Below are positions 1 through 64,000 of a DNA stretch of 64,000 bases, one piece after another (position 1 is the stretch's first letter; the number at the start of each line of letters is the position of its first letter). The notes below the pieces were generated by a model. The model searched no databases, was not told the origin of the DNA, and was given only the letters and a program-made list of their open reading frames with translations. The position numbers were made by a program, and so were the translations under genes. The stretch comes from Nitrospira sp. Its GTDB lineage: Bacteria; Nitrospirota; Nitrospiria; Nitrospirales; Nitrospiraceae. The stretch spans positions 122,500 to 186,499 of the forward strand of contig JAXLZJ010000011.1 of NCBI GenBank assembly GCA_046350995.1, written 5' to 3'.

Positions 1-1
1 T

Positions 2-442
2 GCGGTCGCGCTCCAGCGGCTGGTGACTCGGACGGCGGTGGGCACCAAAGTCCCGGTGACGGTCGTTCGAGATGGGCATGAAAGGGACCTGACCGTGACT
101 ATCGATGAACAGCCGGATACCACGAAGATCGCGAAGGCGGAATCGTCCGAGACGGATTATGCCTTCGCCGGCTTGGCCGTTCAGGACCTAGATCGTGACA
201 CGGCCAAAGAGCTCGGTCTCAAGGGGAAGATGCAAGGCGTCGTGGTGACCGGTGTCGAACCGGACAGCGGTGCGGAGAAGGCGGGGCTCATGGCGGGCGA
301 CGTGATTCGCGAAATCAATCGCCAGCCGGTGAAGTCGGTCAAAGATTTCGAGAAAGTGTCGTCGGCCGTGAAGAAAGGCGAGAATGTGCTGATTCTGATC
401 AACCGCCGTGGAAGCTCCCTCTTTCTGACCGCGAAAATCTGA
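2..442 (+). CDS. degP: DegP/HtrA serine protease, C-terminal PDZ domains (5'-partial)
   Basis: Open from window start; PDZ-like text (GVVVTGVEPDSGAEKAGLMAGDVIREINRQPV; LLINRRGSSLFL) typical of DegP/DegQ C-terminus. Confidence 0.85.
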   Translation, partial: AVALQRLVTRTAVGTKVPVTVVRDGHERDLTVTIDEQPDTTKIAKAESSETDYAFAGLAVQDLDRDTAKELGLKGKMQGVVVTGVEPDSGAEKAGLMAGDVIREINRQPVKSVKDFEKVSSAVKKGENVLILINRRGSSLFLTAKI

Positions 443-449
443 ACGAGGG

Positions 450-481
450 CGAGGGGGTGAGGCCTGTGCTTCACCCCCTCG
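450..481. terminator. Hairpin between convergent degP and purU
   Basis: CGAGGGGGTGA-N10-TCACCCCCTCG perfect 11-bp stem; no clear U-tract. Confidence 0.6.
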
Positions 482-497
482 TACCTGCGGGCTCCTG

Positions 498-1364
498 TCA
501 GTCGAAGACCACGGTTTTGCGCCCGTAGACCAGCACGCGATGTTCGATGTGGCGTCGGACGGCGCGGGCCAGCACCACCTCTTCCAGATCGCGTCCTTTG
601 CGCACCAAGTCTTCCACAGTATCACGGTGCCCCACGCGAATGACGTCCTGTTCGATGATCGGTCCTTCGTCCAGATCTTCAGTCGCGTAATGGGCCGTGG
701 CCCCGATAATTTTCACGCCGCGATCGTAAGCCTGCCGGTAGGGATTGGCGCCGATGAAGGCGGGCAGAAACGAATGATGAATGTTGATGACGGGGCAGCC
801 TACCTGAGCCAGAAAAGACGCACTCAAAATCTGCATGTAGCGGGCCATGACGACTAACTCGACCTGGTGCTGTTTCAAGACGGACAGCACTTGCTGCTCC
901 TGCTGCGGCTTGGTCTCTTTGGTCACGGGCAGCACGACGAATGGAATCTTGAACAGGTCGGCCCAACTCGCACAGGCATCGTGATTCGATACGATGACCG
1001 GCACATCGATGTGGAGTTCGTCCCGCCGGTGGCGTTGGAGGAGGTCGGCCAGGCAGTGGTCCTGCTTGGAAACCAGCATTCCGACCCGCGTGCGCTGGGT
1101 CGACCGGTGAATTTCGTAGCGCATCTCGAAGACTTTTGCGATCGGGCCGAAGGCAGTCCCGATGTCGTCGGGCGGAATCTGGAGCCCCTCCGTGGCGAAT
1201 TCCATGCGCATGAGGAAGTCGTTCGTGTCTTCGTCGGTGTGGTGGTCAGAATCGAGAATGTTGCCGCCGAAGTCGTGAATGAAACTCGAAACGCGGGCGA
1301 CGATGCCCTTGCGGTCTTTGCAGTGGATGAGCAGCACGACGGATTCTTTACGAGCGGCGGTCAT
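498..1364 (-). CDS. purU: Formyltetrahydrofolate deformylase
   Basis: N-terminal ACT domain; INIHHSFLPAFIGANPY, GATAHY, LDEGPIIEQ motifs. Confidence 0.96.
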   Translation of the reverse strand: MTAARKESVVLLIHCKDRKGIVARVSSFIHDFGGNILDSDHHTDEDTNDFLMRMEFATEGLQIPPDDIGTAFGPIAKVFEMRYEIHRSTQRTRVGMLVSKQDHCLADLLQRHRRDELHIDVPVIVSNHDACASWADLFKIPFVVLPVTKETKPQQEQQVLSVLKQHQVELVVMARYMQILSASFLAQVGCPVINIHHSFLPAFIGANPYRQAYDRGVKIIGATAHYATEDLDEGPIIEQDVIRVGHRDTVEDLVRKGRDLEEVVLARAVRRHIEHRVLVYGRKTVVFD

Positions 1365-1425
1365 CGGTGCGTCAGTCCTTTCGTCCGGTTGTCAGCAGTA
1401 TCGCAGATCTCACGAGGGGGAACCG

Positions 1426-2838
1426 CTACGGGACAATGTGCCCCACCAGATCGTAGGTGGCCGCATCAGTCACCTCGACTGTCACGAGGTCGCCCGGGCG
1501 CGCCTCGCCGTCGTTGATGTATACGACACCGTCGATTTCCGGCGCCAGGCCTTCGTGACGACCTTCGAGGAGCAGCGGGGTTTCTTCGGACGGCCCGTCA
1601 ACCAAGACAGTCATCCGTGAACCGATCCGTTCCCGTCCCTTCGCAGCCGCGATTTGCTCTTGAATCGCCAGGAGCTCGTTCCGTCGTTCTTCCATCAGCG
1701 CGCGCTCAATTTTCCCGTCGAGCGACAGGGCGGTCGTGTCTTCTTCGTCCGAATAGAGGAACACGGCGACCCGGTCGAATTCTGTCTCGGTAATATACGT
1801 TTTGAGCTCCTGGAAGGCTTCTTCCGTTTCGCCAGGGAACCCCACGATAAACGCCGTCCGGAAGGCGACGCCGGGAATCCGTTTCCGGATGCGCCTCACA
1901 AGCTTGTCGATCGCCGCGCGGTCGCCGAGCCGATGCATGCGCTTCAACATCCGGTCGTTGATGTGCTGGAGCGGCATGTCGATATATTTCGTGATCTTCT
2001 CCTCGCCCGCGTACAGATCCAGCAGCGAATCGGTGACCTGTTGCGGGTACAGATAGAACGGCCTGATCCAGTGCAGGCCGTTCACCCCGACCAGGCCCTT
2101 GAGCAAGGTTTCCAATCCGTGGCGCAGGCCGAGATCGACGCCGTAGTTGATCGTGTCCTGCGAGATCAGATTGACTTCTTTCACGCCTTCGGCCGCGAGC
2201 CGTTCCGCCTCCGCCAGGATCGACTCGACGGGGCGGCTGCGCTGTTTCCCGCGCATGATCGGGATGGCGCAGAAGGCGCAGTTGCGGTTGCAGCCTTCGG
2301 CGATCTTCACATAGGCGCTGTGAGGTTTTCCTAAACGCAGGCGGGGTGCCTCCGCGTCGTACAGATACGGCGGTTCGCTGACCCACAGCCGCTGGTGCCG
2401 TTTTTTGGGCGTCAGGAGGTCGCGGCAGATTCGGGCGATCTTGCCGAACTCGCCCGTACCGACCACGCCGTCGAGTTCGGGCAGCTCTTTGAGCAAATCA
2501 CCCTGGTAGCGCTGGGCCAGGCAGCCCGCTGCGATGAGGACTCGGCACGTGCCCTTCTTTTTGAGCTTGCCGTGCTCCAGAATCGTATTGATCGATTCCT
2601 GCTTGGCTTCCTCAATGAAGCCGCACGTATTGATGATGACAACTTCGGCCTTTTTTGGGTCGCCGGTCAGTTCGAAGCCATCTTGTACGAGCGTGCCCAA
2701 CATCAGCTCCGAATCGACCTGATTTTTCGAGCACCCGAGATTGACAAAGCCGATCCTGGTCTTGGCGGAAGTGGACTTTCCCTGTGCGGTCTTCTTGGCC
2801 GGCTTCTTCCGGTCGAGCTGAATCAATGAGGATGACAT
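1426..2838 (-). CDS. rimO: Ribosomal protein S12 methylthiotransferase
   Basis: LGCSKNQVDSE, NTCGFI, radical-SAM CNRNCAFC, C-terminal TRAM; start placed at ATG 2838 from promoter geometry (track start 2847). Confidence 0.95.
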   Translation of the reverse strand: MSSSLIQLDRKKPAKKTAQGKSTSAKTRIGFVNLGCSKNQVDSELMLGTLVQDGFELTGDPKKAEVVIINTCGFIEEAKQESINTILEHGKLKKKGTCRVLIAAGCLAQRYQGDLLKELPELDGVVGTGEFGKIARICRDLLTPKKRHQRLWVSEPPYLYDAEAPRLRLGKPHSAYVKIAEGCNRNCAFCAIPIMRGKQRSRPVESILAEAERLAAEGVKEVNLISQDTINYGVDLGLRHGLETLLKGLVGVNGLHWIRPFYLYPQQVTDSLLDLYAGEEKITKYIDMPLQHINDRMLKRMHRLGDRAAIDKLVRRIRKRIPGVAFRTAFIVGFPGETEEAFQELKTYITETEFDRVAVFLYSDEEDTTALSLDGKIERALMEERRNELLAIQEQIAAAKGRERIGSRMTVLVDGPSEETPLLLEGRHEGLAPEIDGVVYINDGEARPGDLVTVEVTDAATYDLVGHIVP

Positions 2839-2845
2839 GTCGGGC

Positions 2846-2916
2846 ATCCTACGGGAGGCTTGAAAAGCCTGTCAACGAGCGAGCGCTTGCTATTCCGCGG
2901 CCGCTTCGCCTAGAGT
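2846..2916. promoter_or_regulatory. Divergent sigma70-type promoter pair (rimO / gamma-CA)
   Basis: Minus: TTGACA(2875-2870)-N18-TAGGAT(2851-2846)-7 nt-ATG; plus: TTGCTA(2887-2892)-N18-TAGAGT(2911-2916)-7 nt-GTG. Confidence 0.65.
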
Positions 2917-2923
2917 GCGCGGC

Positions 2924-3460
2924 GTGATTCGCACCTATCAAGGCATCAAGCCGACCATTCCAGCATCCTGCTTCGTCGAAGATACCGCCGTCGTGATCGG
3001 CGACGTCGTGATGGGCGAAGACTGCAGCGTCTGGTTCAATGCCGTGATCCGGGGGGACGTCCACTATATCCGCATCGGCGACCGGACGAATGTGCAGGAT
3101 CTCTGCATGCTCCACGTCACGCACGACACTCATCCCCTTCTCATCGGGAACGAAGTGACCGTCGGCCATCATGTCGTGCTGCACGGCTGTACGATCAAAG
3201 ATCGGGTCCTGGTGGGGATGGGGGCGATCGTCATGGACGGTGCCGTGATCGGGGAAGACTCCGTGGTCGGTGCCGGCGCGCTAGTGACGGAGGGCACGAT
3301 CGTGCCGCCGAAGAGCGTGATTCTCGGGTCGCCGGGGCGAATCCGCCGTTCGGTGACGGAGGCGGAACTGGCCTGGATCAAAGAGTCCGCCGGCAACTAC
3401 GTCCGTTACTCCCGCACCTACATGAGTGATCCGCTGAAACCGACCGGCTTTGTCCCGTAG
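2924..3460 (+). CDS. Gamma-class carbonic anhydrase family (YrdA-like) hexapeptide-repeat protein
   Basis: VIGDV..GEDCSVWFNAVIRGD, NVQD..LH, GH..VLHGC motifs; start GTG 2924 or 2915. Confidence 0.92.
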   Translation: MIRTYQGIKPTIPASCFVEDTAVVIGDVVMGEDCSVWFNAVIRGDVHYIRIGDRTNVQDLCMLHVTHDTHPLLIGNEVTVGHHVVLHGCTIKDRVLVGMGAIVMDGAVIGEDSVVGAGALVTEGTIVPPKSVILGSPGRIRRSVTEAELAWIKESAGNYVRYSRTYMSDPLKPTGFVP

Positions 3461-3483
3461 GCGTTCCCGCCGCCCTGTCTTGT

Positions 3484-4179
3484 TTACTCGTTTCCGACAT
3501 GGATAAAACAGATCGGATCGCCGACGAGCGCGGTGTCGTACTGCCGCCGTTCGACGCGATAGGGAATGCCCTTGCGATGGCACCAGTCCGCGATCCAAAC
3601 CACTTCTTCGACCGAAGTTGTGACCAAGCCGGGGCGCGCCAGTTTCGGCATGCAGCGATCGACGATCGCGCGGACGATCTGGCGCTGCCGTTCGAATCGT
3701 GAGGGATTGAAGGTCACCGGGTCCACATTCCCATAGGACAGCGGCGACAGGTCGGGAAACCGCTCCGGGTCATTGAGCACGCTCACGATCCAGAGGTGAT
3801 CAAACCGGCCTCGCGCGACCGAGGCGTCGCGGGCATGAAAGCGGACCGGCAGACTCCGACAAGCTCGATTGAGCACAGCCACTTCGCGGCGGCGCAAATT
3901 GTAGGGTTCGACCGCTCGATCCAGATCGAGCGGTTCCATCAGCAGCATCGGCAGTTCCGCGACTCCGGCACCGACGTACAGGCTGCGGCCTCCGGTCGCC
4001 AGATGTCGTCGGAGTGCATTCGCAATGACCACTCCGAGCCGCTGACTGGGACCGCGTTTCGCCCGCCAGAATTCATCACCGCCCTCATAACAGTAGACCG
4101 GTCCGAGGGTTTTATAGTCAAGTTGCGCGAATACATGCGCAATGGTTGAGCGTGTCGCGCGCGAGATGGTCGTGGGCAT
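3484..4179 (-). CDS. Hypothetical protein, possible SAM-methyltransferase-like fold
   Basis: TAATG overlap with upstream M28 gene; LYVGAGVAE resembles SAM motif I. Confidence 0.6.
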   Translation of the reverse strand: MPTTISRATRSTIAHVFAQLDYKTLGPVYCYEGGDEFWRAKRGPSQRLGVVIANALRRHLATGGRSLYVGAGVAELPMLLMEPLDLDRAVEPYNLRRREVAVLNRACRSLPVRFHARDASVARGRFDHLWIVSVLNDPERFPDLSPLSYGNVDPVTFNPSRFERQRQIVRAIVDRCMPKLARPGLVTTSVEEVVWIADWCHRKGIPYRVERRQYDTALVGDPICFIHVGNE

Positions 4180-5033
4180 TAGGACATCCCCTGGGTGGAA
4201 GTACAAGCCAGTACGCCGGCGGTGACGGCATCGGCGACGGACGACAGGAATGCGAGATTGACGCTCTCGATGGTGTCGGTCGGCCGGTGATAATGGGGAT
4301 TACGGAAATTCGCCGTGTCGGTGATCATGATGGCCGGGAATCCCCCTTCCCAAAATGCGGTGTGATCGCTGCGCCTCGTATCGGGCAACAGCTCTCCGTT
4401 GCCCGGCACGACCAACGGGATTACCGGTACGCTGTGACGCATAGCCTCCGTCAGGCGTGTGGTTAAGGGTGCGGATTGTTGGTTGCCGATCACCGCGAGA
4501 AAGTTCCCGACCGTGGGCACGGCGACGGGAATGCCCGGCGGGATTTGCTGCGTTCCCTCCCGGTCGCTCGCGCAGCCGACACATTCGAGGACGATCGCAC
4601 CGTGCACAACTTGCCTGGTCGCCAGCAAGTGCGAGACGTAGGCCCGGCTGCCCAGTAAGTTTTCCTCCTCCAGACAGAAGGCGATGAACCGGACCGGCCG
4701 GATGAGTTTGATCCCCGTAATCCGACGGGCCACCTCGATCAGGACGACCAACCCGCTGGCGTTGTCATCCGCGCCGGGTGAGCCTTCCACTGTATCGTAA
4801 TGGGCTGCGAGAATCAGCGGCGCGGCCATCTGATCGGCAGATGCCGGGGTCGTGCCGATCACATTCTCGTACGATTCCCCCCAGGCCTCGAAGCGGTGTT
4901 CGGTGACGTCCAATCCGGCGGCGGAGAAATGCTGCGACAGATAGCGAGCGGTGTCCCGCAAGGCGATCGGGGCCGTTCGGGGATGACGCTCGCGTGCGAG
5001 CGCGGTCAGGTGCGTGCCGATCGTATCGCCCAT
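4179..5033 (-). CDS. M28 family metallopeptidase
   Basis: AHYDT, PGADDNASG, EEENLLGS, RSDH, YH..TD motifs. Confidence 0.9.
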   Translation of the reverse strand: MGDTIGTHLTALARERHPRTAPIALRDTARYLSQHFSAAGLDVTEHRFEAWGESYENVIGTTPASADQMAAPLILAAHYDTVEGSPGADDNASGLVVLIEVARRITGIKLIRPVRFIAFCLEEENLLGSRAYVSHLLATRQVVHGAIVLECVGCASDREGTQQIPPGIPVAVPTVGNFLAVIGNQQSAPLTTRLTEAMRHSVPVIPLVVPGNGELLPDTRRSDHTAFWEGGFPAIMITDTANFRNPHYHRPTDTIESVNLAFLSSVADAVTAGVLACTSTQGMS

Positions 5034-5045
5034 AGGTCGGGCCGC

Positions 5046-5939
5046 CTACGACACGATCTCGGTGCCGATGCCCTTGCGCGTAAAGATTTCCAGCAGGATG
5101 GCGTGGGGAATCCGGCCGTCGATGATGTGGGCCTTGCCGGCCCCGCCGGCCAGCGCGTCGAGACAGGCCTGGACCTTGGGCAGCATGCCCTCGCCGATGA
5201 CGCCTTTCTTGACCATGCGCTGCACGTCTTTCCGTGAGACGGTGGACAGGTGGCGGCTCTTGGCGTCGCGGATGCCTTTCACGTCGGTCATCATCACCAG
5301 CTTCTCCGCATGGAGCGATGCCGCGATGGCCCCGGCGACGAGGTCGGCGTTGATATTGTAAGTGTTACCTTCCCGATCCGTGCCGATAGGCGCGATCACG
5401 GGAATGTAGTGGTCCTGCTGCAGTTTGAGTACGAGGCTGGGATCGACTGACTGGACCTCCCCGACGAGCCCGAAGTCGCCTTCGTCGTCACCCTCCAAGT
5501 CCTTCCCCAAACTCTCGGCCCAGGCCTTCGCGGTAAGCGGTCGCGCCAGAATCAGCCCGCCGTCCTTTCCGCTCAATCCGACGGACCGCGCCCCATGGCG
5601 ATTCAACAGATCGACGATCTCCATGTTGATCTTCCCGGCCAGTACCATCTCGACGATTTCCATCGTCGCTTCGTCCGTCACCCGGACGCCGTGGCGGAAT
5701 TTGGCCTGGATGTTCAGGCGAGTAAGCATCTTATCGATTTGCGGCCCGCCGCCGTGGACGATGACGGGATTCAGTCCAACATATTTCAACAGAACGATGT
5801 CTTCTGCGAACCGCTCTTTGAGCGCGTTCTCCGTCATGGCGTGGCCGCCGTACTTAATGACGACGGTCTTGCCTCGGAACGTCCGGATGTAAGGCAGCGC
5901 TTCGATCAGGATATTGGCTTTCTTAATCAGACGATTCAT
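5046..5939 (-). CDS. argB: Acetylglutamate kinase
   Basis: VIKYGGHAM, VHGGGPQI, YNINAD, GMLPKV motifs. Confidence 0.97.
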   Translation of the reverse strand: MNRLIKKANILIEALPYIRTFRGKTVVIKYGGHAMTENALKERFAEDIVLLKYVGLNPVIVHGGGPQIDKMLTRLNIQAKFRHGVRVTDEATMEIVEMVLAGKINMEIVDLLNRHGARSVGLSGKDGGLILARPLTAKAWAESLGKDLEGDDEGDFGLVGEVQSVDPSLVLKLQQDHYIPVIAPIGTDREGNTYNINADLVAGAIAASLHAEKLVMMTDVKGIRDAKSRHLSTVSRKDVQRMVKKGVIGEGMLPKVQACLDALAGGAGKAHIIDGRIPHAILLEIFTRKGIGTEIVS

Positions 5940-5958
5940 GGGCGGCTCCTGTCGTTCG

Positions 5959-7347
5959 TCAGAGAATGTAGCGGCTCAAATCCTGATCTTTAACCACGTC
6001 TTTCAATCGGTCGTGCACATAGTCGGCGGTGACGGACACGGTTTTCTCTGGCCATTCCGGCCCCTCGAAAGAAATCTGCTCCAGTAACCGCTCCATGATC
6101 GTGAAGAGTCGCCGGGCGCCGATGTTTTCCGTCCGTTCGTTGACCTGGACTGCAAGCTGGGCGATTTCGTCCAAGCCGTCACGGGTAAAGTCGACCGTCA
6201 GCCCTTCCGTCGCCAGCAGCGCCTGATATTGCCGGACGAGCGCGCCGCGCGGTTCGGTCAGAATGCGGACGAAATCGTCTTTCGTCAACGGGCTCAACTC
6301 CACCCGGATCGGGAACCGGCCTTGGAGTTCCGGAATCAGGTCCGAGGGTTTTGCCACGTGAAAGGCGCCGGCTGCAATGAATAAAATGTGGTCGGTAGCG
6401 ACCGGCCCGTGTTTGGTGTTGACCGTACAGCCCTCCACGATCGGCAGCAGATCGCGCTGGACCCCTTCCCGCGAGACGTCCGGCCCCGCCGACCGTTCGC
6501 GGCCCGCGATCTTATCAATTTCATCCAGAAACACAATCCCGGTTTGTTCGACTTTGACGATCGCCTCGCGGACGACCTCGTCCATGTCGATGAGTTTCTG
6601 GGCTTCTTCCTGAACGAGGTGTTTAAGCGCCTCCTGGATTTTCATCCGCCGTTTCTTCCTCTTGCCCTGCAACATGCCGCCGAGCATATCCTGGAGGTTG
6701 TTCTGCAAATCGTCCAGCCCGCCCATGTTCGAGATAACGCCGATGGGGAGACCCCGCTCTTTTACGTCCAACTCGACGGTGCGTTCGTCCAGCTTGCCGT
6801 CGCGCAACTGCAGCCGCAATTTTGATTTGGTGGTCTCGTAAGAATCCTGGCTGGCCGGTGGGGAGGTATCGGGCGGCGAGTCGAAGCTCGACGGGCGAGG
6901 CGGGGGCGGCGGCAACAACAGATCGAGCAACCGGTCTTCGGCGTGCTGTTCGGCCTTCTGCTGCACCGCGTCCATGCGGCTCGATTTCACCATGTTGATG
7001 GCGAGTTCTGTCAGATCGCGCACGATGGACTCGACATCGCGACCGACGTACCCCACCTCGGTGAATTTCGACGCTTCGACCTTGATGAACGGCGCCTGTG
7101 CGAGCTTCGCCAGGCGGCGGGCGATTTCTGTCTTCCCGACGCCGGTAGGCCCGATCATGATGATGTTCTTGGGCATGACTTCGTCACGCAGCTCCGGCGA
7201 GAGTTGCTGTCGCCGCCAGCGGTTGCGTAAGGCGATCGCGACCATCCGCTTCGCGTCTTTCTGGCCGATGACGTAGCGGTTCAGTTCTTCGACGATCTGG
7301 CGCGGCGTGAGTCCGTTCACATTGAGGGACGTCGGGTCGGTAGTCAT
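5959..7347 (-). CDS. hslU: ATP-dependent protease ATPase subunit
   Basis: [42 protein letters not shown]. Confidence 0.98.
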
Positions 7348-7884
7348 CTAGCCTCGTAGTTCCTCGACGATGATCTGCTGGTTTGTATAGATGTCGATGG
7401 CCCCGGCGATCGTCATGGCCTCGCGCACGATAACCGGCGCAGTCAACGAAGAGTGGGCGAGCAACGCACGGGCGGCCGACAGGGCATAGGGGCCGCCGGA
7501 GCCGATGGCAAGAATGCCATCCTCCGGCTCCACCACGTCGCCGGTGCCGGAGATGATGAATGATTGGTCGCGTCCCGCCACGGCGAGCAGCGCCTCCAGG
7601 CGGCGCAGTACGCGGTCCGTCCGCCAGTCTTTGGCGAGTTCGACCGCGGCTCTGGTCAAGTTGCCGCGATACTCCTCCAGCTTGCTTTCGAATTTTTCAA
7701 ACAGGGTAAAGGCGTCGGCGGTGGCGCCGGCGAATCCGGCCAGCACCTGGTCGTGGTGCAGACGCCGAAGTTTCTTGGCGTTGTGTTTCATCACCGTGGT
7801 GCCGACAGTGACTTGTCCGTCGCAGCCCATGGCCACGGTCCCGTCGCGGCGTACACATAAAATGGTTGTGGAGCGAATTCTCAT
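7348..7884 (-). CDS. hslV: ATP-dependent protease peptidase subunit
   Basis: TTIL N-terminal Thr nucleophile, [22 protein letters not shown]. Confidence 0.98.
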
Positions 7885-8822
7885 GAGGGGATCGTGTCCT
7901 TTCGCGGCACGGGCGTTCCCGACGTCTTGGCGCGGGGATGGGCGCGGTCGTACACGGCCATCAGTTGATCGGTGGCCAGGTGTGTGTACTTTTGCGTCGT
8001 GCTCAATGAGGCGTGGCCCAGCATTTCCTGGATCGAACGCAAGTCGGCTCCTTCGTCCAGCAAGTGCGTGGCATAGGAGTGACGGAGCGCGTGGGGACTG
8101 ACGGGGCCGCCCGATAGCCGGCTGGAGTAGCGGGCGACCAGTCGAGCCACACTGCGGGTCGTCAGCCGGCCGCCGCGATAGTTCAGAAACAGCGGCATGG
8201 AGGGGGCCGCCTCGCGCGCGGGCGGCGGTAAGGAGGTACGATAGGCGCGGATTGCCTGCAGTGCAATGTCGCCGATCGGGACGATTCGTTCCTTCCGGCC
8301 TTTGCCGTGAAGATGTACGAGTCCGTCGGTCTGATTCACATCCCCGAGATTCAACCCGACGACTTCACTGACACGGGCTCCGGTCGAGTAGAGAGTTTCG
8401 AGCAAGGCACGGTCCCGCCGCGTCAGTGCCGTACTCGTGGTGGGGAATTCCATCAGCGCATTGGCGTCGTCTTTTGTGAGGACGCGCGGCAGCGGTTTGG
8501 GCAGTTTCGGGCTCCGGATGTCTTCAGCCGGATTCGCCGCTACCGTGCCTTCTCGGACATGGAAGCGGAAAAAACTTCTGATGCAGGCCAGTTTTCGAGC
8601 TAGGGATGTGGCTTTCTCGCCTTTGCGGTCAAGCCAATGCAAGTAGGCACGCACTGCCTCACCGGTGACGTCGGGTGTTTGAACAGCATGAGGCGGTTGC
8701 TCCCGCTGTGCGAGAAATACCGCGAGTTGGGTCAGATCCGATCGGTAATTGCGGATGGTCTCCGGGGAGGCGTGGCGCTCCACTTCGAGAAATGTCACGA
8801 AAGCGCGGATTGCGTCATCCAT
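7881..8822 (-). CDS. xerC: Tyrosine recombinase XerC
   Basis: R(TGAR)-K-HALRH-LGH-TQKY catalytic set; conserved trmFO-xerC-hslVU context; start at MDDAIRAF (8822). Confidence 0.9.
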
Positions 8823-10111
8823 GTCTCGAAGTCCTCGCGCGCCCGTTGGGCAATGAGCTGCCGCTTTTTGTCTTTGTCTCTCGGTGGATGGGCCAACGGT
8901 GGGAACAGACCGAAGTTGGTGTTCATCGGCTGGAAGTGCCGGGGATCCGATCCGGAAACGTGTCCGATCAAACAACCGTGCGCCGTGGTCGATGGCGGTG
9001 TCACGAGCGGCAGGCCCGCTAGCATCCGGGACGCATTAATCCCCGCGAGTCCACCCATGGCTGCGGACTCCGTATAGCCTTCGACACCAACCAATTGGCC
9101 TGCGAAAAACAAGGTTGCCCGCGCCTTGCATTGGAGTGTGTTCAGGAGGATCTGCGGTGAATTGATGAACGTGTTCCGGTGGAGACTTCCGTAGCGGAGA
9201 AATTCGGCTTGCTCCAGTCCGGGAATCATGCGGAAGACGCGCTTCTGCTCCGGGTAGGTCAGCTTGGTCTGGAATCCGACGAGGTTGTAGCAGGTCCGGT
9301 GCACGTTTTCAGTCCGGAGCTGTACGACGGCCGCCGGTCTGGCGCCGGTACGAGGGTCCACGAGACCGACCGGTTTCATCGGGCCGAACGCCAGTGTTTG
9401 CCGGCCGCGCTCGGCCATGACCTCGATCGGAATGCAGGCCTCGAAGTAGGGCGTTTTCTCGAATTCCTTCGGGTGAACTTTCTCCGCCGCCATCAGGGCG
9501 GCGTAGAACGCGTTGTACTGGGCCTCGGTCATCGGACAATTCAGATAATCATCCCCGCCCTTGTTGTAGCGCGAGGCCGCGAAGGCGACGTCCATGTCGA
9601 TCGAATCGGCGTCGACGATAGGTGAAATCGCGTCGAAAAAGAACAGGTGCTGCGATTGCGTCACGGTCCGAATCGATTGGGACAGTTTCTCGGACGTCAG
9701 CGGCCCGGTCGCGACGATGCAGAGACAGTCGGCCGGAATATTCGGGATTTCTTCGTGAAGGATTCTGACATTCGGATGGCTTTCGAGGGCCTGGGTGATC
9801 TTCTGCGAGAAAACATCGCGATCCACCGCCAGGGCCGAGCCGGCCGGCACCCGAGCCAGCCGCGCCGACTCGATAATCAGTGAACCGAGCCGCCCCATCT
9901 CCTCTTTGAGAATGCCGGGCGCGTTGAGCGGATCGAGGGAGCCCAGTGAATTGGAACAGACCAATTCGGCCAGGCCGCCGGTCTTGTGCGCCGGCGTCAT
10001 TTCCTTGGGGCGCATCTCGTAAAGCGCGACTTTCGCTCCGCGATTCGCTGCCTGCCACGCGGCCTCTGAGCCGGCCAGCCCCCCCCCGATGACGACGATA
10101 TCCCCTCTCAT
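8795..10111 (-). CDS. trmFO: tRNA (uracil-54) folate-dependent methyltransferase
   Basis: GGGLAGSEAAWQ, ELVCSNS, GPMKPVGL, GVEGY.ESAA. Confidence 0.97.
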   Translation of the reverse strand: MRGDIVVIGGGLAGSEAAWQAANRGAKVALYEMRPKEMTPAHKTGGLAELVCSNSLGSLDPLNAPGILKEEMGRLGSLIIESARLARVPAGSALAVDRDVFSQKITQALESHPNVRILHEEIPNIPADCLCIVATGPLTSEKLSQSIRTVTQSQHLFFFDAISPIVDADSIDMDVAFAASRYNKGGDDYLNCPMTEAQYNAFYAALMAAEKVHPKEFEKTPYFEACIPIEVMAERGRQTLAFGPMKPVGLVDPRTGARPAAVVQLRTENVHRTCYNLVGFQTKLTYPEQKRVFRMIPGLEQAEFLRYGSLHRNTFINSPQILLNTLQCKARATLFFAGQLVGVEGYTESAAMGGLAGINASRMLAGLPLVTPPSTTAHGCLIGHVSGSDPRHFQPMNTNFGLFPPLAHPPRDKDKKRQLIAQRAREDFETWMTQSALS

Positions 10112-10204
10112 ACCCGATGCCAGCCTCCTCAAGGGCAATAGAAGGTCGCATTCTAGCAGGATGTTGAAAATGTCTGCCAGCCGTGCCGGGCATCCAGGGA
10201 CCGA

Positions 10205-10234
10205 TTGAACGCGCGCCTGGCCCCATGCTAGACT
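10205..10234 (+). promoter_or_regulatory. sigma70-type promoter of tRNA-Val(CAC)
   Basis: TTGAAC-N18-(TGC)TAGACT. Confidence 0.6.
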
Positions 10235-10245
10235 CCCCAGCCGAT

Positions 10246-10320
10246 GGGCGATTAGCTCAGTGGTAGAGCGCTTCCTTCACACGGAAGAGGCCACAGGTTC
10301 GATACCTGTATCGCCCACCA
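10246..10320 (+). tRNA. tRNA-Val(CAC)
   Basis: GGGCGATTAGCTCAGTGGTAGAGCG...CTTCC-TTCACAC-GGAAG...GGTTCGATACC...CGCCCACCA; CCA encoded. Confidence 0.98.
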
Positions 10321-10475
10321 TCCCTCTCCTGTGTGTATTTCCTCCTTTCATAAGCCTGATATCGGAGGTGAAGAAACCCCCAGTTCCTGGACAGAAATCG
10401 GGTTGTCGGCTACACTTCCCCTGTATTCGGCGATTTGGAATGACCATCCGAGAAACGAACAAAGCGAGGTTGGAC

Positions 10476-10811
10476 ATGAAAGCGATGATCTGGGCGGCGG
10501 GGATGGTTCTCACGGCGGTCTTGGCAACAGGGTGCAGCACCCCCCAGCAAAACATAACCGCTGACAGTGAATATACTCCTCCGACGAGCATTTACAATAT
10601 TCTCGACAGCACAGCCTTGGTGTATTCAGATCCAGCGGCAGGGGCGGCAATAAACGACCATCCGCTTCGTTGGCTCGGGTTCCTGCTCCATCCGGTAGGA
10701 CACGCGCTTGATTACGGGGTCAATCGTCCCGCCTACACGTTGGGGGGATCGTTTCCCTATCTGTTCGGGTACACCGCTGAGGATGCGATGGTGAACGCAC
10801 AGCGTCGCTGA
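10476..10811 (+). CDS. Hypothetical lipoprotein (111 aa)
   Basis: GAGG RBS, signal peptide with lipobox LATGC, followed by terminator. Confidence 0.75.
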   Translation: MKAMIWAAGMVLTAVLATGCSTPQQNITADSEYTPPTSIYNILDSTALVYSDPAAGAAINDHPLRWLGFLLHPVGHALDYGVNRPAYTLGGSFPYLFGYTAEDAMVNAQRR

Positions 10812-10838
10812 CGCTCGGTCGTTCGTCTCCGGACCCTG

Positions 10839-10878
10839 AAAGCCCGCTCTTCGCACAAGGAGAGCGGGCTTTTTCTTT
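10839..10878 (+). terminator. Intrinsic terminator
   Basis: AAAGCCCGCTCT-loop-AGAGCGGGCTTTTTCTTT. Confidence 0.85.
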
Positions 10879-10953
10879 CCCGCTTCGCAATCATTTCGGA
10901 AATCGTGTAAGGTTTCGATGCGGCGGCAACGGATTTCTGTCGAGGGGGCAGAT

Positions 10954-12108
10954 ATGTTATTTCCCCGGCATCTGATACGGGCGGCCGGATTCAGTATCCT
11001 GCTCGGCACGCTTTCCGGGTGCGGCTCTGCACCGCCTCCAACCAGGCCCAACCTTCCTCCCTCTGAGAGCGACTTGGTTCTCCTCAAACCCATCACCTTG
11101 TGTGACCGCAAGCCCGACGTTCTGAATAAATTGGTGGGACAGTCCTACTCGAACAAGGGGTGGGGGAGCGGAAAGGAACTGGTCGTGCCTGCTTCCCAAA
11201 GTGCGTCTCACGCCGACGAGTCTTACTTTTTCGACGAAGACGGGCAGCTGGTCGGCGCGCAATTCACCTATACCGGCGGACTTGATTTGAAGCCCTATCC
11301 GGTGTTGAGGCGAACCCTCTCCGTCTTGAAGCCGGAACTGGAATTCTATTTGAACGTTTCCCAACTGGCCACCAAGGGGAATATGGAAAGCAGCGCCATC
11401 TTCGCCACCGGAGATGAAAAGACCACGGTGGAATATCTTGTCACCGGCCCACAAGACCGTCCGCTTTTGCTGATGGCATCGTTCACGATCGATCCCTATG
11501 TCCGGCTGTTTTCTCCCTATCGCAAGGAATTTCTCGACCGGCTTCGACAGCCCGCAGCCGGACAAAATGGGATGAAGATCGAAAGCCAGGGGAGCGAGGA
11601 CAAAGAACCGTTTGAATCCTTGCAGCAGTTCGCCCGCGGCCAAACCGCGCAACTCGCCTACTGCAAAGACAAGAACTACGATATCGCCGCCGATGCCTAT
11701 CAACGGGCGATTACCAGCGGGTTTACGAATAAAGTCTGGCTAGCCGAGGCTCATCATCGGCTCGGGGTGTCGTGGGAAGCGAAAGGGCAGTACGAAAAAG
11801 CCAAGGCCGAGATGTTGAAATCCCTCTCGATCCGGCCGAATATTCCAGAAGTACTGAACAATCTCGGCACGGTCCACAATAAACTTGGTGAAAAAGCGGC
11901 GGCGATGAGTCTCTTTGAAAAAGCGGTGGTCCTTCGACCGAATTACGCCATGGCCCGCTACAATCTGGCCGAGGCGTATGAAGCGACCAATCCCAAGCGC
12001 GCGGTCAGTGAGTATGAAACCTTCCTGGCTCTGGTAGAAGGCATTCCGGAAGAAGAAGGGCGAGTCGCGAAGGTCCAAGAACGTCTCAAGGCTCTGAAGA
12101 AGCCCTAA
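10954..12108 (+). CDS. TPR-repeat lipoprotein
   Basis: Lipobox LSGC; C-terminal TPRs (AEAHHRLG, EVLNNLG, AMARYNLA); upstream TTCGCA-N18-TAAGGT. Confidence 0.8.
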   Translation: MLFPRHLIRAAGFSILLGTLSGCGSAPPPTRPNLPPSESDLVLLKPITLCDRKPDVLNKLVGQSYSNKGWGSGKELVVPASQSASHADESYFFDEDGQLVGAQFTYTGGLDLKPYPVLRRTLSVLKPELEFYLNVSQLATKGNMESSAIFATGDEKTTVEYLVTGPQDRPLLLMASFTIDPYVRLFSPYRKEFLDRLRQPAAGQNGMKIESQGSEDKEPFESLQQFARGQTAQLAYCKDKNYDIAADAYQRAITSGFTNKVWLAEAHHRLGVSWEAKGQYEKAKAEMLKSLSIRPNIPEVLNNLGTVHNKLGEKAAAMSLFEKAVVLRPNYAMARYNLAEAYEATNPKRAVSEYETFLALVEGIPEEEGRVAKVQERLKALKKP

Positions 12109-12130
12109 GCTGAAATCTGGGAAAACCTCG

Positions 12131-12565
12131 TCAGCGGCGAGCTTGCTCTTGTTCTTCTTGTTGGGTTTTGCAGGCGATGCAGAGCGTCGTCACGGGGCGG
12201 GCTTTGAGGCGTTTGTAGGGGATGTCTTCACCGCAAGATTCGCAGATGCCATAGGTGCCGGCCTTCATCCGGTCCAAGGCCTCCTCGATTTTCTTCAGCA
12301 GCTTCTGCTCGCGTTCGCGAATGCGCATGGAAAAGTGCTGATCGACTTCCGCCGAGGCCTGATCACTCACATCCGGAAGAGATTCCTGGTCCTGATGTTG
12401 ATTCAGGACTTCTCCGACTTCGCCCAGCAACGTTGCCCGCTGCTTCTCCAAGGCGCGCCTGATATCGGGGTATTTGCTCTTTGCGGAGGGTTTTCGCGCA
12501 CCGGCGGTGCGCCGTGCGGCGGTGGATTGGCCCGTCGTCCGTTTCCGAGGCGCTCGTGCGGTCAT
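12131..12565 (-). CDS. dksA: DksA/TraR C4 zinc-finger transcription factor
   Basis: DVSDQA coiled-coil tip, YGICESCGEDI..RLKARP.TTLCIAC. Confidence 0.93.
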   Translation of the reverse strand: MTARAPRKRTTGQSTAARRTAGARKPSAKSKYPDIRRALEKQRATLLGEVGEVLNQHQDQESLPDVSDQASAEVDQHFSMRIREREQKLLKKIEEALDRMKAGTYGICESCGEDIPYKRLKARPVTTLCIACKTQQEEQEQARR

Positions 12566-12658
12566 CGGGGCGGCTCCAGACAAGAAAAACGAGGGCCGAC
12601 TATAACAGTGGGATGGAGAGGGGGTCAACGGAAACTATGGTGGAATACAGGTGGGCGG

Positions 12659-13261
12659 TCAGAGATCTCGTCGGCCCTCAATGGACTTGAGCAGCGTGAC
12701 TTCGTCGGCGTACTCGATGTCCATCCCGACGGGAATGCCGTAGGCGATCCGCGACACGCGGACTCCGAACGGTTTGAGCAAACGGGTGAGATAAATGGCG
12801 GTGGCTTCGCCCTCGATCGTCGGGTTCGTCGCCAGAATCACCTCATCCACGCCGCCCGCTTTGACCCGTTCGACGAGTTCGTCCGCGCGGATGTCTCCGG
12901 GCCCGACGCCGTCGAGCGGGGACAGCGAGCCCAACAGCACGTGATACAGACCGCGATAGCCGGCGGCGCGCTCCACGGCGTAAATCGTGCTCGGTTCTTC
13001 CACCACCAGAATCTTCGACCGGTCTCGTTTGGGGTCGACGCAGAATTCACATAGCTCGCCCTCGGCGATGTTCCGGCATTGTCGGCAGAACGCGAGGCCG
13101 TCCTTGACTGCACGAATCGCATCGGCGAGGCGCAACGCTTCGTCCCGTTCGGTTTTCAGAAGATGGAACGCCAGCCGCTGCGCGCTCTTCTGTCCCACGC
13201 CGGGGAGTCGCACCAGCTCTTTCACCAGGCGGGCGAGGAGGCCCTGCTGATCGATCGCCAT
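12659..13261 (-). CDS. recR: Recombination protein RecR
   Basis: LPGVGQKSAQRLAFHL, C4 zinc finger, TOPRIM (ATNPTIEGEAT). Confidence 0.98.
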   Translation of the reverse strand: MAIDQQGLLARLVKELVRLPGVGQKSAQRLAFHLLKTERDEALRLADAIRAVKDGLAFCRQCRNIAEGELCEFCVDPKRDRSKILVVEEPSTIYAVERAAGYRGLYHVLLGSLSPLDGVGPGDIRADELVERVKAGGVDEVILATNPTIEGEATAIYLTRLLKPFGVRVSRIAYGIPVGMDIEYADEVTLLKSIEGRRDL

Positions 13262-13263
13262 CG

Positions 13264-13587
13264 CTAAAAGAGCCCCGGCATCTTGAGGCCGCCTGTCAGC
13301 GCTTTCATGTCCTGCTCCATCAATTCCTTCGCCTTGCGCAGCGCTTCGTTGGTCGCGGCCAGCACCAGGTCCTGGATCATCTCCACGTCGCCGCTCTTGC
13401 CGACTTCGGGATCAATGACGACCCGGACGATTTGCATGGCGCCGTTGGCGGTCACGGTGACGATTCCGCCGCCCGCCGTCCCGCTGGCTGTTTTGGTCGC
13501 GGCCTGTTCCTGCAGCTTCGCCATCTGTTCCTGCATCGCCTGCGCTTGTTTCAAAATAGCCGACATATTGCCAAATGGATTCTTCAT
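13264..13587 (-). CDS. ybaB: YbaB/EbfC nucleoid-associated protein
   Basis: KQAQAMQEQM, GTAGGG.VTVT.NG, DLVLAA.NEA; real start ATG 13587 inside the 433-aa track ORF. Confidence 0.95.
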   Translation of the reverse strand: MKNPFGNMSAILKQAQAMQEQMAKLQEQAATKTASGTAGGGIVTVTANGAMQIVRVVIDPEVGKSGDVEMIQDLVLAATNEALRKAKELMEQDMKALTGGLKMPGLF

Positions 13588-15407
13588 TCCCCTGCCTCCT
13601 TCCGCACGACCGTTCTCACATCGGCGAGTTCTGCGTCGAAGATTTCCAATGCCTGTTTCACCACCGGATTCGCCCGAGCCCGGTCGAACAACACCACCCG
13701 CTGCTCCTGTTCCTTGGCCGCGCGCAATTGCGCCATCGTGGGGCCGGGCGGATCGGCGTCCGACAATTCGATCACCCGAATGCGAACCGGCTGACCGAGC
13801 TGTTGTTCGCAGAGGCCGGCCAGAGCCCGGAGGTTGTCTTCCTTTTCCATCATCGCGCGGGCGAGCGTCGCCTGTTTGGCAAACCCGAGCGTAATCAGAG
13901 TTCCCTCCATACCGACGAAACGTCCCGCTTCCAAAAACGGCGCGAAATTGGGAAACGACGCGGCGACGGCCTCCTGAATCGAATCCCACTTGAGAGGTCC
14001 GACCGGCGGTATGGGGGCAGCCTGAACGGGGACGTCGGCGACCGGCTGTACTGGTTCGGGGGCCGCCGGTGCGGTGAGTTTCGGCTTCTCGGCCGGAGCT
14101 GGACGAGACGCGGGAGCGGTCGGAGTCGCAGGAGCCGGACGGCTCGTGGCTGTCGGTGAGGGGCGCGACGTTCCTGTCGGCGCCGGGGCTGGTTTGGGCA
14201 GCGATACTGCCGGTTTCGGCGACGTCGCCGACATGGCGGTCTTTGGCGATACGGAGCCTGAAGCAACCGGCGGCGGCACGTCGGTCCGGCGTTCCTGCGC
14301 ATCGCCTTGTCGGAGCAGTCGCGTGGCGCGGATGGCCGTCGCTTCCAACACAAACCGGGGATGGGCGCTGTACCGGAGCGAGTCCTCCGCTTGAGAGAAA
14401 TAGGTGAGCAACTCTTGTAGTTGCTCCGGTGTGACCTGCGCGGCCTCGCCCGCGAGCTGTTGAATATCTTCCTGCGAGGCCTCGATCAGCCCGCGCAGTT
14501 CGGGGCCTGAGGGAACCACCGAGACGATCAGAAGATTGCGAAGATACTCCACGACGTCCGCGCAAAAGGCCTTGAGATCATGTCCCTGGTCGAGCAGCGT
14601 CGCCAACACCGCGAGCGCGGCCGGACTGTCCTGGCGCAGCACCGCGGCGATCATGCCGTGGACCAGTTCCTGTGGCACGGCGCCCAGCAACACTTCCAGA
14701 TCGGCGTGTGCAATCGCGGTCCCGCCGAACGCGACGGCTTGGTCGAGCAGGCTCAGGGCGTCGCGCATGCTGCCTTCGCTCGCCCGGGCAAGCGCGGTGA
14801 AGCTCCGGTCCTCGATCGTCAGTCCGTCTTGGGCGGCGACATGGCGCAACCGGTCGATGATTTCCTGGCGCGCAATGCGGCGGAAATTGTAATGCTGGCA
14901 GCGCGACAGAATCGTCGCGGGAATTTTATGAATTTCGGTGGTTGCGAAGATGAAGACCACATGGGCCGGCGGCTCCTCCAGCGTTTTGAGGAGGGCGTTG
15001 AACGCCGAGTTCGACAGCATGTGGACTTCGTCGATGATATAGACCCGATAATGCCCGCGAAACGGGGAAAACTTCACGTTCTCACGGATCTCGCGCACGT
15101 CGTCTACGCTGGTGTTGGAGGCGCCGTCGATTTCCATTACGTCGACGGAAGTCCCCTGCGCGATCTCGAGACAATTCGCGCAGGTGTTGCAAGGATGCCC
15201 GGTCGGGCCTTGCTCGCAGTTCAGCGCTTTGGCGAGGATGCGGGCGATCGTCGTCTTGCCGACCCCGCGTGTGCCCGAGAAGAGATAGGCATGGGCGATC
15301 CGTTTGGAGTCGACGGCGTTCATCAACGTCTGGACGACGTGCGATTGGCCGACGACCTCGTCGAAGGTACCGGGCCGGTATTTACGCGCGGAAACCTGGT
15401 AGTCCAT
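13584..15407 (-). CDS. dnaX: DNA polymerase III gamma/tau
   Basis: ARKYRP, GTRGVGKTT, IDEVHML..SAFNALLKTLEEPP, SRCQ; Pro/Ala-rich linker. Confidence 0.97.
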   Translation of the reverse strand: MDYQVSARKYRPGTFDEVVGQSHVVQTLMNAVDSKRIAHAYLFSGTRGVGKTTIARILAKALNCEQGPTGHPCNTCANCLEIAQGTSVDVMEIDGASNTSVDDVREIRENVKFSPFRGHYRVYIIDEVHMLSNSAFNALLKTLEEPPAHVVFIFATTEIHKIPATILSRCQHYNFRRIARQEIIDRLRHVAAQDGLTIEDRSFTALARASEGSMRDALSLLDQAVAFGGTAIAHADLEVLLGAVPQELVHGMIAAVLRQDSPAALAVLATLLDQGHDLKAFCADVVEYLRNLLIVSVVPSGPELRGLIEASQEDIQQLAGEAAQVTPEQLQELLTYFSQAEDSLRYSAHPRFVLEATAIRATRLLRQGDAQERRTDVPPPVASGSVSPKTAMSATSPKPAVSLPKPAPAPTGTSRPSPTATSRPAPATPTAPASRPAPAEKPKLTAPAAPEPVQPVADVPVQAAPIPPVGPLKWDSIQEAVAASFPNFAPFLEAGRFVGMEGTLITLGFAKQATLARAMMEKEDNLRALAGLCEQQLGQPVRIRVIELSDADPPGPTMAQLRAAKEQEQRVVLFDRARANPVVKQALEIFDAELADVRTVVRKEAGE

Positions 15408-15497
15408 GGGGCGGTGTTCGCGTATCGTGATTCGAAAGACGTCTCGACTGCACGCTTTCACGAATGACGCGTCCTGAGCGACGCAGTCGGAAAAAGC

Positions 15498-15598
15498 GGG
15501 GCCAGGTGATCCTGCGGCACACAAAACTGACCGCTTACCGTTGCTTCCTTCCGGACCTGGCGGGGTTCACAGGGTCTTGTTGCACAGGGCCCGGCCCC
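15498..15598 (-). ncRNA. ffs: Signal recognition particle RNA (small 4.5S type)
   Basis: Minus strand GAACCCCGCCAGGTCCGGAAGGAAGCAACGG core, GGGGCC...GGCCCC closing stem, upstream of dnaX. Confidence 0.93.
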
Positions 15599-15673
15599 TT
15601 TCACCTTGATGCGAGGGGAGTGATCCGCTCGCCAAGTTTCTTCCTGGTGGCTCGCGGTCGAGCTAGTTCCGTA

Positions 15674-15763
<90 letters not shown>

Positions 15764-15783
15764 GCGCCCATACGAGAGGTGGG

Positions 15784-15813
15784 ATTGTAGCATTGCGATC
15801 CGGTAAGCGGCAA
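15784..15813 (-). promoter_or_regulatory. sigma70-type promoter of tRNA-Ser-ffs-dnaX unit
   Basis: TTGCCG-N18-(TGC)TACAAT. Confidence 0.65.
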
Positions 15814-15893
15814 GGCGCGAACGGGTCGTGTTGCGCAGTGTTTGACCCTCCCTCCCCCGTTTCCTATACTGCGGCGAGAAGGGAAGGTGTCCG

Positions 15894-17543
15894 ATGAAAA
15901 TCGTGATCGGCGTCGGGGTTGTTCTCGTCGTACTCGTTGGGGTGGTGCTGTCGCTCCCGTTTTTAATCGATCTCAACAAGTATCAAGATCAGTATCGTCC
16001 GCTGATCGAAGAGGCGCTGAATCGGAAGGTGACGATCGGGGACATTCGCCTCACGATCTGGCCCCGTTTGGGTGCCCGAGTGGCGGGGCTCACCGTTGCG
16101 GAAGATCCCGCCTTCGGGTCCGGTCCCTTTACATCCCTCTCATCGGTCGATGTCGGTGTGAAACTCATGCCGCTGCTGAGCGGCAAGGTCGAAGTCGAAG
16201 AAATTACACTCCGCGATCCGCTGATCACCGTTATAAAAAACAAAAAAGGTGTGCTGAACGCGTCGACACTGGGACGCAAGGGAGTGGCCGCACCGGAGAC
16301 ACCGTCGCGCGCGCCCGTGCCGTCGCCCGACGGACCACTGAAAATCCTCGCGCTCCTGGCGGTGGATCGCGTGTCGATTGCCGGCGGGAAGATCACGTAT
16401 CGGGACGAGTCGCAGGCGAAGTCGGTCGAGTATCAGCTGCAAGATCTGGAGCTGTTGTTACGGTCGGTCCATCTGGGCGAGTCGCCGACACTGCACTTGG
16501 GGACGCTGGTTCAGCCGCTGAATCTTCCGGTTTCGCTCGATGGGACGTTCGGCCCGCTCAAGGAAAGCGCGGATCTCGACGCGATCAATTTCCGGCTGGC
16601 TCTCGGGACGACGGAGTTTGCGATCACGGGCAAGACTGGAGGTCAGCAGGCATCGCTCACGCTGACATCACCGGCGATCAATACGGCCAATCTTCCCCTG
16701 ACGTTGCCGCTCAAAAAGCCGGTCGAGGCCAAGAACTTCAAGTTGACGGCGGACAGCAAAGGGGCGCAACTCACGTTGCGGGATCTCTCGTTCGATCTCT
16801 TCGACGGGAAGCTTGCTACGCAAGCCGCACTGCAGTCGGGGAGTGAGGCGCCTCCGTTTAACGCGACGCTGTCCATGAAGGGAATTCAGCTTGCGCCCGC
16901 TATTGCCGTGGTGACAGAGACGCCTGTGTCCGTGACCGGGACGGCTGGGCTGGATGTGTCACTCAATGGTCAGGGATTTTCGATGGTGGACCTTACGAAA
17001 ACGCTGGAAGGGACCGGCCACGTCGGCGTCAAGGATGGAAAAATCGACGGAATGAATCTTCTCCAGGAGGCGGTGTCTATCTTGAAAGTGGTCGGCATTT
17101 CGGTCGGAGACGCGAAAGCCACCGCCTTTTCCACGATCGAAACGGATCTGGGCATCAGCAAAGGCGTAGTCACGCTGTCGAAGCTCCTGATGGACAGTCA
17201 CGATTTCCAAGCGACCGGCGGGGGGACGATCGGATTCGACCACGCGCTGAACATGACCCTCAATCTGAACCTGTCCGAATCGCTCAGCCAGCAACTCGCT
17301 GCATCTTCGCCGGTCGCCCGCTTGGCTTTGAAGGAAGGACGCCTGACCCTGCCGTTGTTGATCGGCGGGACGCTCGAAGAGCCGACCTACGGACTGGATA
17401 TGAAGGGACTGACCGGGAAGGTTCAGGAGCAGATCAAGCAAAAGGCGCAGGAGGCCATCGGCGGCTTGCTGAAGGGCACTACAAAGCCGAAAGATCTCGA
17501 ACAAGAGGGGAAGCAACTCTTGAAAGGCTTGTTCGGCCGGTAG
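15894..17543 (+). CDS. AsmA family protein
   Basis: N-terminal TM anchor, IDLNKY, LTIWPRLG, repeated beta-groove segments, AsmA-like C-terminus. Confidence 0.88.
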   Translation: MKIVIGVGVVLVVLVGVVLSLPFLIDLNKYQDQYRPLIEEALNRKVTIGDIRLTIWPRLGARVAGLTVAEDPAFGSGPFTSLSSVDVGVKLMPLLSGKVEVEEITLRDPLITVIKNKKGVLNASTLGRKGVAAPETPSRAPVPSPDGPLKILALLAVDRVSIAGGKITYRDESQAKSVEYQLQDLELLLRSVHLGESPTLHLGTLVQPLNLPVSLDGTFGPLKESADLDAINFRLALGTTEFAITGKTGGQQASLTLTSPAINTANLPLTLPLKKPVEAKNFKLTADSKGAQLTLRDLSFDLFDGKLATQAALQSGSEAPPFNATLSMKGIQLAPAIAVVTETPVSVTGTAGLDVSLNGQGFSMVDLTKTLEGTGHVGVKDGKIDGMNLLQEAVSILKVVGISVGDAKATAFSTIETDLGISKGVVTLSKLLMDSHDFQATGGGTIGFDHALNMTLNLNLSESLSQQLAASSPVARLALKEGRLTLPLLIGGTLEEPTYGLDMKGLTGKVQEQIKQKAQEAIGGLLKGTTKPKDLEQEGKQLLKGLFGR

Positions 17544-17558
17544 GGGCAGGAGGATCGA

Positions 17559-18344
17559 ATGATCGAGATGGAAGCCGTCACGCAGTATGCCGTGCAATAC
17601 GGGTTGAAAGCCGTCGTTGCCGCCGGCATTTTTGCCGTCGGATCGTTGGTGGCTCGTTCGGCCGGGCGCTTGGCCCAGCAGTGGCTGGAAACCCAGACGC
17701 TGGAGCCGCCCGTCCGCATGCTGCTGGTACGGATCGTCAAGATTGTCGTGCTGCTGTTCACTGCGGTCATTGCGCTCGATGCGCTGGGCGTTCCGATTGC
17801 CCCGCTCGTGGCCGGTATCGGTGTCGCAGGTGTCGGCATCGGTCTCGCCTTGCAGGGTGTGTTGAGCAACGTGATGGCCGGTTTGTCGATCATCTTCACC
17901 AAACCGTACAAGGTCGGGGAGCACATTTCCTTGCTGGGCGTGCACGGGGACGTCGTGATGATCGATATCTTCTCGACCACGCTGATGCACCCGGATCATT
18001 CCAAGGTCGTCATCCCCAATCGCAAGATTGTGGGCGAGATCCTTCACAATTTTGGGACGATTCGACAGCTCCACCTGACCGTGGAGGTCTCGTATAAGAC
18101 GGATTTGAATCAGGCGCTATCGATTGTCGGCGAGATCGTGACCGCCCACCCTCACGTGTTAAAGGATCCGGCCGCGCCCATTGGGGTGAGCCGGTTGGGG
18201 CATCCGGCGATCACGATCGCGATCGAGCCTTGGACCAAGGTCGTGCACTACGGCTCCTTGCAGGCGGAGCTCAGCAAAGCGATCGTTGAGCGGCTGCGGT
18301 CGGCCCAGGTCGAATTCCCCGCCGTAGTCGCGCCGGCGACCTGA
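17559..18344 (+). CDS. mscS: Small-conductance mechanosensitive channel (MscS family)
   Basis: GIGVAGVGIGLALQ..LSN..AG, KPYKVGE, VIPN. Confidence 0.9.
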   Translation: MIEMEAVTQYAVQYGLKAVVAAGIFAVGSLVARSAGRLAQQWLETQTLEPPVRMLLVRIVKIVVLLFTAVIALDALGVPIAPLVAGIGVAGVGIGLALQGVLSNVMAGLSIIFTKPYKVGEHISLLGVHGDVVMIDIFSTTLMHPDHSKVVIPNRKIVGEILHNFGTIRQLHLTVEVSYKTDLNQALSIVGEIVTAHPHVLKDPAAPIGVSRLGHPAITIAIEPWTKVVHYGSLQAELSKAIVERLRSAQVEFPAVVAPAT

Positions 18345-18367
18345 GTCAACATCCCGCTCCTGCCCCG

Positions 18368-18397
18368 TTGACAGTACCTCGCGCCCAGTGGTACCTT
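18368..18397 (+). promoter_or_regulatory. sigma70-type promoter of atpHAGDC
   Basis: TTGACA-N18-(TGG)TACCTT. Confidence 0.65.
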
Positions 18398-18470
18398 GGC
18401 GCGCCAATTTTCGTGCGGATCGCACGGATCTCTTTCGTGTGCCTCCAGTAGAAGTGAGTGAACCAGGACA

Positions 18471-19010
18471 GTGATTAAGACAGCAGTTGCGCGACGTTAC
18501 GCCCAGGCCCTCTTCGAGCTTCTCGATCAATCGACCATCGAAGCGACGCGGGGTACTCTCAATGGCTTGGGACAGGCCATCAAGGACTCCGATCAGCTCC
18601 GCCATGTCGTGGCGTCGCCCGCGTTCGGGGTCGAAGAGAAAATCGCCGTTCTCACGGCGCTCGGCGACAAGCTCGGCTGTCCGCCTGCCGGCAAGGCGTT
18701 TCTCGGCCAACTGGTGAAGAAAAACCGGGTCGGCTTCCTTCCAGAAATCGCCGACGCGTTCGGGAAACTCGTGGACCAATCCAAGGGCACTCAGCCGGTG
18801 ACGGTGTCCTCCGCGGCGGTGCTGCCGCCTGTGGAACAAGATCGAATCAAAACGCGCCTGCGCGAGACGCTCAAGCGCGAAGTCGACGTGACCTTTCAGA
18901 CCGACCCCGCGCACCTCGCCGGATTGCAGATTCATATCGGCAGCACGGTCGTCGACAGCACCGTCCGAGGTCGCTTGCGCGCCATGCAGAGTTTGTTGAC
19001 GAAGGAGTAG
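18471..19010 (+). CDS. atpH: ATP synthase F1 delta
   Basis: [15 protein letters not shown]/delta pattern, first gene before atpA. Confidence 0.95.
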
Positions 19011-19012
19011 CC

Positions 19013-20530
<1,518 letters not shown>

Positions 20531-20552
20531 CGACTGCCGGAGCGTCTGACCG

Positions 20553-21431
20553 ATGCCAAGTTTACAAAGCCTGCGCCGTAAAATTTCGGCGTTCAAAAAT
20601 ACCCAGAAGATCACCAAGGCCATGAAGATGGTGGCCGCGGCGAAGCTTAAGCGTTCGCAGGACCGTATCCTGGCCGCGCGCCCGTACGCGCACAAGATGC
20701 GTGGCGTGCTGAGCAATCTGAGCCAGCGCGTGAATCGCTCGGCCCATCCGTTGCTCCAAAAGCGCGAAGGCAAGAAGATCGAGGTGCTGGTCGTCACCAG
20801 CGACCGCGGTCTCTGTGGCGGCTTCAACGGCAACATCGTCCGCAAGAGCGCCGAGTTCGTGCGACAATGCGAAGCCCGCGGTCTCCAGGTCAATCTGAGC
20901 ATCATCGGCCGCAAAGGCCGTGACTATTTCCGCCGCCGGACTTGGCCGATCCGTCAGGAGTGGACCGGCATTTTCGATAAGCTGAGTTTCGAGCACGCCA
21001 TCGACATCGGCGGCGACCTCACGGACAATTTCGTGAAGGGCACGTTCGATGAGCTATACGTTGTGTACAACGAGTTCAAGTCCGCCATTCAACAACGTGT
21101 GATCGTCGAGAAGCTCTTCCCCGTTGACGCGCAGGCTGAATTCGGCGCGGCGGAGGGCGAAGGAACGACCGGCGGCAGTTACCTCTACGAACCGGATGAG
21201 GCGGAACTCTTGAACGCGCTCGTCCCGAAGCACTTCCAGGTGCAGGCCTATCGGATTTTGTTGGAGTCCGCGGCTGCCGAACACGGCGCCCGCATGGCCG
21301 CCATGGACGGCGCGACGCGCAACGCCGGCCAGCTCATCAAGAAAGTTACGCTCTATTACAACAAGACCAGACAGGCTGCGATTACGAAAGAACTCATGGA
21401 TATCGTCGGCGGCGCCGAAGCGCTCAAATAG
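20553..21431 (+). CDS. atpG: ATP synthase F1 gamma
   Basis: KITKAMKMVAAAK, SDRGLCGGFN, YNKTRQAAITKE. Confidence 0.99.
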   Translation: MPSLQSLRRKISAFKNTQKITKAMKMVAAAKLKRSQDRILAARPYAHKMRGVLSNLSQRVNRSAHPLLQKREGKKIEVLVVTSDRGLCGGFNGNIVRKSAEFVRQCEARGLQVNLSIIGRKGRDYFRRRTWPIRQEWTGIFDKLSFEHAIDIGGDLTDNFVKGTFDELYVVYNEFKSAIQQRVIVEKLFPVDAQAEFGAAEGEGTTGGSYLYEPDEAELLNALVPKHFQVQAYRILLESAAAEHGARMAAMDGATRNAGQLIKKVTLYYNKTRQAAITKELMDIVGGAEALK

Positions 21432-22907
<1,476 letters not shown>

Positions 22908-22923
22908 ATCGGCAGTCGGACGA

Positions 22924-22991
22924 GCATCCTCCTGGCTCGCGCAACGCGCGGTCTCGGAAGACCCTCGTTGGACGCGCGCAGGGGAGGATGC
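22924..22991. repeat. Intergenic long imperfect hairpin (REP/MITE-like element)
   Basis: Nested stems GCATCCTCC/GGAGGATGC, CGCG/CGCG, CAACG/CGTTG, GGTCT/AGACC; single copy in this window. Confidence 0.5.
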
Positions 22992-23037
22992 ATCGCTCCT
23001 TCCGCCTTCTGAGTAGACAGCGAGGAATCAGGAAGAG

Positions 23038-23460
23038 ATGGCTGGAAAAATTCTGTTAGAGGTCGTGACGCCGGAGAAGCAGCTGCTGAGCCAGCAGGTG
23101 GACGAGGTAATCGCCCCTGGCTCGGAAGGCGAGTTCGGTGTGTTGCCCGGTCATTGCCATTTCCTCTCCACGTTGCGCATCGGCGAGCTAAGGTATCGGG
23201 TCGGCGAGCAGACGAGTCATATGGCCGTCCTCTGGGGCTATGCGGAAGTCACGCCGACCAAGGTCACCATCATGGCTGAGATCGCCGAGAAGGCGGAGGA
23301 TATCGACGTGAGCCGCGCTCAAGCCGCGTTTGAAAAGGCGGAACAACGGCTCAAAGCTGGTGGGCTGCCCTCCGAGGTCAAGGAAGCCGAAATCAGCCTG
23401 GAGAAGGCCCGCCTCCGGAAGAAAATCGCCGAACGCGCGCGTAAAGCAGGCCACGCGTAG
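23038..23460 (+). CDS. atpC: ATP synthase F1 epsilon
   Basis: LEVVTPEK, EGEFGVLPGH, EDIDVSRA. Confidence 0.98.
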   Translation: MAGKILLEVVTPEKQLLSQQVDEVIAPGSEGEFGVLPGHCHFLSTLRIGELRYRVGEQTSHMAVLWGYAEVTPTKVTIMAEIAEKAEDIDVSRAQAAFEKAEQRLKAGGLPSEVKEAEISLEKARLRKKIAERARKAGHA

Positions 23461-23530
23461 ACTGTACCCAGAGTCGTTTCCGAAGGATTCTGCCGCCCCC
23501 GTACCCCTGTTCACTCGCACGGTGCAGCCT

Positions 23531-24382
23531 GTGTATCGACGCCTCGCTTATCTCTCCGCGTGGATACCATTATCCCTTCTTCTCTGCCTTGGCTGTGCGA
23601 GTCCCACACTGGTCAGCCGCCCCGTTCATCAGGACCTCTCCTGGTTTGTCCGTCTCGATTCCTACCAAGACGGCAGTAGCGCGACCGCCCGCTACCAGCA
23701 TCCGGTACGCGTGACAGATGAAGAATTCACCGCGATCTTGAGCCAGCTGCTTCTTGAGGATCGAGCCGGACTCATGGATAGCCCGCGCCCTCCACGGCCA
23801 GTCTTTACGATCGATGAGATAGGCCTTCTCGTACCGGCCATAGCTGAGGCGTTTCGTCAGGCGACGTCTCAGGAATGGATCAGCTTCTACTTCTCCCAGC
23901 CGGGGGGATCAGGCCTCGGTGTGACATCGGGCGGACTGTTCATCAAAGACGATGCCATTCATGTGGTTCTCGCAAACCATCGGCTCTCTCTTTCCCAGGA
24001 GGCAACGGAACTGTCCCGTATCCAGGCGAACCCATTCTATTCGGTGAAGGGGAGTGGCGGGATGCTGGCTTTCGAAGCGTCCCGCTTTATCAGCGGTAGA
24101 CAGGCCAATTGGACCGGCGGGCACCAGGCCTCGGCCAGTGAGCTGATTCTCGACCACAGGGCCTTTCTTTCATCCCTCAAACGTTCCAGTGAGGCGGTCG
24201 GTCTGATCCCATCCGCGAGTCCAAGGTCGAGTTCTGTGGCCGACCCAACAGGACAGGCTTTTCTCCAACGGTTGCAGGAAGAAGTCGCGCAATTGAAAAG
24301 GAAAGTTGCCGAGCAGGAAGCAGAAATCGATGCGCTAAAACGCCGCACGGACGGCCATCCCGCTCCGACGCCTCGCCCCTGA
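23531..24382 (+). CDS. Hypothetical lipoprotein with C-terminal coiled coil
   Basis: GTG start, signal peptide LLLCLGC; heptads LQEEVAQLKRKVAEQEAEIDALK. Confidence 0.65.
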   Translation: MYRRLAYLSAWIPLSLLLCLGCASPTLVSRPVHQDLSWFVRLDSYQDGSSATARYQHPVRVTDEEFTAILSQLLLEDRAGLMDSPRPPRPVFTIDEIGLLVPAIAEAFRQATSQEWISFYFSQPGGSGLGVTSGGLFIKDDAIHVVLANHRLSLSQEATELSRIQANPFYSVKGSGGMLAFEASRFISGRQANWTGGHQASASELILDHRAFLSSLKRSSEAVGLIPSASPRSSSVADPTGQAFLQRLQEEVAQLKRKVAEQEAEIDALKRRTDGHPAPTPRP

Positions 24383-24565
24383 GGCGTCCTCCCCTGGTCC
24401 TGCCTCAACCTCGTCGTATTCGACACTACCTGTGAGCAACCGAGAGCGTGATCGGAAGAGGGGCGCCGATCCCCACCCCACTTTTGAGGCACAGACAGAC
24501 GCCCATTCGAGTGCCATCTTTTTATCAAGAGAGAGGACGGATCTTCTTGATCAGGAGGTTATACG

Positions 24566-24982
24566 ATGGGGCTACTGGCAAGTGAACTACCCGTGCTGAT
24601 GTATGCGGATGTGGCGAAAGAGTTGCGACGATCTGACCGTGTCACGGTGAATTGTCACCTGACGTATTCGGGGATTCAAGACGACACGCTCATCATTGGG
24701 GAAGGGACGGCAATCGACCTCTCCAAGGAAGGGGTTGGGATTCAGGGCAACCAGGAGGTTAAGCCTGGCATGCATCTGACGTTATGCCTGGCGCTGCCTG
24801 ACTATGAAGGGCCGCTATTGATCGATGAGGTACGGGTGGTGTGGGCTAAGGGTGGCCGATTCGGGGTGGAGTCGGTGCGCATCGACAAGCGCTCCCGCCT
24901 TCGCCTCGATCACTTCTTGCTGTTCAAAAAACTGAACCCGCCGCAGAACCAGCAGAGGGTCAGCGTACGGGTGAAACTTTAG
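24566..24982 (+). CDS. PilZ domain protein
   Basis: AGGAGG RBS; RRSDR and DLSKEG c-di-GMP motifs; VVW..GVE. Confidence 0.85.
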   Translation: MGLLASELPVLMYADVAKELRRSDRVTVNCHLTYSGIQDDTLIIGEGTAIDLSKEGVGIQGNQEVKPGMHLTLCLALPDYEGPLLIDEVRVVWAKGGRFGVESVRIDKRSRLRLDHFLLFKKLNPPQNQQRVSVRVKL

Positions 24983-25067
24983 CGTCGAAGCAACGTGAAC
25001 AGGGGCGTCGGCATGACTACAGACCCGTGCGTTGATTTTTGAGCCGTAATCACAGTAGCGTGCCTCT

Positions 25068-26033
25068 ATGCAGACAGAATTCGTGGTGACAGCCGGCGAG
25101 CAACCCAAACGACTCGATGTCTTTCTGGTCAACCGGGAACCGAAACTCTCCCGGTCGGCGATCCAGCGGTTTATCGAGCAGGCGCGGGTCAAGATCAACG
25201 GCCAGGCGGTGAAGCCTAGCTATAAGATCCGGCCCGGCGATCGTATTGCGTTCGACGTGCCCAAGGCGGAGCCACTGCAGCTCCAGGGCGAATCGATCCC
25301 GCTCGAGATTCTTCATGAGGATGACGCCCTCCTCGTGCTGAACAAGCCGGCTGGCTTGGTCGTCCATCCGGCCCCAGGCCACTGGAACGGCACCCTCGTG
25401 AACGCGTTACTACATCACTTTCAAACGTCCGGGGGGACCGTGTCCACGATCGGTGGGAAAGAACGCCCCGGTCTCGTCCATCGGCTTGATAAGGATACGT
25501 CGGGTGTCATGGTGATCGCCAAGACCGATGAAGCCCACCGGGGCCTGGCGGCCCAGTTCAAGCATCATTCAATCACCAGAGTCTATGAAGCCCTCATCTG
25601 GGGTATCCCGAAAAAAGGTCACGGGTTGATTGAATTGGCGATCGGGCGGGACACCAAGGAGCGGAAGAAGTTCTCAGCCCGGACTGCTAGACCGAAGGAG
25701 TCCGTGACGGAATATCAGGTAGACCGACGATTCGGAAAAACGGCCGCGCACGTACTCTTGTATCCTCGTACGGGCCGAACCCATCAATTGCGTGTCCATC
25801 TCACCGCGCTTGGCCATCCGATTCTCGGTGACCCGACGTATGGCGGCCGTAAGGTCTGTACCGTGGATGAGATCGACATTCCCCGTGTGATGCTCCATGC
25901 GCGGACACTCGGGTTCCGGCATCCGGTGACCGGCGACCAGTGTGAATACAGCCGGCCGGTACCTCCGGATATGGCCGAAGTCATGGCCCAATTGGAACGC
26001 CTGAACCGGACCACGCGGAGCAAAGCGTCGTGA
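25068..26033 (+). CDS. rluD: RluA-family pseudouridine synthase with S4 domain
   Basis: RLD..L S4 domain, NKPAGLVVHP, VHRLDKDTSG, TGRTHQLRVH. Confidence 0.92.
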   Translation: MQTEFVVTAGEQPKRLDVFLVNREPKLSRSAIQRFIEQARVKINGQAVKPSYKIRPGDRIAFDVPKAEPLQLQGESIPLEILHEDDALLVLNKPAGLVVHPAPGHWNGTLVNALLHHFQTSGGTVSTIGGKERPGLVHRLDKDTSGVMVIAKTDEAHRGLAAQFKHHSITRVYEALIWGIPKKGHGLIELAIGRDTKERKKFSARTARPKESVTEYQVDRRFGKTAAHVLLYPRTGRTHQLRVHLTALGHPILGDPTYGGRKVCTVDEIDIPRVMLHARTLGFRHPVTGDQCEYSRPVPPDMAEVMAQLERLNRTTRSKAS

Positions 26034-26082
26034 CGCCACCCGTTCGTGTGTGCTATGGAAACAGAATTGAGGAGAGCCTGCG

Positions 26083-26505
26083 ATGCAAACTGCGGATGTG
26101 CTGGATACGCTCGGAGGGCTGTTGTCTCAGCTCAAGGCTTATGCGGCAAAGCTGCCTCCGATCGTGCATCTGACGGCCGTTCCGACCGGGGTGAAACCCA
26201 AGTTTGAGGCCGTCGAAGAGTTTGAAGAGATTCTCTCGCGGTTTCGGACGCAGGCGGTGGGAACGGTCTTTAAAACGCTGAACCCCCTCTGTGTCGAAGC
26301 GCTTGAAGCCTTCGAGGTCGGCAACCTGATCGGGGCCGTCCAGCCGCTCCTTGCGATCCTCGATCACCTGGAACGGATGCAGCGGGATAAAGAGGTGGAA
26401 ATCGGCCGCCTCGACGAAAAGCGGATCGCGGAGTACCGTGCGGGGCTCCACAAGATTCTGCCGGGAAACAAACCGGAATTAGACGGATCCGGGCGGGGAA
26501 TGTGA
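26083..26505 (+). CDS. Hypothetical protein
   Basis: GAGGAG RBS, natural amphipathic helical composition. Confidence 0.7.
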   Translation: MQTADVLDTLGGLLSQLKAYAAKLPPIVHLTAVPTGVKPKFEAVEEFEEILSRFRTQAVGTVFKTLNPLCVEALEAFEVGNLIGAVQPLLAILDHLERMQRDKEVEIGRLDEKRIAEYRAGLHKILPGNKPELDGSGRGM

Positions 26506-26507
26506 AC

Positions 26508-26687
26508 TCAGTGGCCCATCTTGGGCCCGTTCGCATTCGCTCCTTCCTGCACCTGGCGAAAGCGCACCGTCGAACCACAATGCGGGCACTTCGTTCTGAC
26601 GAAGGTTTCGTCCAGAACTTCGTACTGGTCCTGCTTGAGCCACATCAATTGAAAGCACTTGGGGCAGCTACGCACTTGCGTTGACAT
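26508..26687 (-). CDS. Small zinc-ribbon protein (59 aa; not in ORF track)
   Basis: Manual translation MSTQVRSCPKCFQLMWLKQDQYEVLDETFVRTKCPHCGSTVRFRQVQEGANANGPKMGH*; GAGG RBS; fills intergenic gap. Confidence 0.75.
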   Translation of the reverse strand: MSTQVRSCPKCFQLMWLKQDQYEVLDETFVRTKCPHCGSTVRFRQVQEGANANGPKMGH

Positions 26688-26760
26688 CGGTTTCCTCGTA
26701 CACTTTGCGCCGCCGGTCGATGGCGGGCCGGGTTCATCACGGGAGATACTCTAGTACACA

Positions 26761-27192
26761 ATGCCCCCGACCCTCAAGACCGTCGTTACCTACTCAGAGA
26801 AGAAATCGCTCCAGCCGGAGCAATTGCTCACCTTGTTTCAACAGGCCCCTTGGGCGAAAGGCCGCACGCTCGACGATGCCAGGGAGATGCTGCGGCACAC
26901 CGACCTTGCCCTCTGCGCGTGGGAGGGGGATCATCTCATAGGCTTTGGCCGGGTGCTGACGGATTTTGTCTATCGTGCGACGATCTGGGATGTGATCGTG
27001 GACAAAGGGTACCAGAAGCAGGGGATCGGGACGGAGATCGTTCAACGGATTCTGCAGCATCCACGGCTCAAGAAAGTGGAACTGTTCTGGCTCTGTACCA
27101 GGCGTCCAGGCTTTTACGAAAAGCTGGGGTTCACCACCGGTGAGCAGACTGGAATGGTATGGAGCCGCGCCAAACAAGCCCGGCAGGAATAA
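26761..27192 (+). CDS. GNAT family N-acetyltransferase
   Basis: LIGFGR..D..Y.ATIWDVIV..GYQKQGIG; GFYEKLGF. Confidence 0.9.
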   Translation: MPPTLKTVVTYSEKKSLQPEQLLTLFQQAPWAKGRTLDDAREMLRHTDLALCAWEGDHLIGFGRVLTDFVYRATIWDVIVDKGYQKQGIGTEIVQRILQHPRLKKVELFWLCTRRPGFYEKLGFTTGEQTGMVWSRAKQARQE

Positions 27193-27211
27193 GACGGGTC
27201 CTCCAAAGAGA

Positions 27212-27250
27212 AACGGCGCAGGGGCTCGTGATGAGATGTCCTGCGCCGTT
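27212..27250. terminator. Hairpin between convergent GNAT and OMP genes
   Basis: AACGGCGCAGG-N17-CCTGCGCCGTT. Confidence 0.6.
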
Positions 27251-27270
27251 CCCATCGGGTGCTTCTCAGG

Positions 27271-27912
27271 TCAGAAATACATCTTCGCGCCAAGCAAGAA
27301 TCCAAACGAGGACGCGTTCCAGTCATCGTTTCGGACTCCGTTGACAGTCGCATGTCCGTCGTTCCGCTTATACGCCATTTCCGCGTTCAGGGCGAACTGC
27401 TTGGTGATCAGGTAGTCGCCGCCCCATCCTAACCGCCAGGCGAAGGTGTTGCTCGGGCTGATTCTTGTTCCGGAGGTTTCACCGAAGCTGTTCACGTTCA
27501 CGCCGAAGCTCATGTTGACGTACGGGCTGAACGAACCGAACGTCGTCGGGCGGAGTTCGACGGTCGGCAGCACGGACACGGTGTCCTGATGACCTAAGTC
27601 CCGCTGGGGCCGCTCTTGGTCCACCGCGTGGCGCTCCCATTCCAACATCATTCCGACGAGAAGCCAGCGGTTCAGGCTGTACATCGCCTGGAAATTGACC
27701 AGCGAACCGACGTCAGTCGAAGAATTACCGGTCAGGCTCTGCGTCAGTGGCGCAAACCCTGCCCGCATACCGAGCACCCATTTCCCGGCTTCGATACCGC
27801 CGAAGTTGTCTTTCCCCTCTTGAGCCTGTACCGGCGAGACTCCGACTATTCCGACGCCGACGCATGCGACGAAGAGGCTGCTAACAATCCATCCACACGA
27901 GTTCCTACGCAT
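27271..27912 (-). CDS. Outer-membrane beta-barrel protein (OmpA/OmpW-like, 8-stranded)
   Basis: GGAGG RBS, signal peptide, alternating beta-strands (PYVNMSFG, GWGGDY), C-terminal YF. Confidence 0.85.
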   Translation of the reverse strand: MRRNSCGWIVSSLFVACVGVGIVGVSPVQAQEGKDNFGGIEAGKWVLGMRAGFAPLTQSLTGNSSTDVGSLVNFQAMYSLNRWLLVGMMLEWERHAVDQERPQRDLGHQDTVSVLPTVELRPTTFGSFSPYVNMSFGVNVNSFGETSGTRISPSNTFAWRLGWGGDYLITKQFALNAEMAYKRNDGHATVNGVRNDDWNASSFGFLLGAKMYF

Positions 27913-27967
27913 CTGAATCCTCCGTGATGTATTTGTGACACAAAGACGATAAGACAACTGGTACTTC

Positions 27968-27984
27968 CGCAAGTCCTATGCCGA
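27968..27984 (-). promoter_or_regulatory. sigma54 (-24/-12) promoter of OMP gene
   Basis: Minus strand TCGGCATAGGACTTGCG, GG-N10-GC. Confidence 0.6.
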
Positions 27985-28151
27985 TGAGGTGAAGGGCGTC
28001 TCTATGGCTTCTCCATCCAATGTTGTAGAGAAATGGTGCAAGAATCCCGAAAGATCCTAGCCCGAGTGAATCCAGAACGACACAGGTCCTGTAGTCCTGG
28101 GCCTACAGTGATGAAAGTGATATCGATGACGATGCAGGGATCCGAACCCGG

Positions 28152-28976
28152 CTAGGTCGCAGGGACCAGGCCTCTCTGCCGTTTCGGGGACAAGAGAATC
28201 GCGAGAAAGAATATCGAGGTGGCCAGGAGCACGATGGCCGGTCCGGAAGGAATATCCCAGACCGCAGAGATGACGACGCCGGTCACGGAGGTTGAAATGC
28301 CGATGAGTACAGAATAGAGAGTCAGAGTGCGCAGGCTGCTGGTGAGCTGATACGCCGTGGACGCCGGAATCAAGATCATGGCGAAGACGAGAATCGCGCC
28401 GACGGTCTTGAGGGAGACGACAACCGTCAAGGCAACGAGTGAAAGTAGGAGGAAGAACATCCCCCGAGCCGGCACGCCGGAAGCTTCCGCCATCTCCTGA
28501 TCGAATGCGATGAAATACAGTTCTTTTGAGAACAGCAGAATCAACCCCAGGACGAGTATCGCCAAGGCGCCGATCGACAGCAATTCCTCGGTTGTGACCG
28601 ACAAAACACTGCCGAAAAGATAGCCGTAGACCTCGGCGTTATAGGTTTTCATCAGGCCGAGAAACAGAATCGCCAGGGCCATCGTCGTCGTATAGAGAAT
28701 CCCGATGGAGACATCGAGCTTCATCCGGCCCTTCTCCTCCGCCCACCCGGTGATCCAGACCGTCGCGAGGCCGAAGAGGATCGCCAGGACGAGCGGGGGC
28801 CAGCCCATCAAATAGCCCAATGCCACTCCGGCGAACGCGGCATGGGATGTCCCGGCTCCCACAAACGCCAGCCCGCGTAAGACGACGAACACGCCGATGA
28901 CCGAACAGAGGCCTCCCACCATCGCCGCCGCGAGGAGGGAGCGTTGCATGAAGTCATAGGTGAAGAGGTCCAGCAT
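28152..28976 (-). CDS. Metal (Zn/Mn) ABC transporter permease
   Basis: SHAAFAG, YLFGSVL, FDQEMA, VG.ILVFAMILIPA. Confidence 0.93.
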   Translation of the reverse strand: MLDLFTYDFMQRSLLAAAMVGGLCSVIGVFVVLRGLAFVGAGTSHAAFAGVALGYLMGWPPLVLAILFGLATVWITGWAEEKGRMKLDVSIGILYTTTMALAILFLGLMKTYNAEVYGYLFGSVLSVTTEELLSIGALAILVLGLILLFSKELYFIAFDQEMAEASGVPARGMFFLLLSLVALTVVVSLKTVGAILVFAMILIPASTAYQLTSSLRTLTLYSVLIGISTSVTGVVISAVWDIPSGPAIVLLATSIFFLAILLSPKRQRGLVPAT

Positions 28977-28990
28977 AATCGATGAGCGTT

Positions 28991-29782
28991 TCAGTGATGG
29001 TGGTGGTAATCCTCGACGATGACGAGGTCCTTCTCGGTGATGACGAGATCCTTCCCGTAGACCTCGCGGAGAATGTCGGGCTTGAGCACTTCGGCCGGAG
29101 GGCCGGCCGCGTAGAGACGGGTCTTGAGAAGGACCAGCCGGTCGACGCGGGAGCGAATCATGTTGATATCGTGCGTGATGAGCAGGACGGTGAGTCCCAG
29201 CTCTTCGTGAAGGTGCTCCACGAGTTCAATCACATTGTGTTGGGTTGTGATATCGAGGCCGGTTGTCGGCTCGTCGAGCAGAAGCACTTTCGGCTGCTGC
29301 GCGAGCGCCCGGGCGATGAAGACTCGCTGTTGCTGGCCACCGGATAAATGGCCGAGGGCCGTGTTCCGATGAGCCTCCATGCCGACGTGTGCCAAGGCGT
29401 CGAGGGCGATCTCTTGGTCTCGCTTGCTCGCCCGCTTGAACAGCCCCAATGCACCGTACCGGCCCATCATCACGGTCTCTAACACTGTGACGGGAAAGTT
29501 CCGGTCTATCACCCCTTTTTGCGGAAGATAACCGATCTGGGCGCGGTGGTGGCAGCGGAGTTCACCGCAGGCGCAATCGAAGATTCTAAGATGGCCACTG
29601 AGTGGGGCCATGAGGCCTAAGACGGCCCGGCAGAGCGTCGTTTTCCCCGAACCATTCGGGCCGATCACCCCGACGAATTCCCCGGATCGAATGGAAAGGC
29701 AAAGGTCCTTCAGCGCCACAACCCCGGGGAAGCCGAAGGTAGCGTGGTCGAACTCTATGATGGAATCCGATGGGGCGGACAC
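28991..29782 (-). CDS. Metal ABC transporter ATPase
   Basis: [21 protein letters not shown]; C-terminal HHHH. Confidence 0.95.
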
Positions 29783-29830
29783 GGAAATGGGTGCTCCTTC
29801 GCGCAGCCGGCTGGTCGTCGTCGGAATCGA

Positions 29831-30769
29831 CTAGGAGGCCTCGAGCGCATTGGCCAATTGGAGCACATTATAGCGGAGCATGTCGAGGTAGGTCTCGGTC
29901 CCCGGCAATCCTCCCGGCAGGGTGGTCAACACGACAACGCGGGCTTTGGTCTCCTTGGCGAGAAGTTCCGGGACTCGCTGATTAAGTTGAATCTCTGAGA
30001 CGATGACTTTGATCCGGTCTTTCTTGATCGTCGTGATCAGCGATTGTAAGTGTAACGCGGAGGGTTCGGTTCCTGATTGGGCTTGAATTGTGGCGGCGAT
30101 CTCGAATCCGAATCGCCTCGCCAGATAGGGCCACGCGGGATGATGGGCGATAAAACGGCGATCCCGCAGCTGCGCCAACCGTTCGTTCAGATCCTTCCTG
30201 AGGCGATCAAGTTGGCGAAGATACCCAGCCTGATTGCTGCGAAACTCGGATGCGTGGGCCGGATCTAACTTGATCAGGGCTTCCGTGACATGTCGCAACA
30301 TGATTGCGACGTTTTCCGGGTCCATCCAGACGTGGGGATTTCCGCCGGAGCCATGATCGTGAGTATCCTCAGGCGCAGGGCCATGGTCGGTGTGGTCGCG
30401 AAGCAGTCCGATTCCCTGTGACGTGGTGACTACCATTAAGGCCGGTGAACCGGCATTTTTCACGAGGGAGGAGACCCAGACTTCCAGTCCGATGCCGACT
30501 TCGAACAGCACCGCGGCTTTTCTGACCGCGACCAGATCGCTCGGTTTCGGCGAATAGGTATGTTCGTTTTCGTAGCCGTTCAGCAATGAGGTGACACGGA
30601 CATGGGCACCGCCGACCTGCTCGGCCAAATCCTTCAGTACCGGGATGGTTACCACGACATTAATCGCTTGTGGCGGCGTGCCGGCCTGTGCCGGCCGACC
30701 GTCGATGGCGGCCAAAAGAACGAACAGTATTGTGATGATGGGGGCCGATGCGCGGATAGCCTTGAGCAT
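29831..30769 (-). CDS. Metal ABC transporter substrate-binding protein (ZnuA/TroA family)
   Basis: EHTYSPKP, His-rich loop, NPHVWMDP, HHPAW; start ATG 30769 from TTGACT-N17-TACCGT geometry. Confidence 0.92.
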   Translation of the reverse strand: MLKAIRASAPIITILFVLLAAIDGRPAQAGTPPQAINVVVTIPVLKDLAEQVGGAHVRVTSLLNGYENEHTYSPKPSDLVAVRKAAVLFEVGIGLEVWVSSLVKNAGSPALMVVTTSQGIGLLRDHTDHGPAPEDTHDHGSGGNPHVWMDPENVAIMLRHVTEALIKLDPAHASEFRSNQAGYLRQLDRLRKDLNERLAQLRDRRFIAHHPAWPYLARRFGFEIAATIQAQSGTEPSALHLQSLITTIKKDRIKVIVSEIQLNQRVPELLAKETKARVVVLTTLPGGLPGTETYLDMLRYNVLQLANALEAS

Positions 30770-30911
30770 GGGCGGGGACGGTAACATCGAGGTATCGCGA
30801 AGTCAACGCGAGCCGACTCCGATACGGATCGCTTGACCCCGCGCGGGACTTCCATTAGCGTAGCGCACCGGCTCGGAGTGTGAGAGCCATCGTGGAAAGG
30901 GACAAGAGACG

Positions 30912-32087
30912 ATGAAAGTGATCGGCCTGATGTCCGGAACATCCGGTGACGGGGTTGATGCGGCGCTCGTCGAAATCGTGCGGGGTCGGAAAGGGCTACA
31001 GATCCATCCTCTCGCGTTTTATCCGCTTCCGTACCCACGCTCATTGCAACAGCGGATCTTGAATGCGTCGGCGACGGGGACGGTGGCGGAAATCTGCCAT
31101 CTGAATGCATTGTTGGGCGAGTGGTTTGCGAATGCGGCGTTGGGTGCCATTCGAACCGCGGGGCTGCGTCCGAAAGATATCGACTTGATCGGGTCGCATG
31201 GGCAAACGGTCCACCACTTGCCCCATGGTGTCAAAGATGCGGGAGTCGGCGCGATTCGATCTACGCTCCAGATTGCCGAGCCTGCGGTGATTGCGGAACG
31301 GACGGGGATTACCACGGTGGCCGATTTCCGCCCTCGGGACATCGCCGCCGGCGGCCAGGGGGCGCCGCTCGCACCCGGTGTCCACGCGCTCGTGTTCCGG
31401 CATCCGAAGCGCGCCCGTTTGGTGGTGAATCTCGGGGGAATCAGCAATGTAACCTACTTGCCGAAGGGACGCGGTATCGGTGGCGTAGTGGCATTTGATA
31501 CCGGGCCGGCCAACATGGTGCTGGACGGCCTGATGTATCGATTAAGCAACGGTCGTGTCTCGATGGATCGCGACGGCCGAGTGGCATCGCGAGGGACTCC
31601 TGATGGACGGCTGCTTGCTAAGTTGTTGGCGCATCCCTATCTCTCGAAAAAGCCCCCGAAATCGACCGGCCGGGAAGCGTTCGGCGTCTCGATGGTTGAG
31701 GAGCTATTGGCCATACAGGATGCCCGGCAACTCCCGGTAGAAGATTTGTTAGCGACCTGCAGCCGGTGGACAGCAGAAGCGGTCGGCACAGCGCGGCGTT
31801 GGATCGGCGGCGGGATCGATGAAGTGATCGTCGGGGGTGGTGGGGTCCGCAATCGCGCGATCATGACGCATCTTGCAGAGGTGTTTTCACCGATTCCTGT
31901 CACGACATTCGACACACTGGGGTGGGATAGCAAGGCGTTTGAGGCCATCGCTTTCGCGATTCTCGGGTATCAGACTATCGTCGAGCAATGTGGGAATGTT
32001 CCTACGGTGACCGGGGCTCACCATCCGGCGCTGCTTGGCTGCATTATCCCCAGTGGGCCGGGGTGGCTGCGTCGGCTGAAGCACTGA
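30912..32087 (+). CDS. anmK: Anhydro-N-acetylmuramic acid kinase
   Basis: IGLMSGTSGDGVD, IGSHGQT, DFRPRDIAAGGQGAPL, FDTGPAN. Confidence 0.96.
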   Translation: MKVIGLMSGTSGDGVDAALVEIVRGRKGLQIHPLAFYPLPYPRSLQQRILNASATGTVAEICHLNALLGEWFANAALGAIRTAGLRPKDIDLIGSHGQTVHHLPHGVKDAGVGAIRSTLQIAEPAVIAERTGITTVADFRPRDIAAGGQGAPLAPGVHALVFRHPKRARLVVNLGGISNVTYLPKGRGIGGVVAFDTGPANMVLDGLMYRLSNGRVSMDRDGRVASRGTPDGRLLAKLLAHPYLSKKPPKSTGREAFGVSMVEELLAIQDARQLPVEDLLATCSRWTAEAVGTARRWIGGGIDEVIVGGGGVRNRAIMTHLAEVFSPIPVTTFDTLGWDSKAFEAIAFAILGYQTIVEQCGNVPTVTGAHHPALLGCIIPSGPGWLRRLKH

Positions 32088-32108
32088 CCGGGTCCAATCC
32101 TATACATC

Positions 32109-32618
32109 ATGGAACTTTTGTTTATCGGTGTGGGCATCTCGGCGGCATTTCTGTTTCTGCTGTGGAAGTGGCCGAGTTCTCACGGCGCGGCCCATTCCAC
32201 TGAACCGGTGTTAGTTCCTGGAACAACGGTCGTGCCTGTTCCCTTGCTGAGCGAACAGGATGTCTTCCTGTACAATCTGATCCGGCTTGCCGTACAAGAC
32301 CGGCTCCTGGTTTTTTCGCAGGTGCCGCTCTGGGCGCTTGTTCGCATTGATGCGGCAGGAGAGGCTCGGACGAAGTTGTTTCGACAACTGGCTTTTAAGC
32401 GAGTGGATTTCGTGCTGATGCATCCGGGGACCAGGCAGGTCGAACAAGTTGTACTCGTCGATGACGGCGCTCTACGAGGTGCGCAGGGAGATCGGCGGCG
32501 GGTGGTTGAGTCGGTCCTAGACGCGGCAGGGATCAAACTCCTGCTCTTAAAACCCCAAAAGGCGTACACGGTTCCCGCACTCGCTGCATTGTTGGGTTGT
32601 AGCGAGGACGAAAACTAA
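32109..32618 (+). CDS. DUF2726-like protein
   Basis: N-terminal TM, LLSEQD..LY, VFSQVPL, KRVDFVL, D..V..VL..AGI.LL. Confidence 0.75.
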   Translation: MELLFIGVGISAAFLFLLWKWPSSHGAAHSTEPVLVPGTTVVPVPLLSEQDVFLYNLIRLAVQDRLLVFSQVPLWALVRIDAAGEARTKLFRQLAFKRVDFVLMHPGTRQVEQVVLVDDGALRGAQGDRRRVVESVLDAAGIKLLLLKPQKAYTVPALAALLGCSEDEN

Positions 32619-32658
32619 GAATGTAGAGTGGGAAGTTGACGCATTAGTCTGACCCCGC

Positions 32659-33156
32659 TCATTCAGGGGTGGTCGGGGTGGGGTCGGCTTTAGCGTTGCT
32701 GGCATCGATCGCCTTTCTGGCGAGTTCGGCTTCCGAGCTGTCCGGATACTGATCGACGACACGCTCGTACATCATTCGCGCTTTCTCCTGGTCGCCCAGC
32801 TTGGTATAGGTTTGCCCGATCTTCAATGTGGAAGCGGCTAGTTTCGGGCTTAGTGGGTAGTAGGACACCACATTGTAGAAGGAGGTCAACGCGTCTTTGT
32901 ACCGCCCCATGCGATATTGACACTCTCCGATCCAGTACTGTGCGTTGGCTGCGAGTGACGAGTGCCCATGCACTTCGATGAAGAACCGAAAACCAGCCAG
33001 CGCCGCTTCGTAATCCCGGTGCTTGAATTCCTCCATAATGCGGTCATACAGTCGGCGTGAGCTATCCTGCATTTGACCTGGCGCAGCCGGAGCGATGGTG
33101 GCAGAGGCGAGCAGAGCGCCAAACACGAGGATAGCGATTCTGATGCGGTGCTTCAT
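32659..33156 (-). CDS. CpoB/YbgF-like periplasmic TPR protein
   Basis: Signal peptide; LAANAQYWIGE, YP.SPK, KIG..Y, QYPDSSEA. Confidence 0.8.
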   Translation of the reverse strand: MKHRIRIAILVFGALLASATIAPAAPGQMQDSSRRLYDRIMEEFKHRDYEAALAGFRFFIEVHGHSSLAANAQYWIGECQYRMGRYKDALTSFYNVVSYYPLSPKLAASTLKIGQTYTKLGDQEKARMMYERVVDQYPDSSEAELARKAIDASNAKADPTPTTPE

Positions 33157-33206
33157 AAATTTCCCTCCACACGCGAGAGCGCTTCAAATACTAGAGGGCA
33201 CAGTAA

Positions 33207-33222
33207 CGCAATCGGTATGCCA
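33207..33222 (-). promoter_or_regulatory. sigma54 promoter of cpoB-like gene
   Basis: Minus strand TGGCATACCGATTGCG. Confidence 0.7.
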
Positions 33223-33406
33223 AACCAGGATCTAAAGATGGTGTATAAGCTACTGACAATAATAAGCTTTCATGGGTTCGAACTGGTCGCCACAAGGCCG
33301 AGAAGAAATTCCTCACTCCCTGGAGACAGAATTGTACGGGGACCTTCTTGCCCAGTGTGCTCTTTTTGCTTCGGTCTAGGGCCGATGGTCGGGAGTGTGA
33401 TGTGAA

Positions 33407-33708
33407 ATGAGTGAGCCGACGAACCTCAAATCCTCTAATAGAGAAACATTGATCATCGACTGTAACGATTCCTGGTGTTATCCGCTGCCGAGCGCGGCGC
33501 TTCGCGAAGTCGGGGAGCACGACTAGATCGAGATTCGTCCAGGTGTGTACGAGGAAAAGGTATTCGTTTTCGACCGCCCCATCGGACTCCGGATCTCCCC
33601 AACGTTGTCACGATGAACACGCTTGTGCTGAACCCGCATGGAGCGTATCGGGTTACCGATATGCCATTGCAGAAGTCGGGCGATAGCGTGGAACTGCTCG
33701 ATTCATAG
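33407..33708 (+). pseudogene. Probable remnant of a right-handed beta-helix (NosD/pectate-lyase-like) protein gene
   Basis: ATG 33407 frame reads ...SAALREVGEHD*IEIRPGVYEEKVFVFDRPI with TAG at 33524-33526, stops at 33616; possible continuation in another frame to 33708. Confidence 0.45.
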
Positions 33709-33728
33709 GATCAAAAATTCGGAAGATA

Positions 33729-34655
33729 CTACTGGGAGATCGCAGGGGAGTGAGGAGTTGCCGGTGCCGCGTGGAACTCAAATGCGCTGCCCCCGCGCTG
33801 CTTTGCTCGATACATGGCGAGGTCAGCATGTTTCAACAGATCGTCGATGTCGTGATCATCGGACGGGTAAATCGTGATGCCAATACTGACCCCGATGGAA
33901 GCGCGATGTGAACCAAGGTCAAACGGCTCGGCCAGGGATTCCGTGATACGCTGGGCGACGATCGTGATATCCTGATCTGCCGAGCACCCTTCGAGAATAA
34001 TCGTAAATTCATCCCCTCCCATCCGTGCCACGGTATCGACTTCTCGCACGCACGCTCGGAGTCGGTCTGCGACGGACTTCAGTAGCAGGTCCCCGACATC
34101 ATGCCCCATGGTGTCGTTGACTGCCTTGAATCGATCAAGATCCAGAAGCATCAATCCCAACGGCCGTTGGAGCCGTTTGCTTCGTGCCATGGCTTGGATG
34201 AGACGGTCTCGGAATAATGTCCGATTGACGAGTCCGGTAAGTTGGTCGTACTGAGCGAGGTACGTCATGCGCTCTTCGGCACGCTTTCGTTCGATAGCAT
34301 AGCGAATGGCGCGTGCCAGGAGCTCCGGGTGACCCTGTCCTTTTACCAGATAATCCTGGGCTCCTTGCTGAACGGCTTGAAGGGAGAGTGCCTGGTCGCT
34401 GACTCCGCTCAGAACGATGATAGGGATGGTGGGGCAGGTCGCCTGAACCTGCTTCAACGTGGGAAGGCCATAGGCATCCGGGAGTGACAAATCGAGGAGA
34501 ATGGCGTCGAACCGCTCTCGGGCAAGCCTCGTGAACGCTTCACTCAGCCTGGTCACGTGAGTGACATCGAACTGCTCGATGCTCCACTCGGCCAGGATAT
34601 CCTGGGTGAGGTGGGCATCGACATCGTTGTCCTCCACCAGCAGTAACTTAATCAT
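33729..34655 (-). CDS. Response regulator diguanylate cyclase (REC-GGDEF)
   Basis: LLVEDND, LLDLSLPD receiver; REVD I-site and GGDEF. Confidence 0.95.
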   Translation of the reverse strand: MIKLLLVEDNDVDAHLTQDILAEWSIEQFDVTHVTRLSEAFTRLARERFDAILLDLSLPDAYGLPTLKQVQATCPTIPIIVLSGVSDQALSLQAVQQGAQDYLVKGQGHPELLARAIRYAIERKRAEERMTYLAQYDQLTGLVNRTLFRDRLIQAMARSKRLQRPLGLMLLDLDRFKAVNDTMGHDVGDLLLKSVADRLRACVREVDTVARMGGDEFTIILEGCSADQDITIVAQRITESLAEPFDLGSHRASIGVSIGITIYPSDDHDIDDLLKHADLAMYRAKQRGGSAFEFHAAPATPHSPAISQ

Positions 34656-34848
34656 CGATTTGCGCCATGGCTCCCTAGGGAGAAAGGCACCACACACACT
34701 CGGGACGTGGGACAAGACCGTAACTTGCCTCAAGTATAGCCCAAGGCTATGGATTCACAAGGGAATGTCGGAATCGATGGTGAGGCAATCTGAAGGGAAC
34801 CCGGAGAAGAGAGCGTGAATGCTGCTTCTCCGGGTTATCAATAGTCAG

Positions 34849-35226
34849 CTAAGCTGAATGCAGCGCTTCGGCGCGTCGGCGAACTTCTTCGGCCTTTTGC
34901 GCCTGTCCGAGGTTTTCGTACAACGACGCGATATTGGAATGGAGGTGCGACAATAACTGGCCAAGTTGAGCTTCCTGGGCGATCACATTGGCTTCGAGTG
35001 CCAGCTTCTTTTCTTCACTCCGCCGAAACCGCTCCTCCAATCGCTGGACCAATTGAATCCAACCGCGGACTTTACCGGAGTCGAGTTGAGGTGTAGCAGG
35101 AAGTGGTTCGGCACGATCAAGAGCTTTTTCCGTTTGATTCATCCAGTTGATGAAGACGAGAAAATCACCGAGAGTAATGGTCAGCGCTGATGAAGTCCCT
35201 TCTTCTTCGATAACCAAGTCTTCCAT
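34849..35226 (-). CDS. Hypothetical protein (C-terminal TPR-like helix)
   Basis: AGGAG RBS; coiled-coil segment, LHSNIASLYENLGQ..KAEE. Confidence 0.6.
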   Translation of the reverse strand: MEDLVIEEEGTSSALTITLGDFLVFINWMNQTEKALDRAEPLPATPQLDSGKVRGWIQLVQRLEERFRRSEEKKLALEANVIAQEAQLGQLLSHLHSNIASLYENLGQAQKAEEVRRRAEALHSA

Positions 35227-35615
35227 GCGTGCTCCTTGTTCCTCTAGATCAGATTGATATGCGCACCATTCATTCGGTTTCGCTTCCGGGCAACAATCTG
35301 CATAGTCCTAACCAAACTAAGCTGTTAGCACGTGAGTAGTGTCGTGTTTGGACCTGGTTTGTGTGACATGGGCCAGGGTCCTGGGTCCACCTCCCTTCGA
35401 CGCGCTCGGAGTCCAAAGAAACAGATTTCCGAGATGTGGGCGCTGTGCCGTACGCCCCAATATCCTGTGGAGGTGGGAGTAATACTGCCCTACAAACAGT
35501 ATTGTCAACAGGTAACGCCGGGATTTAGGAAAAATAATTTTCTGGGGAAGGGGAAAGCCCTACGGGGGATTAGAAGCAGTGGATCACGGGCTTGGAGAGG
35601 CGCCATCCGCATGGG

Positions 35616-35945
35616 CTATCCCGGGGAGTAGTCGCGGGGATAGATCCCCCTGGGCCGATCCTCTGGCCCAATGGCAGCCTCACAAGCATACCCACCTTCC
35701 AGCGGCCAAAGGAGGGACAAACCTGCACCCGATCCTTTCACATGGATATACCGGAAGCTGACACCCAATCGCCGGCCTTCTTCACGCATTTGTTGGACGC
35801 AGGATTCCGCGGAATACGCTCTTCGGGTCAGAAGTATGGGATCGCCGGTATGATTGTGAAAGGAATTGTACTCGCTGGCGCAACCGGCGGTGAGCAAGAG
35901 CCCGAGTACGGTTAAGGTCATAGTCACGCGTGCTGGGTAAGCCAT
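35616..35945 (-). CDS. Hypothetical lipoprotein
   Basis: Lipobox LLTAGC; two further Cys. Confidence 0.6.
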   Translation of the reverse strand: MAYPARVTMTLTVLGLLLTAGCASEYNSFHNHTGDPILLTRRAYSAESCVQQMREEGRRLGVSFRYIHVKGSGAGLSLLWPLEGGYACEAAIGPEDRPRGIYPRDYSPG

Positions 35946-36277
35946 GAGCATATCTCCCGGACAATCCTGCAATAGACAAAGCCTATTCGATTAACTTTAT
36001 AACCGTAACACAACGGCAGGTGCTGATCGAGTTCGTAGCGAAGCTGAGGTGCCAGCATTGTAGTGAGAGCGACAAAGTGCGGCTCAGCGACAAAAAATGC
36101 CTGGTAGCCCTCCTCCCACTCCCTACAAAAGTTGGGATTCGTGTGCCCATCTAACTCATTGTGCCACCAATGAATTTCAGTAACGAGCGATGAGTCTTGT
36201 ATGGCATGGAAGCTGCGCATTGAGGCGGCATGCGTTGAACGAACGTTGTTCTGACGTGAATCGGAAGGAGTCTTCAT
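35924..36277 (-). CDS. Hypothetical protein
   Basis: Protein-like C-terminal two thirds (EIHWWHNEL...CRIVREICSWL); start uncertain. Confidence 0.5.
   Translation of the reverse strand: MKTPSDSRQNNVRSTHAASMRSFHAIQDSSLVTEIHWWHNELDGHTNPNFCREWEEGYQAFFVAEPHFVALTTMLAPQLRYELDQHLPLCYGYKVNRIGFVYCRIVREICSWLTQHA
36202..36217 (+). promoter_or_regulatory. Possible sigma54 promoter of lytic transglycosylase gene
   Basis: TGGCATGGAAGCTGCG; lies within an opposite-strand ORF. Confidence 0.4.
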
Positions 36278-36938
36278 GATCCTCACAAAGATCGATAGGC
36301 GGACAAACCTAGAGTACCGGAGCGGACTCAGAGCCGTGGCGATAGCGGTTGGTCTTGTGTCAGTGATTGCTGTGGTACCGGAGAGTAAGGCTGAAGACCA
36401 ACTCTATGGGTACGTCAGTTCCAATGGAACCGTTCACGCGACGAATGTTCCAAGCGATCAACGGTATTCGGAAGTTGCAACACCGCCGCGTGATAGCGCG
36501 GCGGTGTTGGATCATGAGCTGGAAGAAGCCGTTCTCCGATCCGCCCGTGACAATCGGCTGGCACCTGAGCTTCTGCTGGCTGTGATCAAAGCGGAATCCT
36601 CGTTCAACCCGTTAGTCATTTCAAAAGCCGGGGCAGTGGGCTTGATGCAGCTCATTCCCGAAACCGCCATCCGACATGGGGTGCGAAACCTCTACGATAC
36701 TCGGGATAACATCGGAGGAGGAGCGAAGCATCTTCGGTATCTCCTCGACCGATTTCACGGCAATATCCGGCTAGCTCTGGCTGCGTACAATGCCGGCGAA
36801 CAGAAAGTCACACGGTACCGTCAAATTCCCCCGTACAAAGAGACTCAGCTCTATGTGAAGAAAGTGATGACCTACTATCGCGAATATCGGGCCAGTGGAA
36901 CGGCGCATGCCGCGATTCACTATCAAGGCGTCCGATAG
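36276..36938 (+). CDS. Soluble lytic transglycosylase (SLT domain)
   Basis: AVIKAESSFNP..SKAGAVGLMQL, ALAAYNAG, IPPYKETQ.YV. Confidence 0.93.
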   Translation: MILTKIDRRTNLEYRSGLRAVAIAVGLVSVIAVVPESKAEDQLYGYVSSNGTVHATNVPSDQRYSEVATPPRDSAAVLDHELEEAVLRSARDNRLAPELLLAVIKAESSFNPLVISKAGAVGLMQLIPETAIRHGVRNLYDTRDNIGGGAKHLRYLLDRFHGNIRLALAAYNAGEQKVTRYRQIPPYKETQLYVKKVMTYYREYRASGTAHAAIHYQGVR

Positions 36939-37001
36939 GGAATAGCTGTACGTGCTAATCGGTGAATGGAATGTGAGAAGGTGGAGGCGGGAAACAAAGT
37001 C

Positions 37002-37274
37002 TCACAGGGGCTTTTCCGCAACGTACTCGATGTACTTCCAGAACTGCTTCGCTTCGTCTTCGTTCAGCACCACCGGAGTGTTGTTCGCCATGCCGGACAT
37101 GTAGACCTTTACCGACACCGTATCGTGCCAAACCTGCACCTCGCAGTGCGTAACGCGGTCGAGATTGATGGCACGGTTGCCGATTCTGACGAAATGCACC
37201 AGGGTGCTCCTGTCTGTCTCTGGAACGTTCCCTGATCGTATCGCAGCATGAACAATCGACAAAGCATGTTGCAA
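37002..37274 (-). CDS. Hypothetical protein
   Basis: FVRIGNRAINLDRV small beta-rich pattern; start uncertain. Confidence 0.55.
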   Translation of the reverse strand: MQHALSIVHAAIRSGNVPETDRSTLVHFVRIGNRAINLDRVTHCEVQVWHDTVSVKVYMSGMANNTPVVLNEDEAKQFWKYIEYVAEKPL

Positions 37275-37375
37275 ATCTCTGACGAGATCGGTCGACGACC
37301 AGATGCGTCAGCAACGGCAATCATGTCACTTGGAAGAGGTGGCTGAATTTAGTGGGAAAGAAAAAGCAACCGGGT

Positions 37376-37452
<77 letters not shown>

Positions 37453-37457
37453 GGCGG

Positions 37458-37487
37458 AGACTAACAAAGCGCAGAACACCAAGTCAA
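37458..37487 (-). promoter_or_regulatory. sigma70-type promoter of tRNA-fMet
   Basis: TTGACT-N18-(TGT)TAGTCT, 5 nt before tRNA position 1. Confidence 0.65.
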
Positions 37488-37538
37488 GCAAGGCCTGGCG
37501 GCGTTGCATTCATGCGATGACGGTGCTAAAGGCATCCT

Positions 37539-38498
37539 ATGCGTATCGTTTTTATGGGGACCCCGGAGTTTGCGGTTCCGTCACTGGAGGCTTTACTGAA
37601 GTCCGACGATCACGTTGTCGGCATCGTCACGCAGCCCGACCGACCGAAAGGCCGCGGTCAACAACTGACACCGCCTCCCATCAAAATCATTGCGCAGCGC
37701 GAACACATTCCAATCCTGCAGCCGTTGAAAATGAAGGCACCGGAGTTTCTCGAGCCTCTCGCGGCATGGAAGCCCGACCTGATCGCGGTCACTGCATTCG
37801 GCCGCATTCTCCATTCGGGTATCCTCAAGATGCCGCCGATGGGATGCGTCAACGTACATGGATCGTTGCTGCCCAAATATCGGGGTGCCGCGCCGGTGCA
37901 ATGGGCGGTCATCAACGGAGATGCAGAAACCGGGATTACCACGATGATGATGGATGAGGGGATGGATACCGGGGCGATGTTGCTCCAGGAGCGAATCCCG
38001 ATCTTGCCCGACGACACGGCCGGGACTCTTGCTCCGCGGCTTGCGGTCCTAGGAGGCCGCCTCCTCGTCGAGACTATTCGGCAACTCAAGGCCGGGGCGC
38101 TCACCCCGATACCGCAAGACAATGGTCAGGCGACCATGGCACCGTTGCTGAAGAAGGAAGACGGCGTCATCGACTGGAACCTGGCTGCCGTGGCATTGAG
38201 TAACCGTGTTCGAGGTCTCTCCCCTTGGCCTGGCGCATACTCGTTCCTGCTGGGCGAGCGATGGACCATCTGGAAGGCCGGAGCAGTTGCAACTCGAGAG
38301 CACGCAGCCCCGGGTACGATCGTCGAAGTGACCAAACAGGCACTTCACGTAGTGACAGGAAACGGGTTGTTGGAAGTCACCGAGATCCAGCCCGCCAACA
38401 GCAAACGCCTCACGGTGGCACAGTACCTAACCGGGCATCGAGTCACACCTGGCCAGCGATTTGAGGCGGGTCCTTCTATCGAAGCAGCACAGCCGTAG
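37539..38498 (+). CDS. fmt: Methionyl-tRNA formyltransferase
   Basis: MRIVFMGTPEFA, TQPDRP.GRG, NVHGSLLPKYRGAAP. Confidence 0.98.
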   Translation: MRIVFMGTPEFAVPSLEALLKSDDHVVGIVTQPDRPKGRGQQLTPPPIKIIAQREHIPILQPLKMKAPEFLEPLAAWKPDLIAVTAFGRILHSGILKMPPMGCVNVHGSLLPKYRGAAPVQWAVINGDAETGITTMMMDEGMDTGAMLLQERIPILPDDTAGTLAPRLAVLGGRLLVETIRQLKAGALTPIPQDNGQATMAPLLKKEDGVIDWNLAAVALSNRVRGLSPWPGAYSFLLGERWTIWKAGAVATREHAAPGTIVEVTKQALHVVTGNGLLEVTEIQPANSKRLTVAQYLTGHRVTPGQRFEAGPSIEAAQP

Positions 38499-38535
38499 TT
38501 TCAACAGATCCGGATGCATCCCTCCCCGAAGCACC

Positions 38536-39963
38536 ATGCTGCCATCCGAAACGTCAGCGTCGACCGCGAACCGCTCAGCCAGAGGGCGGGTGCTGGCCGC
38601 CTTGTTGGCCATGCAGAAATCGGACGATCCTGTCGACGAACTTCTCGATCGCGTGTGGGGGGATGGGGGAACAGACCCTCGTGATCGGGCATTTGCCATG
38701 GAGTTACTCTACGGTGCGCTGCGCCGGCAGGAAACACTCGATTGGCGATTGGCCCCGGTACTGAACAAACCCCTGCTGCGGCTGCCGTCGGTCGTGCAGA
38801 GCATTTTGCGCCTGGGGGCCTATCAACTGCTGTACATGGACCGCGTGCCGGCTTCGGCGGCCGTCAACGAGTCCGTCAATCTAGCCAAACGGTATGCCGC
38901 GAAACTTGGGCGCGATTGGGGAGGATTCGTGAATGCGGTCTTGCGCGCCCTCCTTCGGACACCAGAACCTGCTTTCCCCGAAGGCGAAAAAGGGGCTCCC
39001 CGCGCGCTCTCCGTGCGCTATGGAATCCCCGAGTGGCTGTGCGAGCGGTGGATTGCCCATCATGGGTTGGCCGCGGCGGAAGCTGCGTGTCGGACTGCGA
39101 GTGTGATTCCTGCTGTGACATTGCGCGTCAATCGCCTGCGCCTCACGCGGGAGGAGTTGCTGGCGCGGCTCCGAGCAGCTGGGATCGTAGCCCGGCCGAC
39201 CGTGGTAAGCCCAGTGGGCGTCACTATCGAGGAGGGGCAAGCAGTTGCAACGCTTCCTGGGTTTACGGAAGGTTGGTGGTATGTCGAGGATGAGGCCGCA
39301 CAACTCATTCCGTTGATTTTGGATCCGCAGCCGGGTGAGCGGATTCTGGACACTTGTGCGGCGCCGGGAGGCAAGACGACACATCTGGCCGAACTCATGG
39401 CCGATCGTGGTCAGATTGTCGCGTTGGATCGGCAAGCCGCGCGCCTTCACCGACTGACCGAGAATCTGCGGCGGCTGGGTATCACCATCGTCGTGTCCAG
39501 CGTGGTCGATGTCAGAGAGCTGGGGCGTTTGTCGACGGACAAGACCGTCGAGTCGTTGATCGGTCAGCCTGCGCTGTTCGATCGGATCCTTGTCGATGCC
39601 CCGTGTAGTGGAATCGGAGTGCTGCGCCGGCATCCGGATGCCAAGTGGAAGAAAGACGCCGGCATGTTTGCCCGGCATCATACGTTACAGCGTGCGATCC
39701 TCGAGCGCGCCTCCGCCTTCTTGCGGCCCGGTGGGGTGCTGGTCTATAGTACCTGCTCGACCGAACCAGAGGAGACGGAATGTGTGATTGCCGAGTTCTG
39801 CCAGGAACATCAGGCGTTTACGCGTGAGTCTGTTGCGCCGTGGCTTCCGGTCTCGGCCCATGAGTTTGTGACACCACAGGGCGCGCTCTCAACGATGGGC
39901 AACACCCTGGGAATGGATGGGTTCTACGCCGTCCGCATGAGAAAGACTGCAGAGACCGCATGA
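38536..39963 (+). CDS. rsmB: 16S rRNA m5C967 methyltransferase
   Basis: NusB-like N-domain, D.CAAPGGKT, DAPCSG.G, YSTCS. Confidence 0.95.
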   Translation: MLPSETSASTANRSARGRVLAALLAMQKSDDPVDELLDRVWGDGGTDPRDRAFAMELLYGALRRQETLDWRLAPVLNKPLLRLPSVVQSILRLGAYQLLYMDRVPASAAVNESVNLAKRYAAKLGRDWGGFVNAVLRALLRTPEPAFPEGEKGAPRALSVRYGIPEWLCERWIAHHGLAAAEAACRTASVIPAVTLRVNRLRLTREELLARLRAAGIVARPTVVSPVGVTIEEGQAVATLPGFTEGWWYVEDEAAQLIPLILDPQPGERILDTCAAPGGKTTHLAELMADRGQIVALDRQAARLHRLTENLRRLGITIVVSSVVDVRELGRLSTDKTVESLIGQPALFDRILVDAPCSGIGVLRRHPDAKWKKDAGMFARHHTLQRAILERASAFLRPGGVLVYSTCSTEPEETECVIAEFCQEHQAFTRESVAPWLPVSAHEFVTPQGALSTMGNTLGMDGFYAVRMRKTAETA

Positions 39964-40655
39964 GCAACCGCATATTCATCGCGCCTTCTATCCTCGCCGC
40001 AGATTTTGTGCGACTGGCCGACGAGATCGCCGCCGTGGAACGAGGGGGCGCCGATCTGCTCCATGTCGACGTAATGGACGGCCACTTCGTTCCGAACCTG
40101 ACAATCGGTCCGCCTGTGATTGAGTCCATCAAGAAAGTCACCAAGCTGCCGCTTGATGTGCATTTGATGATCACGAATGCCGATACATTTATTTCCGAGT
40201 TCGTTGCAGCGGGCGCGGATTATGTGACCGTCCACGTCGAAGCCTGTCCCCATCTCCATCGAACCATTCAGTCCATCAAGGAGCGGGGGGCGAAGGCGGG
40301 CGTGACGCTGAATCCGGCAACCTCCGTCACGACATTGGATGAAATTCTTCCGGAGGTCGATCTGGTGTTGATTATGTCGGTCAATCCCGGCTTCGGTGGA
40401 CAGAAGTTTATCCCTTCCGTGTTGAGCAAAATCAAAGCCGTTCGCGAAAGGCTGGATCGTATTCAGAGCCGGGCACTCCTCGAAGTGGACGGCGGCGTTA
40501 AGGTCGACAATGCCGCGCAGATCCTCGCCGCAGGCGCCGATGTACTGGTCGCCGGATCCGCGATTTTCTCCAGCCGTGACTATGCCGGCACCATCGCGGC
40601 GATGCGCGCCGCCGGCCCGCCGGCATCCGTGCCTCACGCCGCACTTCATCGATAG
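39960..40655 (+). CDS. rpe: Ribulose-phosphate 3-epimerase
   Basis: IAPSILAAD, HVDVMDGHFVPNLT, MSVNPGFGGQ, EVDGG. Confidence 0.98.
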   Translation: MSNRIFIAPSILAADFVRLADEIAAVERGGADLLHVDVMDGHFVPNLTIGPPVIESIKKVTKLPLDVHLMITNADTFISEFVAAGADYVTVHVEACPHLHRTIQSIKERGAKAGVTLNPATSVTTLDEILPEVDLVLIMSVNPGFGGQKFIPSVLSKIKAVRERLDRIQSRALLEVDGGVKVDNAAQILAAGADVLVAGSAIFSSRDYAGTIAAMRAAGPPASVPHAALHR

Positions 40656-40665
40656 GCGAACCAGG

Positions 40666-42231
40666 GTGGACATCTCCGCACTCATTGACAGTCTGCATCC
40701 TCTCGAAATCAAGGTCCTCACGGCGTTGGGATCTCGTCCACCGGGTACCGTACTGGGCAACGAAGAATTGGCCGCCGCTGCCGACCTTGAACCCTCGCAG
40801 CTCAGCATGGCCATCGAATGGCTACTGGCGAAATCACTCATTGCGATCCATGCCGAAACGGTGACCCCGATCGTGTCGCTCACGAAAGTCGGTGAACAGT
40901 ATGTCGCCGACGCCGCGCCGATCGAACGCGTCTTCGCCGCTGCGCGGGAAGTAGCCAGCACGGGAAAACGACTAACCATTCCCGATCTGCAGTCACAGGA
41001 CGGGATGGACCCCTCCGATGTCAGCAAAGCGGTCGGTCGGTTGAAGAAAGAAGGAGCGCTCCTGATCATACAGGGTGGCTGCATCGAATCGACCGGTCGT
41101 CCAAGCCCGACAGTCGAGGCGATCCGAACCCTCCTGCGAGAGGTGCGCGAAGCGCCCCGTGAGTTGCAGCGCTTCTCGGGCGCTCATCGTCAGATCATCG
41201 AAGACTATGCCGTGAAACGCGGCAATGCCAAGGAGCCGTTCCGGATCGATGAACGCATTGCGCGGTCATTCAAACTCTCCGAGGCCGGCGCCACCGCGGC
41301 CGAGCAGTTGCTTACGCAGGGCGTCGCGGAGGAAGTCTCGCAGTTGAGCCCCGATCTTTTGAAGGATGGGACTTGGCGAACGAAGCGCTTTCGAAAGTAC
41401 ACCATCAGTCTCCGTGCGCCCCGTATCGGGACCGGGAAGAAACACCCCTATCGAGAGTTTCTGGATACAGTGAAGACCAAACTCGTGAGTATGGGATTCC
41501 AAGAAATGCGCGGTTCGCTGGTCGAGACCGAATTCTGGAACATGGACGCCCTCTTCATGCCGCAGTTCCACCCGGCGCGAGACATCCACGACGTGTATTT
41601 CGTGAAGCAGCCGACCCATGCCACGCATATCGCCGAGCCGTTCTTGAAAAACGTCACGAAGGCACATCAGGACGGAGGCAAGACCGGCTCCACGGGCTGG
41701 AACTATCACTTCAACACCGAACGAGCAAAGCGCCTGGTGTTGCGCAGTCAGGGGACGGCAGTCTCGTCGAGGACGCTCGCGGCGTCGCCCCGTGTGCCGG
41801 GGAAATATTTTTCCATCGCCCGCTGCTTCCGCTACGACCAGGTCGATGCGACACACGCCACGGACTTCTTTCAGGTCGAAGGGATCGTGCTCGGTGAAGA
41901 CATCAACTTCCGCACCTTGCTGGGCTTACTGAATTTGTTCGCCCGCGAAGTTGCCCAAGCCAAGGAAGTGAAATTTCTGCCGGCCTATTTCCCCTTCACC
42001 GAGCCCTCGGTGGAAATGCACGTGCGTCATCCGCGCTTGGGATGGATGGAGCTCGGAGGGGCGGGCTTGTTCCGTCCGGAAGTGACATTGCCGCTTGGGG
42101 TCGATGTGCCGGTAATCGCGTGGGGCCTAGGGCTAGACCGGATGGCCATGGTGGCGCTCGGCATTCACGACATTCGCGAGTTGTTCACCGACAACTTGGA
42201 TCTCATACGAACGACGCGGGGGATCTTTTAG
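40666..42231 (+). CDS. pheS: Phenylalanyl-tRNA synthetase alpha, long archaeal/eukaryotic type (521 aa)
   Basis: FWNMDALF.PQ.HPARD..D, DATH..DF.Q, YFPFTEPS; ~250-aa N-terminal extension; GTG start. Confidence 0.95.
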   Translation: MDISALIDSLHPLEIKVLTALGSRPPGTVLGNEELAAAADLEPSQLSMAIEWLLAKSLIAIHAETVTPIVSLTKVGEQYVADAAPIERVFAAAREVASTGKRLTIPDLQSQDGMDPSDVSKAVGRLKKEGALLIIQGGCIESTGRPSPTVEAIRTLLREVREAPRELQRFSGAHRQIIEDYAVKRGNAKEPFRIDERIARSFKLSEAGATAAEQLLTQGVAEEVSQLSPDLLKDGTWRTKRFRKYTISLRAPRIGTGKKHPYREFLDTVKTKLVSMGFQEMRGSLVETEFWNMDALFMPQFHPARDIHDVYFVKQPTHATHIAEPFLKNVTKAHQDGGKTGSTGWNYHFNTERAKRLVLRSQGTAVSSRTLAASPRVPGKYFSIARCFRYDQVDATHATDFFQVEGIVLGEDINFRTLLGLLNLFAREVAQAKEVKFLPAYFPFTEPSVEMHVRHPRLGWMELGGAGLFRPEVTLPLGVDVPVIAWGLGLDRMAMVALGIHDIRELFTDNLDLIRTTRGIF

Positions 42232-42239
42232 GCGACGCC

Positions 42240-43952
42240 ATGCCCACGATCTCGATTTTCAAAGACGATCTCGAATCTCTGCTCGACGGAAAGTCCCAGC
42301 GGACTGTCACGATCGACCAGATCGAAGAATGGCTGATGCTCGTCAAAGGCGAGCTGAAGGGACACAACGCCGAGACCGGTGAACTCCGTGTCGAACTACA
42401 AGACAGCAACCGGCCCGATCTCTGGTGTTGCGAAGGCATTGCGAGGCAGATTCGAATCAAGCAGCAGGGGAAACTGAAGCCCTACCCGTTCTTCGGGAAA
42501 AAGCCCAAGCCCGCCCAACGCGTCATTGTCGGCTCCGGCATCGACCAGGTGCGGCCCTATGTCGCCGCCTGCTCGGCCAAGGGCTATCGCGTTACCGACG
42601 AGGGGCTCGCGCAATTGATTCAGACACAGGAAAAACTGGCGGACATCTTCGGCCACAAACGTAAGACGGTCTCGATCGGCATTTATCAGCTGTCGAAGAT
42701 CGCCTTTCCCGTTACGTACGAATTGGTCAAGCCGGACGAGGCGCACTTCACCCCGTTAGGGATGGAGACGGTGATGACCTTGTCGGAAATTCTGATGGTC
42801 CATCCGAAAGGTTTGGAGCACGGGCATATTCTGGCAGGACAGAGCCGCGTGCCGATTCTACGCGATGCGAAGCAGCAGCCGCTGTCGTTCCCGCCGATCA
42901 TCAACAGCCGCGAGATCGGCGAAGTACGGGTGGGGGACGACGAATTGTTCGTAGAGGTCACCGGCACCGATCAAGCGATGGTCGTGCTGACGCTCAATAT
43001 CTTTGCCGCGAACCTGGCCGATCGCGGGGCGGTCATCGAGCCGATCGAAGTCCACTACCCGAAGAGCACGCCGCTGGGCAAGCGCGTCGTGACGCCCCAA
43101 GACCTCGACCGGTCACGGACGATCGACGTCAAGACCATCGAACGGGCCCTTGGCCAAGAACTCGGTGCCAAGGCCGTGGTCCAGGCTCTTCAAGTGTACG
43201 GGTATGAGGTTTCGGCGGGAAAAGCCTCCGTCAAGGCGAAGCTGCCGCCCTACCGGCAGGATCTCATGCACGCGATGGATGTCGTCGAAGATGTGGCGAT
43301 GAGCCGCGGATACGGCTCTTTCCCACCCGAGATGCCGGCGCAATTTACCGTGGGCGGGCTTTCGCGCATCGAACAGACCTCCGACCGCGCCCGCGAGTTG
43401 ATGGTCGGCCTTGGGTTTCAGGAAATCATCTCCAACATCCTCGGCTCGCCGGATAATTATGCGGCCGCCATGCGTCTCGATGGGACTGAGTGGGGCAAGA
43501 TGGTCGAAGTGGACAATGCGATGGCGCTGACCTTCTCGGCCCTACGCCAATGGATGTTGCCGTCGCTCCTCCGGGTTGAAGCGGCGTCAAGCCGGGCGTT
43601 TTATCCTCATCGGCTCTTCGAAGCCGGCGACGTGGCGATTCCGGATTCCTCGCACGAACTGGGTTCGCGCACGGAGACCGTGCTGGGCGGAGTCATCGCC
43701 CATGCGACGGCGCATTTTTCCGAGATCCACTCTAGCCTCGACGTGTTGTTGTATCACTTAGGCACGGAGTACACGCTTGAGCCGGTCCAGCACCCCTCGT
43801 TCCTCGAAGGCCGCGCCGGTCGTATTGTTGTCGCCGGCAAACCGGTCGGTGTCATCGGCGAAGTCCATCCTGAAGTCCTCGAGCGCTGGCAAATTGCCGT
43901 CCCCGTCGTCTCGTTCGATGTGAATCTGTCACAGCTGGTCGATCTGGCATAG
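42240..43952 (+). CDS. pheT: Phenylalanyl-tRNA synthetase beta, short archaeal/eukaryotic type (570 aa)
   Basis: NRPDL, QEKL...G.KRK..SIG, PPYR.D.MH..D..ED.A; no recognisable OB-fold or C-terminal FDX-ACB domain. Confidence 0.93.
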   Translation: MPTISIFKDDLESLLDGKSQRTVTIDQIEEWLMLVKGELKGHNAETGELRVELQDSNRPDLWCCEGIARQIRIKQQGKLKPYPFFGKKPKPAQRVIVGSGIDQVRPYVAACSAKGYRVTDEGLAQLIQTQEKLADIFGHKRKTVSIGIYQLSKIAFPVTYELVKPDEAHFTPLGMETVMTLSEILMVHPKGLEHGHILAGQSRVPILRDAKQQPLSFPPIINSREIGEVRVGDDELFVEVTGTDQAMVVLTLNIFAANLADRGAVIEPIEVHYPKSTPLGKRVVTPQDLDRSRTIDVKTIERALGQELGAKAVVQALQVYGYEVSAGKASVKAKLPPYRQDLMHAMDVVEDVAMSRGYGSFPPEMPAQFTVGGLSRIEQTSDRARELMVGLGFQEIISNILGSPDNYAAAMRLDGTEWGKMVEVDNAMALTFSALRQWMLPSLLRVEAASSRAFYPHRLFEAGDVAIPDSSHELGSRTETVLGGVIAHATAHFSEIHSSLDVLLYHLGTEYTLEPVQHPSFLEGRAGRIVVAGKPVGVIGEVHPEVLERWQIAVPVVSFDVNLSQLVDLA

Positions 43953-43974
43953 ATCGGCATTTGCTGAGAACGAA

Positions 43975-44008
43975 AACGGGGGGAGCGACGTACGCCGCTC
44001 CCCCCGTT
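43975..44008. terminator. Hairpin between convergent pheT and rplT
   Basis: AACGGGGGGAGCG-N8-CGCTCCCCCCGTT. Confidence 0.8.
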
Positions 44009-44034
44009 CCCTTTACCGCAACCGACGATGTGGT

Positions 44035-44400
44035 TTAAGCCGTTGCCGGCACGTGCTGTTTGGCGAGACCGATCAGCTTCTCAAAGCCGGCGGCATCCTT
44101 GATCGCCATGTCCGAGAGGACTTTTCGATCCAGCAATACATTCGCCTTCTTGAGTGCGTTGATGAAGCGGCCGTAGGTTAATCCCTGGGCACGCACGGCA
44201 GCGCTGATGCGCGCGATCCACAGTTGCCGGAAATCCCGCTTGCGATTCTTGCGGCCGACGTAGGCGTACTGCTGGCCCTTGTCTACCGATTCGGTTGCGG
44301 ATCGGAACAACCGGCTCTTGGCTCCGTACTGGCCCGAAGCCAGTTTAATCCGCTTCTTCCGTCTCTGTCTGGTTTTCGATCCACCTTTTGCGCGAGGCAT
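44035..44400 (-). CDS. rplT: 50S ribosomal protein L20
   Basis: MPRAK, YAY..RK.RKRDFR.LWI.RI. Confidence 0.99.
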   Translation of the reverse strand: MPRAKGGSKTRQRRKKRIKLASGQYGAKSRLFRSATESVDKGQQYAYVGRKNRKRDFRQLWIARISAAVRAQGLTYGRFINALKKANVLLDRKVLSDMAIKDAAGFEKLIGLAKQHVPATA

Positions 44401-44441
44401 GGTCCTATTCTCCTTCTACTCGTGAGGCTCGTTCTCAGGCC

Positions 44442-44636
44442 TTAGTTATACGGGAGCAAGCGATTCAAAGACAAGGTCGCGGTCTCGCTGATGACGGCGG
44501 TGCCGCTCAACCGACGCTTCTGGTCGCTCTTCTTGTGGGTTAGCAGATGACGTTTACCGGCTTTTCTCCGGACGATCTTGCCGCTGCCGGTCCTGGCAAA
44601 TCGCTTGCTGGCGCCTTTGTGGGTCTTGGCTTTCAT
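44442..44636 (-). CDS. rpmI: 50S ribosomal protein L35
   Basis: KTHKGASKRF..TGSGK, HLLT.K. Confidence 0.98.
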   Translation of the reverse strand: MKAKTHKGASKRFARTGSGKIVRRKAGKRHLLTHKKSDQKRRLSGTAVISETATLSLNRLLPYN

Positions 44637-44677
44637 AAGGGTCCTTCCTCTCCGTTGGTCACTCTGGTTCGTGTCGG

Positions 44678-45187
44678 TTAATTCTTGGGAGCCACGATCA
44701 TAATCAGGCTCCGGCCTTCCATGCGCGGGGCATATTCGATCGTCCCGGTTTCGCTCAGCTCGGCGATCACGCTGTTCATGACCGTCCGGCCCATCTCCTG
44801 GTTGGCCATCTCGCGTCCGCGATAGGTGAGCGTCACTTTGGTTTTGTTCCCGTCGGCCAGAAACTCCTTGATCTGGCGAACTTTGATTTCCAGGTCGTGC
44901 TTATCCGTCCTGGGCCGAAGCTTGATTTCCTTTACCTGCGTGGACTTTTGATGGCGACGGCTCTGGTGTTCTTTCTTGCTGAGCTCGTACTTGTACTTGC
45001 CATAGTCCATGATCCGGCAGACCGGCGGCACGGAGGTCGGGGCGACTTCGACGAGGTCGTAGCCCTGCTCTTGCGCTTGCCGGAATGCGTCCGGGGTCGG
45101 GAGAATGCCCAGCTGCTCCCCTTCCGGACCGATGACTCGCACTTCTCGTACTCGGATTTCGCGGTTCACGCGCAGTTTCGGAACGAT
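44678..45187 (-). CDS. infC: Translation initiation factor IF-3, ATC start
   Basis: GAGGTG RBS then ATC GTT CCG AAA CTG CGC GTG AAC; NREIR..EVRVI, DLVEVAP, KEIKLRP. Confidence 0.96.
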   Translation of the reverse strand: MVPKLRVNREIRVREVRVIGPEGEQLGILPTPDAFRQAQEQGYDLVEVAPTSVPPVCRIMDYGKYKYELSKKEHQSRRHQKSTQVKEIKLRPRTDKHDLEIKVRQIKEFLADGNKTKVTLTYRGREMANQEMGRTVMNSVIAELSETGTIEYAPRMEGRSLIMIVAPKN

Positions 45188-45197
45188 ATGCCACCTC

Positions 45198-47129
45198 TTA
45201 GTGTGTGGGTTGAAGCTCCGGCTGGGTGCGTGTCACGTCGTTACGCAACATCTCAATCACCGCAGCCCCTGTCATGCTGCCGAGGTTCGCGCCGCTCCGT
45301 CCCCGGACGGAGAGGGTGCCGCTCTGTACTTCGCGATCCCCTGCGACGAGCATATAGGGGACCTTGGCCTTTTCCGCTTCGCGGATTTTGAAGCCGATCT
45401 TCTCGTTCCTCAAGTCAGCGTCGGCCCGGAAGCCGGCCGCTTTCAACTGGTCGACCACGGCATTCACGTATTCCCGTTGATTGTCGGTGATGGCCATGAC
45501 GATGGCCTGCACCGGGGCGAGCCATGTCGGGAAGGCGCCGCCATAGTGTTCCACCAGAATCCCGAAGAAACGCTCGATGGAACCCATCAGCGCGCGATGG
45601 ATCATGATGGGCTGGTGCGACTTGCCGTCCTCACCGATATAACTGAGTTCAAACCGTTCCGGGTTATTGAAATCGACCTGCACCGTCGAACACTGCCATG
45701 AGCGGCCCAGTGCATCCTTGATCTTGATGTCGATCTTCGGCCCGTAGAAGGCACCGCCGCCTTCGTCTACGTGGAAATCGATGTTGCGGGACTTGAGCGC
45801 CGCCTCCAGCGAGCTGGTGGCGAGGGCCCAGTTTTCGTCCGACCCGACGGATTCTTTCGGCCGGGTCGAGAGAAAAATCTCGAATTCGTTGAATCCGAAT
45901 GTCTTCAAGATGAAGAACGTGAAGTCGATGACGCGGCTGACTTCCTCTTGAATCTGATCGGGCCGGCAGAACAAATGGGCGTCGTCCTGCGTGAAGCCGC
46001 GGACGCGCAACAGTCCGTGGAGCACGCCCGTCCGTTCATAGCGATAGACCGTCCCGAGTTCTCCATATCGGATCGGTAGGTCCCGATAGCTTCGGAGATG
46101 GGACTTGTAGATCATGATGTGGTACGGACAGTTCATCGGCTTGAGCTGGTACTCGCTGCCCTCGATTTTCATCGAGGCGAACATATTTTCCCGGTAGTAG
46201 TCGACGTGGCCGCTGGTTTTCCAGAGATCCAATCGCGCCACATGCGGGCTGTACACCAGTTCGTAGCCGTCCCGAAGATGTTGCTCGCGCCAGAAGTTTT
46301 CGATCAGCAAGCGAACCAGCGCACCTTTGGGGTGCCAGAGGACGAGGCCCGGTCCGATTTCATCCTGAATCGTGATGAGATCGAGCTCCTTGCCGACCTT
46401 GCGATGGTCGCGGCGTTTGATTTCCTCCAGCCGGGCCAGATGGGCATCCAGTTCCGCTTGGGTCGGGAACGAGGTACCGTAGATGCGTTGCAACATCGGA
46501 TTCCGCTCGTCACCACGCCAGTACGCTCCGGCCGTATTGAGTAGTTTGAACGCGCCGACGTGGCCGGTGGTGGGCAGGTGCGGACCCCGGCAGAGATCGA
46601 CGAATTCACCTTGACTGTAGGCAGATATCGGTTCGTTATCCGGGAATCCCTGGATCAACTCGACCTTGTATTGCTCGCCCCGTGATCGAAAGAGCTGGAT
46701 CGCTTCTTCTTTCGACAACTCGCGGCGGGTTACCGTGAGGTTGCGTTTGATAATGTCCTTCGCCTTCGCTTCGATCTTTTCCAGGTCTTCCGGCGTAAAC
46801 GGCCGGTCGAAGGCGAAGTCATAGAAAAAGCTGTCTTCGAGGGCCGGCCCAATCGTCATCTGGGCGGTCGGAAACACTTCCTTCACGGCCTGAGCCATGA
46901 TGTGCGTACTGCTGTGGCGATAGACCTCGCGGCCCTCCACCGAGTCGAACTTGATTGGCTCGATCACGGCGTCTTCGGTGAGCGGACGTGACAGGTCTAC
47001 CACCTGCCCGTTCACTTTGACCGCCAAGATGTCAGGACTGACGGTTACACCGCAGGCCTTCAAGGCAGCTATTGCAGGTTGTCCTTTTTCAAGGACCTGG
47101 CCGGTTCCGTTTTTCACCGTGATCTTCAT
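45198..47129 (-). CDS. thrS: Threonyl-tRNA synthetase
   Basis: RHSSTH.MAQAV, DLCRGPH, RDHRK.G, KPMNCP, YGPKID. Confidence 0.98.
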   Translation of the reverse strand: MKITVKNGTGQVLEKGQPAIAALKACGVTVSPDILAVKVNGQVVDLSRPLTEDAVIEPIKFDSVEGREVYRHSSTHIMAQAVKEVFPTAQMTIGPALEDSFFYDFAFDRPFTPEDLEKIEAKAKDIIKRNLTVTRRELSKEEAIQLFRSRGEQYKVELIQGFPDNEPISAYSQGEFVDLCRGPHLPTTGHVGAFKLLNTAGAYWRGDERNPMLQRIYGTSFPTQAELDAHLARLEEIKRRDHRKVGKELDLITIQDEIGPGLVLWHPKGALVRLLIENFWREQHLRDGYELVYSPHVARLDLWKTSGHVDYYRENMFASMKIEGSEYQLKPMNCPYHIMIYKSHLRSYRDLPIRYGELGTVYRYERTGVLHGLLRVRGFTQDDAHLFCRPDQIQEEVSRVIDFTFFILKTFGFNEFEIFLSTRPKESVGSDENWALATSSLEAALKSRNIDFHVDEGGGAFYGPKIDIKIKDALGRSWQCSTVQVDFNNPERFELSYIGEDGKSHQPIMIHRALMGSIERFFGILVEHYGGAFPTWLAPVQAIVMAITDNQREYVNAVVDQLKAAGFRADADLRNEKIGFKIREAEKAKVPYMLVAGDREVQSGTLSVRGRSGANLGSMTGAAVIEMLRNDVTRTQPELQPTH

Positions 47130-47155
47130 GAGCGCCACATTCGGCTGACCGTCAG

Positions 47156-47199
47156 AAAACAAGAAAGGCACTCCGCTGCCCCAAGGCACACGGATGCCT
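47156..47199 (-). terminator. Terminator-like hairpin between tRNA-Val and thrS
   Basis: Minus strand AGGCATCC...GGAGTGCCT followed by TTCTTGTTTT. Confidence 0.55.
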
Positions 47200-47209
47200 C
47201 TCGCCGGCA

Positions 47210-47284
47210 TGGTAGGCGCGGACGGTCTTGAACCGTCGACCTCTACCGTGTCAAGGTAGCGCTCTCCCCCTGAGCTACGCGCCT
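47210..47284 (-). tRNA. tRNA-Val(GAC)
   Basis: AGGCGCGTAGCTCAGGGGGAGAGCG-CTACC-TTGACAC-GGTAG...GGTTCAAGACC...CGCGCCTACCA. Confidence 0.98.
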
Positions 47285-47299
47285 ATTGTCCGGGTGGGC

Positions 47300-47329
47300 A
47301 TGCTAATATAGGCCTGCCTATAGTGTCAA
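47300..47329 (-). promoter_or_regulatory. sigma70 promoter with palindrome in the spacer
   Basis: TTGACA-N18-TAGCAT; spacer holds TATAGGC-N2-GCCTATA (47307-47322). Confidence 0.7.
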
Positions 47330-47334
47330 GAAAT

Positions 47335-47397
47335 GCAAAAAGAGAAGGCGACTTCCACTCTCTTTACAAACAAGGGTGGAGCCGCCTTCTCTTTTGC
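47335..47397. terminator. Terminator downstream of hup
   Basis: AAAAGAGAAGGCG...CGCCTTCTCTTTT inverted repeat with T-tracts on both strands. Confidence 0.8.
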
Positions 47398-47422
47398 CTG
47401 TCCGGACCTACGTGCAAGCCAG

Positions 47423-47695
47423 TTACTTGACGGCCGAGCGGAGCTCCTTGCCGGCTGAAAATTTCGGAACCTTGGCGGCCGGAATCTTGAGGGCTTCACC
47501 GGTTCGCGGGTTTCTTCCCATCCGGGCTTTCCGCTTCGAGATCGTAAACGTTCCGAAGTTGACCAGAGAGACCCGCTGGCCCTTCTTCAGAGACGACGTC
47601 ACGGCGCCGGTGAAAGCTTCCAATGCGGTTCCTGCGGCGACCTTGGTAATCCCAGCCGAGGCGGCCATCTTCGCAATCAGCTCTTCCTTGGTCAT
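47423..47695 (-). CDS. hup: DNA-binding protein HU
   Basis: MTKEELI, LVNFGTF, GRNPRTGE..IPA.KVPKF.AGK.L. Confidence 0.97.
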   Translation of the reverse strand: MTKEELIAKMAASAGITKVAAGTALEAFTGAVTSSLKKGQRVSLVNFGTFTISKRKARMGRNPRTGEALKIPAAKVPKFSAGKELRSAVK

Positions 47696-47757
47696 CAGTC
47701 CCCTCCTTGGTTGTGAATGATTGACGATGCCGAACGTCCGAGGTGATCCCTGCACGG

Positions 47758-48351
47758 CTATGTGCTAACGGCCCGGGTTGATTTTGAACGGCTCCGCTTG
47801 AGTGGAATGTGCAGATCCGCGATCTTCTTTCTGAGCGTATTCCGATTTAGCCCGAGCAGCTCCGCCGCTTGAATCTGATTGCCGCGGGTTTCGCGGAGCG
47901 CGGAAGAAATCAGCGGTCGTTCAACTGCTGAAATCAGCATCGGATGGAGATTCTTAGCCGCGCCGTTATGCATCCCCTTCACGAAATCACCCATTTTCTG
48001 GTCCAGATAGTCTTCTAGCGACAGGTCGGGGCTCTTGCTGTTGTGGGACGCGCCTTGTCGGCTCATGAGTTGGATCATCTTGGAGGCGCGCTTGAGGACG
48101 GTTCGCGAACCGGTGATGACCAAGGTCTGTGAAGGGTCAATGTGGGCCGGAAGCGACATCTCTTGCCCCTGGCCTTCCCGCGATTCCACGATCACAGCGT
48201 CGAATGACTGTTTGGGCAGGTGCTTCGGCAGTGACGCTACGTCCTGTGCGATGGTGATCGCCGCGTCCTTGAGGGCGTGTTTGAAGTGAGCTTGGACGTC
48301 CGAGTCGGTCGTCAATAAGAGAATAGAAAAGACAGATGAAGGGACCGACAT
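47758..48351 (-). CDS. Fis-type HTH protein with degenerate receiver-like N-domain
   Basis: ALRETRGNQIQAAELLGLNRNTLRKKI; no AAA+ domain. Confidence 0.8.
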   Translation of the reverse strand: MSVPSSVFSILLLTTDSDVQAHFKHALKDAAITIAQDVASLPKHLPKQSFDAVIVESREGQGQEMSLPAHIDPSQTLVITGSRTVLKRASKMIQLMSRQGASHNSKSPDLSLEDYLDQKMGDFVKGMHNGAAKNLHPMLISAVERPLISSALRETRGNQIQAAELLGLNRNTLRKKIADLHIPLKRSRSKSTRAVST

Positions 48352-48591
48352 GCAGGCACCAAGCGAAGAAGAGGGCCGGATTATTGCCCAGGGCCAGTTT
48401 GAAGTCAATTGGATATTTCATGATTCATGAAGAGGAATGATGAAAACAGATTGGAATACGATTGATAAGTGATTGTTGAAGAGGCACGGCTGTCGACGAG
48501 AAAATGATGCGCGGCGGCAATCAATTATTTCTCTGTTGGAAGTTGGGATGGCGATTCACAGCAAGGCTGATTCGTCTACTAAGAGCATGGC

Positions 48592-48656
48592 TTGACAGAA
48601 AGCCTGGCCGGAAGGTATACGATGCACGATTAATTCCTACCGGAATAATCAAGAAT
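48592..48656 (+). promoter_or_regulatory. Putative promoter/operator of sulfur operon
   Basis: TTGACA 48592-48597, weak -10 TATACG; ATTCC-N4-GGAAT palindrome 48633-48646. Confidence 0.4.
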
Positions 48657-49104
48657 GAAGGTTTCTCACAGAGCCATCTATGGAATCATGGCGGCAGTAG
48701 ATCTCGCCATGCATGGCAAGGAGGCACCCGTTCAAGCGCGTGCGATTGCCAGACGGCAAGGCATTCCCGTGCGATTCCTTGAACAGGTGCTCCATACGAT
48801 GCGGAAAGCCGGACTGGTCGAAAGCGTTAGGGGAGCGCAAGGCGGATATTTATTGTTGCAGGCGCCTTCGGACCTTTCTGTGGCTGAAGTACTCGAGGTG
48901 CTCGAAGGACCGATCTTTCATGGCGAACCCCAAAATGGACACGGGATTGGCCGCCGCGAAAGCAAAGAACAGCTGCTCCTCGGTACGGTCTGGACGAAGG
49001 TTCAGCAGGCGGAACAGGCCGTCTTAGGTGCCGTCACGATCGATCAATTGGTGGAACGGCAACGAGCGATCGATCAGCAGCAGAATCCGATGTATCACAT
49101 CTAG
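48655..49104 (+). CDS. Rrf2-family regulator, Cys-less (CymR-like)
   Basis: RRQGIP..FLEQ, SVRGAQGGY; no cysteines; C-terminal MYHI. Confidence 0.9.
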   Translation: MKVSHRAIYGIMAAVDLAMHGKEAPVQARAIARRQGIPVRFLEQVLHTMRKAGLVESVRGAQGGYLLLQAPSDLSVAEVLEVLEGPIFHGEPQNGHGIGRRESKEQLLLGTVWTKVQQAEQAVLGAVTIDQLVERQRAIDQQQNPMYHI

Positions 49105-49141
49105 GCAGCACGAGCATGACCCTTTACCGGGAGTCGATATC

Positions 49142-51628
49142 ATGAGCCCACAGGATCAACTCATAGTTCCCGAGATCAAAACCGCGCCCATTCCTCCGGC
49201 GATCGCGGAAGAAATCGAAACCTTCGAGACCGAGGCGTTACGGACGCTCGCGGGGGACGTATCAACCGATTTGTTCAAGCCGTTTCGGCTGCAGTACGGC
49301 ATTTATGGTCAGCGCCAGCCCGGCGTGCAGATGGTACGGGTCAAGATCCCCTTCGGTGGTCTGACCGGAAATCAGCTGCGTCGCGTCGCCGAACTCGCCA
49401 ATCGATATGCGACCGGCGTAGGGCACGTCACGACGCGGCAAGACATCCAGATGCATTTCGTTGAATTGAAAGATGTTCCGACCATTATGCGCGGGCTTGC
49501 TGAAGTGGGGCTGACGACACGGGAAGCGTGCGCCAATACGGTCCGTAACGTGACGGCTTGCCATCTCGCCGGGGTCTGCTCGGGCGAGGTATTCGATGTG
49601 ACGCCCTATGCGAAGACCATTGCGTATCATCTGCTCCGCAATCCGTTGAATCAGAGTCTGCCGCGGAAATTTAAGATCGCGCTTTCCGGCTGCAAGCAGG
49701 ATTGCGCCCTTACGCCGATTCACGATGTCGGACTCCTGGCCGCCAAACGAGCGGATGGGGCGGTCGGATTTCGCATGGTTGCGGGGGGCGGACTTGGGTC
49801 GCTCCCACGGATGGCCCAGGTGCTCCGTGAGTTCTGCCCAATGGACGAGCTGCTGCCGAGCGTCGAAGCGGTTATCAAGGTATTCGACACGCTCGGCAAT
49901 CGGAAGAACCGCAACAAAGCGCGTATGAAATTCGTGATCGAGAAGCTCGGCTTCGAGGAATTCAAGCGGCGCTGGGAAATCGCGTACGAATCGATGGGGT
50001 ACAAAAAGCCGTCGCATGAGCCCATCAGGCTCATGGCCCACGCCGATGAACCGACGCCGCTGATCATGCCGACACGCAATGGGGCGGGGCATGACTCATC
50101 GAACAGGAGTAGCTCCAGCCATCGCAACGGGATCGGACAGGAAACGCCGTTTCAGATGTGGAAACGGACGAACGTCGTGAAACAGAAACAGCCCGGCTAC
50201 GTGACGGCGGCGATCAAGTTGTTCATGGGCGATCTCACGTCCGAACAAATGCTCTCGGTCGCAGATTTGTCCGAGCGGTATGCGAATGGAAATATCCGGA
50301 CGACCATCAACCAGAACATGGTGATTCGCTGGGTGCCGGAGACCCAGATTGCTTCGCTCTACGAAGATCTGGTCGGCATCGGTCTGGCCGATCCTGGGGC
50401 CGAACTCGTCGAAGACATCATCGCCTGTCCTGGCACAGATACGTGCGGCTTGGGCATCACGTCGTCCAAGGGGCTGGCTCGGGCCTTGGCGGAAGTGTTT
50501 CCGGCCGGTCGGGTTCCCGAGGACCTTTCCGATGTGAGCGTCAAAATCAGCGGCTGCCACAATTCCTGCGCGCAGCATCACATTTCCACGATCGGTCTTC
50601 ACGGCGTGGGTAAACGGATCGGGGAACACGTCGCGCCGCACTACGAGTTGCATTTGGGCGGTCAGGTCGACGGGACGCCTAAGATCGGCCAGATGACGGT
50701 CAAGTTGCCGGCCAAAGCCGTTCCTGCCGCACTGTCTCATTTGGTCGATGTCTACCGGCGCGACCGGCAGCCGAACGAAAATCTGGCCGGGTTCGTTCAC
50801 CGCGTGGGGAAAAACAAACTCAAAGACGAACTGATTCCCTATACGATCGTACCGGCGTTTGAAGACGATGCCACCTTCTACTATGACTGGGAAGGAGAAG
50901 AGGAATTCATCCTCGAAGATTTGGGCCCGGGCGAATGCGCCGGCGGCGCGCTGGAAATGATCGAGAACGGCATTCTCGAGGCCGATCAGGAACTGTATCA
51001 GGCCAAACTCCTGGTGGAGAAGCATCAATACTCCGTCTCGGTGAACAAGTCCTATCGCGCCGTATTGGCGGCGGCGAAAGCATTGCTTGTCACTGAAGGA
51101 CTCGAGCCCTCCACCGATGCCGAGACCTTCGCGGAATTTGAAACCCGCATTGCGAGCAAAGGCGTGATCCCCGTTGCCTACCGTGAGTTGGCGAAGAAGG
51201 TCGGCGATTTGGGGCCAAAGGATACGACGGCGCAATCCGCTCTCGAGAAGATGAATTTTGCCAAGGGCTTTGTCGATGCCTGCCGGTCGGCCACCGACCA
51301 GATGGGCAAAGACCTCAAACTGGCGGCCGTCCAGGAAGAGAAACCCGCCGCGGCGCCCGCGCCGGCGAAGCCGTCCGCTCCGGTCCCGACCGGCGCGCCG
51401 GTCTACGATCTGCGCGGCGTGGCGTGCCCGCTGAACTATGTGAAGACCAAACTGAAGCTGGAAATGATGGACGCCGGGGACAAACTTGAAGTCTGGCTCG
51501 ACGCCGGCGAGCCGATCAAGAATGTGCCGATGAGTCTCAAGAACGACGGCCACCTGATCCATCTTCAGGAGGCCTTGGAGCCGGAAGCGGCGCACTATCG
51601 GATCCTGGTTGAAAAGGTCGAAGGATAG
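49142..51628 (+). CDS. sir: Ferredoxin-type sulfite reductase fused to HEPN-like and TusA-like domains (828 aa)
   Basis: YGIYGQRQ, HVTTRQDIQ, LPRKFK, CPGTDTC / SGCHNSC; C-terminal DLRGVACPLNYVKTK. Confidence 0.9.
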   Translation: MSPQDQLIVPEIKTAPIPPAIAEEIETFETEALRTLAGDVSTDLFKPFRLQYGIYGQRQPGVQMVRVKIPFGGLTGNQLRRVAELANRYATGVGHVTTRQDIQMHFVELKDVPTIMRGLAEVGLTTREACANTVRNVTACHLAGVCSGEVFDVTPYAKTIAYHLLRNPLNQSLPRKFKIALSGCKQDCALTPIHDVGLLAAKRADGAVGFRMVAGGGLGSLPRMAQVLREFCPMDELLPSVEAVIKVFDTLGNRKNRNKARMKFVIEKLGFEEFKRRWEIAYESMGYKKPSHEPIRLMAHADEPTPLIMPTRNGAGHDSSNRSSSSHRNGIGQETPFQMWKRTNVVKQKQPGYVTAAIKLFMGDLTSEQMLSVADLSERYANGNIRTTINQNMVIRWVPETQIASLYEDLVGIGLADPGAELVEDIIACPGTDTCGLGITSSKGLARALAEVFPAGRVPEDLSDVSVKISGCHNSCAQHHISTIGLHGVGKRIGEHVAPHYELHLGGQVDGTPKIGQMTVKLPAKAVPAALSHLVDVYRRDRQPNENLAGFVHRVGKNKLKDELIPYTIVPAFEDDATFYYDWEGEEEFILEDLGPGECAGGALEMIENGILEADQELYQAKLLVEKHQYSVSVNKSYRAVLAAAKALLVTEGLEPSTDAETFAEFETRIASKGVIPVAYRELAKKVGDLGPKDTTAQSALEKMNFAKGFVDACRSATDQMGKDLKLAAVQEEKPAAAPAPAKPSAPVPTGAPVYDLRGVACPLNYVKTKLKLEMMDAGDKLEVWLDAGEPIKNVPMSLKNDGHLIHLQEALEPEAAHYRILVEKVEG

Positions 51629-51643
51629 GAGCTCTTGGGTACC

Positions 51644-52360
51644 ATGTCCATCATCGGCAGTCCGGAATTAACAGGGGAGCTGAAGCGCCTGAGCGACTCG
51701 TTCGAGTCTCAGCAGCCGCAAGACGTCTTGGCCGAAGCGATCAAGCGGTTCGCGCCGAAGATGGTCGTCGCGTGTAGCTTCGGCGCCGAAGATGTCGTGC
51801 TCGTCGATATGGTTCATCGGATTGATCCGTCGATTCCGCTGTTCTATTTGGACACCGAGTTCTTGTTTCCCGAAACCTACGCGACGCGGGATCGCATCGT
51901 GCAGCATTACGAGTTGAAGCCGACGCAGGTTATTCAGGTGAAGCCGCTGCTGACTCCGGATCAACAGGCCGCTCAGTACGGGCCGGCGCTCTGGTCGACC
52001 GAACCGGATCGCTGTTGCCAGCTGCGGAAGGTGGAGCCTCTCACGCGGGCTCTCAAGGGATACGATGCCTGGATTACTGGGATCCGCCGCGATCAGGCTC
52101 CGACCAGGGCGAACGCGGGGCTCTTCGAGTGGGATGGCAAGTTCCAATTGGTAAAGGTGAATCCACTCGCCCGCTGGACCTGGGGCGACGTGTGGACGTA
52201 TATCAAGGTCTACGAAGTGCCCTACAATCCACTGCACGATCAGAACTACCCCAGCATCGGCTGCACACACTGCACCGCGCCTGTCGCTCCGGGTGACGAT
52301 CCGCGTGCCGGCCGCTGGAAAAATTTCACCAAAACCGAATGCGGACTCCATAAGCCGTAA
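51644..52360 (+). CDS. cysH: APS/PAPS reductase (Fe-S APS-reductase type)
   Basis: SFGAED, LDT..LFPETY, CC..RKVEPL, SIGCTHCT, RAGRW, ECGLH. Confidence 0.95.
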   Translation: MSIIGSPELTGELKRLSDSFESQQPQDVLAEAIKRFAPKMVVACSFGAEDVVLVDMVHRIDPSIPLFYLDTEFLFPETYATRDRIVQHYELKPTQVIQVKPLLTPDQQAAQYGPALWSTEPDRCCQLRKVEPLTRALKGYDAWITGIRRDQAPTRANAGLFEWDGKFQLVKVNPLARWTWGDVWTYIKVYEVPYNPLHDQNYPSIGCTHCTAPVAPGDDPRAGRWKNFTKTECGLHKP

Positions 52361-52362
52361 CC

Positions 52363-53409
52363 ATGCCGATCCAAGACTATCTCGCGAAAATCGCACAGGG
52401 CCCCAAAGCCTCCAAGGATCTCACCTGGGACGAGTCGAAGCAGGTGATGAAGTTGCTGATCGAAGGCGGCGCCACCCAAGCGCAGCTCGGCGCCTTCTTG
52501 ATCGCCATGCGGTTCAAGAGCGAGTCCGTCACCGAACTGGCGGCGTTTACGGCGGCGGCCCGCCACTACGTTGCGCCGCTGGCGATTCCCAAGGAGCTGG
52601 CATTGGTGGATGTGCCGACGTACGCGGGAAAGCAGGACACGTTTCATGCGCTCATTGCCGCGTCCTTCATCGCTTCGGCGGCCGGTGCCTCGATCGTCAT
52701 GCACGGTTACGACGGCATTCCCAGTCGTCCCGGTGCGGCCGGCGTGTTGAAAGCGCTGGGGATTCCCATCGATCTCGATCCGAAGGCGGCCGCGGACACG
52801 ATCGCGAAGAAGGGGTTCGCGTACCTGGACATCGGCTTGTACCATCCGCCGATCTATCGGTTTTTGGAAATGCGGCAGGAGTTGGGCGTTCGGAACGTGT
52901 TCCATCCAATCGCGAGGCTCCTCAATCCCGGTCGCGCGTCGGTACAGGTGGTGGGGTTGTCCCATCCGCCGCATTTCGAAAAGACGGCCGAAGCCTTGCG
53001 CATGCTGGGCGTGCCGCGCGCGCTGGTGATCCGGGGAGTGGAAGGCGATCCGGAATTGTCGATCGGGGCTGCGACGCGGGTACTGGAATTGCGCGATGAA
53101 CGGATCACGCCGTTGGGCATGGGGCCGAAGGATTTCGGTCTTGCGATGGGGTCCCCCCGCGACATGGCTGGTTTTCCGCCGGAACAGCGGGAGCGAGAAG
53201 CAGAGTTGCTGCGACGGCTCATTCAGAATCAGGTGGCGGGCGGGCAGAAAGACTGGGTGCTGATGAATGCGGCGATGCTGCTGTATGCGGCGGGGAAAGG
53301 GACGACGGCAGCGGGCTGTCTGCCGCTGGCCCGCGTGGCGCTCGAAGGCGGGGCGGCGGCGCGCAAGCTCGACGAGCTAGCCCAGTCGTCGCCGGTCGCC
53401 AGTCGATGA
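52363..53409 (+). CDS. TrpD-like (YbiB/TrpD2) glycosyltransferase family 3 protein
   Basis: [21 protein letters not shown]...RLLNP; lacks GTGGD and KHGN of true TrpD. Confidence 0.82.
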
Positions 53410-53441
53410 TCGTCAGGGTTAAACGGAAAGGGTTACCGGTC

Positions 53442-54239
53442 GTGAAACACTTACGTCAACTGGAAGATCAAAGCGTCTATATTCTGCGCGAGGCCTATAA
53501 GCATTTCGACAATCTCGCCATGCTCTGGTCCATGGGCAAGGATTCGACCGTCTTATTATGGCTGGCCCGCAAGGCGTTCTTCGGCCATGTGCCGTTTCCG
53601 CTGTTGCACGTAGATACCAGCTACAAGATTCCGGCGATGATCGAATACCGCGATCGGCTGGCCCGCGAGTGGCGGTTGGATCTGGTGGTGGGTCAGAACA
53701 AAGAGGCGCTGGCTGCCGGGATGAATCATACGATGGGCCGGGTGGCCTGTTGTACCGCACTCAAGACCAACGGGCTCAAGCAGCTTATCGAACAGAAGGG
53801 TTACACCGGCATCATTCTCGGCGTGCGGGCCGACGAAGAAGGCACGCGCGCCAAGGAGCGGTATTTCTCGCCCCGCGACAAGCACGGCGACTGGGACTTT
53901 CGGGATCAGCCGCCGGAACTCTGGGATCAATACAAGACGACTTTCCCGCCGGGAACGCACATTCGTATCCATCCCTTGCTGGACTGGACCGAGATCAACA
54001 TCTGGGAATACATCAAGTACGAAAACATTCCCTTCATCGATCTCTACCTCGATAAGGGCGACGGCATGCGCTATCGCAGTCTCGGCTGTGCGCCCTGTAC
54101 GACGCCGATCAAGTCGACGGCCAAGACCGTGGACGACATCATCGAAGAACTGCGCCACACGACGGTGGCCGAACGGTCCGGCCGTGCGCAGGACGAAGGC
54201 CGGGGCATGGAATTACTTCGCAAAGATGGATACATGTAA
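53442..54239 (+). CDS. cysD: Sulfate adenylyltransferase subunit 2
   Basis: [40 protein letters not shown]. Confidence 0.95.
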
Positions 54240-54241
54240 TC

Positions 54242-56086
54242 ATGAGCAACACGACCACCAAGCCGTCTGAAAATCTCAACATTGTCATTGTCGGCCATGT
54301 CGATCACGGTAAGTCCACCCTCTTGGGCCGGCTCTATGCCGACACCGGGTCGCTTCCGGACGGCAAGTTGGAAAAAGTCCAGGCCATCTGTCGACAGCAG
54401 GGTAAAGAGTTCGAATATGCGTTCCTCTTCGACGCGTTTCTGGAGGAACAAGAGCAGGGCATTACGATCGATACCGCCCGGACCTTCTTCATCTGGAAAG
54501 GGCGTCAGTACATCATCATCGACGCGCCCGGCCACAAAGAATTTCTCAAGAACATGATTTCCGGCGCCGCGCGGGCGGAAGCGGCGCTGCTCTTGATCGA
54601 CGCGTTGGAAGGCGTGAAGGAACAATCCAAGAAGCACGGGTATCTCCTCTCGCTGCTGGGCGTCCGGCAGTTTGCCGTCGTCGTCAACAAGATGGATCTG
54701 GTCGGCTACCGGCAGGACGTCTTCGACGGCATCGAGAAGGAATACCGGGAGTTTCTGGGCCAGTTCAAGGCCGTGCCCGAACGCATCATTCCGGTGAGTG
54801 CGAAACTAGGCGACAACATCGCCAATCGCAGCGACAAGATGCCCTGGTATACCGGCCCTACGGTGTTGGATACCCTCAGCCTGTTCAAGAAAGAAGCCGC
54901 ACGGTCCGAACAGCCGCTACGGTTTCCGGTACAGGATGTCTACAAGTTCGACGCCCGCCGGATCATCGCTGGCCGTATCGCCGCCGGCAAGTTGAAGGTC
55001 GGCGATCAGCTCGTCTTCTCGCCGTCCAACAAGCGGGCCAACATCCGGACCGTCGAAGCATTCAATGTCGATCCGCAGCCGATTGAAGCGCAAGCTGGCC
55101 AATCGGTCGGGGTGACGCTGGACGAGCAGATTTTCGTGGAGCGGGGCGAAGTCGCCACTCTTCCGGACCATCTCCCGTCGGTGTCGACCGCTTTCCGTGC
55201 GAATCTGTTCTGGCTCGGCAAACGGCCGTTGGAGCGGGGTCGGAAATATATCCTCCGGGTGGCCACCAAAGAAGTCGATTGTGAGATCGCGACGATCCAC
55301 CGCATCATCGACACGATGGATCTGGCGCAACAACAGGGGAGCACGACGGTCGGCAAGAACCAAGTGGCGGAACTGACCTTGCGGACCAAGTCGCCCATTG
55401 CGTTTGATTTGTCCGCGTCATTCGAGGCGACCGGACGGTTTGTGCTGGTGGACGAATACGACATCGCCGGCGGCGGCATTGTCACCGAGTTGATCCACGA
55501 CGATCAGGAGTTTCTACGCGAGGAGGCCCGACGTCGGGATTTTGCCTGGGTTAAAGGCGAGGTCGGCGTCGAAGATCGGGCGCGGCAGTATGGGCATCGC
55601 GCCGCGATTGTGCTTTTTACCGGAGGCCGACATACGGGCAAATCGTTTCTGGCCAGAAAGCTGGAAGGGCGTCTCGTCGCAGACGGTCGGCACGCGTATT
55701 TGCTCGATGGGGAAAATCTTCGCCGGGGGCTTGATGCGGACCTCACGGACGAAGAACGTGGGCAAACCGACGAAATGGCCAGGCGCTATGGCGAAGTCGC
55801 CCGGCTCTTGATCGATACGGGACTGATCGTAGTTTCCACCACCAATCCTTTCGGCCTGGCCTATGTGGACGCCGCGCAGGCCATCAGGACGCTCGTGCAT
55901 CCGGCGCCGGTGATTGCCGTCCATATGAGCAAGAGCAACGAAGAGCCGCCGCCGAATACCGACATTGTGCTGGTGGGGCCAACTGATTTTGACGCGGCGA
56001 CGCACCGGATTATGGAAGAGCTTAAGAAGCGAGGAGTTCTGGCCCAAGCCATCGGTGCGAAGCCGACGTTTCAGTATTCCATCTAA
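54242..56086 (+). CDS. cysN: Sulfate adenylyltransferase subunit 1 with degenerate APS-kinase C-domain
   Basis: GHVDHGKST, EQGITID, DAPGH, NKMD; C-domain FTGGRHTGKS, LDGENLRRGL. Confidence 0.93.
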   Translation: MSNTTTKPSENLNIVIVGHVDHGKSTLLGRLYADTGSLPDGKLEKVQAICRQQGKEFEYAFLFDAFLEEQEQGITIDTARTFFIWKGRQYIIIDAPGHKEFLKNMISGAARAEAALLLIDALEGVKEQSKKHGYLLSLLGVRQFAVVVNKMDLVGYRQDVFDGIEKEYREFLGQFKAVPERIIPVSAKLGDNIANRSDKMPWYTGPTVLDTLSLFKKEAARSEQPLRFPVQDVYKFDARRIIAGRIAAGKLKVGDQLVFSPSNKRANIRTVEAFNVDPQPIEAQAGQSVGVTLDEQIFVERGEVATLPDHLPSVSTAFRANLFWLGKRPLERGRKYILRVATKEVDCEIATIHRIIDTMDLAQQQGSTTVGKNQVAELTLRTKSPIAFDLSASFEATGRFVLVDEYDIAGGGIVTELIHDDQEFLREEARRRDFAWVKGEVGVEDRARQYGHRAAIVLFTGGRHTGKSFLARKLEGRLVADGRHAYLLDGENLRRGLDADLTDEERGQTDEMARRYGEVARLLIDTGLIVVSTTNPFGLAYVDAAQAIRTLVHPAPVIAVHMSKSNEEPPPNTDIVLVGPTDFDAATHRIMEELKKRGVLAQAIGAKPTFQYSI

Positions 56087-56106
56087 GGTCGACCTGACAT
56101 CAAGCC

Positions 56107-56132
56107 GGGGGGCACATTTGCTGTGACCCCCC
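56107..56132 (+). terminator. Possible terminator after cysNC
   Basis: GGGGGGCAC-loop-GTGACCCCCC followed by pyrimidine run. Confidence 0.5.
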
Positions 56133-56145
56133 TCTTCTGCTTGGT

Positions 56146-56175
56146 TTGACTCCCCAGAAACCGCTGTGTTACCGT
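56146..56175 (+). promoter_or_regulatory. sigma70-type promoter of mrp unit
   Basis: TTGACT-N18-(TGT)TACCGT. Confidence 0.6.
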
Positions 56176-56213
56176 ACCGCTCTACGGCTCCAGAGCCTGT
56201 GGATAAGGACACT

Positions 56214-57134
56214 ATGGCATCGGAAAAAGACCTCAAGAGCATCCTCGGCAAGCTGAAATATTCGGACGATGCGAAGGTCGTTCAGCAAATTACGGAACAG
56301 ACCAAGCAGGTCCATGCCCGCATGGCGGGGATCAAGCATAAGTTGGTCGTGATGAGCGGTAAGGGCGGCGTCGGCAAGAGCATGACGACCGTAAATCTGG
56401 CGCTCGCGTTCGCTCGGCAAGGGAATAAAGTTGGGTTGCTCGATGTCGATCTCAACGGTCCCTGCGTCCCTCGGATGCTGGGGCTTCACGGGAAATCGCT
56501 CACGATCACGCCCGAAGGGGCCATTCCGCCGGTCGGCCCGCTTGGGATGAAGGTCGCGTCGATGGATTTTTTCCTCGACGATGCCTCGCCGGTCCGCTGG
56601 AAAGGGCCGATGGACGTCAGCCCTGTGTGGCTTGGGCTGATGGAAATGAATGTGATCCGGGAGTTCTTGTCCGACGTCGTGTGGGGCGAGTTGGATTATT
56701 TGCTGGCCGATCTGCCTCCCGGTGCCGCCGCGGACAAGCCGCCGGTGATCGCGGGATTCATCCCGGATTTAGCCGGCGCGATCGTTGTGACCACGCCGTC
56801 CGAAGTCGCGTCCGATGTCGTACAGAAGTCGGTCACCTACGCGCGCGACATGGGGATTCGTGTGTTGGGCATCGTCGAAAACATGAGCGAATATCGGTGC
56901 CCGTCCTGCGGGGAGCAGAACGAATTGTTCGAGGGGAATACCGAAGCTATGTGTGAAGTGTTGGATCTGCCATTGCTCGGGCGGATTCCCTTCGACCGCA
57001 AGCTGGCCCGCACGTTCGATAAAGGCGAGCCGTTGTTGGATGACACCTATCCGACGATTCAGCGGTATCAGGAAATTGCCGGTCGTATCCGCACCTTGCT
57101 CGAGTACAAGAAGGTTTTGGCGGAGAAGCTGTGA
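56214..57134 (+). CDS. mrp: Mrp/NBP35 (ApbC) Fe-S cluster carrier ATPase
   Basis: SGKGGVGKS, D.DL.GP, WGELDYL..DLPPG, G.VENMS, CPSC. Confidence 0.92.
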   Translation: MASEKDLKSILGKLKYSDDAKVVQQITEQTKQVHARMAGIKHKLVVMSGKGGVGKSMTTVNLALAFARQGNKVGLLDVDLNGPCVPRMLGLHGKSLTITPEGAIPPVGPLGMKVASMDFFLDDASPVRWKGPMDVSPVWLGLMEMNVIREFLSDVVWGELDYLLADLPPGAAADKPPVIAGFIPDLAGAIVVTTPSEVASDVVQKSVTYARDMGIRVLGIVENMSEYRCPSCGEQNELFEGNTEAMCEVLDLPLLGRIPFDRKLARTFDKGEPLLDDTYPTIQRYQEIAGRIRTLLEYKKVLAEKL

Positions 57135-57159
57135 TCAGAGGGATGGGAGAGGAGTCACT

Positions 57160-57912
57160 ATGAAATTCGTTTGCCTCAACTGCGAAACCTATATGAATTT
57201 CGAGAAGGTCGAGAAACCCGGTGAAGGGTCGCTCGGGGTCTTTTTCGGCTGCCAATCATGCGGCGCGAAGTTCTCCATGGTGACCAATCCCGGCGAAACC
57301 CAGATGGTCAGCTCCCTCGGCGTCAAGCTGGGTGGACGGAGCGCCGCGGCGGAGCCGTTCGAAATGACCCGCAATACATTGAAGGACGAAGCCCTCGCCG
57401 GCGCGGGGCAGATGGGTGCCTATCTGAACGAAAAGATCCAAGGTGGTCAGCCCGTGGCTGCGGCGTCCGCGTCTCCCACGAACGCAGGCGAAAAGGCCAG
57501 CGGCGGCTGTCCCTTTTCCGCGATGGTCGCTGAAATGGGCCTGACGACAGGCGGGAAGCCGGGCAATGGCACCGCGCCTTCGTCGGACTTCACTTGGACT
57601 GCCGACGCGAAGGACAAACTCGATCGGCTGCCGGCATTCGTCAAGCCGATGGTGCAGAGCAGCGTCGAAGCTTACGCTCGGAAGAATGGGTTCAAGACCA
57701 TCACCTTACAGGTCATGGACGATTCTAAGAACGATTCACCCAACGGCATGACCTGGTCGCGCGAAGCCGAACAACGGCTGGACAACATTCCCGATTTCAT
57801 CCGCCCCATGGCGCGGAAGGAAATCGAACGTTTGGCGAAAGAGCGCGGTGTCGCCACGATTACTGCGCAGGTCATGGACGACGCCAAAGACAAGTTCATG
57901 AAATTCATGTGA
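57160..57912 (+). CDS. Zn-ribbon protein with two PCP_red (protochlorophyllide reductase B C-terminal-like) domains
   Basis: GAGGAG RBS; CLNC...CQSC; two repeats W(T/S).(D/E)A...LD..P.F..PM....E..A...G...IT.QVMDD. Confidence 0.8.
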   Translation: MKFVCLNCETYMNFEKVEKPGEGSLGVFFGCQSCGAKFSMVTNPGETQMVSSLGVKLGGRSAAAEPFEMTRNTLKDEALAGAGQMGAYLNEKIQGGQPVAAASASPTNAGEKASGGCPFSAMVAEMGLTTGGKPGNGTAPSSDFTWTADAKDKLDRLPAFVKPMVQSSVEAYARKNGFKTITLQVMDDSKNDSPNGMTWSREAEQRLDNIPDFIRPMARKEIERLAKERGVATITAQVMDDAKDKFMKFM

Positions 57913-58769
57913 GCATGGGCAGCATGTCGAAGGGCTTGCAAAGGCCCATCCGGACAACCGGATGGGCCTTTCCTTTACCAATACACTGGCCGTCGGGCTC
58001 CGGCCTCGCTGGCATAGGCTTTTCTGTTGTGTGGGTCGTCCTCACGATCATCTGCCTTGATTTTGCTGGTCATCCATCATTCGCCCAGCATCACGATTCC
58101 GAACAGCATGCAGTGCCGATGTCGGTGGACGATCATGGGCATGGCCATCACGGCCAGTCGGATTCCACCGGCTGGGAAGGGTCGAAGGAAGGGGTGGCCT
58201 ATTCGGAATTCAACCATCACCTCGCGGGACTGTTCGTTCTCCTAATCGGATTGTCAGAATTGGCCCAGGCGTTGCGGTCGGCTTCTATCGGATGGGCGCG
58301 GATGCTTTTGCCGGCGGCGCTGTTGGGGACAGCCGGATTTCTTCTCATTTGGAGTGACCACGAGGCTTGGCCGATCGGACCCATGACGTTTTCAGACACC
58401 TTCTTCGGTTCGGACCATGAGATTGTCCAACACAAGCTCTACGGTCTTCTGGCATTGCTGGTCGGGACGATCGAGATTCTCCGTCGTCTTGAATGTCTGT
58501 CCCATGTTGCCTGGATGATTCCGCTGCCGCTTTTTGCCATGCTCGGCGGGGCGATGTTGTTCGGTCATTCTCACGGGGCCCATCCGTCGGCTGAGAAGAT
58601 CGCTCTGCATCACGCGGTGATGGGGACGCTCGCCCTGTCCGCCGGTTCCAGCCGACTGGTGTCGGGGTGGACTCCGTCGTTTCTGGGCCTCTCCCGTCTC
58701 AGGTGGGAAATGATCTGGGCCGGACTTATCTTCCTCATCGGAATCCAGCTGCTGTTTTATTCCGAGTAG
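57909..58769 (+). CDS. His-rich polytopic membrane protein
   Basis: ATGA overlap; periplasmic HHD...HGHGHH; TM-associated His (NHHLAG, QHKLYG, HSH, LHHAVMG). Confidence 0.7.
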   Translation: MSMGSMSKGLQRPIRTTGWAFPLPIHWPSGSGLAGIGFSVVWVVLTIICLDFAGHPSFAQHHDSEQHAVPMSVDDHGHGHHGQSDSTGWEGSKEGVAYSEFNHHLAGLFVLLIGLSELAQALRSASIGWARMLLPAALLGTAGFLLIWSDHEAWPIGPMTFSDTFFGSDHEIVQHKLYGLLALLVGTIEILRRLECLSHVAWMIPLPLFAMLGGAMLFGHSHGAHPSAEKIALHHAVMGTLALSAGSSRLVSGWTPSFLGLSRLRWEMIWAGLIFLIGIQLLFYSE

Positions 58770-58906
58770 CACCGGCTCTCCCCCACGTCTTCCGATTGAT
58801 TGACTCCTTTCCGAGCCCTGTGCTACGTCTACGTCTCTATGCGAGTGAGCGCTGGTTGGTGGTCTCTAATCAGCCAGAATCATGCTGACTTAGAGGAGGA
58901 GTCGTT

Positions 58907-59662
58907 ATGGGTGGACATAGTCACTGGGCGACAATCAAGCGCCATAAGGGGGCGCAGGACGCCAAGCGCGGGAAAATTTTCACCCGCATCATCCGAGAGC
59001 TGACCATTGCGTCTCGATCCGGTGGAGATCCCGCCGGCAATCCCCGCCTGCGGTTGGCCATCGCCAAGGCCAAAGAAGCCAATATGCCTGGCGATACGAT
59101 GAAGAAAGCCATCCAGCGTGGTACGGGCGAATTGCCCGGTGTGACCTACGAAGAGTTTACGCTCGAAGGCTACGGCCCCGGCGGGACCGCATTGCTCCTC
59201 GAGATCACAAGCGACAACCGCAACCGCACCGTTGCGGAAATCCGGAGCCTCTTTACCAAGAATAACGGCAACATGGCGGAAGCCGGAGCCGTGGCGTGGC
59301 AGTTCCATAAGAAAGGGCTGATCACGATTGAAAAAGGCAAGGTGGACGAGGATACCTTGCTCAGCCTCGCACTAGACGCCGGTGCTGAAGACGTCAAAGT
59401 CGGGGACAAGTTGTTCGAAGTCGTGACCGACCCGCACGATTTCGAGGCTGTTAAGAAGGCATTGACGGATGCGAAGATCGACTCCGCCAGCGCGGAAATC
59501 ACCTTCATCCCGCAAAATACGATTCGTCTTGAAGAAAAAGCCGCCGAGCAGATGCTGAGGCTCATGGAAGTCATGGATGAGCACGACGACGTCCAGAAAG
59601 TTCATGCCAACTTCGACATCTCCGACGAGGTCATGGAAAAAGTAGCGGCCGCAGCCGGGTGA
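58907..59662 (+). CDS. yebC: YebC/PmpR family protein
   Basis: MGGHSHWATIK, NPRLR.AI..AK..NMP, YEGYGPGG-like, DDVQ.V..N. Confidence 0.97.
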   Translation: MGGHSHWATIKRHKGAQDAKRGKIFTRIIRELTIASRSGGDPAGNPRLRLAIAKAKEANMPGDTMKKAIQRGTGELPGVTYEEFTLEGYGPGGTALLLEITSDNRNRTVAEIRSLFTKNNGNMAEAGAVAWQFHKKGLITIEKGKVDEDTLLSLALDAGAEDVKVGDKLFEVVTDPHDFEAVKKALTDAKIDSASAEITFIPQNTIRLEEKAAEQMLRLMEVMDEHDDVQKVHANFDISDEVMEKVAAAAG

Positions 59663-59711
59663 ACGGCTGGCCCGCCGGCCAAGCGAATCCACTCGCGAGT
59701 GACTCAGACGG

Positions 59712-60320
59712 ATGATCGCCTTCTTGACGGGTCGTCTTGCCTTCAAATCGCCTACGCACCTGACGCTGGATGTCCAGGGCGTCGGGTACGAAGTCCACAT
59801 TCCGCTCAGCACCTATTACGGGCTGCCGAATCTCGACGAAGCCACTGCCCTCAACATTCATACGCATCTTCGGGAGGATGCGATCCAGCTGTTCGGCTTT
59901 CTCTCGCAGATGGAGAAGGATGCCTTTCTGCTGTTGATTACCGTGTCGGGCATCGGGCCCAAGCTGGCGCTCGGGGTACTGTCAGGTCTGCCTCTGACGG
60001 AACTGGCTCAAGCCATTCGGAGTGAGGACGTCGACAAACTGGCGACCATTCCCGGGATTGGCAAGAAGACGGCTGCGAGGATCGCGTTGGAGCTAAAAGA
60101 TAAGGTGGCGAAGCTGCAACTCGGGCCGAGTGCGGCGGCGGTGGACGAAGCGTCCGTGCCGGACGGCCCCTTCGACGACGCGTTGTCGGCGTTGGTCAAT
60201 CTCGGCTATAAAGCGCAGGATGTGAAGGATGCATTGAAGCGTGTGTCCCGGTCGGTTGATAAACAAGTAGGACTCACGGAGCTGATTCGAGAAGGGCTCA
60301 AAGAGCTCGCAAGGGGGTAA
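59712..60320 (+). CDS. ruvA: Holliday junction branch migration protein RuvA
   Basis: GVGYEV, REDAIQLFGF, VSGIGPK.AL, PGIGKKTA.RI..EL. Confidence 0.97.
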   Translation: MIAFLTGRLAFKSPTHLTLDVQGVGYEVHIPLSTYYGLPNLDEATALNIHTHLREDAIQLFGFLSQMEKDAFLLLITVSGIGPKLALGVLSGLPLTELAQAIRSEDVDKLATIPGIGKKTAARIALELKDKVAKLQLGPSAAAVDEASVPDGPFDDALSALVNLGYKAQDVKDALKRVSRSVDKQVGLTELIREGLKELARG

Positions 60321-60322
60321 TC

Positions 60323-60787
60323 ATGCCGATAGGGTTCATTCTCAGCGCCCTGATCGCGAGTCTTCTGACCGGTCTTCCGCCGGCCGCTCGCGGGCAAGAG
60401 GGTGGCGAGCAGAAGAGTATTCGCATGAGCTGCGGGAGTTGTCCTGACGGCTATGCTATGACCGGATCTACCCAAGCCCCTTCCGTTTGCAAGGACGGCG
60501 ATCCCACCCTGGTCCAGTGCGTTCCGCTCGGCGCCAACTTGTTGCCTGTGTGTGGCTCGTGTCCGGAAGGCTACAACGAAGTGGGAAGTTCCTCCGTCCC
60601 GGCCCGGTGCGGGAGCAAAGACGGCGGACGTCTGGCGCAGTGTCAACTGTCTCAAATGGGAAGCAGCCTTCCCGATCCGACCCAAGGGATGAAAACCTGC
60701 CCGCCGGATTGCGGCACCGCGGCGAAGCCTGGGCAAGGTGCGCTGCCGCCTCCGCCGCGGTTTCAACAACAGACTGAGCCCAAGTAA
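60323..60787 (+). CDS. Secreted Cys-rich protein with two CGSCP(D/E)GY repeats
   Basis: Signal peptide; 10 Cys; internal duplication; fills the ruvA-ruvB gap. Confidence 0.7.
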
Positions 60788-60806
60788 CGCGATCTCGGGA
60801 ACCACG

Positions 60807-61811
60807 ATGGCGGACCGATTGCTCACACAGCGAACGACCGAAGATGAGCGGAGCCTGGAAAATGTGCTCCGTCCGCAATCATTCGACGATTACGTCGGAC
60901 AGGAGCGGATGAAAGAGTCGCTTCGCGTCTGCATCGATGCGGCTCTGCAGCGAGGCGAGGCCCTCGACCACACGATTTTTTATGGCCCGCCGGGACTTGG
61001 GAAAACGACGATCGCGCATATCATCGCCAAGGAAATGGGCGCGTCGCTGCGGTCGACCTCCGGTTTGGTCTTGACCCACGCGGGCGATCTGGCGGCGATC
61101 CTGACTAATCTGCAAGAGCACGACGTCCTGTTCATCGATGAAATCCACCGGTTGCCTGCGTCGGTTGAAGAAGCGCTCTATCCGGCGATGGAGGATTACC
61201 AACTCGATCTGGTCGTCGGCCAGGGGCCGGCCGCGAGAACCGTTAAGCTGGATTTGCCGCGATTCACCCTGGTAGGGGCAACGACCAAAGCGGGTGCGCT
61301 GACTTCACCGTTGCGCGATCGGTTCGGGCTGGTCTATCGGTTGGAGTTCTACTCGCCGGGCGATCTTGAGCGGATCGTAATCCGCTCAGCCGGTATGTTG
61401 GGCATCACGATAGACCCGGATGGGGCGGCGGAGATTGCGCGGCGTGCCCGAGGAACCCCGCGCATTGTCAATCGATTGATCCGGCGGGTCCGCGATTATG
61501 CCCAGATCAAAGCCGCCGGACACATTACCAAACGGGTTGCGTGCGACGCCCTCGCCTGGTTGGGGGTCGACAGTGCCGGATTCGATGAGATGGACCGGAA
61601 GATTCTGCTGACCATCATCGAAAAGTTCAACGGCGGCCCGGTCGGTGTCGAATCGCTCGCCGCCGCCGTCCAGGAAGACCGCAGTACGCTCGAAGACGTG
61701 CACGAGCCCTATCTGATTCAAGCCGGGTATCTCGATCGAACTGGACGAGGGCGCCAGGCTACCAAGCTCGCCTTCGACCATTTCAGCAAGCCGTCCGGTC
61801 TCCTGCTCTAA
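60807..61811 (+). CDS. ruvB: Holliday junction branch migration ATPase RuvB
   Basis: [33 protein letters not shown]. Confidence 0.98.
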
Positions 61812-61966
61812 CGCGCGCGTTGCCTCGGGTGCGTTTTGCAGAACCTCCTGAAACATCAGGAGTATCCTTGCATTGCTTTCGCCCATTCCTGTAAGATCCT
61901 CCACTTGGCCAAAGGGTGTCAGCCAGCCCAATTAGGCTGGGACAATCGTGCTGGTCCGGGGAGCAT

Positions 61967-63043
61967 ATGGCGAAGGATCTCTCGGATTATCGTAAGGAAA
62001 TCGACCGGATTGATGACGAAATTCTCCGTCTGCTCAACGAGCGGTCGAAGAGCGTCATTGAGATCGGCAGGATCAAGAAACAGCAGGATGCCGACGCCAA
62101 TCTCCACACGCCGGCGCGTGAAGCGGCGATCATTGAGCGGCTGGTGGGTCAGAACTCCGGGCCGTTTCCGTCCGAGGCGATTCGTCCGGTCTATCGGGAG
62201 ATCATGTCGGCCTCCCTTTCGCTGGAAGGGCCGCAGAAAGTCGCCTATCTAGGCCCCCGCGCGACTTTTACCCATATGGCCTGCATGCAGAAGTTCGGTT
62301 CATCCGCGCAGTACATTCCGGTCAACAGCATCAAGGAAGTCTTCAACGAGGTGGAACGGGGCCGGGCGAATTTCGGTGTGGTTCCGATCGAAAATACGAC
62401 CGAGGGGGTTGTCAATCATACCCTTGACATGTTCGTCGATTCGAATCTGGTGATATATGGCGAAGTACTTCAAGAAGTATCGCACCATCTGATGTCAAAG
62501 TCCGGCGTCTCCGAAGATGTCAAGAAGATCTATTCCCATCAGCAAGCGATCGCGCAGTGTCGGAATTGGATCGAGACGCACATGCCCCATGTCCCGGTGT
62601 CCGAAGTGGCCAGCACGGCTCGTGCGGCGGAACTCTGTCAGGAGGACGGCTCCATCGCCGCCATCGCGTCGGAACTCGCCGCCCAGCTGTACGGCTTGAA
62701 GGTCATCAAGGCACGGATCGAAGACAATTTAAACAACTTTACCCGCTTCCTCGTCCTGTCGCAGAAGCCGCCGCAGCGGACCGGGAAAGACAAGACCTCT
62801 CTGATGCTGTCGATCAAGGACAAGGTGGGTGCGCTGTATGATCTGTTGCGTCCGTTCGCGTCGCACGGGATCAGCATGACCAAGATCGAGTCGCGTCCGT
62901 CCCGCCGCAAAGCGTGGGAATACATCTTTTTCGTCGACGTAGAAGGGCACATGGAAGAAGAGCGCGTGAGCAAGGCGATCGAAGAAATCAAAGGCCGGTG
63001 TCTGTTCATGAAGATTCTTGGCTCGTATCCGGCACACAGCTGA
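61967..63043 (+). CDS. pheA: Chorismate mutase / prephenate dehydratase (P-protein)
   Basis: R..IDRID..I, YLGP..TFT, PIENTTEG, NFTRF, TKIESRP; upstream TTGCAT-N18-TAAGAT. Confidence 0.96.
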   Translation: MAKDLSDYRKEIDRIDDEILRLLNERSKSVIEIGRIKKQQDADANLHTPAREAAIIERLVGQNSGPFPSEAIRPVYREIMSASLSLEGPQKVAYLGPRATFTHMACMQKFGSSAQYIPVNSIKEVFNEVERGRANFGVVPIENTTEGVVNHTLDMFVDSNLVIYGEVLQEVSHHLMSKSGVSEDVKKIYSHQQAIAQCRNWIETHMPHVPVSEVASTARAAELCQEDGSIAAIASELAAQLYGLKVIKARIEDNLNNFTRFLVLSQKPPQRTGKDKTSLMLSIKDKVGALYDLLRPFASHGISMTKIESRPSRRKAWEYIFFVDVEGHMEEERVSKAIEEIKGRCLFMKILGSYPAHS

Positions 63044-63047
63044 CACC

Positions 63048-64000
63048 ATGGCGCTACACATTCATCCCGACATCGCGTCCCTCAGCCCGTACGTTCCGGG
63101 GAAGCCGATTGAGGAGCTACAGCGGGAGCTCGGCCTCAGCCGGGTCATCAAGCTGGCCTCCAATGAAAACCCCCTGGGTCCCTCTCCGAAGGCGCTGGCG
63201 GCGCTGGCTGGCGGCCTCGATCAGTTGCACCGTTATCCGGACGGCGGCGCGTTCCGTCTTCGTCAGGCGCTCGCCGATCGGTGGAAGGTGACGATTGATC
63301 ACGTCATTTTGGGGAATGGGTCGGACGAAATCCTCGGCCTGCTCGCCAGGACCTTTCTGGCGCCCGGTGACGAAGCGGTCATGGCCGATCACACCTTCGT
63401 CATCTACAAGATGGAAGTGACCGCGGCACACGGCAGACCCGTCATCGTTCCGCTGGTCAACTGGACTCACGACCTCGACGGCATGGCGAACGCGATCACG
63501 GCGAAAACTCGGCTGGTCTTTCTCTGCAACCCGAACAATCCAACCGGCACGACTGTTCCGGCGGACGCGGTGGAACGGTTCATGGTACGGGTACCGGACC
63601 ACGTCATCGTGGTCTTCGACGAGGCCTACTACGAATACGTCCGTGAGGCGAGTTTCCCCGACAGCCTGGCCTACGTGAAGCAGGGGCGGAATGCGATTGT
63701 GCTGCGCACGTTTTCGAAGATCTATGGATTGGCAGGCCTGAGGATCGGATATGGCATCACGACCCCGGAAATCACGACCGCGCTCAATCGGGTGCGGCCG
63801 CCTTTCAATGCGAACACGCTCGCCCAACGGGCAGCGCTCGCGGCCCTCCAGGACGATGAGCACGTGGCCAGGAGCCGGGCCGTGAATGAAGCGGGGATGC
63901 GGCAGATTGAACAAGGGTTGCGGGCGCTCGGGTTTACAGCGATCCCCAGCCAGGCGAATTTTGTGTATTTCGATGTGAAGCGGGACGGTCGTCGGGTCTT
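63048..64000 (+). CDS. hisC: Histidinol-phosphate aminotransferase (3'-partial; not in ORF track)
   Basis: Manual translation MALHIHPDIASLSPYVPGKP...KLASNENPLG...CNPNNPTG...DEAYYEY...RTFSKIYGLAGLRIGY. Confidence 0.95.
   Translation, partial: MALHIHPDIASLSPYVPGKPIEELQRELGLSRVIKLASNENPLGPSPKALAALAGGLDQLHRYPDGGAFRLRQALADRWKVTIDHVILGNGSDEILGLLARTFLAPGDEAVMADHTFVIYKMEVTAAHGRPVIVPLVNWTHDLDGMANAITAKTRLVFLCNPNNPTGTTVPADAVERFMVRVPDHVIVVFDEAYYEYVREASFPDSLAYVKQGRNAIVLRTFSKIYGLAGLRIGYGITTPEITTALNRVRPPFNANTLAQRAALAALQDDEHVARSRAVNEAGMRQIEQGLRALGFTAIPSQANFVYFDVKRDGRRV

Follow-up and report, generated by a model that had tools for sequence, protein, structure and literature searches.

Organization of the cys operon

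The window, i.e. the whole 64 kb stretch of Nitrospira DNA analysed here, carries on its + strand, between positions 48655 and 56086, the closely packed gene series rrf2-sir-cysH-TrpD-like-cysD-cysNC, as read from its ORFs and gene order; from rrf2 to cysNC the successive intergenic spacers measure 37, 6, 2, -4 and 2 nt. The order is unchanged in all 80 Nitrospira loci, as far as their contigs reach, and is repeated in a 69%-identical relative whose flanking genes are wholly different, which argues that the arrangement did not arise by chance. This unit is an assimilatory sulfate-reduction operon of Nitrospira. It contains no cysK, cysG, cysJ or sulfate transporter gene, and no further sulfur-assimilation genes were found among the scanned ORFs of the 64 kb window, also by tblastn. 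Gene order and Pfam assignments agree here with the preliminary description, which had recognized a tightly packed unit of just this content, its sir gene extended by HEPN and TusA domains.

The leading gene, rrf2 (48655..49104; like all features below, on the + strand), encodes a CymR-like regulator of the Rrf2 family (Pfam Rrf2, 111 bits; NCBIfam CymR, 103 bits, under the cut-off of 195) that contains no cysteine at all. Of the 80 Nitrospira loci, 72 have it upstream of sir, as do 19 of the 78 distant ones; its product is probably the repressor of the cys operon. The product of cysH (51635..52360, perhaps starting at ATG 51644 instead) is a thioredoxin-dependent sulfonucleotide reductase of the APS-reductase type (Pfam PAPS_reduct), which scores 282 bits against PRK02090 (cut-off 154) and 233.9 against TIGR02055 APS_reductase, just under the cut-off of 235.3, and carries the motifs CCQLRK, SIGCTHCT and ECGLH. 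The small subunit of sulfate adenylyltransferase is encoded by cysD (53406..54239; Pfam PAPS_reduct; NF003587, 366 bits, cut-off 195), and cysNC (54242..56086) joins the CysN GTPase subunit (residues about 1-425; Pfam GTP_EFTU; TIGR02034 CysN, 350 bits, cut-off 336) to a truncated APS-kinase-like domain (about 431-614). The latter matches only model positions 2-107 of the 152 in Pfam APS_kinase, scores well under the cut-offs of the apsK models, and has a P-loop Gly that varies among 62 Nitrospira orthologues; judged from these sequences, it is degenerate and probably non-catalytic.

The downstream end of the operon is marked by a GC-rich hairpin with a pyrimidine-rich tail (56105..56133), terminator-like in appearance and located 3' of cysNC. 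Its predicted minimum free energy is -25.9 kcal/mol (z -2.87), and one of 200 shuffled sequences was equally stable. A simple scan did not report this hairpin, which probably terminates transcription of the operon.

A sulfite reductase with a C-terminal module

The 828-residue product of sir (49142-51628) combines a siroheme sulfite reductase with a HEPN-like helical domain and a TusA domain, in which Pfam recognizes two NIR_SIR_ferr/NIR_SIR pairs, a weak HEPN match (25 bits, cut-off 22) and TusA (52 bits). Translation starts at ATG 49142, with a length that matches database protein P0001 and lies within the 825-836 aa of the orthologues; GTG 49028, the first start in frame, was rejected. Annotators of Nitrospira genomes had already given the protein the label 'sulfite reductase, contains SirA-like domain (modular protein)'.

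The reductase core (residues 1-570; 49142..50851) is of the NirA type, with a siroheme-[4Fe-4S] centre and two NIR_SIR_ferr + NIR_SIR repeats; it is presumably ferredoxin-dependent, and we infer that it is specific for sulfite, not nitrite. In the AF2 model of the fusion (pLDDT 85.6, pTM 0.72) its top structural match is NirA of Mycobacterium tuberculosis (1zj8; TMt 0.79). The cluster ligands C429, C435, C472 and C476 (CX5C...CX3C), like both cysteines of the C-terminal module, are invariant among 61 sequences at 28-95% identity.

The module begins with a bridge (residues 571-600; 50852..50941) that displays a conserved YxDW...FSL...GxGEC motif, in which D582 and C599 (codon 50936-50938) are invariant and F589 and E598 nearly so; AF2 confidence is low across it (pLDDT 57-61), and the GEC motif occurs in all extended Sir proteins inspected. 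There follows a HEPN-like four-helix domain (residues 601-720; 50942..51301), recognized by the weak Pfam match and by its fold, which in the model fits the HEPN protein AF0298 (2hsb; TMt 0.78, rmsd 2.2). An Rx4-6H motif was not found in it, nor any Arg or His conserved across the alignment, and the domain is considered non-catalytic. An Ala/Pro-rich, flexible linker (residues 721-752; 51302..51397) of low pLDDT (<50 at residues 733-745) is the least conserved Sir segment among Nitrospira (0.66) and differs in sequence and length between phyla. The TusA-type domain (residues 753-828; 51398..51628) bears the second invariant cysteine, Cys762 (codon 51425-51427), within a CPLN motif, together with a GEPIxNVPxS signature; C762, P763 and N765 are invariant in the 61 diverse fusions, and in Nitrospira its conservation (0.95) is the highest of all Sir segments, above even the catalytic core. 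Its modelled structure fits E. coli TusA (3lvj_C; TMt 0.82, rmsd 1.9), and the nearest solved sequences are TM0983, YedF and YeeD. The predicted folds thus support the HEPN-like and TusA assignments, and the invariance of the cysteine, along with the high conservation in Nitrospira, supports the view that the TusA domain serves a function in the enzyme and is under selection.

Distribution of the fusion and its genomic company

The Sir-HEPN-TusA fusion is real, conserved and widespread; hundreds of species-level genomes in at least 15 phyla encode it, and it is hence not confined to Nitrospira. In a library clustered at 50% identity, the module finds 346 clusters at E<=1e-10, most of them fusions 735-830 aa long, and it matches 277 genome stretches, the best 80 of which are all of the Nitrospira lineage, as well as 385 further stretches, the best 80 of which cover at least 15 phyla. 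The two invariant cysteines reside in its GEC and CPxN motifs.

What accompanies the fusion elsewhere? Outside Nitrospira it is usually preceded, just upstream, by genes for a ThiS-like carrier, MetY, a ThiF-type E1 devoid of rhodanese and a JAB protease; among 78 such loci, its neighbours include thiF (50), JAB (44), thiS (43), metY (35), a PALP enzyme (30) and cysH (27). The thiS products terminate in FLYFMGGG plus 0-10 added residues, and the E1 ORFs are mostly 265-300 aa, which is insufficient to accommodate a rhodanese domain. In Campylobacteraceae loci, the genes thiS-thiF-JAB-sir(fusion) overlap, with a Sir of 763-766 aa. In the reverse census, 68 out of 118 HcyS-like carrier genes have, no more than 8 kb away, a TusA that bears the same signature (CPx[TN][FY]VK...GEPxxNVPRS), either fused to Sir or stand-alone beside thiS, and the same subfamily is also found stand-alone in carrier clusters without any Sir, including ones without cysH. 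In several other lineages, the fusion is an orphan or sits in a plain cysH-sir-sat cluster. As to Nitrospira, none of thiS, thiF, JAB, metY and PALP was found within 10 kb of sir in the 80 loci, nor in the 64 kb window.

The TrpD-like gene and Mrp

The fourth gene of the operon (52363..53409), which is translationally coupled to both cysH and cysD, encodes a protein with the glycosyltransferase family 3 fold (Pfam Glycos_trans_3N and Glycos_transf_3). The preliminary description took it for a YbiB-like protein; the sequence is nearer to TrpD (about 30% identity to solved TrpDs, E 1e-45, as against E 3e-20 to YbiB) and the YbiB model scores 147.8 versus a cut-off of 185. It nonetheless shares the two-domain architecture of YbiB/TrpD2 and TrpD, and likewise lacks, as does TrpD2, the PRPP-binding motifs of TrpD, with GTGGD, KHGN and SGSAD all substituted. 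From both relatives it differs by its own set of motifs, invariant across 72 Nitrospira orthologues; to YbiB it aligns over residues 6-230 only, and its place in a cys operon contrasts with the LexA/helicase context of ybiB (PMC5445326). All 74 Nitrospira loci whose contigs extend to this point have the gene, as does the P0122 lineage, but none of the 78 and 118 loci outside Nitrospira does; it is therefore an addition specific to the Nitrospira lineage and not a general partner of the sulfur system.

Similarly, the gene for the Fe-S carrier Mrp, proposed as a possible recipient of the sulfur, is part of a separate downstream unit. In the window, it follows cysNC after a 79-nt spacer that contains the terminator-like hairpin; of 58 Nitrospira loci, only 19 have it directly after cysNC, and elsewhere it occurs in one of 78. 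It is always accompanied by a PCP_red gene. Because the neighbourhood survey shows these extra genes varying among relatives, the YbiB and Mrp parts of the proposed system fall away, whereas its TusA part survives.

A proposed tethered sulfur relay and its alternatives

Taken as a whole, the explanation that we favour, and consider somewhat better than evenly probable, is that the Sir module acts as a tethered sulfur relay to a ThiS-family carrier within a sulfate-assimilation operon. In this scheme CysD and CysN convert sulfate to APS and the Fe-S APS-reductase-type CysH converts APS directly to sulfite, so that the APS-kinase-like tail of CysN is a relic or a regulatory domain, and the NirA-type siroheme Sir reduces sulfite to sulfide. 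The bridge cysteine, HEPN-like scaffold, Ala/Pro linker and TusA domain would most likely form a swinging-arm sulfur carrier that takes the nascent sulfide at the reductase and delivers the sulfur to the acyl-adenylate of a ThiS-family carrier bound by the rhodanese-less ThiF-type E1, the resulting protein thiocarboxylate being used by MetY or CysM-type enzymes to make homocysteine or cysteine. The two cysteines may support a redox-neutral cycle, in which HS- would open a Cys599-Cys762 disulfide to give a persulfide on Cys762, this persulfide would attack the carrier-CO-AMP to form an acyl disulfide, and Cys599 would resolve the latter, releasing carrier-COSH and restoring the disulfide.

The cross-phylum linkage between the TusA subfamily and the carrier machinery fits the notion that Sir-derived sulfur passes along a protein relay instead of being set free. 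Together with an earlier prediction that SirA replaces rhodanese and with a reconstituted pathway, both discussed below, the association of the fusion and its TusA with ThiS/E1/JAB neighbourhoods makes a relay role of the domain plausible, with a ThiS-family carrier as the likely acceptor. In Nitrospira itself, the acceptor may not exist, because no carrier genes lie near sir. The built-in sulfur relay of the preliminary description is partly supported, by the invariant TusA cysteine and by the linkage of its subfamily to ThiS/E1/JAB; it is not new, and acceptor genes are not encoded in cis in Nitrospira.

Could the module be dispensable for sulfur transfer altogether? In ordinary assimilation, a less probable but serious alternative, Sir would release sulfide for an unlinked CysK/CysM or MetY and HEPN-TusA would never carry sulfur, the module instead docking or stabilizing ferredoxin, CysH or E1, or exerting redox regulation through a Cys599-Cys762 disulfide. 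The route from sulfate to sulfide is indeed complete without it, carrier genes are not nearby in Nitrospira and several other lineages, and free sulfide (bisulfide) reportedly suffices to thiocarboxylate the acyl-adenylate of the carrier HcyS in vitro without TusA, in work by Krishnamoorthy and Begley from 2011. It is harder to reconcile with such a passive role that at least 15 phyla share the TusA signature and both cysteines without variation, that the Nitrospira TusA domain is conserved above the catalytic core, and that the same subfamily stands alone in Sir-free carrier clusters, which links it with the carrier reaction and not with regulation of Sir.

The remaining alternatives assign the module other chemistries or other partners. 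APS reductases act through an enzyme thiosulfonate and require a dithiol partner, and a two-cysteine module might serve CysH in this thioredoxin-like capacity, attacking the S-sulfocysteine and freeing sulfite beside the siroheme such that this toxic intermediate is channelled. The adjacency of cysH and sir in Nitrospira and its proximity in 27 of the 78 distant loci would suit this idea, which we deem improbable given that thiS/thiF/JAB are more strongly linked to the fusion (50 of 78), that stand-alone TusA of the same subfamily occurs in carrier clusters with neither cysH nor sir, and that the TusA fold is not that of thioredoxin. Still less probable is a YeeD-like TusA whose cysteine binds and splits thiosulfate, so that the attached reductase receives the sulfite half and thiosulfate is assimilated: although E. 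coli TusA is further from the domain in sequence than are TM0983, YedF and YeeD/TsuB (8k1r), and in one Nitrospinota locus the fusion has a gene for a YeeE/YedE-type transporter and a SoxY-like gene close by, a YeeE-like gene appeared in just one of some 280 loci searched, and the Nitrospira operon encodes a full sulfate activation route instead. We likewise hold it very unlikely that the operon is the self-contained new system originally envisaged, with TusA persulfide passed on, aided by the YbiB-like protein, to the adjacent Mrp. The universal presence and translational coupling of the TrpD-like gene in the Nitrospira-lineage operon, and the location of Mrp 79 nt behind cysNC, speak for it; they are outweighed by the absence of the former from every non-Nitrospira fusion locus, the placement of Mrp directly after cysNC in a minority of Nitrospira loci and its occurrence in one locus elsewhere, its PCP_red pairing, and the intervening hairpin.

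Comparison with known systems

The Wolinella succinogenes thiocarboxylate pathway to methionine (HcyS, HcyF, HcyD, MetY, Sir) was reconstituted in 2011; the thiocarboxylate pathways of this organism and of M. tuberculosis are cited in PMC5764234, PMC6225789 and PMC8191291. The thiS-thiF-JAB-sir loci of the Campylobacteraceae encode a Sir of the same fusion family as Nitrospira, and carriers at fusion loci have capped GG termini, for which a JAB protease would be needed; Nitrospira, by contrast, has no cis-encoded carrier set. We found no test of the role of the Sir C-terminal module in the literature on this type of pathway. In the W. succinogenes pathway as reportedly described by Krishnamoorthy and Begley in 2011, Sir supplies the sulfur in the form of bisulfide.

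Among solved structures, M. tuberculosis NirA (SirA) comes closest to the Sir core, and its operon shares with that of Nitrospira the adjacency of sir and an APS-type cysH. NirA has no C-terminal module, however, and the third gene of its operon encodes a siroheme ferrochelatase instead of the TrpD-like protein. The CysO/CysM/Mec/MoeZ system of the same organism embodies the common concept of a thiocarboxylate carrier as a sulfide equivalent; there, the rhodanese domain of MoeZ carries the persulfide.

The neighbourhoods themselves were described by Iyer, Burroughs and Aravind in 2006 (PMC1779556, Table 1, row 4e), who found SirA and sulfite reductase together with ThiS/E1/JAB, PAPS reductase, ATP sulfurylase and OAH sulfhydrylase, noted that the E1 lacks rhodanese where a SirA protein is always there, predicted SirA to be the rhodanese substitute, and reported that in some actinobacteria ThiS is fused to the C-terminus of sulfite reductase. 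The system is thus not undescribed, as had been suggested, the protein also being annotated already as SirA-containing; the idea of a built-in relay is reasonable but not new, and its two extra partners are not upheld. The window has in common with these neighbourhoods the sulfite reductase, the PAPS/APS reductase, a kinase-domain ATP sulfurylase, and a SirA/TusA domain of the very subfamily that accompanies those carriers, whereas the ThiS-like carrier, E1, JAB and OAH sulfhydrylase are missing from operon and 64 kb window alike and a TrpD-like gene is inserted. The 2006 paper lists SirA as a component; in the passages used here, its fusion to Sir is not mentioned, nor are the HEPN-like spacer and the second invariant cysteine.

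E. coli TusA, known from the IscS-TusA-TusBCDE relay and from its link to Moco, has the same fold, with a Cys-Pro pair opening helix 1, but its sequence relation to the Sir domain is weak (E 0.04), and it is served by a cysteine desulfurase where the latter is fused to a reductase. The CPLN of the Sir domain, compared with the CPxP of canonical TusA, counts against a relay. DsrC with DsrAB likewise pairs a siroheme sulfite reductase with a two-cysteine arm that could accept sulfur from the active site; yet the fold of the DsrC carrier is unrelated, DsrAB is a distant structural match to the Sir core (TMt <0.5), and the Sir module is covalently fused in an assimilatory context.

Architecture of the Sir fusion protein

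The second gene of the unit encodes a modular protein of 828 aa, identical to the database protein P0001, in which a reductase core (residues 1-570) is followed by a bridge (571-600), a HEPN-like domain (601-720), a linker (721-752) and a TusA domain (753-828). The core consists of tandem NIR_SIR_ferr and NIR_SIR stretches, two of each by Pfam, and its fold, compared with the PDB by Foldseek, matches M. tuberculosis NirA (1zj8, TMt 0.79), 5h92, 1aop and plant nitrite and sulfite reductases. The ligands of the [4Fe-4S]-siroheme centre, C429, C435, C472 and C476 (CX5C...CX3C), are invariant in 61/61 sequences spanning 28-95% identity. NirA-family, nitrite-reductase and CysI models all score under their cut-offs, and these HMMs do not discriminate between sulfite and nitrite; the cysH/cysDN context together with the likeness to M. 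tuberculosis NirA points to sulfite as the presumed substrate.

An AlphaFold2 model built on the 61-sequence alignment (mean pLDDT 85.6, pTM 0.72) is confident overall and has two disordered segments, an insert between the repeats (309-330) and part of the linker (733-745). Residues 601-720 form a four-helix up-and-down bundle that superimposes on the HEPN protein AF0298 (2hsb; TMt 0.78, rmsd 2.2, 122 columns), and Pfam and PDB profile matches for this domain are weak. Could it act as an RNase, as its fold might suggest? There is no R.{4,6}H, the form that the nuclease motif Rx4-6H would take, within residues 601-720, and no conserved Arg or His in the diverse alignment of the C-terminal module; a nuclease role was therefore rejected, and the domain is best read from its sequence as a scaffold. 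The last 76 residues adopt the two-layer alpha/beta fold of TusA (E. coli 3lvj_C, TMt 0.82, rmsd 1.9, 77 columns; 3hz7, TMt 0.81) and match Pfam TusA with 52 bits against a cut-off of 28.6, being nearer in sequence to TM0983, YedF and YeeD/TsuB than to E. coli TusA.

The extension has two cysteines that are invariant among the 61 sequences. C599 lies in a GxGEC loop that immediately precedes the helical domain, and C762 in a CPxN motif where the TusA helix starts. The Cys762-Pro763 pair is itself invariant, the second Pro of the canonical CPxP motif is replaced by an equally invariant Asn, and stand-alone relatives found in carrier gene clusters have CPxT. The other invariant residues are D582, P763, N765, D787, G789, V795, S798 and G803. 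Within Nitrospira, column identity is highest in the TusA domain (0.95), intermediate in the catalytic core (0.89) and lowest in the Ala/Pro linker (0.66), a pattern that would be expected of a tethered mobile carrier domain. Nitrospira annotators have already used the name 'putative sulfite reductase, contains SirA-like domain (modular protein)', and the 828-aa protein should indeed be annotated as a sulfite reductase with a TusA domain rather than as a "TusA family protein" or a "HEPN domain protein".

The operon and its boundaries

The gene for this protein lies in a unit of six packed genes at 48655-56086 on the forward strand (rrf2, sir, cysH, a TrpD-like gene, cysD and cysNC), with spacers of 37, 6, 2, -4 and 2 nt. 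The preliminary description had reported a tightly packed six-gene unit devoid of cysK, cysG, cysJ and a sulfate transporter, and gene calls, Pfam and an ORF scan bear it out: neither in the unit nor among the ORFs scanned over 64 kb is there a cysK, cysE, cysG, cysJ or sulfate permease gene, or any of thiS, thiF, JAB and metY, i.e. the carrier, E1, protease and PLP-enzyme genes of protein-thiocarboxylate pathways, and the 64-kb window likewise holds no PALP or Cys_Met_Meta_PP gene. The first gene of the unit codes for a Cys-less Rrf2 regulator, whose top named match, CymR, falls under the cut-off. The start of sir is placed at the ATG at 49142, behind a GGGAG Shine-Dalgarno sequence; a GTG farther upstream, at 49028, was rejected because the 828-aa product initiated at the ATG matches P0001 and the orthologues, which measure 825-836 aa.

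The order thrS-hup-fis / rrf2-sir-cysH-TrpD-like-cysD-cysNC is constant, as far as the contigs reach, in 80/80 Nitrospira loci (the best 80 of 277 matches). The same six-gene block also occurs in a 69%-identical relative from other metagenomes amid wholly different flanking genes, which argues that it is kept as a unit and is not mere inherited synteny. Directly after cysNC and before mrp, at 56105-56133, lies a GC-rich hairpin (GGGGGGCACA...UGUGACCCCCC) with a pyrimidine-rich tail (-25.9 kcal/mol, z -2.87), likely the terminator of the cys operon. It was spotted by eye and folded separately, a simple consensus scan having missed it, and consensus scanning for promoters and terminators did no better than chance. 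At the other end, the intergenic region that separates rrf2 from the divergent fis-like HTH_8 gene contains a candidate operator, an inverted repeat of 11 nt (TTTCATGATTC / GAATGATGAAA, 8 nt apart, 48416-48445). None of the RNA-seq runs searched contains the locus, its DNA being present only in wastewater and activated-sludge DNA runs, and the close homologues of the sir product are all from Nitrospira; the window is taken to be part of a Nitrospira chromosome.

From sulfate to sulfite

CysH (51635-52360) carries the motifs CCQLRK, GCTHCT and ECGLH, that is, the CC...CxxC cluster type characteristic of Fe-S APS reductases; it scores 233.9 against a cut-off of 235.3 with TIGR02055, at the very edge of that model, and 282 against 154 with PRK02090. 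The CysN part of CysNC (54242-56086) clears its own model (350 against 336). Its kinase-like tail (residues about 431-614) covers only positions 2-107 of the 152 of the Pfam APS_kinase model, all apsK models stay far under their cut-offs (TIGR00455, 58 against 138.7; NF004035, 458 against 715), and the P-loop Gly varies even among Nitrospira. The short Pfam match, the sub-cut-off scores and the degenerate P-loop together speak against a complete, competent APS-kinase domain, so that the automatic annotation "bifunctional CysNC" is probably wrong for its kinase half and no APS kinase should be scored for this gene. With an APS-type CysH and a truncated CysN tail, the route would therefore lead from sulfate to APS, sulfite and sulfide without a PAPS step.

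An old subfamily linked to carrier and E1 genes

How widely is the fusion distributed? The 254-residue C-terminal module matches 1011 clusters, 346 of them at E<=1e-10, among 1.84 billion 50%-identity representatives, and most of the strong matches are proteins of 735-830 aa with the module at their C-terminus. In a one-genome-per-species collection it matches 277 stretches, the best 80 of which all belong to the Nitrospira lineage. The pattern [LV]DDGEPIxN, derived for distant members from a 7-sequence alignment, finds 385 further stretches there, and the best 80 of these come from Thermodesulfobacteriota/Deltaproteobacteria, Nitrospinota, Poribacteria, Elusimicrobiota, Omnitrophota, Planctomycetota, Verrucomicrobiota/Lentisphaerae, Spirochaetota, Bacteroidota, Armatimonadota, Dictyoglomaceae, Margulis- and Saganbacteria, Clostridia and others. 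Campylobacterota and SAR324 carry the fusion as well, as seen in loci found by the carrier motif, and a profile search of a 5.8-billion-protein set with the diverse alignment of the module gave 31 matches, mostly fragments, with taxon hints. Given this spread over phyla, the fusion represents an old, broadly distributed Sir subfamily and not a Nitrospira invention.

Outside Nitrospira, the fusion keeps characteristic company. Among 78 non-Nitrospira loci examined by tblastn, the neighbours are thiF (50), JAB (44), thiS (43), metY (35), PALP (30) and cysH (27), followed by rrf2 (19), cysD (18), cysN (16), Mrp (1) and the TrpD-like gene (0). One such locus (L130) reads, by Pfam, Rrf2, a PALP enzyme of the CysK/CysM type, a 70-aa ThiS-like protein ending ...FMGGGAY, MetY, a 268-aa ThiF without rhodanese, JAB, the Sir fusion, and cysH, cysD and cysN; in Campylobacteraceae the genes for ThiS (69 aa), ThiF (268-272 aa), JAB (131-137 aa) and the Sir fusion (763-766 aa) overlap. 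Nearly all carriers end in FLYFMGGG plus 0-10 extra residues, and most E1 ORFs measure 265-300 aa. The linkage also holds in reverse: 118 loci chosen by the carrier motif alone, among the matches listed, contain ThiF in 105 cases, JAB in 91 and a TusA of the same signature in 68, the TrpD-like gene being found in none. This TusA signature, CPx[TN][FY]VK...GEPxxNVPRS, is common to the carrier loci and the Nitrospira domain, and in the 68 loci it belongs either to a stand-alone gene beside thiS (CPxT) or to the Sir fusion (CPxN).

In the Nitrospira lineage, by contrast to these 43-50 of 78 loci with HcyS/CysO-type genes beside the fusion, no carrier, E1, JAB, MetY or PALP gene occurs within 10 kb of sir in the best 80 of 277 loci, or in the window. 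Searched genome-wide as a DNA pattern, FLYFMGGG gave at least 120 matches, with no Nitrospira among the matches listed, which is not evidence of absence. Orphan or plain contexts exist elsewhere too: one relative has a cysH-sir-sat cluster and another is a true orphan. A further orphan fusion, in a Nitrospinota MAG (L093), has an FNR-like NAD-binding oxidoreductase upstream (6898-7707) and, downstream at 12730-14701, a SoxY/desulfoferrodoxin-like protein with a YeeE/YedE-type sulfur transporter. Because this is the only one of about 280 loci with a YeeE-like gene, a YeeE/YeeD-type thiosulfate function was rejected.

Some single loci deserve mention. Two of those collected for comparison (L240, L254) have a Sir ORF that stops 167 residues past the core, beyond the HEPN-like domain, and a CPxN-type TusA match that follows in the locus, an arrangement that could reflect natural splitting of the fusion; both also hold a second TusA match, of the CPxT type. 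Another (L027), labelled 'uncultured Nitrosospira sp.', shows the Nitrospira-type order thrS-hup-fis-rrf2-sir-cysH-TrpD-like and 84% identity to the query C-terminal module, and is probably a Nitrospira contig that was mislabelled or mis-binned.

Relation to known thiocarboxylate pathways

The neighbourhood as such was already described, including its SirA/TusA component, by Iyer, Burroughs and Aravind 2006 (PMC1779556), according to whom the E1 of such operons always lacks rhodanese, SirA (CCD1) is always there and is predicted to fill the rhodanese role, the ThiS-like protein may be the end point of assimilated sulfur, and some actinobacteria fuse ThiS to the C-terminus of sulfite reductase. 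Biochemical demonstration, as cited in three later papers, exists for the HcyS/HcyF/HcyD/MetY/Sir thiocarboxylate route to methionine in W. succinogenes and for the CysO/CysM/Mec/MoeZ route to cysteine in M. tuberculosis (PMC5764234, PMC6225789, PMC8191291). The window shares with such clusters the SirA/TusA subfamily; unlike them, it has no ThiS-like GG carrier, ThiF-type E1, JAB or MetY/CysM in cis. The built-in sulfur-relay module of the preliminary description thus gains strong support from gene linkage across phyla and loses its novelty, since it matches a system predicted in 2006 and characterised in part in 2011; its proposed survey of the neighbourhood ties the fusion to ThiS/ThiF/JAB in other phyla and leaves neither the TrpD-like gene nor Mrp as a constant partner. 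Full-text searches found no paper on a covalent Sir-HEPN-TusA fusion, its second invariant Cys or its function. What is new, then, is the definition of the Sir-bridge(GEC)-HEPN-linker-TusA(CPxN) proteins as a large subfamily, so far untouched by experiment, whose members share two invariant cysteines, and a Nitrospira-lineage variant without cis carrier genes and with an acquired TrpD-like gene; to these can be added the specific mechanism set out below.

A proposed two-cysteine swinging arm and its possible acceptor

Comparison across phyla points to this TusA subfamily as the working partner of a carrier/E1 pair, and shows TusA, or the carrier itself, to have been joined to Sir repeatedly in evolution. 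From this linkage and repeated joining we infer that the module is most likely a swinging arm, which would take up sulfur at the reductase and hand it to the carrier acyl-adenylate on the rhodanese-less E1. The formation of a persulfide from a thiolate and sulfide requires an oxidant. Since precisely two cysteines of the module are invariant, a redox-neutral two-Cys cycle fits this need: HS- would react with a C599-C762 disulfide to give a C762 persulfide, the persulfide would attack carrier-CO-AMP to yield an acyl disulfide, and C599 would then resolve the acyl disulfide, releasing carrier-COSH and regenerating the disulfide. Acyl-disulfide chemistry is known for ThiF/ThiS and ThiI, and the proposed Sir cycle mirrors it; the two-Cys mechanism is thus a concrete proposal that can be tested.

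Where would the sulfur go in Nitrospira? There are three options: an acceptor encoded elsewhere, a different acceptor altogether, or a role of the module that is intrinsic to Sir. Decay of the module after loss of its partners is argued against by its very strong conservation in this lineage. A bolder reading, to which we give little credence, goes further. The module would turn this large Sir subfamily into sulfite reductases that never free sulfide and that deliver sulfur as a protein persulfide, with Cys599 and Cys762 driving the swinging-arm cycle. Among nitrite oxidisers, namely Nitrospira and those Nitrospinota that have orphan fusions, it would be uncoupled from a HcyS-type carrier and serve several acceptors, e.g. 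MoaD, nitrite oxidoreductase having a very high demand for molybdenum cofactor. The TrpD-like protein, in turn, would take part in APS reduction as a new partner that either catalyses a step or handles nucleotides. Should TusA indeed take sulfur from the siroheme site, sulfate sulfur would enter metabolism as protein-bound persulfide or thiocarboxylate, with no free, toxic, oxygen-sensitive sulfide pool. Hundreds of species from at least 15 phyla would be concerned, among them the principal nitrite oxidisers in soils and wastewater plants, and the genome-based reconstruction of sulfur assimilation would change, because pathway databases still cover the thiocarboxylate routes poorly (PMC5764234).

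The TrpD-like protein and the Mrp unit

The preliminary description had also named a YbiB-like protein as partner of the relay and the adjacent Mrp as its possible recipient, and neither proposal holds. The protein in question (52363-53409) belongs to glycosyltransferase family 3 and is nearer to TrpD (E 1e-45, about 30% identity; TIGR01245, 207.8 against 199.05, a narrow pass) than to YbiB (E 3e-20 over a partial alignment; NF006005, 147.8 against 185, under the cut-off), and it is encoded in 0/78 and 0/118 of the loci outside the Nitrospira lineage. In comparison with 4hkm, GTGGD is replaced by PTYAGK, KHGN by MHGY and SxSGSAD by SRPGAAG, and these replacements, together with KDLTW, YLDIxxYHPP, HPxARLLNP and GVEGxPELS, are invariant in 72 Nitrospira orthologues. 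An identity as anthranilate phosphoribosyltransferase (TrpD) was rejected because the PRPP/anthranilate motifs are replaced, despite the narrow model pass; pipelines may still mis-name the gene in this way, and the name is to be avoided. Membership in TrpD2/YbiB was likewise rejected, given the sub-cut-off NF006005 score, the partial alignment and the lack of an SOS/helicase context: TrpD2/YbiB proteins are described in a helicase-domain context (PMC5445326), in contrast to the cysH/cysD context of the Nitrospira gene. Judged by its sequence and occurrence, the TrpD-like protein is a conserved, apparently translationally coupled component confined to the Nitrospira lineage and outside the general Sir-TusA system. 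A cluster look-up returned no named cluster for it or for the PCP_red protein encoded downstream.

As for Mrp, an Mrp/ApbC-type Fe-S carrier ATPase, the PCP_red protein and a membrane protein are encoded together at 56166-58769, a unit regarded as separate because the hairpin divides cysNC from mrp in the window. Mrp lies directly after cysNC in 19/58 Nitrospira loci with enough downstream sequence and 2.5-3.6 kb downstream in 5 more, as against 1/78 loci elsewhere, and a PCP_red gene is found within about 1 kb after mrp in 24/24 Nitrospira loci where mrp was found. The PCP_red protein (250 aa) has an N-terminal Cys-rich segment and two PCP_red repeats; PCP_red is the C-terminal domain of protochlorophyllide reductase subunit B, here present in a non-phototroph. 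The gene for the membrane protein, which has a His-rich stretch, overlaps the PCP_red gene by 4 nt.

Other observations

In L130, an AAA_15/AAA_21 ATPase (359 aa) and a DUF3226 protein (209 aa), both assigned by Pfam, are encoded between sir and cysH (10708-12401), and in L149 a similar-sized ORF pair (397 and 180 aa, read by eye) lies between cysH and cysD (10329-12057). The two genomes are unrelated and the two-gene cassette occupies different positions inside the sulfate-assimilation operon; it looks mobile and is possibly defence-related. In the window itself, a stretch at about 33000-37400 has a G+C content of 0.54-0.55 against about 0.60 and contains several small ORFs with low GC3 and no Pfam matches; it adjoins genes for a response-regulator diguanylate cyclase and an SLT transglycosylase, and may be acquired DNA.

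Follow-up and report, generated by a model that had tools for sequence, protein, structure and literature searches.

A widespread gene pair encoding an Mrp-type ATPase and a PCP_red adaptor, with a Nitrospira-specific membrane protein gene downstream, and its possible link to the maturation of heme-dependent enzymes

The window analyzed here is a stretch of 64,000 nt from Nitrospira sp., and all coordinates given below are positions within this window. Downstream of cysNC, we find three open reading frames, all on the same (+) strand, which are preceded by a hairpin and by a promoter-like element:

56107..56132, + strand: G+C-rich hairpin after the cysNC stop codon, GGGGGGCACA-UUUGC-UGUGaCCCCCC, a possible weak intrinsic terminator
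56146..56175, + strand: promoter-like element, composed of a -35 TTGACT, an 18-nt spacer, and an extended -10
56214..57134, + strand: mrp (gene 1), an Mrp/NBP35/NUBPL-type P-loop ATPase of 306 aa
57160..57912, + strand: gene 2 (the adaptor), a Zn-ribbon with two PCP_red domains, 250 aa
57924..58769, + strand: gene 3, a His-rich polytopic membrane protein of 281 aa when counted from the ATG at 57924

An earlier note on this DNA had described an Mrp, a Zn-ribbon/PCP_red protein, and a His-rich membrane protein, and all three genes are present with these features. The gap between mrp and gene 2 is also, as claimed, exactly 25 nt long (57135-57159), and it contains a Shine-Dalgarno sequence, GGAGAGGAG, ahead of gene 2. 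The ATGA overlap reported between gene 2 and gene 3, on the other hand, does not exist, as the DNA reads ATG-TGA at 57907-57912. A GTG at 57909 is an alternative start for gene 3 and would make a GTGA overlap; the homologues of gene 3 begin at a Met equivalent to the ATG at 57924 (M6 is nearly invariant in the homologue alignment), which gives an 11-nt spacer between gene 2 and gene 3. The same 11-nt spacer precedes gene 3 at another locus, L081.

The separation of these genes from cysNC by a terminator and by a promoter of their own had been proposed as well, and each of these two claims stands in part. The G+C-rich stem at 56107-56132 is retained in the centroid fold, and other Nitrospira show different G+C-rich hairpins at the same site after cysNC, but the tail of the hairpin, UCUUCUGCUUGGUUU, is only moderately U-rich, and a consensus terminator scan flagged nothing at the borders of the three-gene unit, including this hairpin. 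Similarly, a strict consensus promoter scan flagged no promoter upstream of mrp, but the TTGACT at 56146-56151 is separated by 18 nt from the -10 hexamer (56170-56175) of the sequence TGtTACCGT, and this element aligns with TTGACT/TTGCGT...TGnTA(C/G)(C/G)GT in five Nitrospira lineages. Since the element is conserved in all five while the rest of the spacers diverges, we consider it plausible that the unit has its own promoter and that the sequence at 56146-56175 serves this function. In this region, the comparative alignment told more than the consensus scans for promoters and terminators.

Only the Nitrospira loci show the location beside the sulfate-assimilation (cys) operon, which the earlier note had also pointed out; none of the other contexts examined has it. 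Within Nitrospira, synteny extends all the way from sir to pheA, so that adjacency in this genus is weak evidence.

The product of mrp matches PF10609 over the full length of the family (E=2.6e-74, 250.2 bits for a gathering score of 27.1), with residues 40-292 aligning to positions 2-245 of 246. It contains a deviant Walker A motif, GKGGVGKS (G49-S56, nt 56358-56381), and a CxxC motif, more specifically C229-P-S-C232 (nt 56898-56909), and both motifs show at least 95% conservation across about 35-36 Mrps of the module described below. The full-length PF10609 match, the deviant Walker A, and the CxxC are what it shares with the Fe-S carrier ATPases Mrp, ApbC, NBP35, and NUBPL (Ind1). Nevertheless, the protein has no N-terminal DUF59-type domain, and it falls below the equivalog cutoffs of both ApbC (NF008669, 179.9 versus 348) and MrpORP (NF041136, 260.7 versus 450, with model positions 2-251 of 365 covered). 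It also differs in being an additional paralogue that has a PCP_red partner of its own: a second mrp occurs at a separate location in N. moscoviensis, which indicates that the Mrp of the module is a dedicated paralogue, and we know of no PCP_red partner described for the known Fe-S carriers of this type.

Gene 2 matches PCP_red (PF08369) with 115.8 bits, for a cutoff of 32.5, in two stretches located after a CxxC...CxxC pattern. From the N-terminus, its product consists of a Zn-ribbon (C5, C8, C31, and C34; nt 57172-57261), an invariant TNPxETQ, a helix, a disordered linker, and two PCP_red domains (about nt 57589-57732 and 57748-57909), with a linker motif G-G-C-P-F that includes C117 (nt 57508-57516). 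We defined the adaptor family by four features, namely an MKF(L/V)C..C...C..C ribbon, TNPxETQ, the CPF linker motif, and at least one C-terminal PCP_red, all of which are found in gene 2 of the window. Within the family, the four ribbon cysteines are invariant and the CPF motif occurs in 74 of the 78 adaptor loci. At E<=0.001, gene 2 is matched by 822 clusters at 50% identity, a count that includes other PCP_red-bearing proteins.

In the AF2 model of the adaptor (mean pLDDT of 82), the PCP_red domains superpose on 2L09, 2KRU, and 2YNM_D with a Foldseek probability of 1.0. The stand-alone PCP_red proteins 2L09 (Asr4154) and 2KRU, both structural-genomics entries, show the same small helical domain (target-normalised TM of 0.73-0.75, rmsd of 1.6-1.7 Å), but they are single domains of ~60 residues, to which gene 2 adds the Zn-ribbon, the CPF linker motif, and a second PCP_red copy. 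The domain also occurs in DPOR (BchL with BchN-BchB), where it forms the last ~50 residues of BchB/ChlB, a C-terminal tail that in BchB helps to cover the protochlorophyllide pocket. BchL, an ATPase of the MinD/NifH class to which Mrp also belongs, forms a dimer bridged by a [4Fe-4S] cluster, as is expected of Mrp. The likeness between the two systems resides in an ATPase of the BchL/Mrp class encoded with a PCP_red-bearing partner, a likeness that may extend to tetrapyrrole chemistry. Several differences have to be set against it. Gene 2 has no nitrogenase-like BchN/BchB core, as a Pfam search returned no Oxidored_nitro, and it matches the BchB models over their last ~50 positions only, with 76-77 bits for cutoffs of 490-509. 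In addition, the Mrp of the module is not an orthologue of BchL or NifH, and the organisms that harbor the module are not phototrophs. The contacts of the C-terminal domain of BchB were not stated in the literature searched on DPOR, and a literature search on the PCP_red (PF08369) family returned nothing relevant.

In order to scan genomes for the adaptor, we used a tight alignment of 16 sequences (A3), because a first alignment of 55 sequences (A2) was too diverse for this use. The profile scan revealed adaptor relatives in at least 589 GTDB species genomes. Among 80 sampled species loci, 35 have mrp directly upstream of the adaptor gene on the same strand, and the pair is also adjacent in the Nitrospirota loci examined. 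The 35 paired loci belong to Rhodothermales/Bacteroidota, Methylomirabilota, Calditrichota, Poribacteria, Latescibacterota, Gemmatimonadota, Marinimicrobia, Thermodesulfobacteriota, and 'Deferribacteres', which together with Nitrospirota make about ten phylum-level groups. In at least nine loci, mrp and the adaptor gene share 4 nt, and in L017 they form a single ORF with no stop codon between them. The 45 loci without an adjacent Mrp are nearly all labelled Rokubacteria/Rokuibacteriota or other Methylomirabilota, and in 43 of them neither an Mrp nor a heme gene is found within 6 kb of the adaptor. The conservation expected of the whole triplet applies to the mrp-gene 2 pair, but not to gene 3, which was found only in Nitrospira. 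RNA contigs from related strains cross the mrp/gene 2 junction in three runs and the gene 2/gene 3 junction in one, and two other lineages have a terminator before gene 3. The adjacency, the overlaps, the single ORF, and the contigs across the first junction suggest that Mrp and the PCP_red adaptor are a real functional pair, conserved as a widespread two-gene module. This module is apparently undescribed, as our literature search found no description of an Mrp-PCP_red module.

Gene 3 starts with a signal peptide or anchor, followed by a periplasmic His-rich loop (about nt 58086-58163), and has six TM helices that correspond to three hairpin repeats, with a topology inferred by the positive-inside rule. 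The conserved motifs WEGSxEGxAYSEFNHH, WSDH, DxExxQHK, HSHGxHP, HH, and YSE are all predicted to be periplasmic, and the cluster of histidines that would face the periplasm is probably a metal-binding site. No Pfam family matches gene 3 above threshold, and its profile has no match among the PDB chain sequences. We ran an HMM of gene 3 on every ORF of the 80 loci and of three loci from other Nitrospirota-like organisms (L084, L085, and L087), and it gave no match outside Nitrospira. The 30 gene 3 homologues all match LiaF-TM (PF22570) weakly, with a best E of 3e-8 and a score of 24.7 for the protein of the window (gathering score of 27), which may reflect merely the repeated TM-hairpin build. 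The top PDB fold match to the gene 3 model is TMEM45A (7oqz), a modest one (Foldseek probability of 1.0, E=0.038, TM of 0.44/0.52); gene 3 has no Pfam or PDB sequence match to TMEM45/DUF716, and a literature search on TMEM45A function gave nothing usable. Two ideas were rejected. An assignment to CopD (PF05425 / NF033808) finds no Pfam or NCBIfam match, and hhalign against the CopD-like neighbours gives a probability of 0.6%. The conserved N-terminal RPIRxxGWAF peptide was considered as a docking site and dropped, since an ordinary signal peptide takes its place in N. tepida and N. bockiana.

The membership of gene 3 in the unit is uncertain, and gene 3 is best described as a Nitrospira-specific neighbour of the pair. 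We give a little less than an even chance to the view that the unit comprises only mrp and gene 2, that gene 3 has an unrelated envelope function, and that the three genes stand together by chance, through synteny within Nitrospira. This view agrees with the synteny of the sir-pheA region, with the absence of gene 3 from the pair elsewhere, with the weak LiaF-TM match in all 30 homologues, and with the canonical terminators (a hairpin and a T-run) that N. tepida and N. bockiana carry in the spacer from gene 2 to gene 3. Nevertheless, in four lineages the spacers are 11-25 nt long and contain no terminator before gene 3, one RNA contig spans the gene 2/gene 3 junction, and in N. moscoviensis gene 3 is still joined to mrp-gene 2 although the downstream flank differs. 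The recurrence of membrane proteins beside the adaptor in other phyla also argues against an accident. In many loci and lineages, a CopD-like, DUF420, or small 3-TM protein directly adjoins the adaptor gene, and the CopD-like and DUF420 genes occupy the position right after it, as gene 3 does. CopD, DUF420 (CtaM-like), and TMEM45A are, like gene 3, polytopic membrane proteins, even if neither sequence nor profile comparison relates gene 3 to CopD. Indirect support for a membrane partner comes from the small membrane proteins of other families that adjoin the adaptor in many lineages.

The gene neighbourhoods were counted over the 35 Mrp-adjacent loci, with the 45 other loci as comparison set. 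Genes for COX1/2/3/4, SCO1, heme O synthase, or DUF420 occur in 21 of the 35 Mrp-adjacent loci and in none of the 45 others. A gene combining radical SAM, SPASM, and PCP_red is present in 25 of the 35, and a protein with two Usp domains, multiple PCP_red, and a rubredoxin-like part is encoded in 30. The PCP_red arrays reach six copies, which is as compatible with a repeat used purely for docking proteins as it is with a domain that binds a ligand. The best family for the radical SAM/SPASM protein is the heme b synthase AhbD (TIGR04545, 329 bits, E=4e-98), which, amid heme and oxidase genes, likens it to AhbD or to an AhbD-like step of the coproporphyrin-dependent pathway. Its score is nevertheless below the equivalog cutoff (329 versus 500), and its C-terminal PCP_red is not aligned to the 339-position AhbD model. 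According to a review, an AhbD-like enzyme 'might be responsible' for the anaerobic decarboxylation of coproheme in the coproporphyrin pathway (PMC10114771). A role of the AhbD-like enzyme as an oxygen-independent heme A synthase was dropped for want of supporting evidence, and a literature search for an alternative heme A synthase gave nothing usable.

The loci from other Nitrospirota-like organisms contain related genes. L085 holds a HemY-type proto/coproporphyrinogen oxidase (244 bits for a cutoff of 98), encoded divergently from mrp, and a cytochrome bd-like oxidase, while L084 and L087 contain DUF420, a ResA-like protein, and a heme-oxygenase-like di-iron protein, with NikR and ZnuA downstream. 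In the 64-kb window, no heme or oxidase gene is found near the unit, and a search of the window revealed no other PCP_red protein and no Usp-PCP_red or rSAM-PCP_red gene. As Nitrospira has no canonical heme-copper oxidases (PMC6606698), the oxidase context seen elsewhere is not directly transferable.

With moderate confidence, we propose that mrp and the adaptor gene encode an ATP-dependent cytoplasmic maturation module for heme-dependent respiratory enzymes. Of the uncharacterised metallocluster assembly or delivery system suggested in the earlier note, the Mrp-PCP_red pair stands, but the contexts in other organisms favor the maturation of heme and terminal oxidases over a generic new metallocluster. 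Through its CxxC motif, the Mrp dimer would presumably bind a bridging [4Fe-4S] cluster, and we infer an interaction with the adaptor, which would be its dedicated cytoplasmic partner and combines one or two PCP_red domains with a Zn-ribbon and a Cys-Pro-Phe linker motif. Mrp could then supply Fe-S clusters or act through them, and PCP_red would be either the common handle that joins Mrp to tetrapyrrole-handling partners or a domain that holds the tetrapyrrole itself. Gene 3, which may be transcribed together with the pair in this strain, could fill the role of the CopD-like/DUF420 membrane proteins found next to the adaptor in other phyla.

We think it rather unlikely that the pair ensures general Fe-S delivery, with Mrp as an ordinary carrier and the adaptor as a targeting or regulatory accessory, which would receive or gate a cluster on its five cysteines with no special tie to heme. 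The heme and oxidase neighbours would then merely reflect Fe-S-rich radical-SAM enzymes as common clients. The canonical Walker A and CxxC of Mrp, the four invariant ribbon cysteines and the one further conserved Cys of the adaptor, and the window and Rokubacteria-type loci, which have no heme genes, are all consistent with this explanation. It accounts poorly, however, for a domain otherwise known only from a tetrapyrrole enzyme, for the strong enrichment of heme and oxidase genes, for a radical-SAM client that is specifically AhbD-like, and for the second mrp of N. moscoviensis. A copper, nickel, or zinc unit, in which gene 3 would take up or chaperone the metal in the periplasm through its His-rich loop and His cluster and Mrp/adaptor would insert it into a target, appears improbable: the loop and the conserved His motifs, the name 'putative copper resistance protein D' given by JGI to some gene 3 homologues, the CopD-like proteins and SCO1 near the adaptor in other phyla, and NikR and ZnuA downstream in L084 and L087 point to it, but gene 3 is not homologous to CopD, gene 3 is missing from the pair in the loci examined outside Nitrospira, a terminator separates it from gene 2 in two lineages, and the Mrp family is, to our knowledge, known for Fe-S clusters and not for copper.

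A more far-reaching version of the heme-maturation proposal, which we offer as a long shot, is that the Mrp/PCP_red pair is in its working principle a stripped-down BchL-BchB, in which an ATP-driven, cluster-bridged dimer of the ATPase would dock via PCP_red onto tetrapyrrole enzymes, such as an AhbD-like coproheme decarboxylase, and deliver electrons or clusters to them. If this were true, PCP_red would be a general docking domain for that class of ATPases, and the pair would belong to an unrecognised, widespread route to oxygen-independent heme b and oxidase maturation.

In wastewater plants and soils, most of the nitrite is oxidized by Nitrospira, and the pair may be relevant to the way in which the unusual heme and metal respiratory enzymes of this genus mature. 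What looked like a local curiosity becomes a testable module spanning phyla, which would give a function to PCP_red, a domain known only from chlorophyll synthesis, and a dedicated partner to Mrp-type ATPases. It would also point to accessory factors for the AhbD-like step that has long been suspected in the coproporphyrin heme pathway, and it draws attention to several conserved, uncharacterised proteins encoded in clusters of cytochrome oxidase genes.

The window is of a wastewater Nitrospira type, its DNA being matched in wastewater metagenomes, and gene 2 has its best named relatives in Nitrospira sp. NS4 and N. moscoviensis. The three genes of the unit lie on the same strand, 3' of cysNC (end 56086), which closes the order sulfite reductase, cysH, TrpD-like gene, cysD, cysNC; downstream of gene 3 are yebC, ruvA, a small Cys-rich protein, ruvB, and pheA. 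Domain matches and reading of the sequence bear out the domains that had been assigned to the three genes, namely Mrp, Zn-ribbon/PCP_red, and His-rich membrane protein:

56214-57134, same strand: mrp, 306 aa, Mrp/NUBPL-type ATPase (PF10609, E=2.6e-74) with the motifs GKGGVGKS and CPSC
57160-57912, same strand: gene 2 (the adaptor), 250 aa, CxxC...CxxC ribbon and two PCP_red domains
end at 58769, same strand: gene 3, polytopic membrane protein with a His-rich loop

Some features of the flanking genes were also observed. The sulfite reductase ORF (49028-51628) is long, 866 aa as listed, with a TusA-like domain at its end, joining the reductase and a sulfur-carrier domain in one protein; the homologue in another Nitrospira locus (L081) has two NIR_SIR domains and TusA, and related Nitrospira homologues also end in a TusA domain. 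The TrpD-like gene (Glycos_trans_3N and Glycos_transf_3, 52363-53409) sits between cysH and cysD, within the sulfate-assimilation operon, a position kept across the Nitrospira loci examined, with a DsrE-like gene 5' of it in N. tepida and N. bockiana. Between ruvA and ruvB, 60323-60787 encodes a family-less, apparently secreted Cys-rich protein of 154 aa, and the same slot in other Nitrospira holds an ORF of 159-172 aa lacking a Pfam match. The Cys-rich ORF overlaps the longest ruvB ORF, suggesting that ruvB probably starts later than 60738.

Between mrp and gene 2 the gap measures exactly 25 nt, and a strong Shine-Dalgarno sequence lies within it. The ATGA overlap proposed for gene 2 and gene 3 is absent: the DNA reads ATGTGA, and homologues start at the Met of ATG 57924, leaving a spacer of 11 nt, identical in length in L081. 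The earlier note also placed a terminator and then a separate promoter after cysNC. A G+C-rich hairpin of 10 bp with a moderately U-rich tail is indeed present at 56107-56132, but a consensus scan neither flagged it as a terminator nor found a promoter. When the cysNC-mrp spacers of five Nitrospira lineages are aligned, one island is conserved (TTGACT, ~18 nt, TGnTA(C/G)(C/G)GT) in otherwise divergent sequence; this comparison lends good support to a promoter at 56146-56175. In RNA data of related strains, contigs run from mrp into gene 2 in three runs and from gene 2 into gene 3 in one, which is weak but consistent evidence of co-transcription. We see no sign of a functional link to the sulfur supply operon; cys genes flank the unit in Nitrospira only and are separated from it by the hairpin and the conserved promoter-like element.

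The mrp-gene 2 pair is kept far more widely. GTDB, scanned at one genome for each species, gave at least 589 species with an adaptor relative, and 80 loci were fetched (L-numbers here stand for single loci). An Mrp gene lies immediately upstream of the adaptor gene, on the same strand, in 35 of the 80, which carry the labels of about ten phylum-level groups. At least nine loci show a 4-nt overlap of the Mrp stop with the adaptor start, and in L017 (1-1074) both are in one ORF with no stop between (...KSQKRGYK-MKFLC...), either as a natural fusion or through an error in sequencing. In Nitrospirota-like loci beyond the genus Nitrospira the pair is retained, set among quite different genes, and N. 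moscoviensis has a second mrp distant from the module (NITMOv2_2065), indicating that the module Mrp is a dedicated paralogue. The other 45 loci are nearly all labelled Rokubacteria/Rokuibacteriota or other Methylomirabilota; L017 and L034 among them carry an Mrp match of another kind, and the remaining 43 have no Mrp match within 6 kb of the adaptor. In at least 15 loci of this non-Mrp-adjacent set, a small three-TM membrane protein abuts the adaptor gene. This protein (~105 aa, motif LLWRRHPRARF.AYVF, in Rokubacteria/Methylomirabilota-labelled loci) fills the usual place of Mrp, for instance in L003, L006, L009, L010, and L014 (about 5600-6004), whereas in L032 (6513-6935) a homologue lies directly downstream of the adaptor gene. 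No description of a Mrp/Zn-ribbon-PCP_red module was found in the literature searched, and the module is apparently both widespread and undescribed.

An exhaustive profile-free search with gene 2 gave 822 clusters at 50% identity, other PCP_red-bearing proteins included. The best-scoring matches listed are mostly of 130-200 aa and share the N-terminal ribbon, with a single PCP_red domain against two in Nitrospirota adaptors. C5, C8, C31, C34, N43, and E46 are invariant, the last two within the motif TNPxETQ. In the AF2 model of gene 2 (pLDDT 82), a beta-rich ribbon domain, similar to generic zinc ribbons such as NrdR and ZPR1, is followed by a long helix, a disordered linker, and then a pair of small helical domains that superpose on ChlB of the DPOR complex and on stand-alone PCP_red proteins of known structure. 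The linker, missing entirely from short forms, holds a Cys-Pro-Phe motif, G-x-C-P-F-[AST]-x-[MV] (74 of 78 fetched loci; 50 of 76 full-length representatives). Heme regulatory motifs are built around Cys-Pro followed by a hydrophobic residue, and by analogy the adaptor motif may be of this kind, which we regard as a lead.

Whether the conserved unit extends to gene 3 is less certain. Its 825 homologous matches are all Nitrospira-like proteins, and it evolves faster than gene 2 (53-65% versus 85-90% identity). The protein has a signal peptide or anchor, a variable His-rich loop, and six TM helices forming three hairpin repeats. Its strictly conserved motifs (WEGSxEGxAYSEFNHH, WSDH, DxExxQHK, HSHGxHP, HH, YSE) all fall at helix ends predicted to be periplasmic by the positive-inside rule, and resemble a metal site open to the periplasm. 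By fold, human TMEM45A is the best match; sequence methods give a weak LiaF-TM resemblance, and no Pfam family scored over threshold. Some database names call the protein CopD, to which we found no homology. Membership in the unit is favored by tight gene 2-gene 3 spacers (11-25 nt) in four lineages, that of the window included, by the single RNA contig over the junction, and by N. moscoviensis, where gene 3 remains with mrp-gene 2 and has three other genes between itself and yebC. Against it, the entire region is syntenic across Nitrospira, gene 3 is absent from the fetched and examined loci where the pair occurs outside Nitrospira, and in N. tepida and N. bockiana gene 3 is separated from gene 2 by canonical intrinsic terminators (10-13 bp stem and T-run; L088 5763-5858, L089 5745-5825). 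Gene 3 is of interest as a lineage-specific addition, though an uncertain one.

Gene neighborhoods associate the module with heme synthesis and terminal-oxidase biogenesis, which we consider a real finding. A ~645-aa protein with two Usp, several PCP_red, and a rubredoxin-like domain occurs in 30 of the 35 Mrp-adjacent loci, and a ~434-aa radical SAM, SPASM, and PCP_red protein, whose best family is heme b synthase AhbD (E=4e-98, under the equivalog cutoff), in 25. At least one of COX1, COX2, COX3, COX4, SCO1/SenC, heme O synthase, and DUF420 is present in 21 of the 35, compared to none of the 45 others, and in about ten loci the gene directly 3' of the adaptor encodes a CopD-like 4-TM protein or DUF420. 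For anaerobic coproheme decarboxylation in the coproporphyrin pathway, a review names an AhbD-like radical-SAM enzyme that 'might be responsible', and states that AhbD requires two [4Fe-4S] clusters (PMC10114771). In L085, a Nitrospirota-like locus outside the genus, a HemY-type proto/coproporphyrinogen oxidase gene is divergent from mrp, with a cytochrome bd-like oxidase nearby. In L084 and L087, from Nitrospirota MAGs also outside Nitrospira, the pair is preceded by DUF420 and a ResA-like protein and followed by a CADD/BesC-like heme-oxygenase-like di-iron protein and a 330-aa protein of three PCP_red domains (region L084 8884-10651, L087 8719-10475), after which come NikR, OprB, and ZnuA genes.

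Two further conserved proteins, matching neither Pfam nor NCBIfam, recur in oxidase/Mrp clusters of several phyla (L033, L040, L045, L051, L071, and others): a soluble one of ~120 aa (...VLVQEPW.N.VRFKGL...GGGKFKLNF..., 16 loci) and one of ~110-140 aa (13 loci).

We propose that Mrp dimers would load or use a bridging [4Fe-4S] cluster, and that the adaptor would couple Mrp to tetrapyrrole-handling clients through PCP_red domains, which the clients themselves also carry. The adaptor may in addition bind heme or coproheme via the CPF cysteine and a PCP_red domain. The likeness to DPOR is striking, as BchL, an ATPase of the structural class of Mrp, is paired with the PCP_red-bearing tetrapyrrole enzyme BchB; nevertheless, both tests of DPOR membership placed the pair outside it. 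The observation in the earlier note was largely right, and its interpretation as a three-gene metallocluster system half right: the Mrp-adaptor module is conserved, but its neighbors elsewhere often include heme and oxidase genes, and the place of gene 3 is uncertain. The finding proper is the Mrp/Zn-ribbon-PCP_red module, together with its genomic association with the synthesis of heme and the biogenesis of terminal oxidases.
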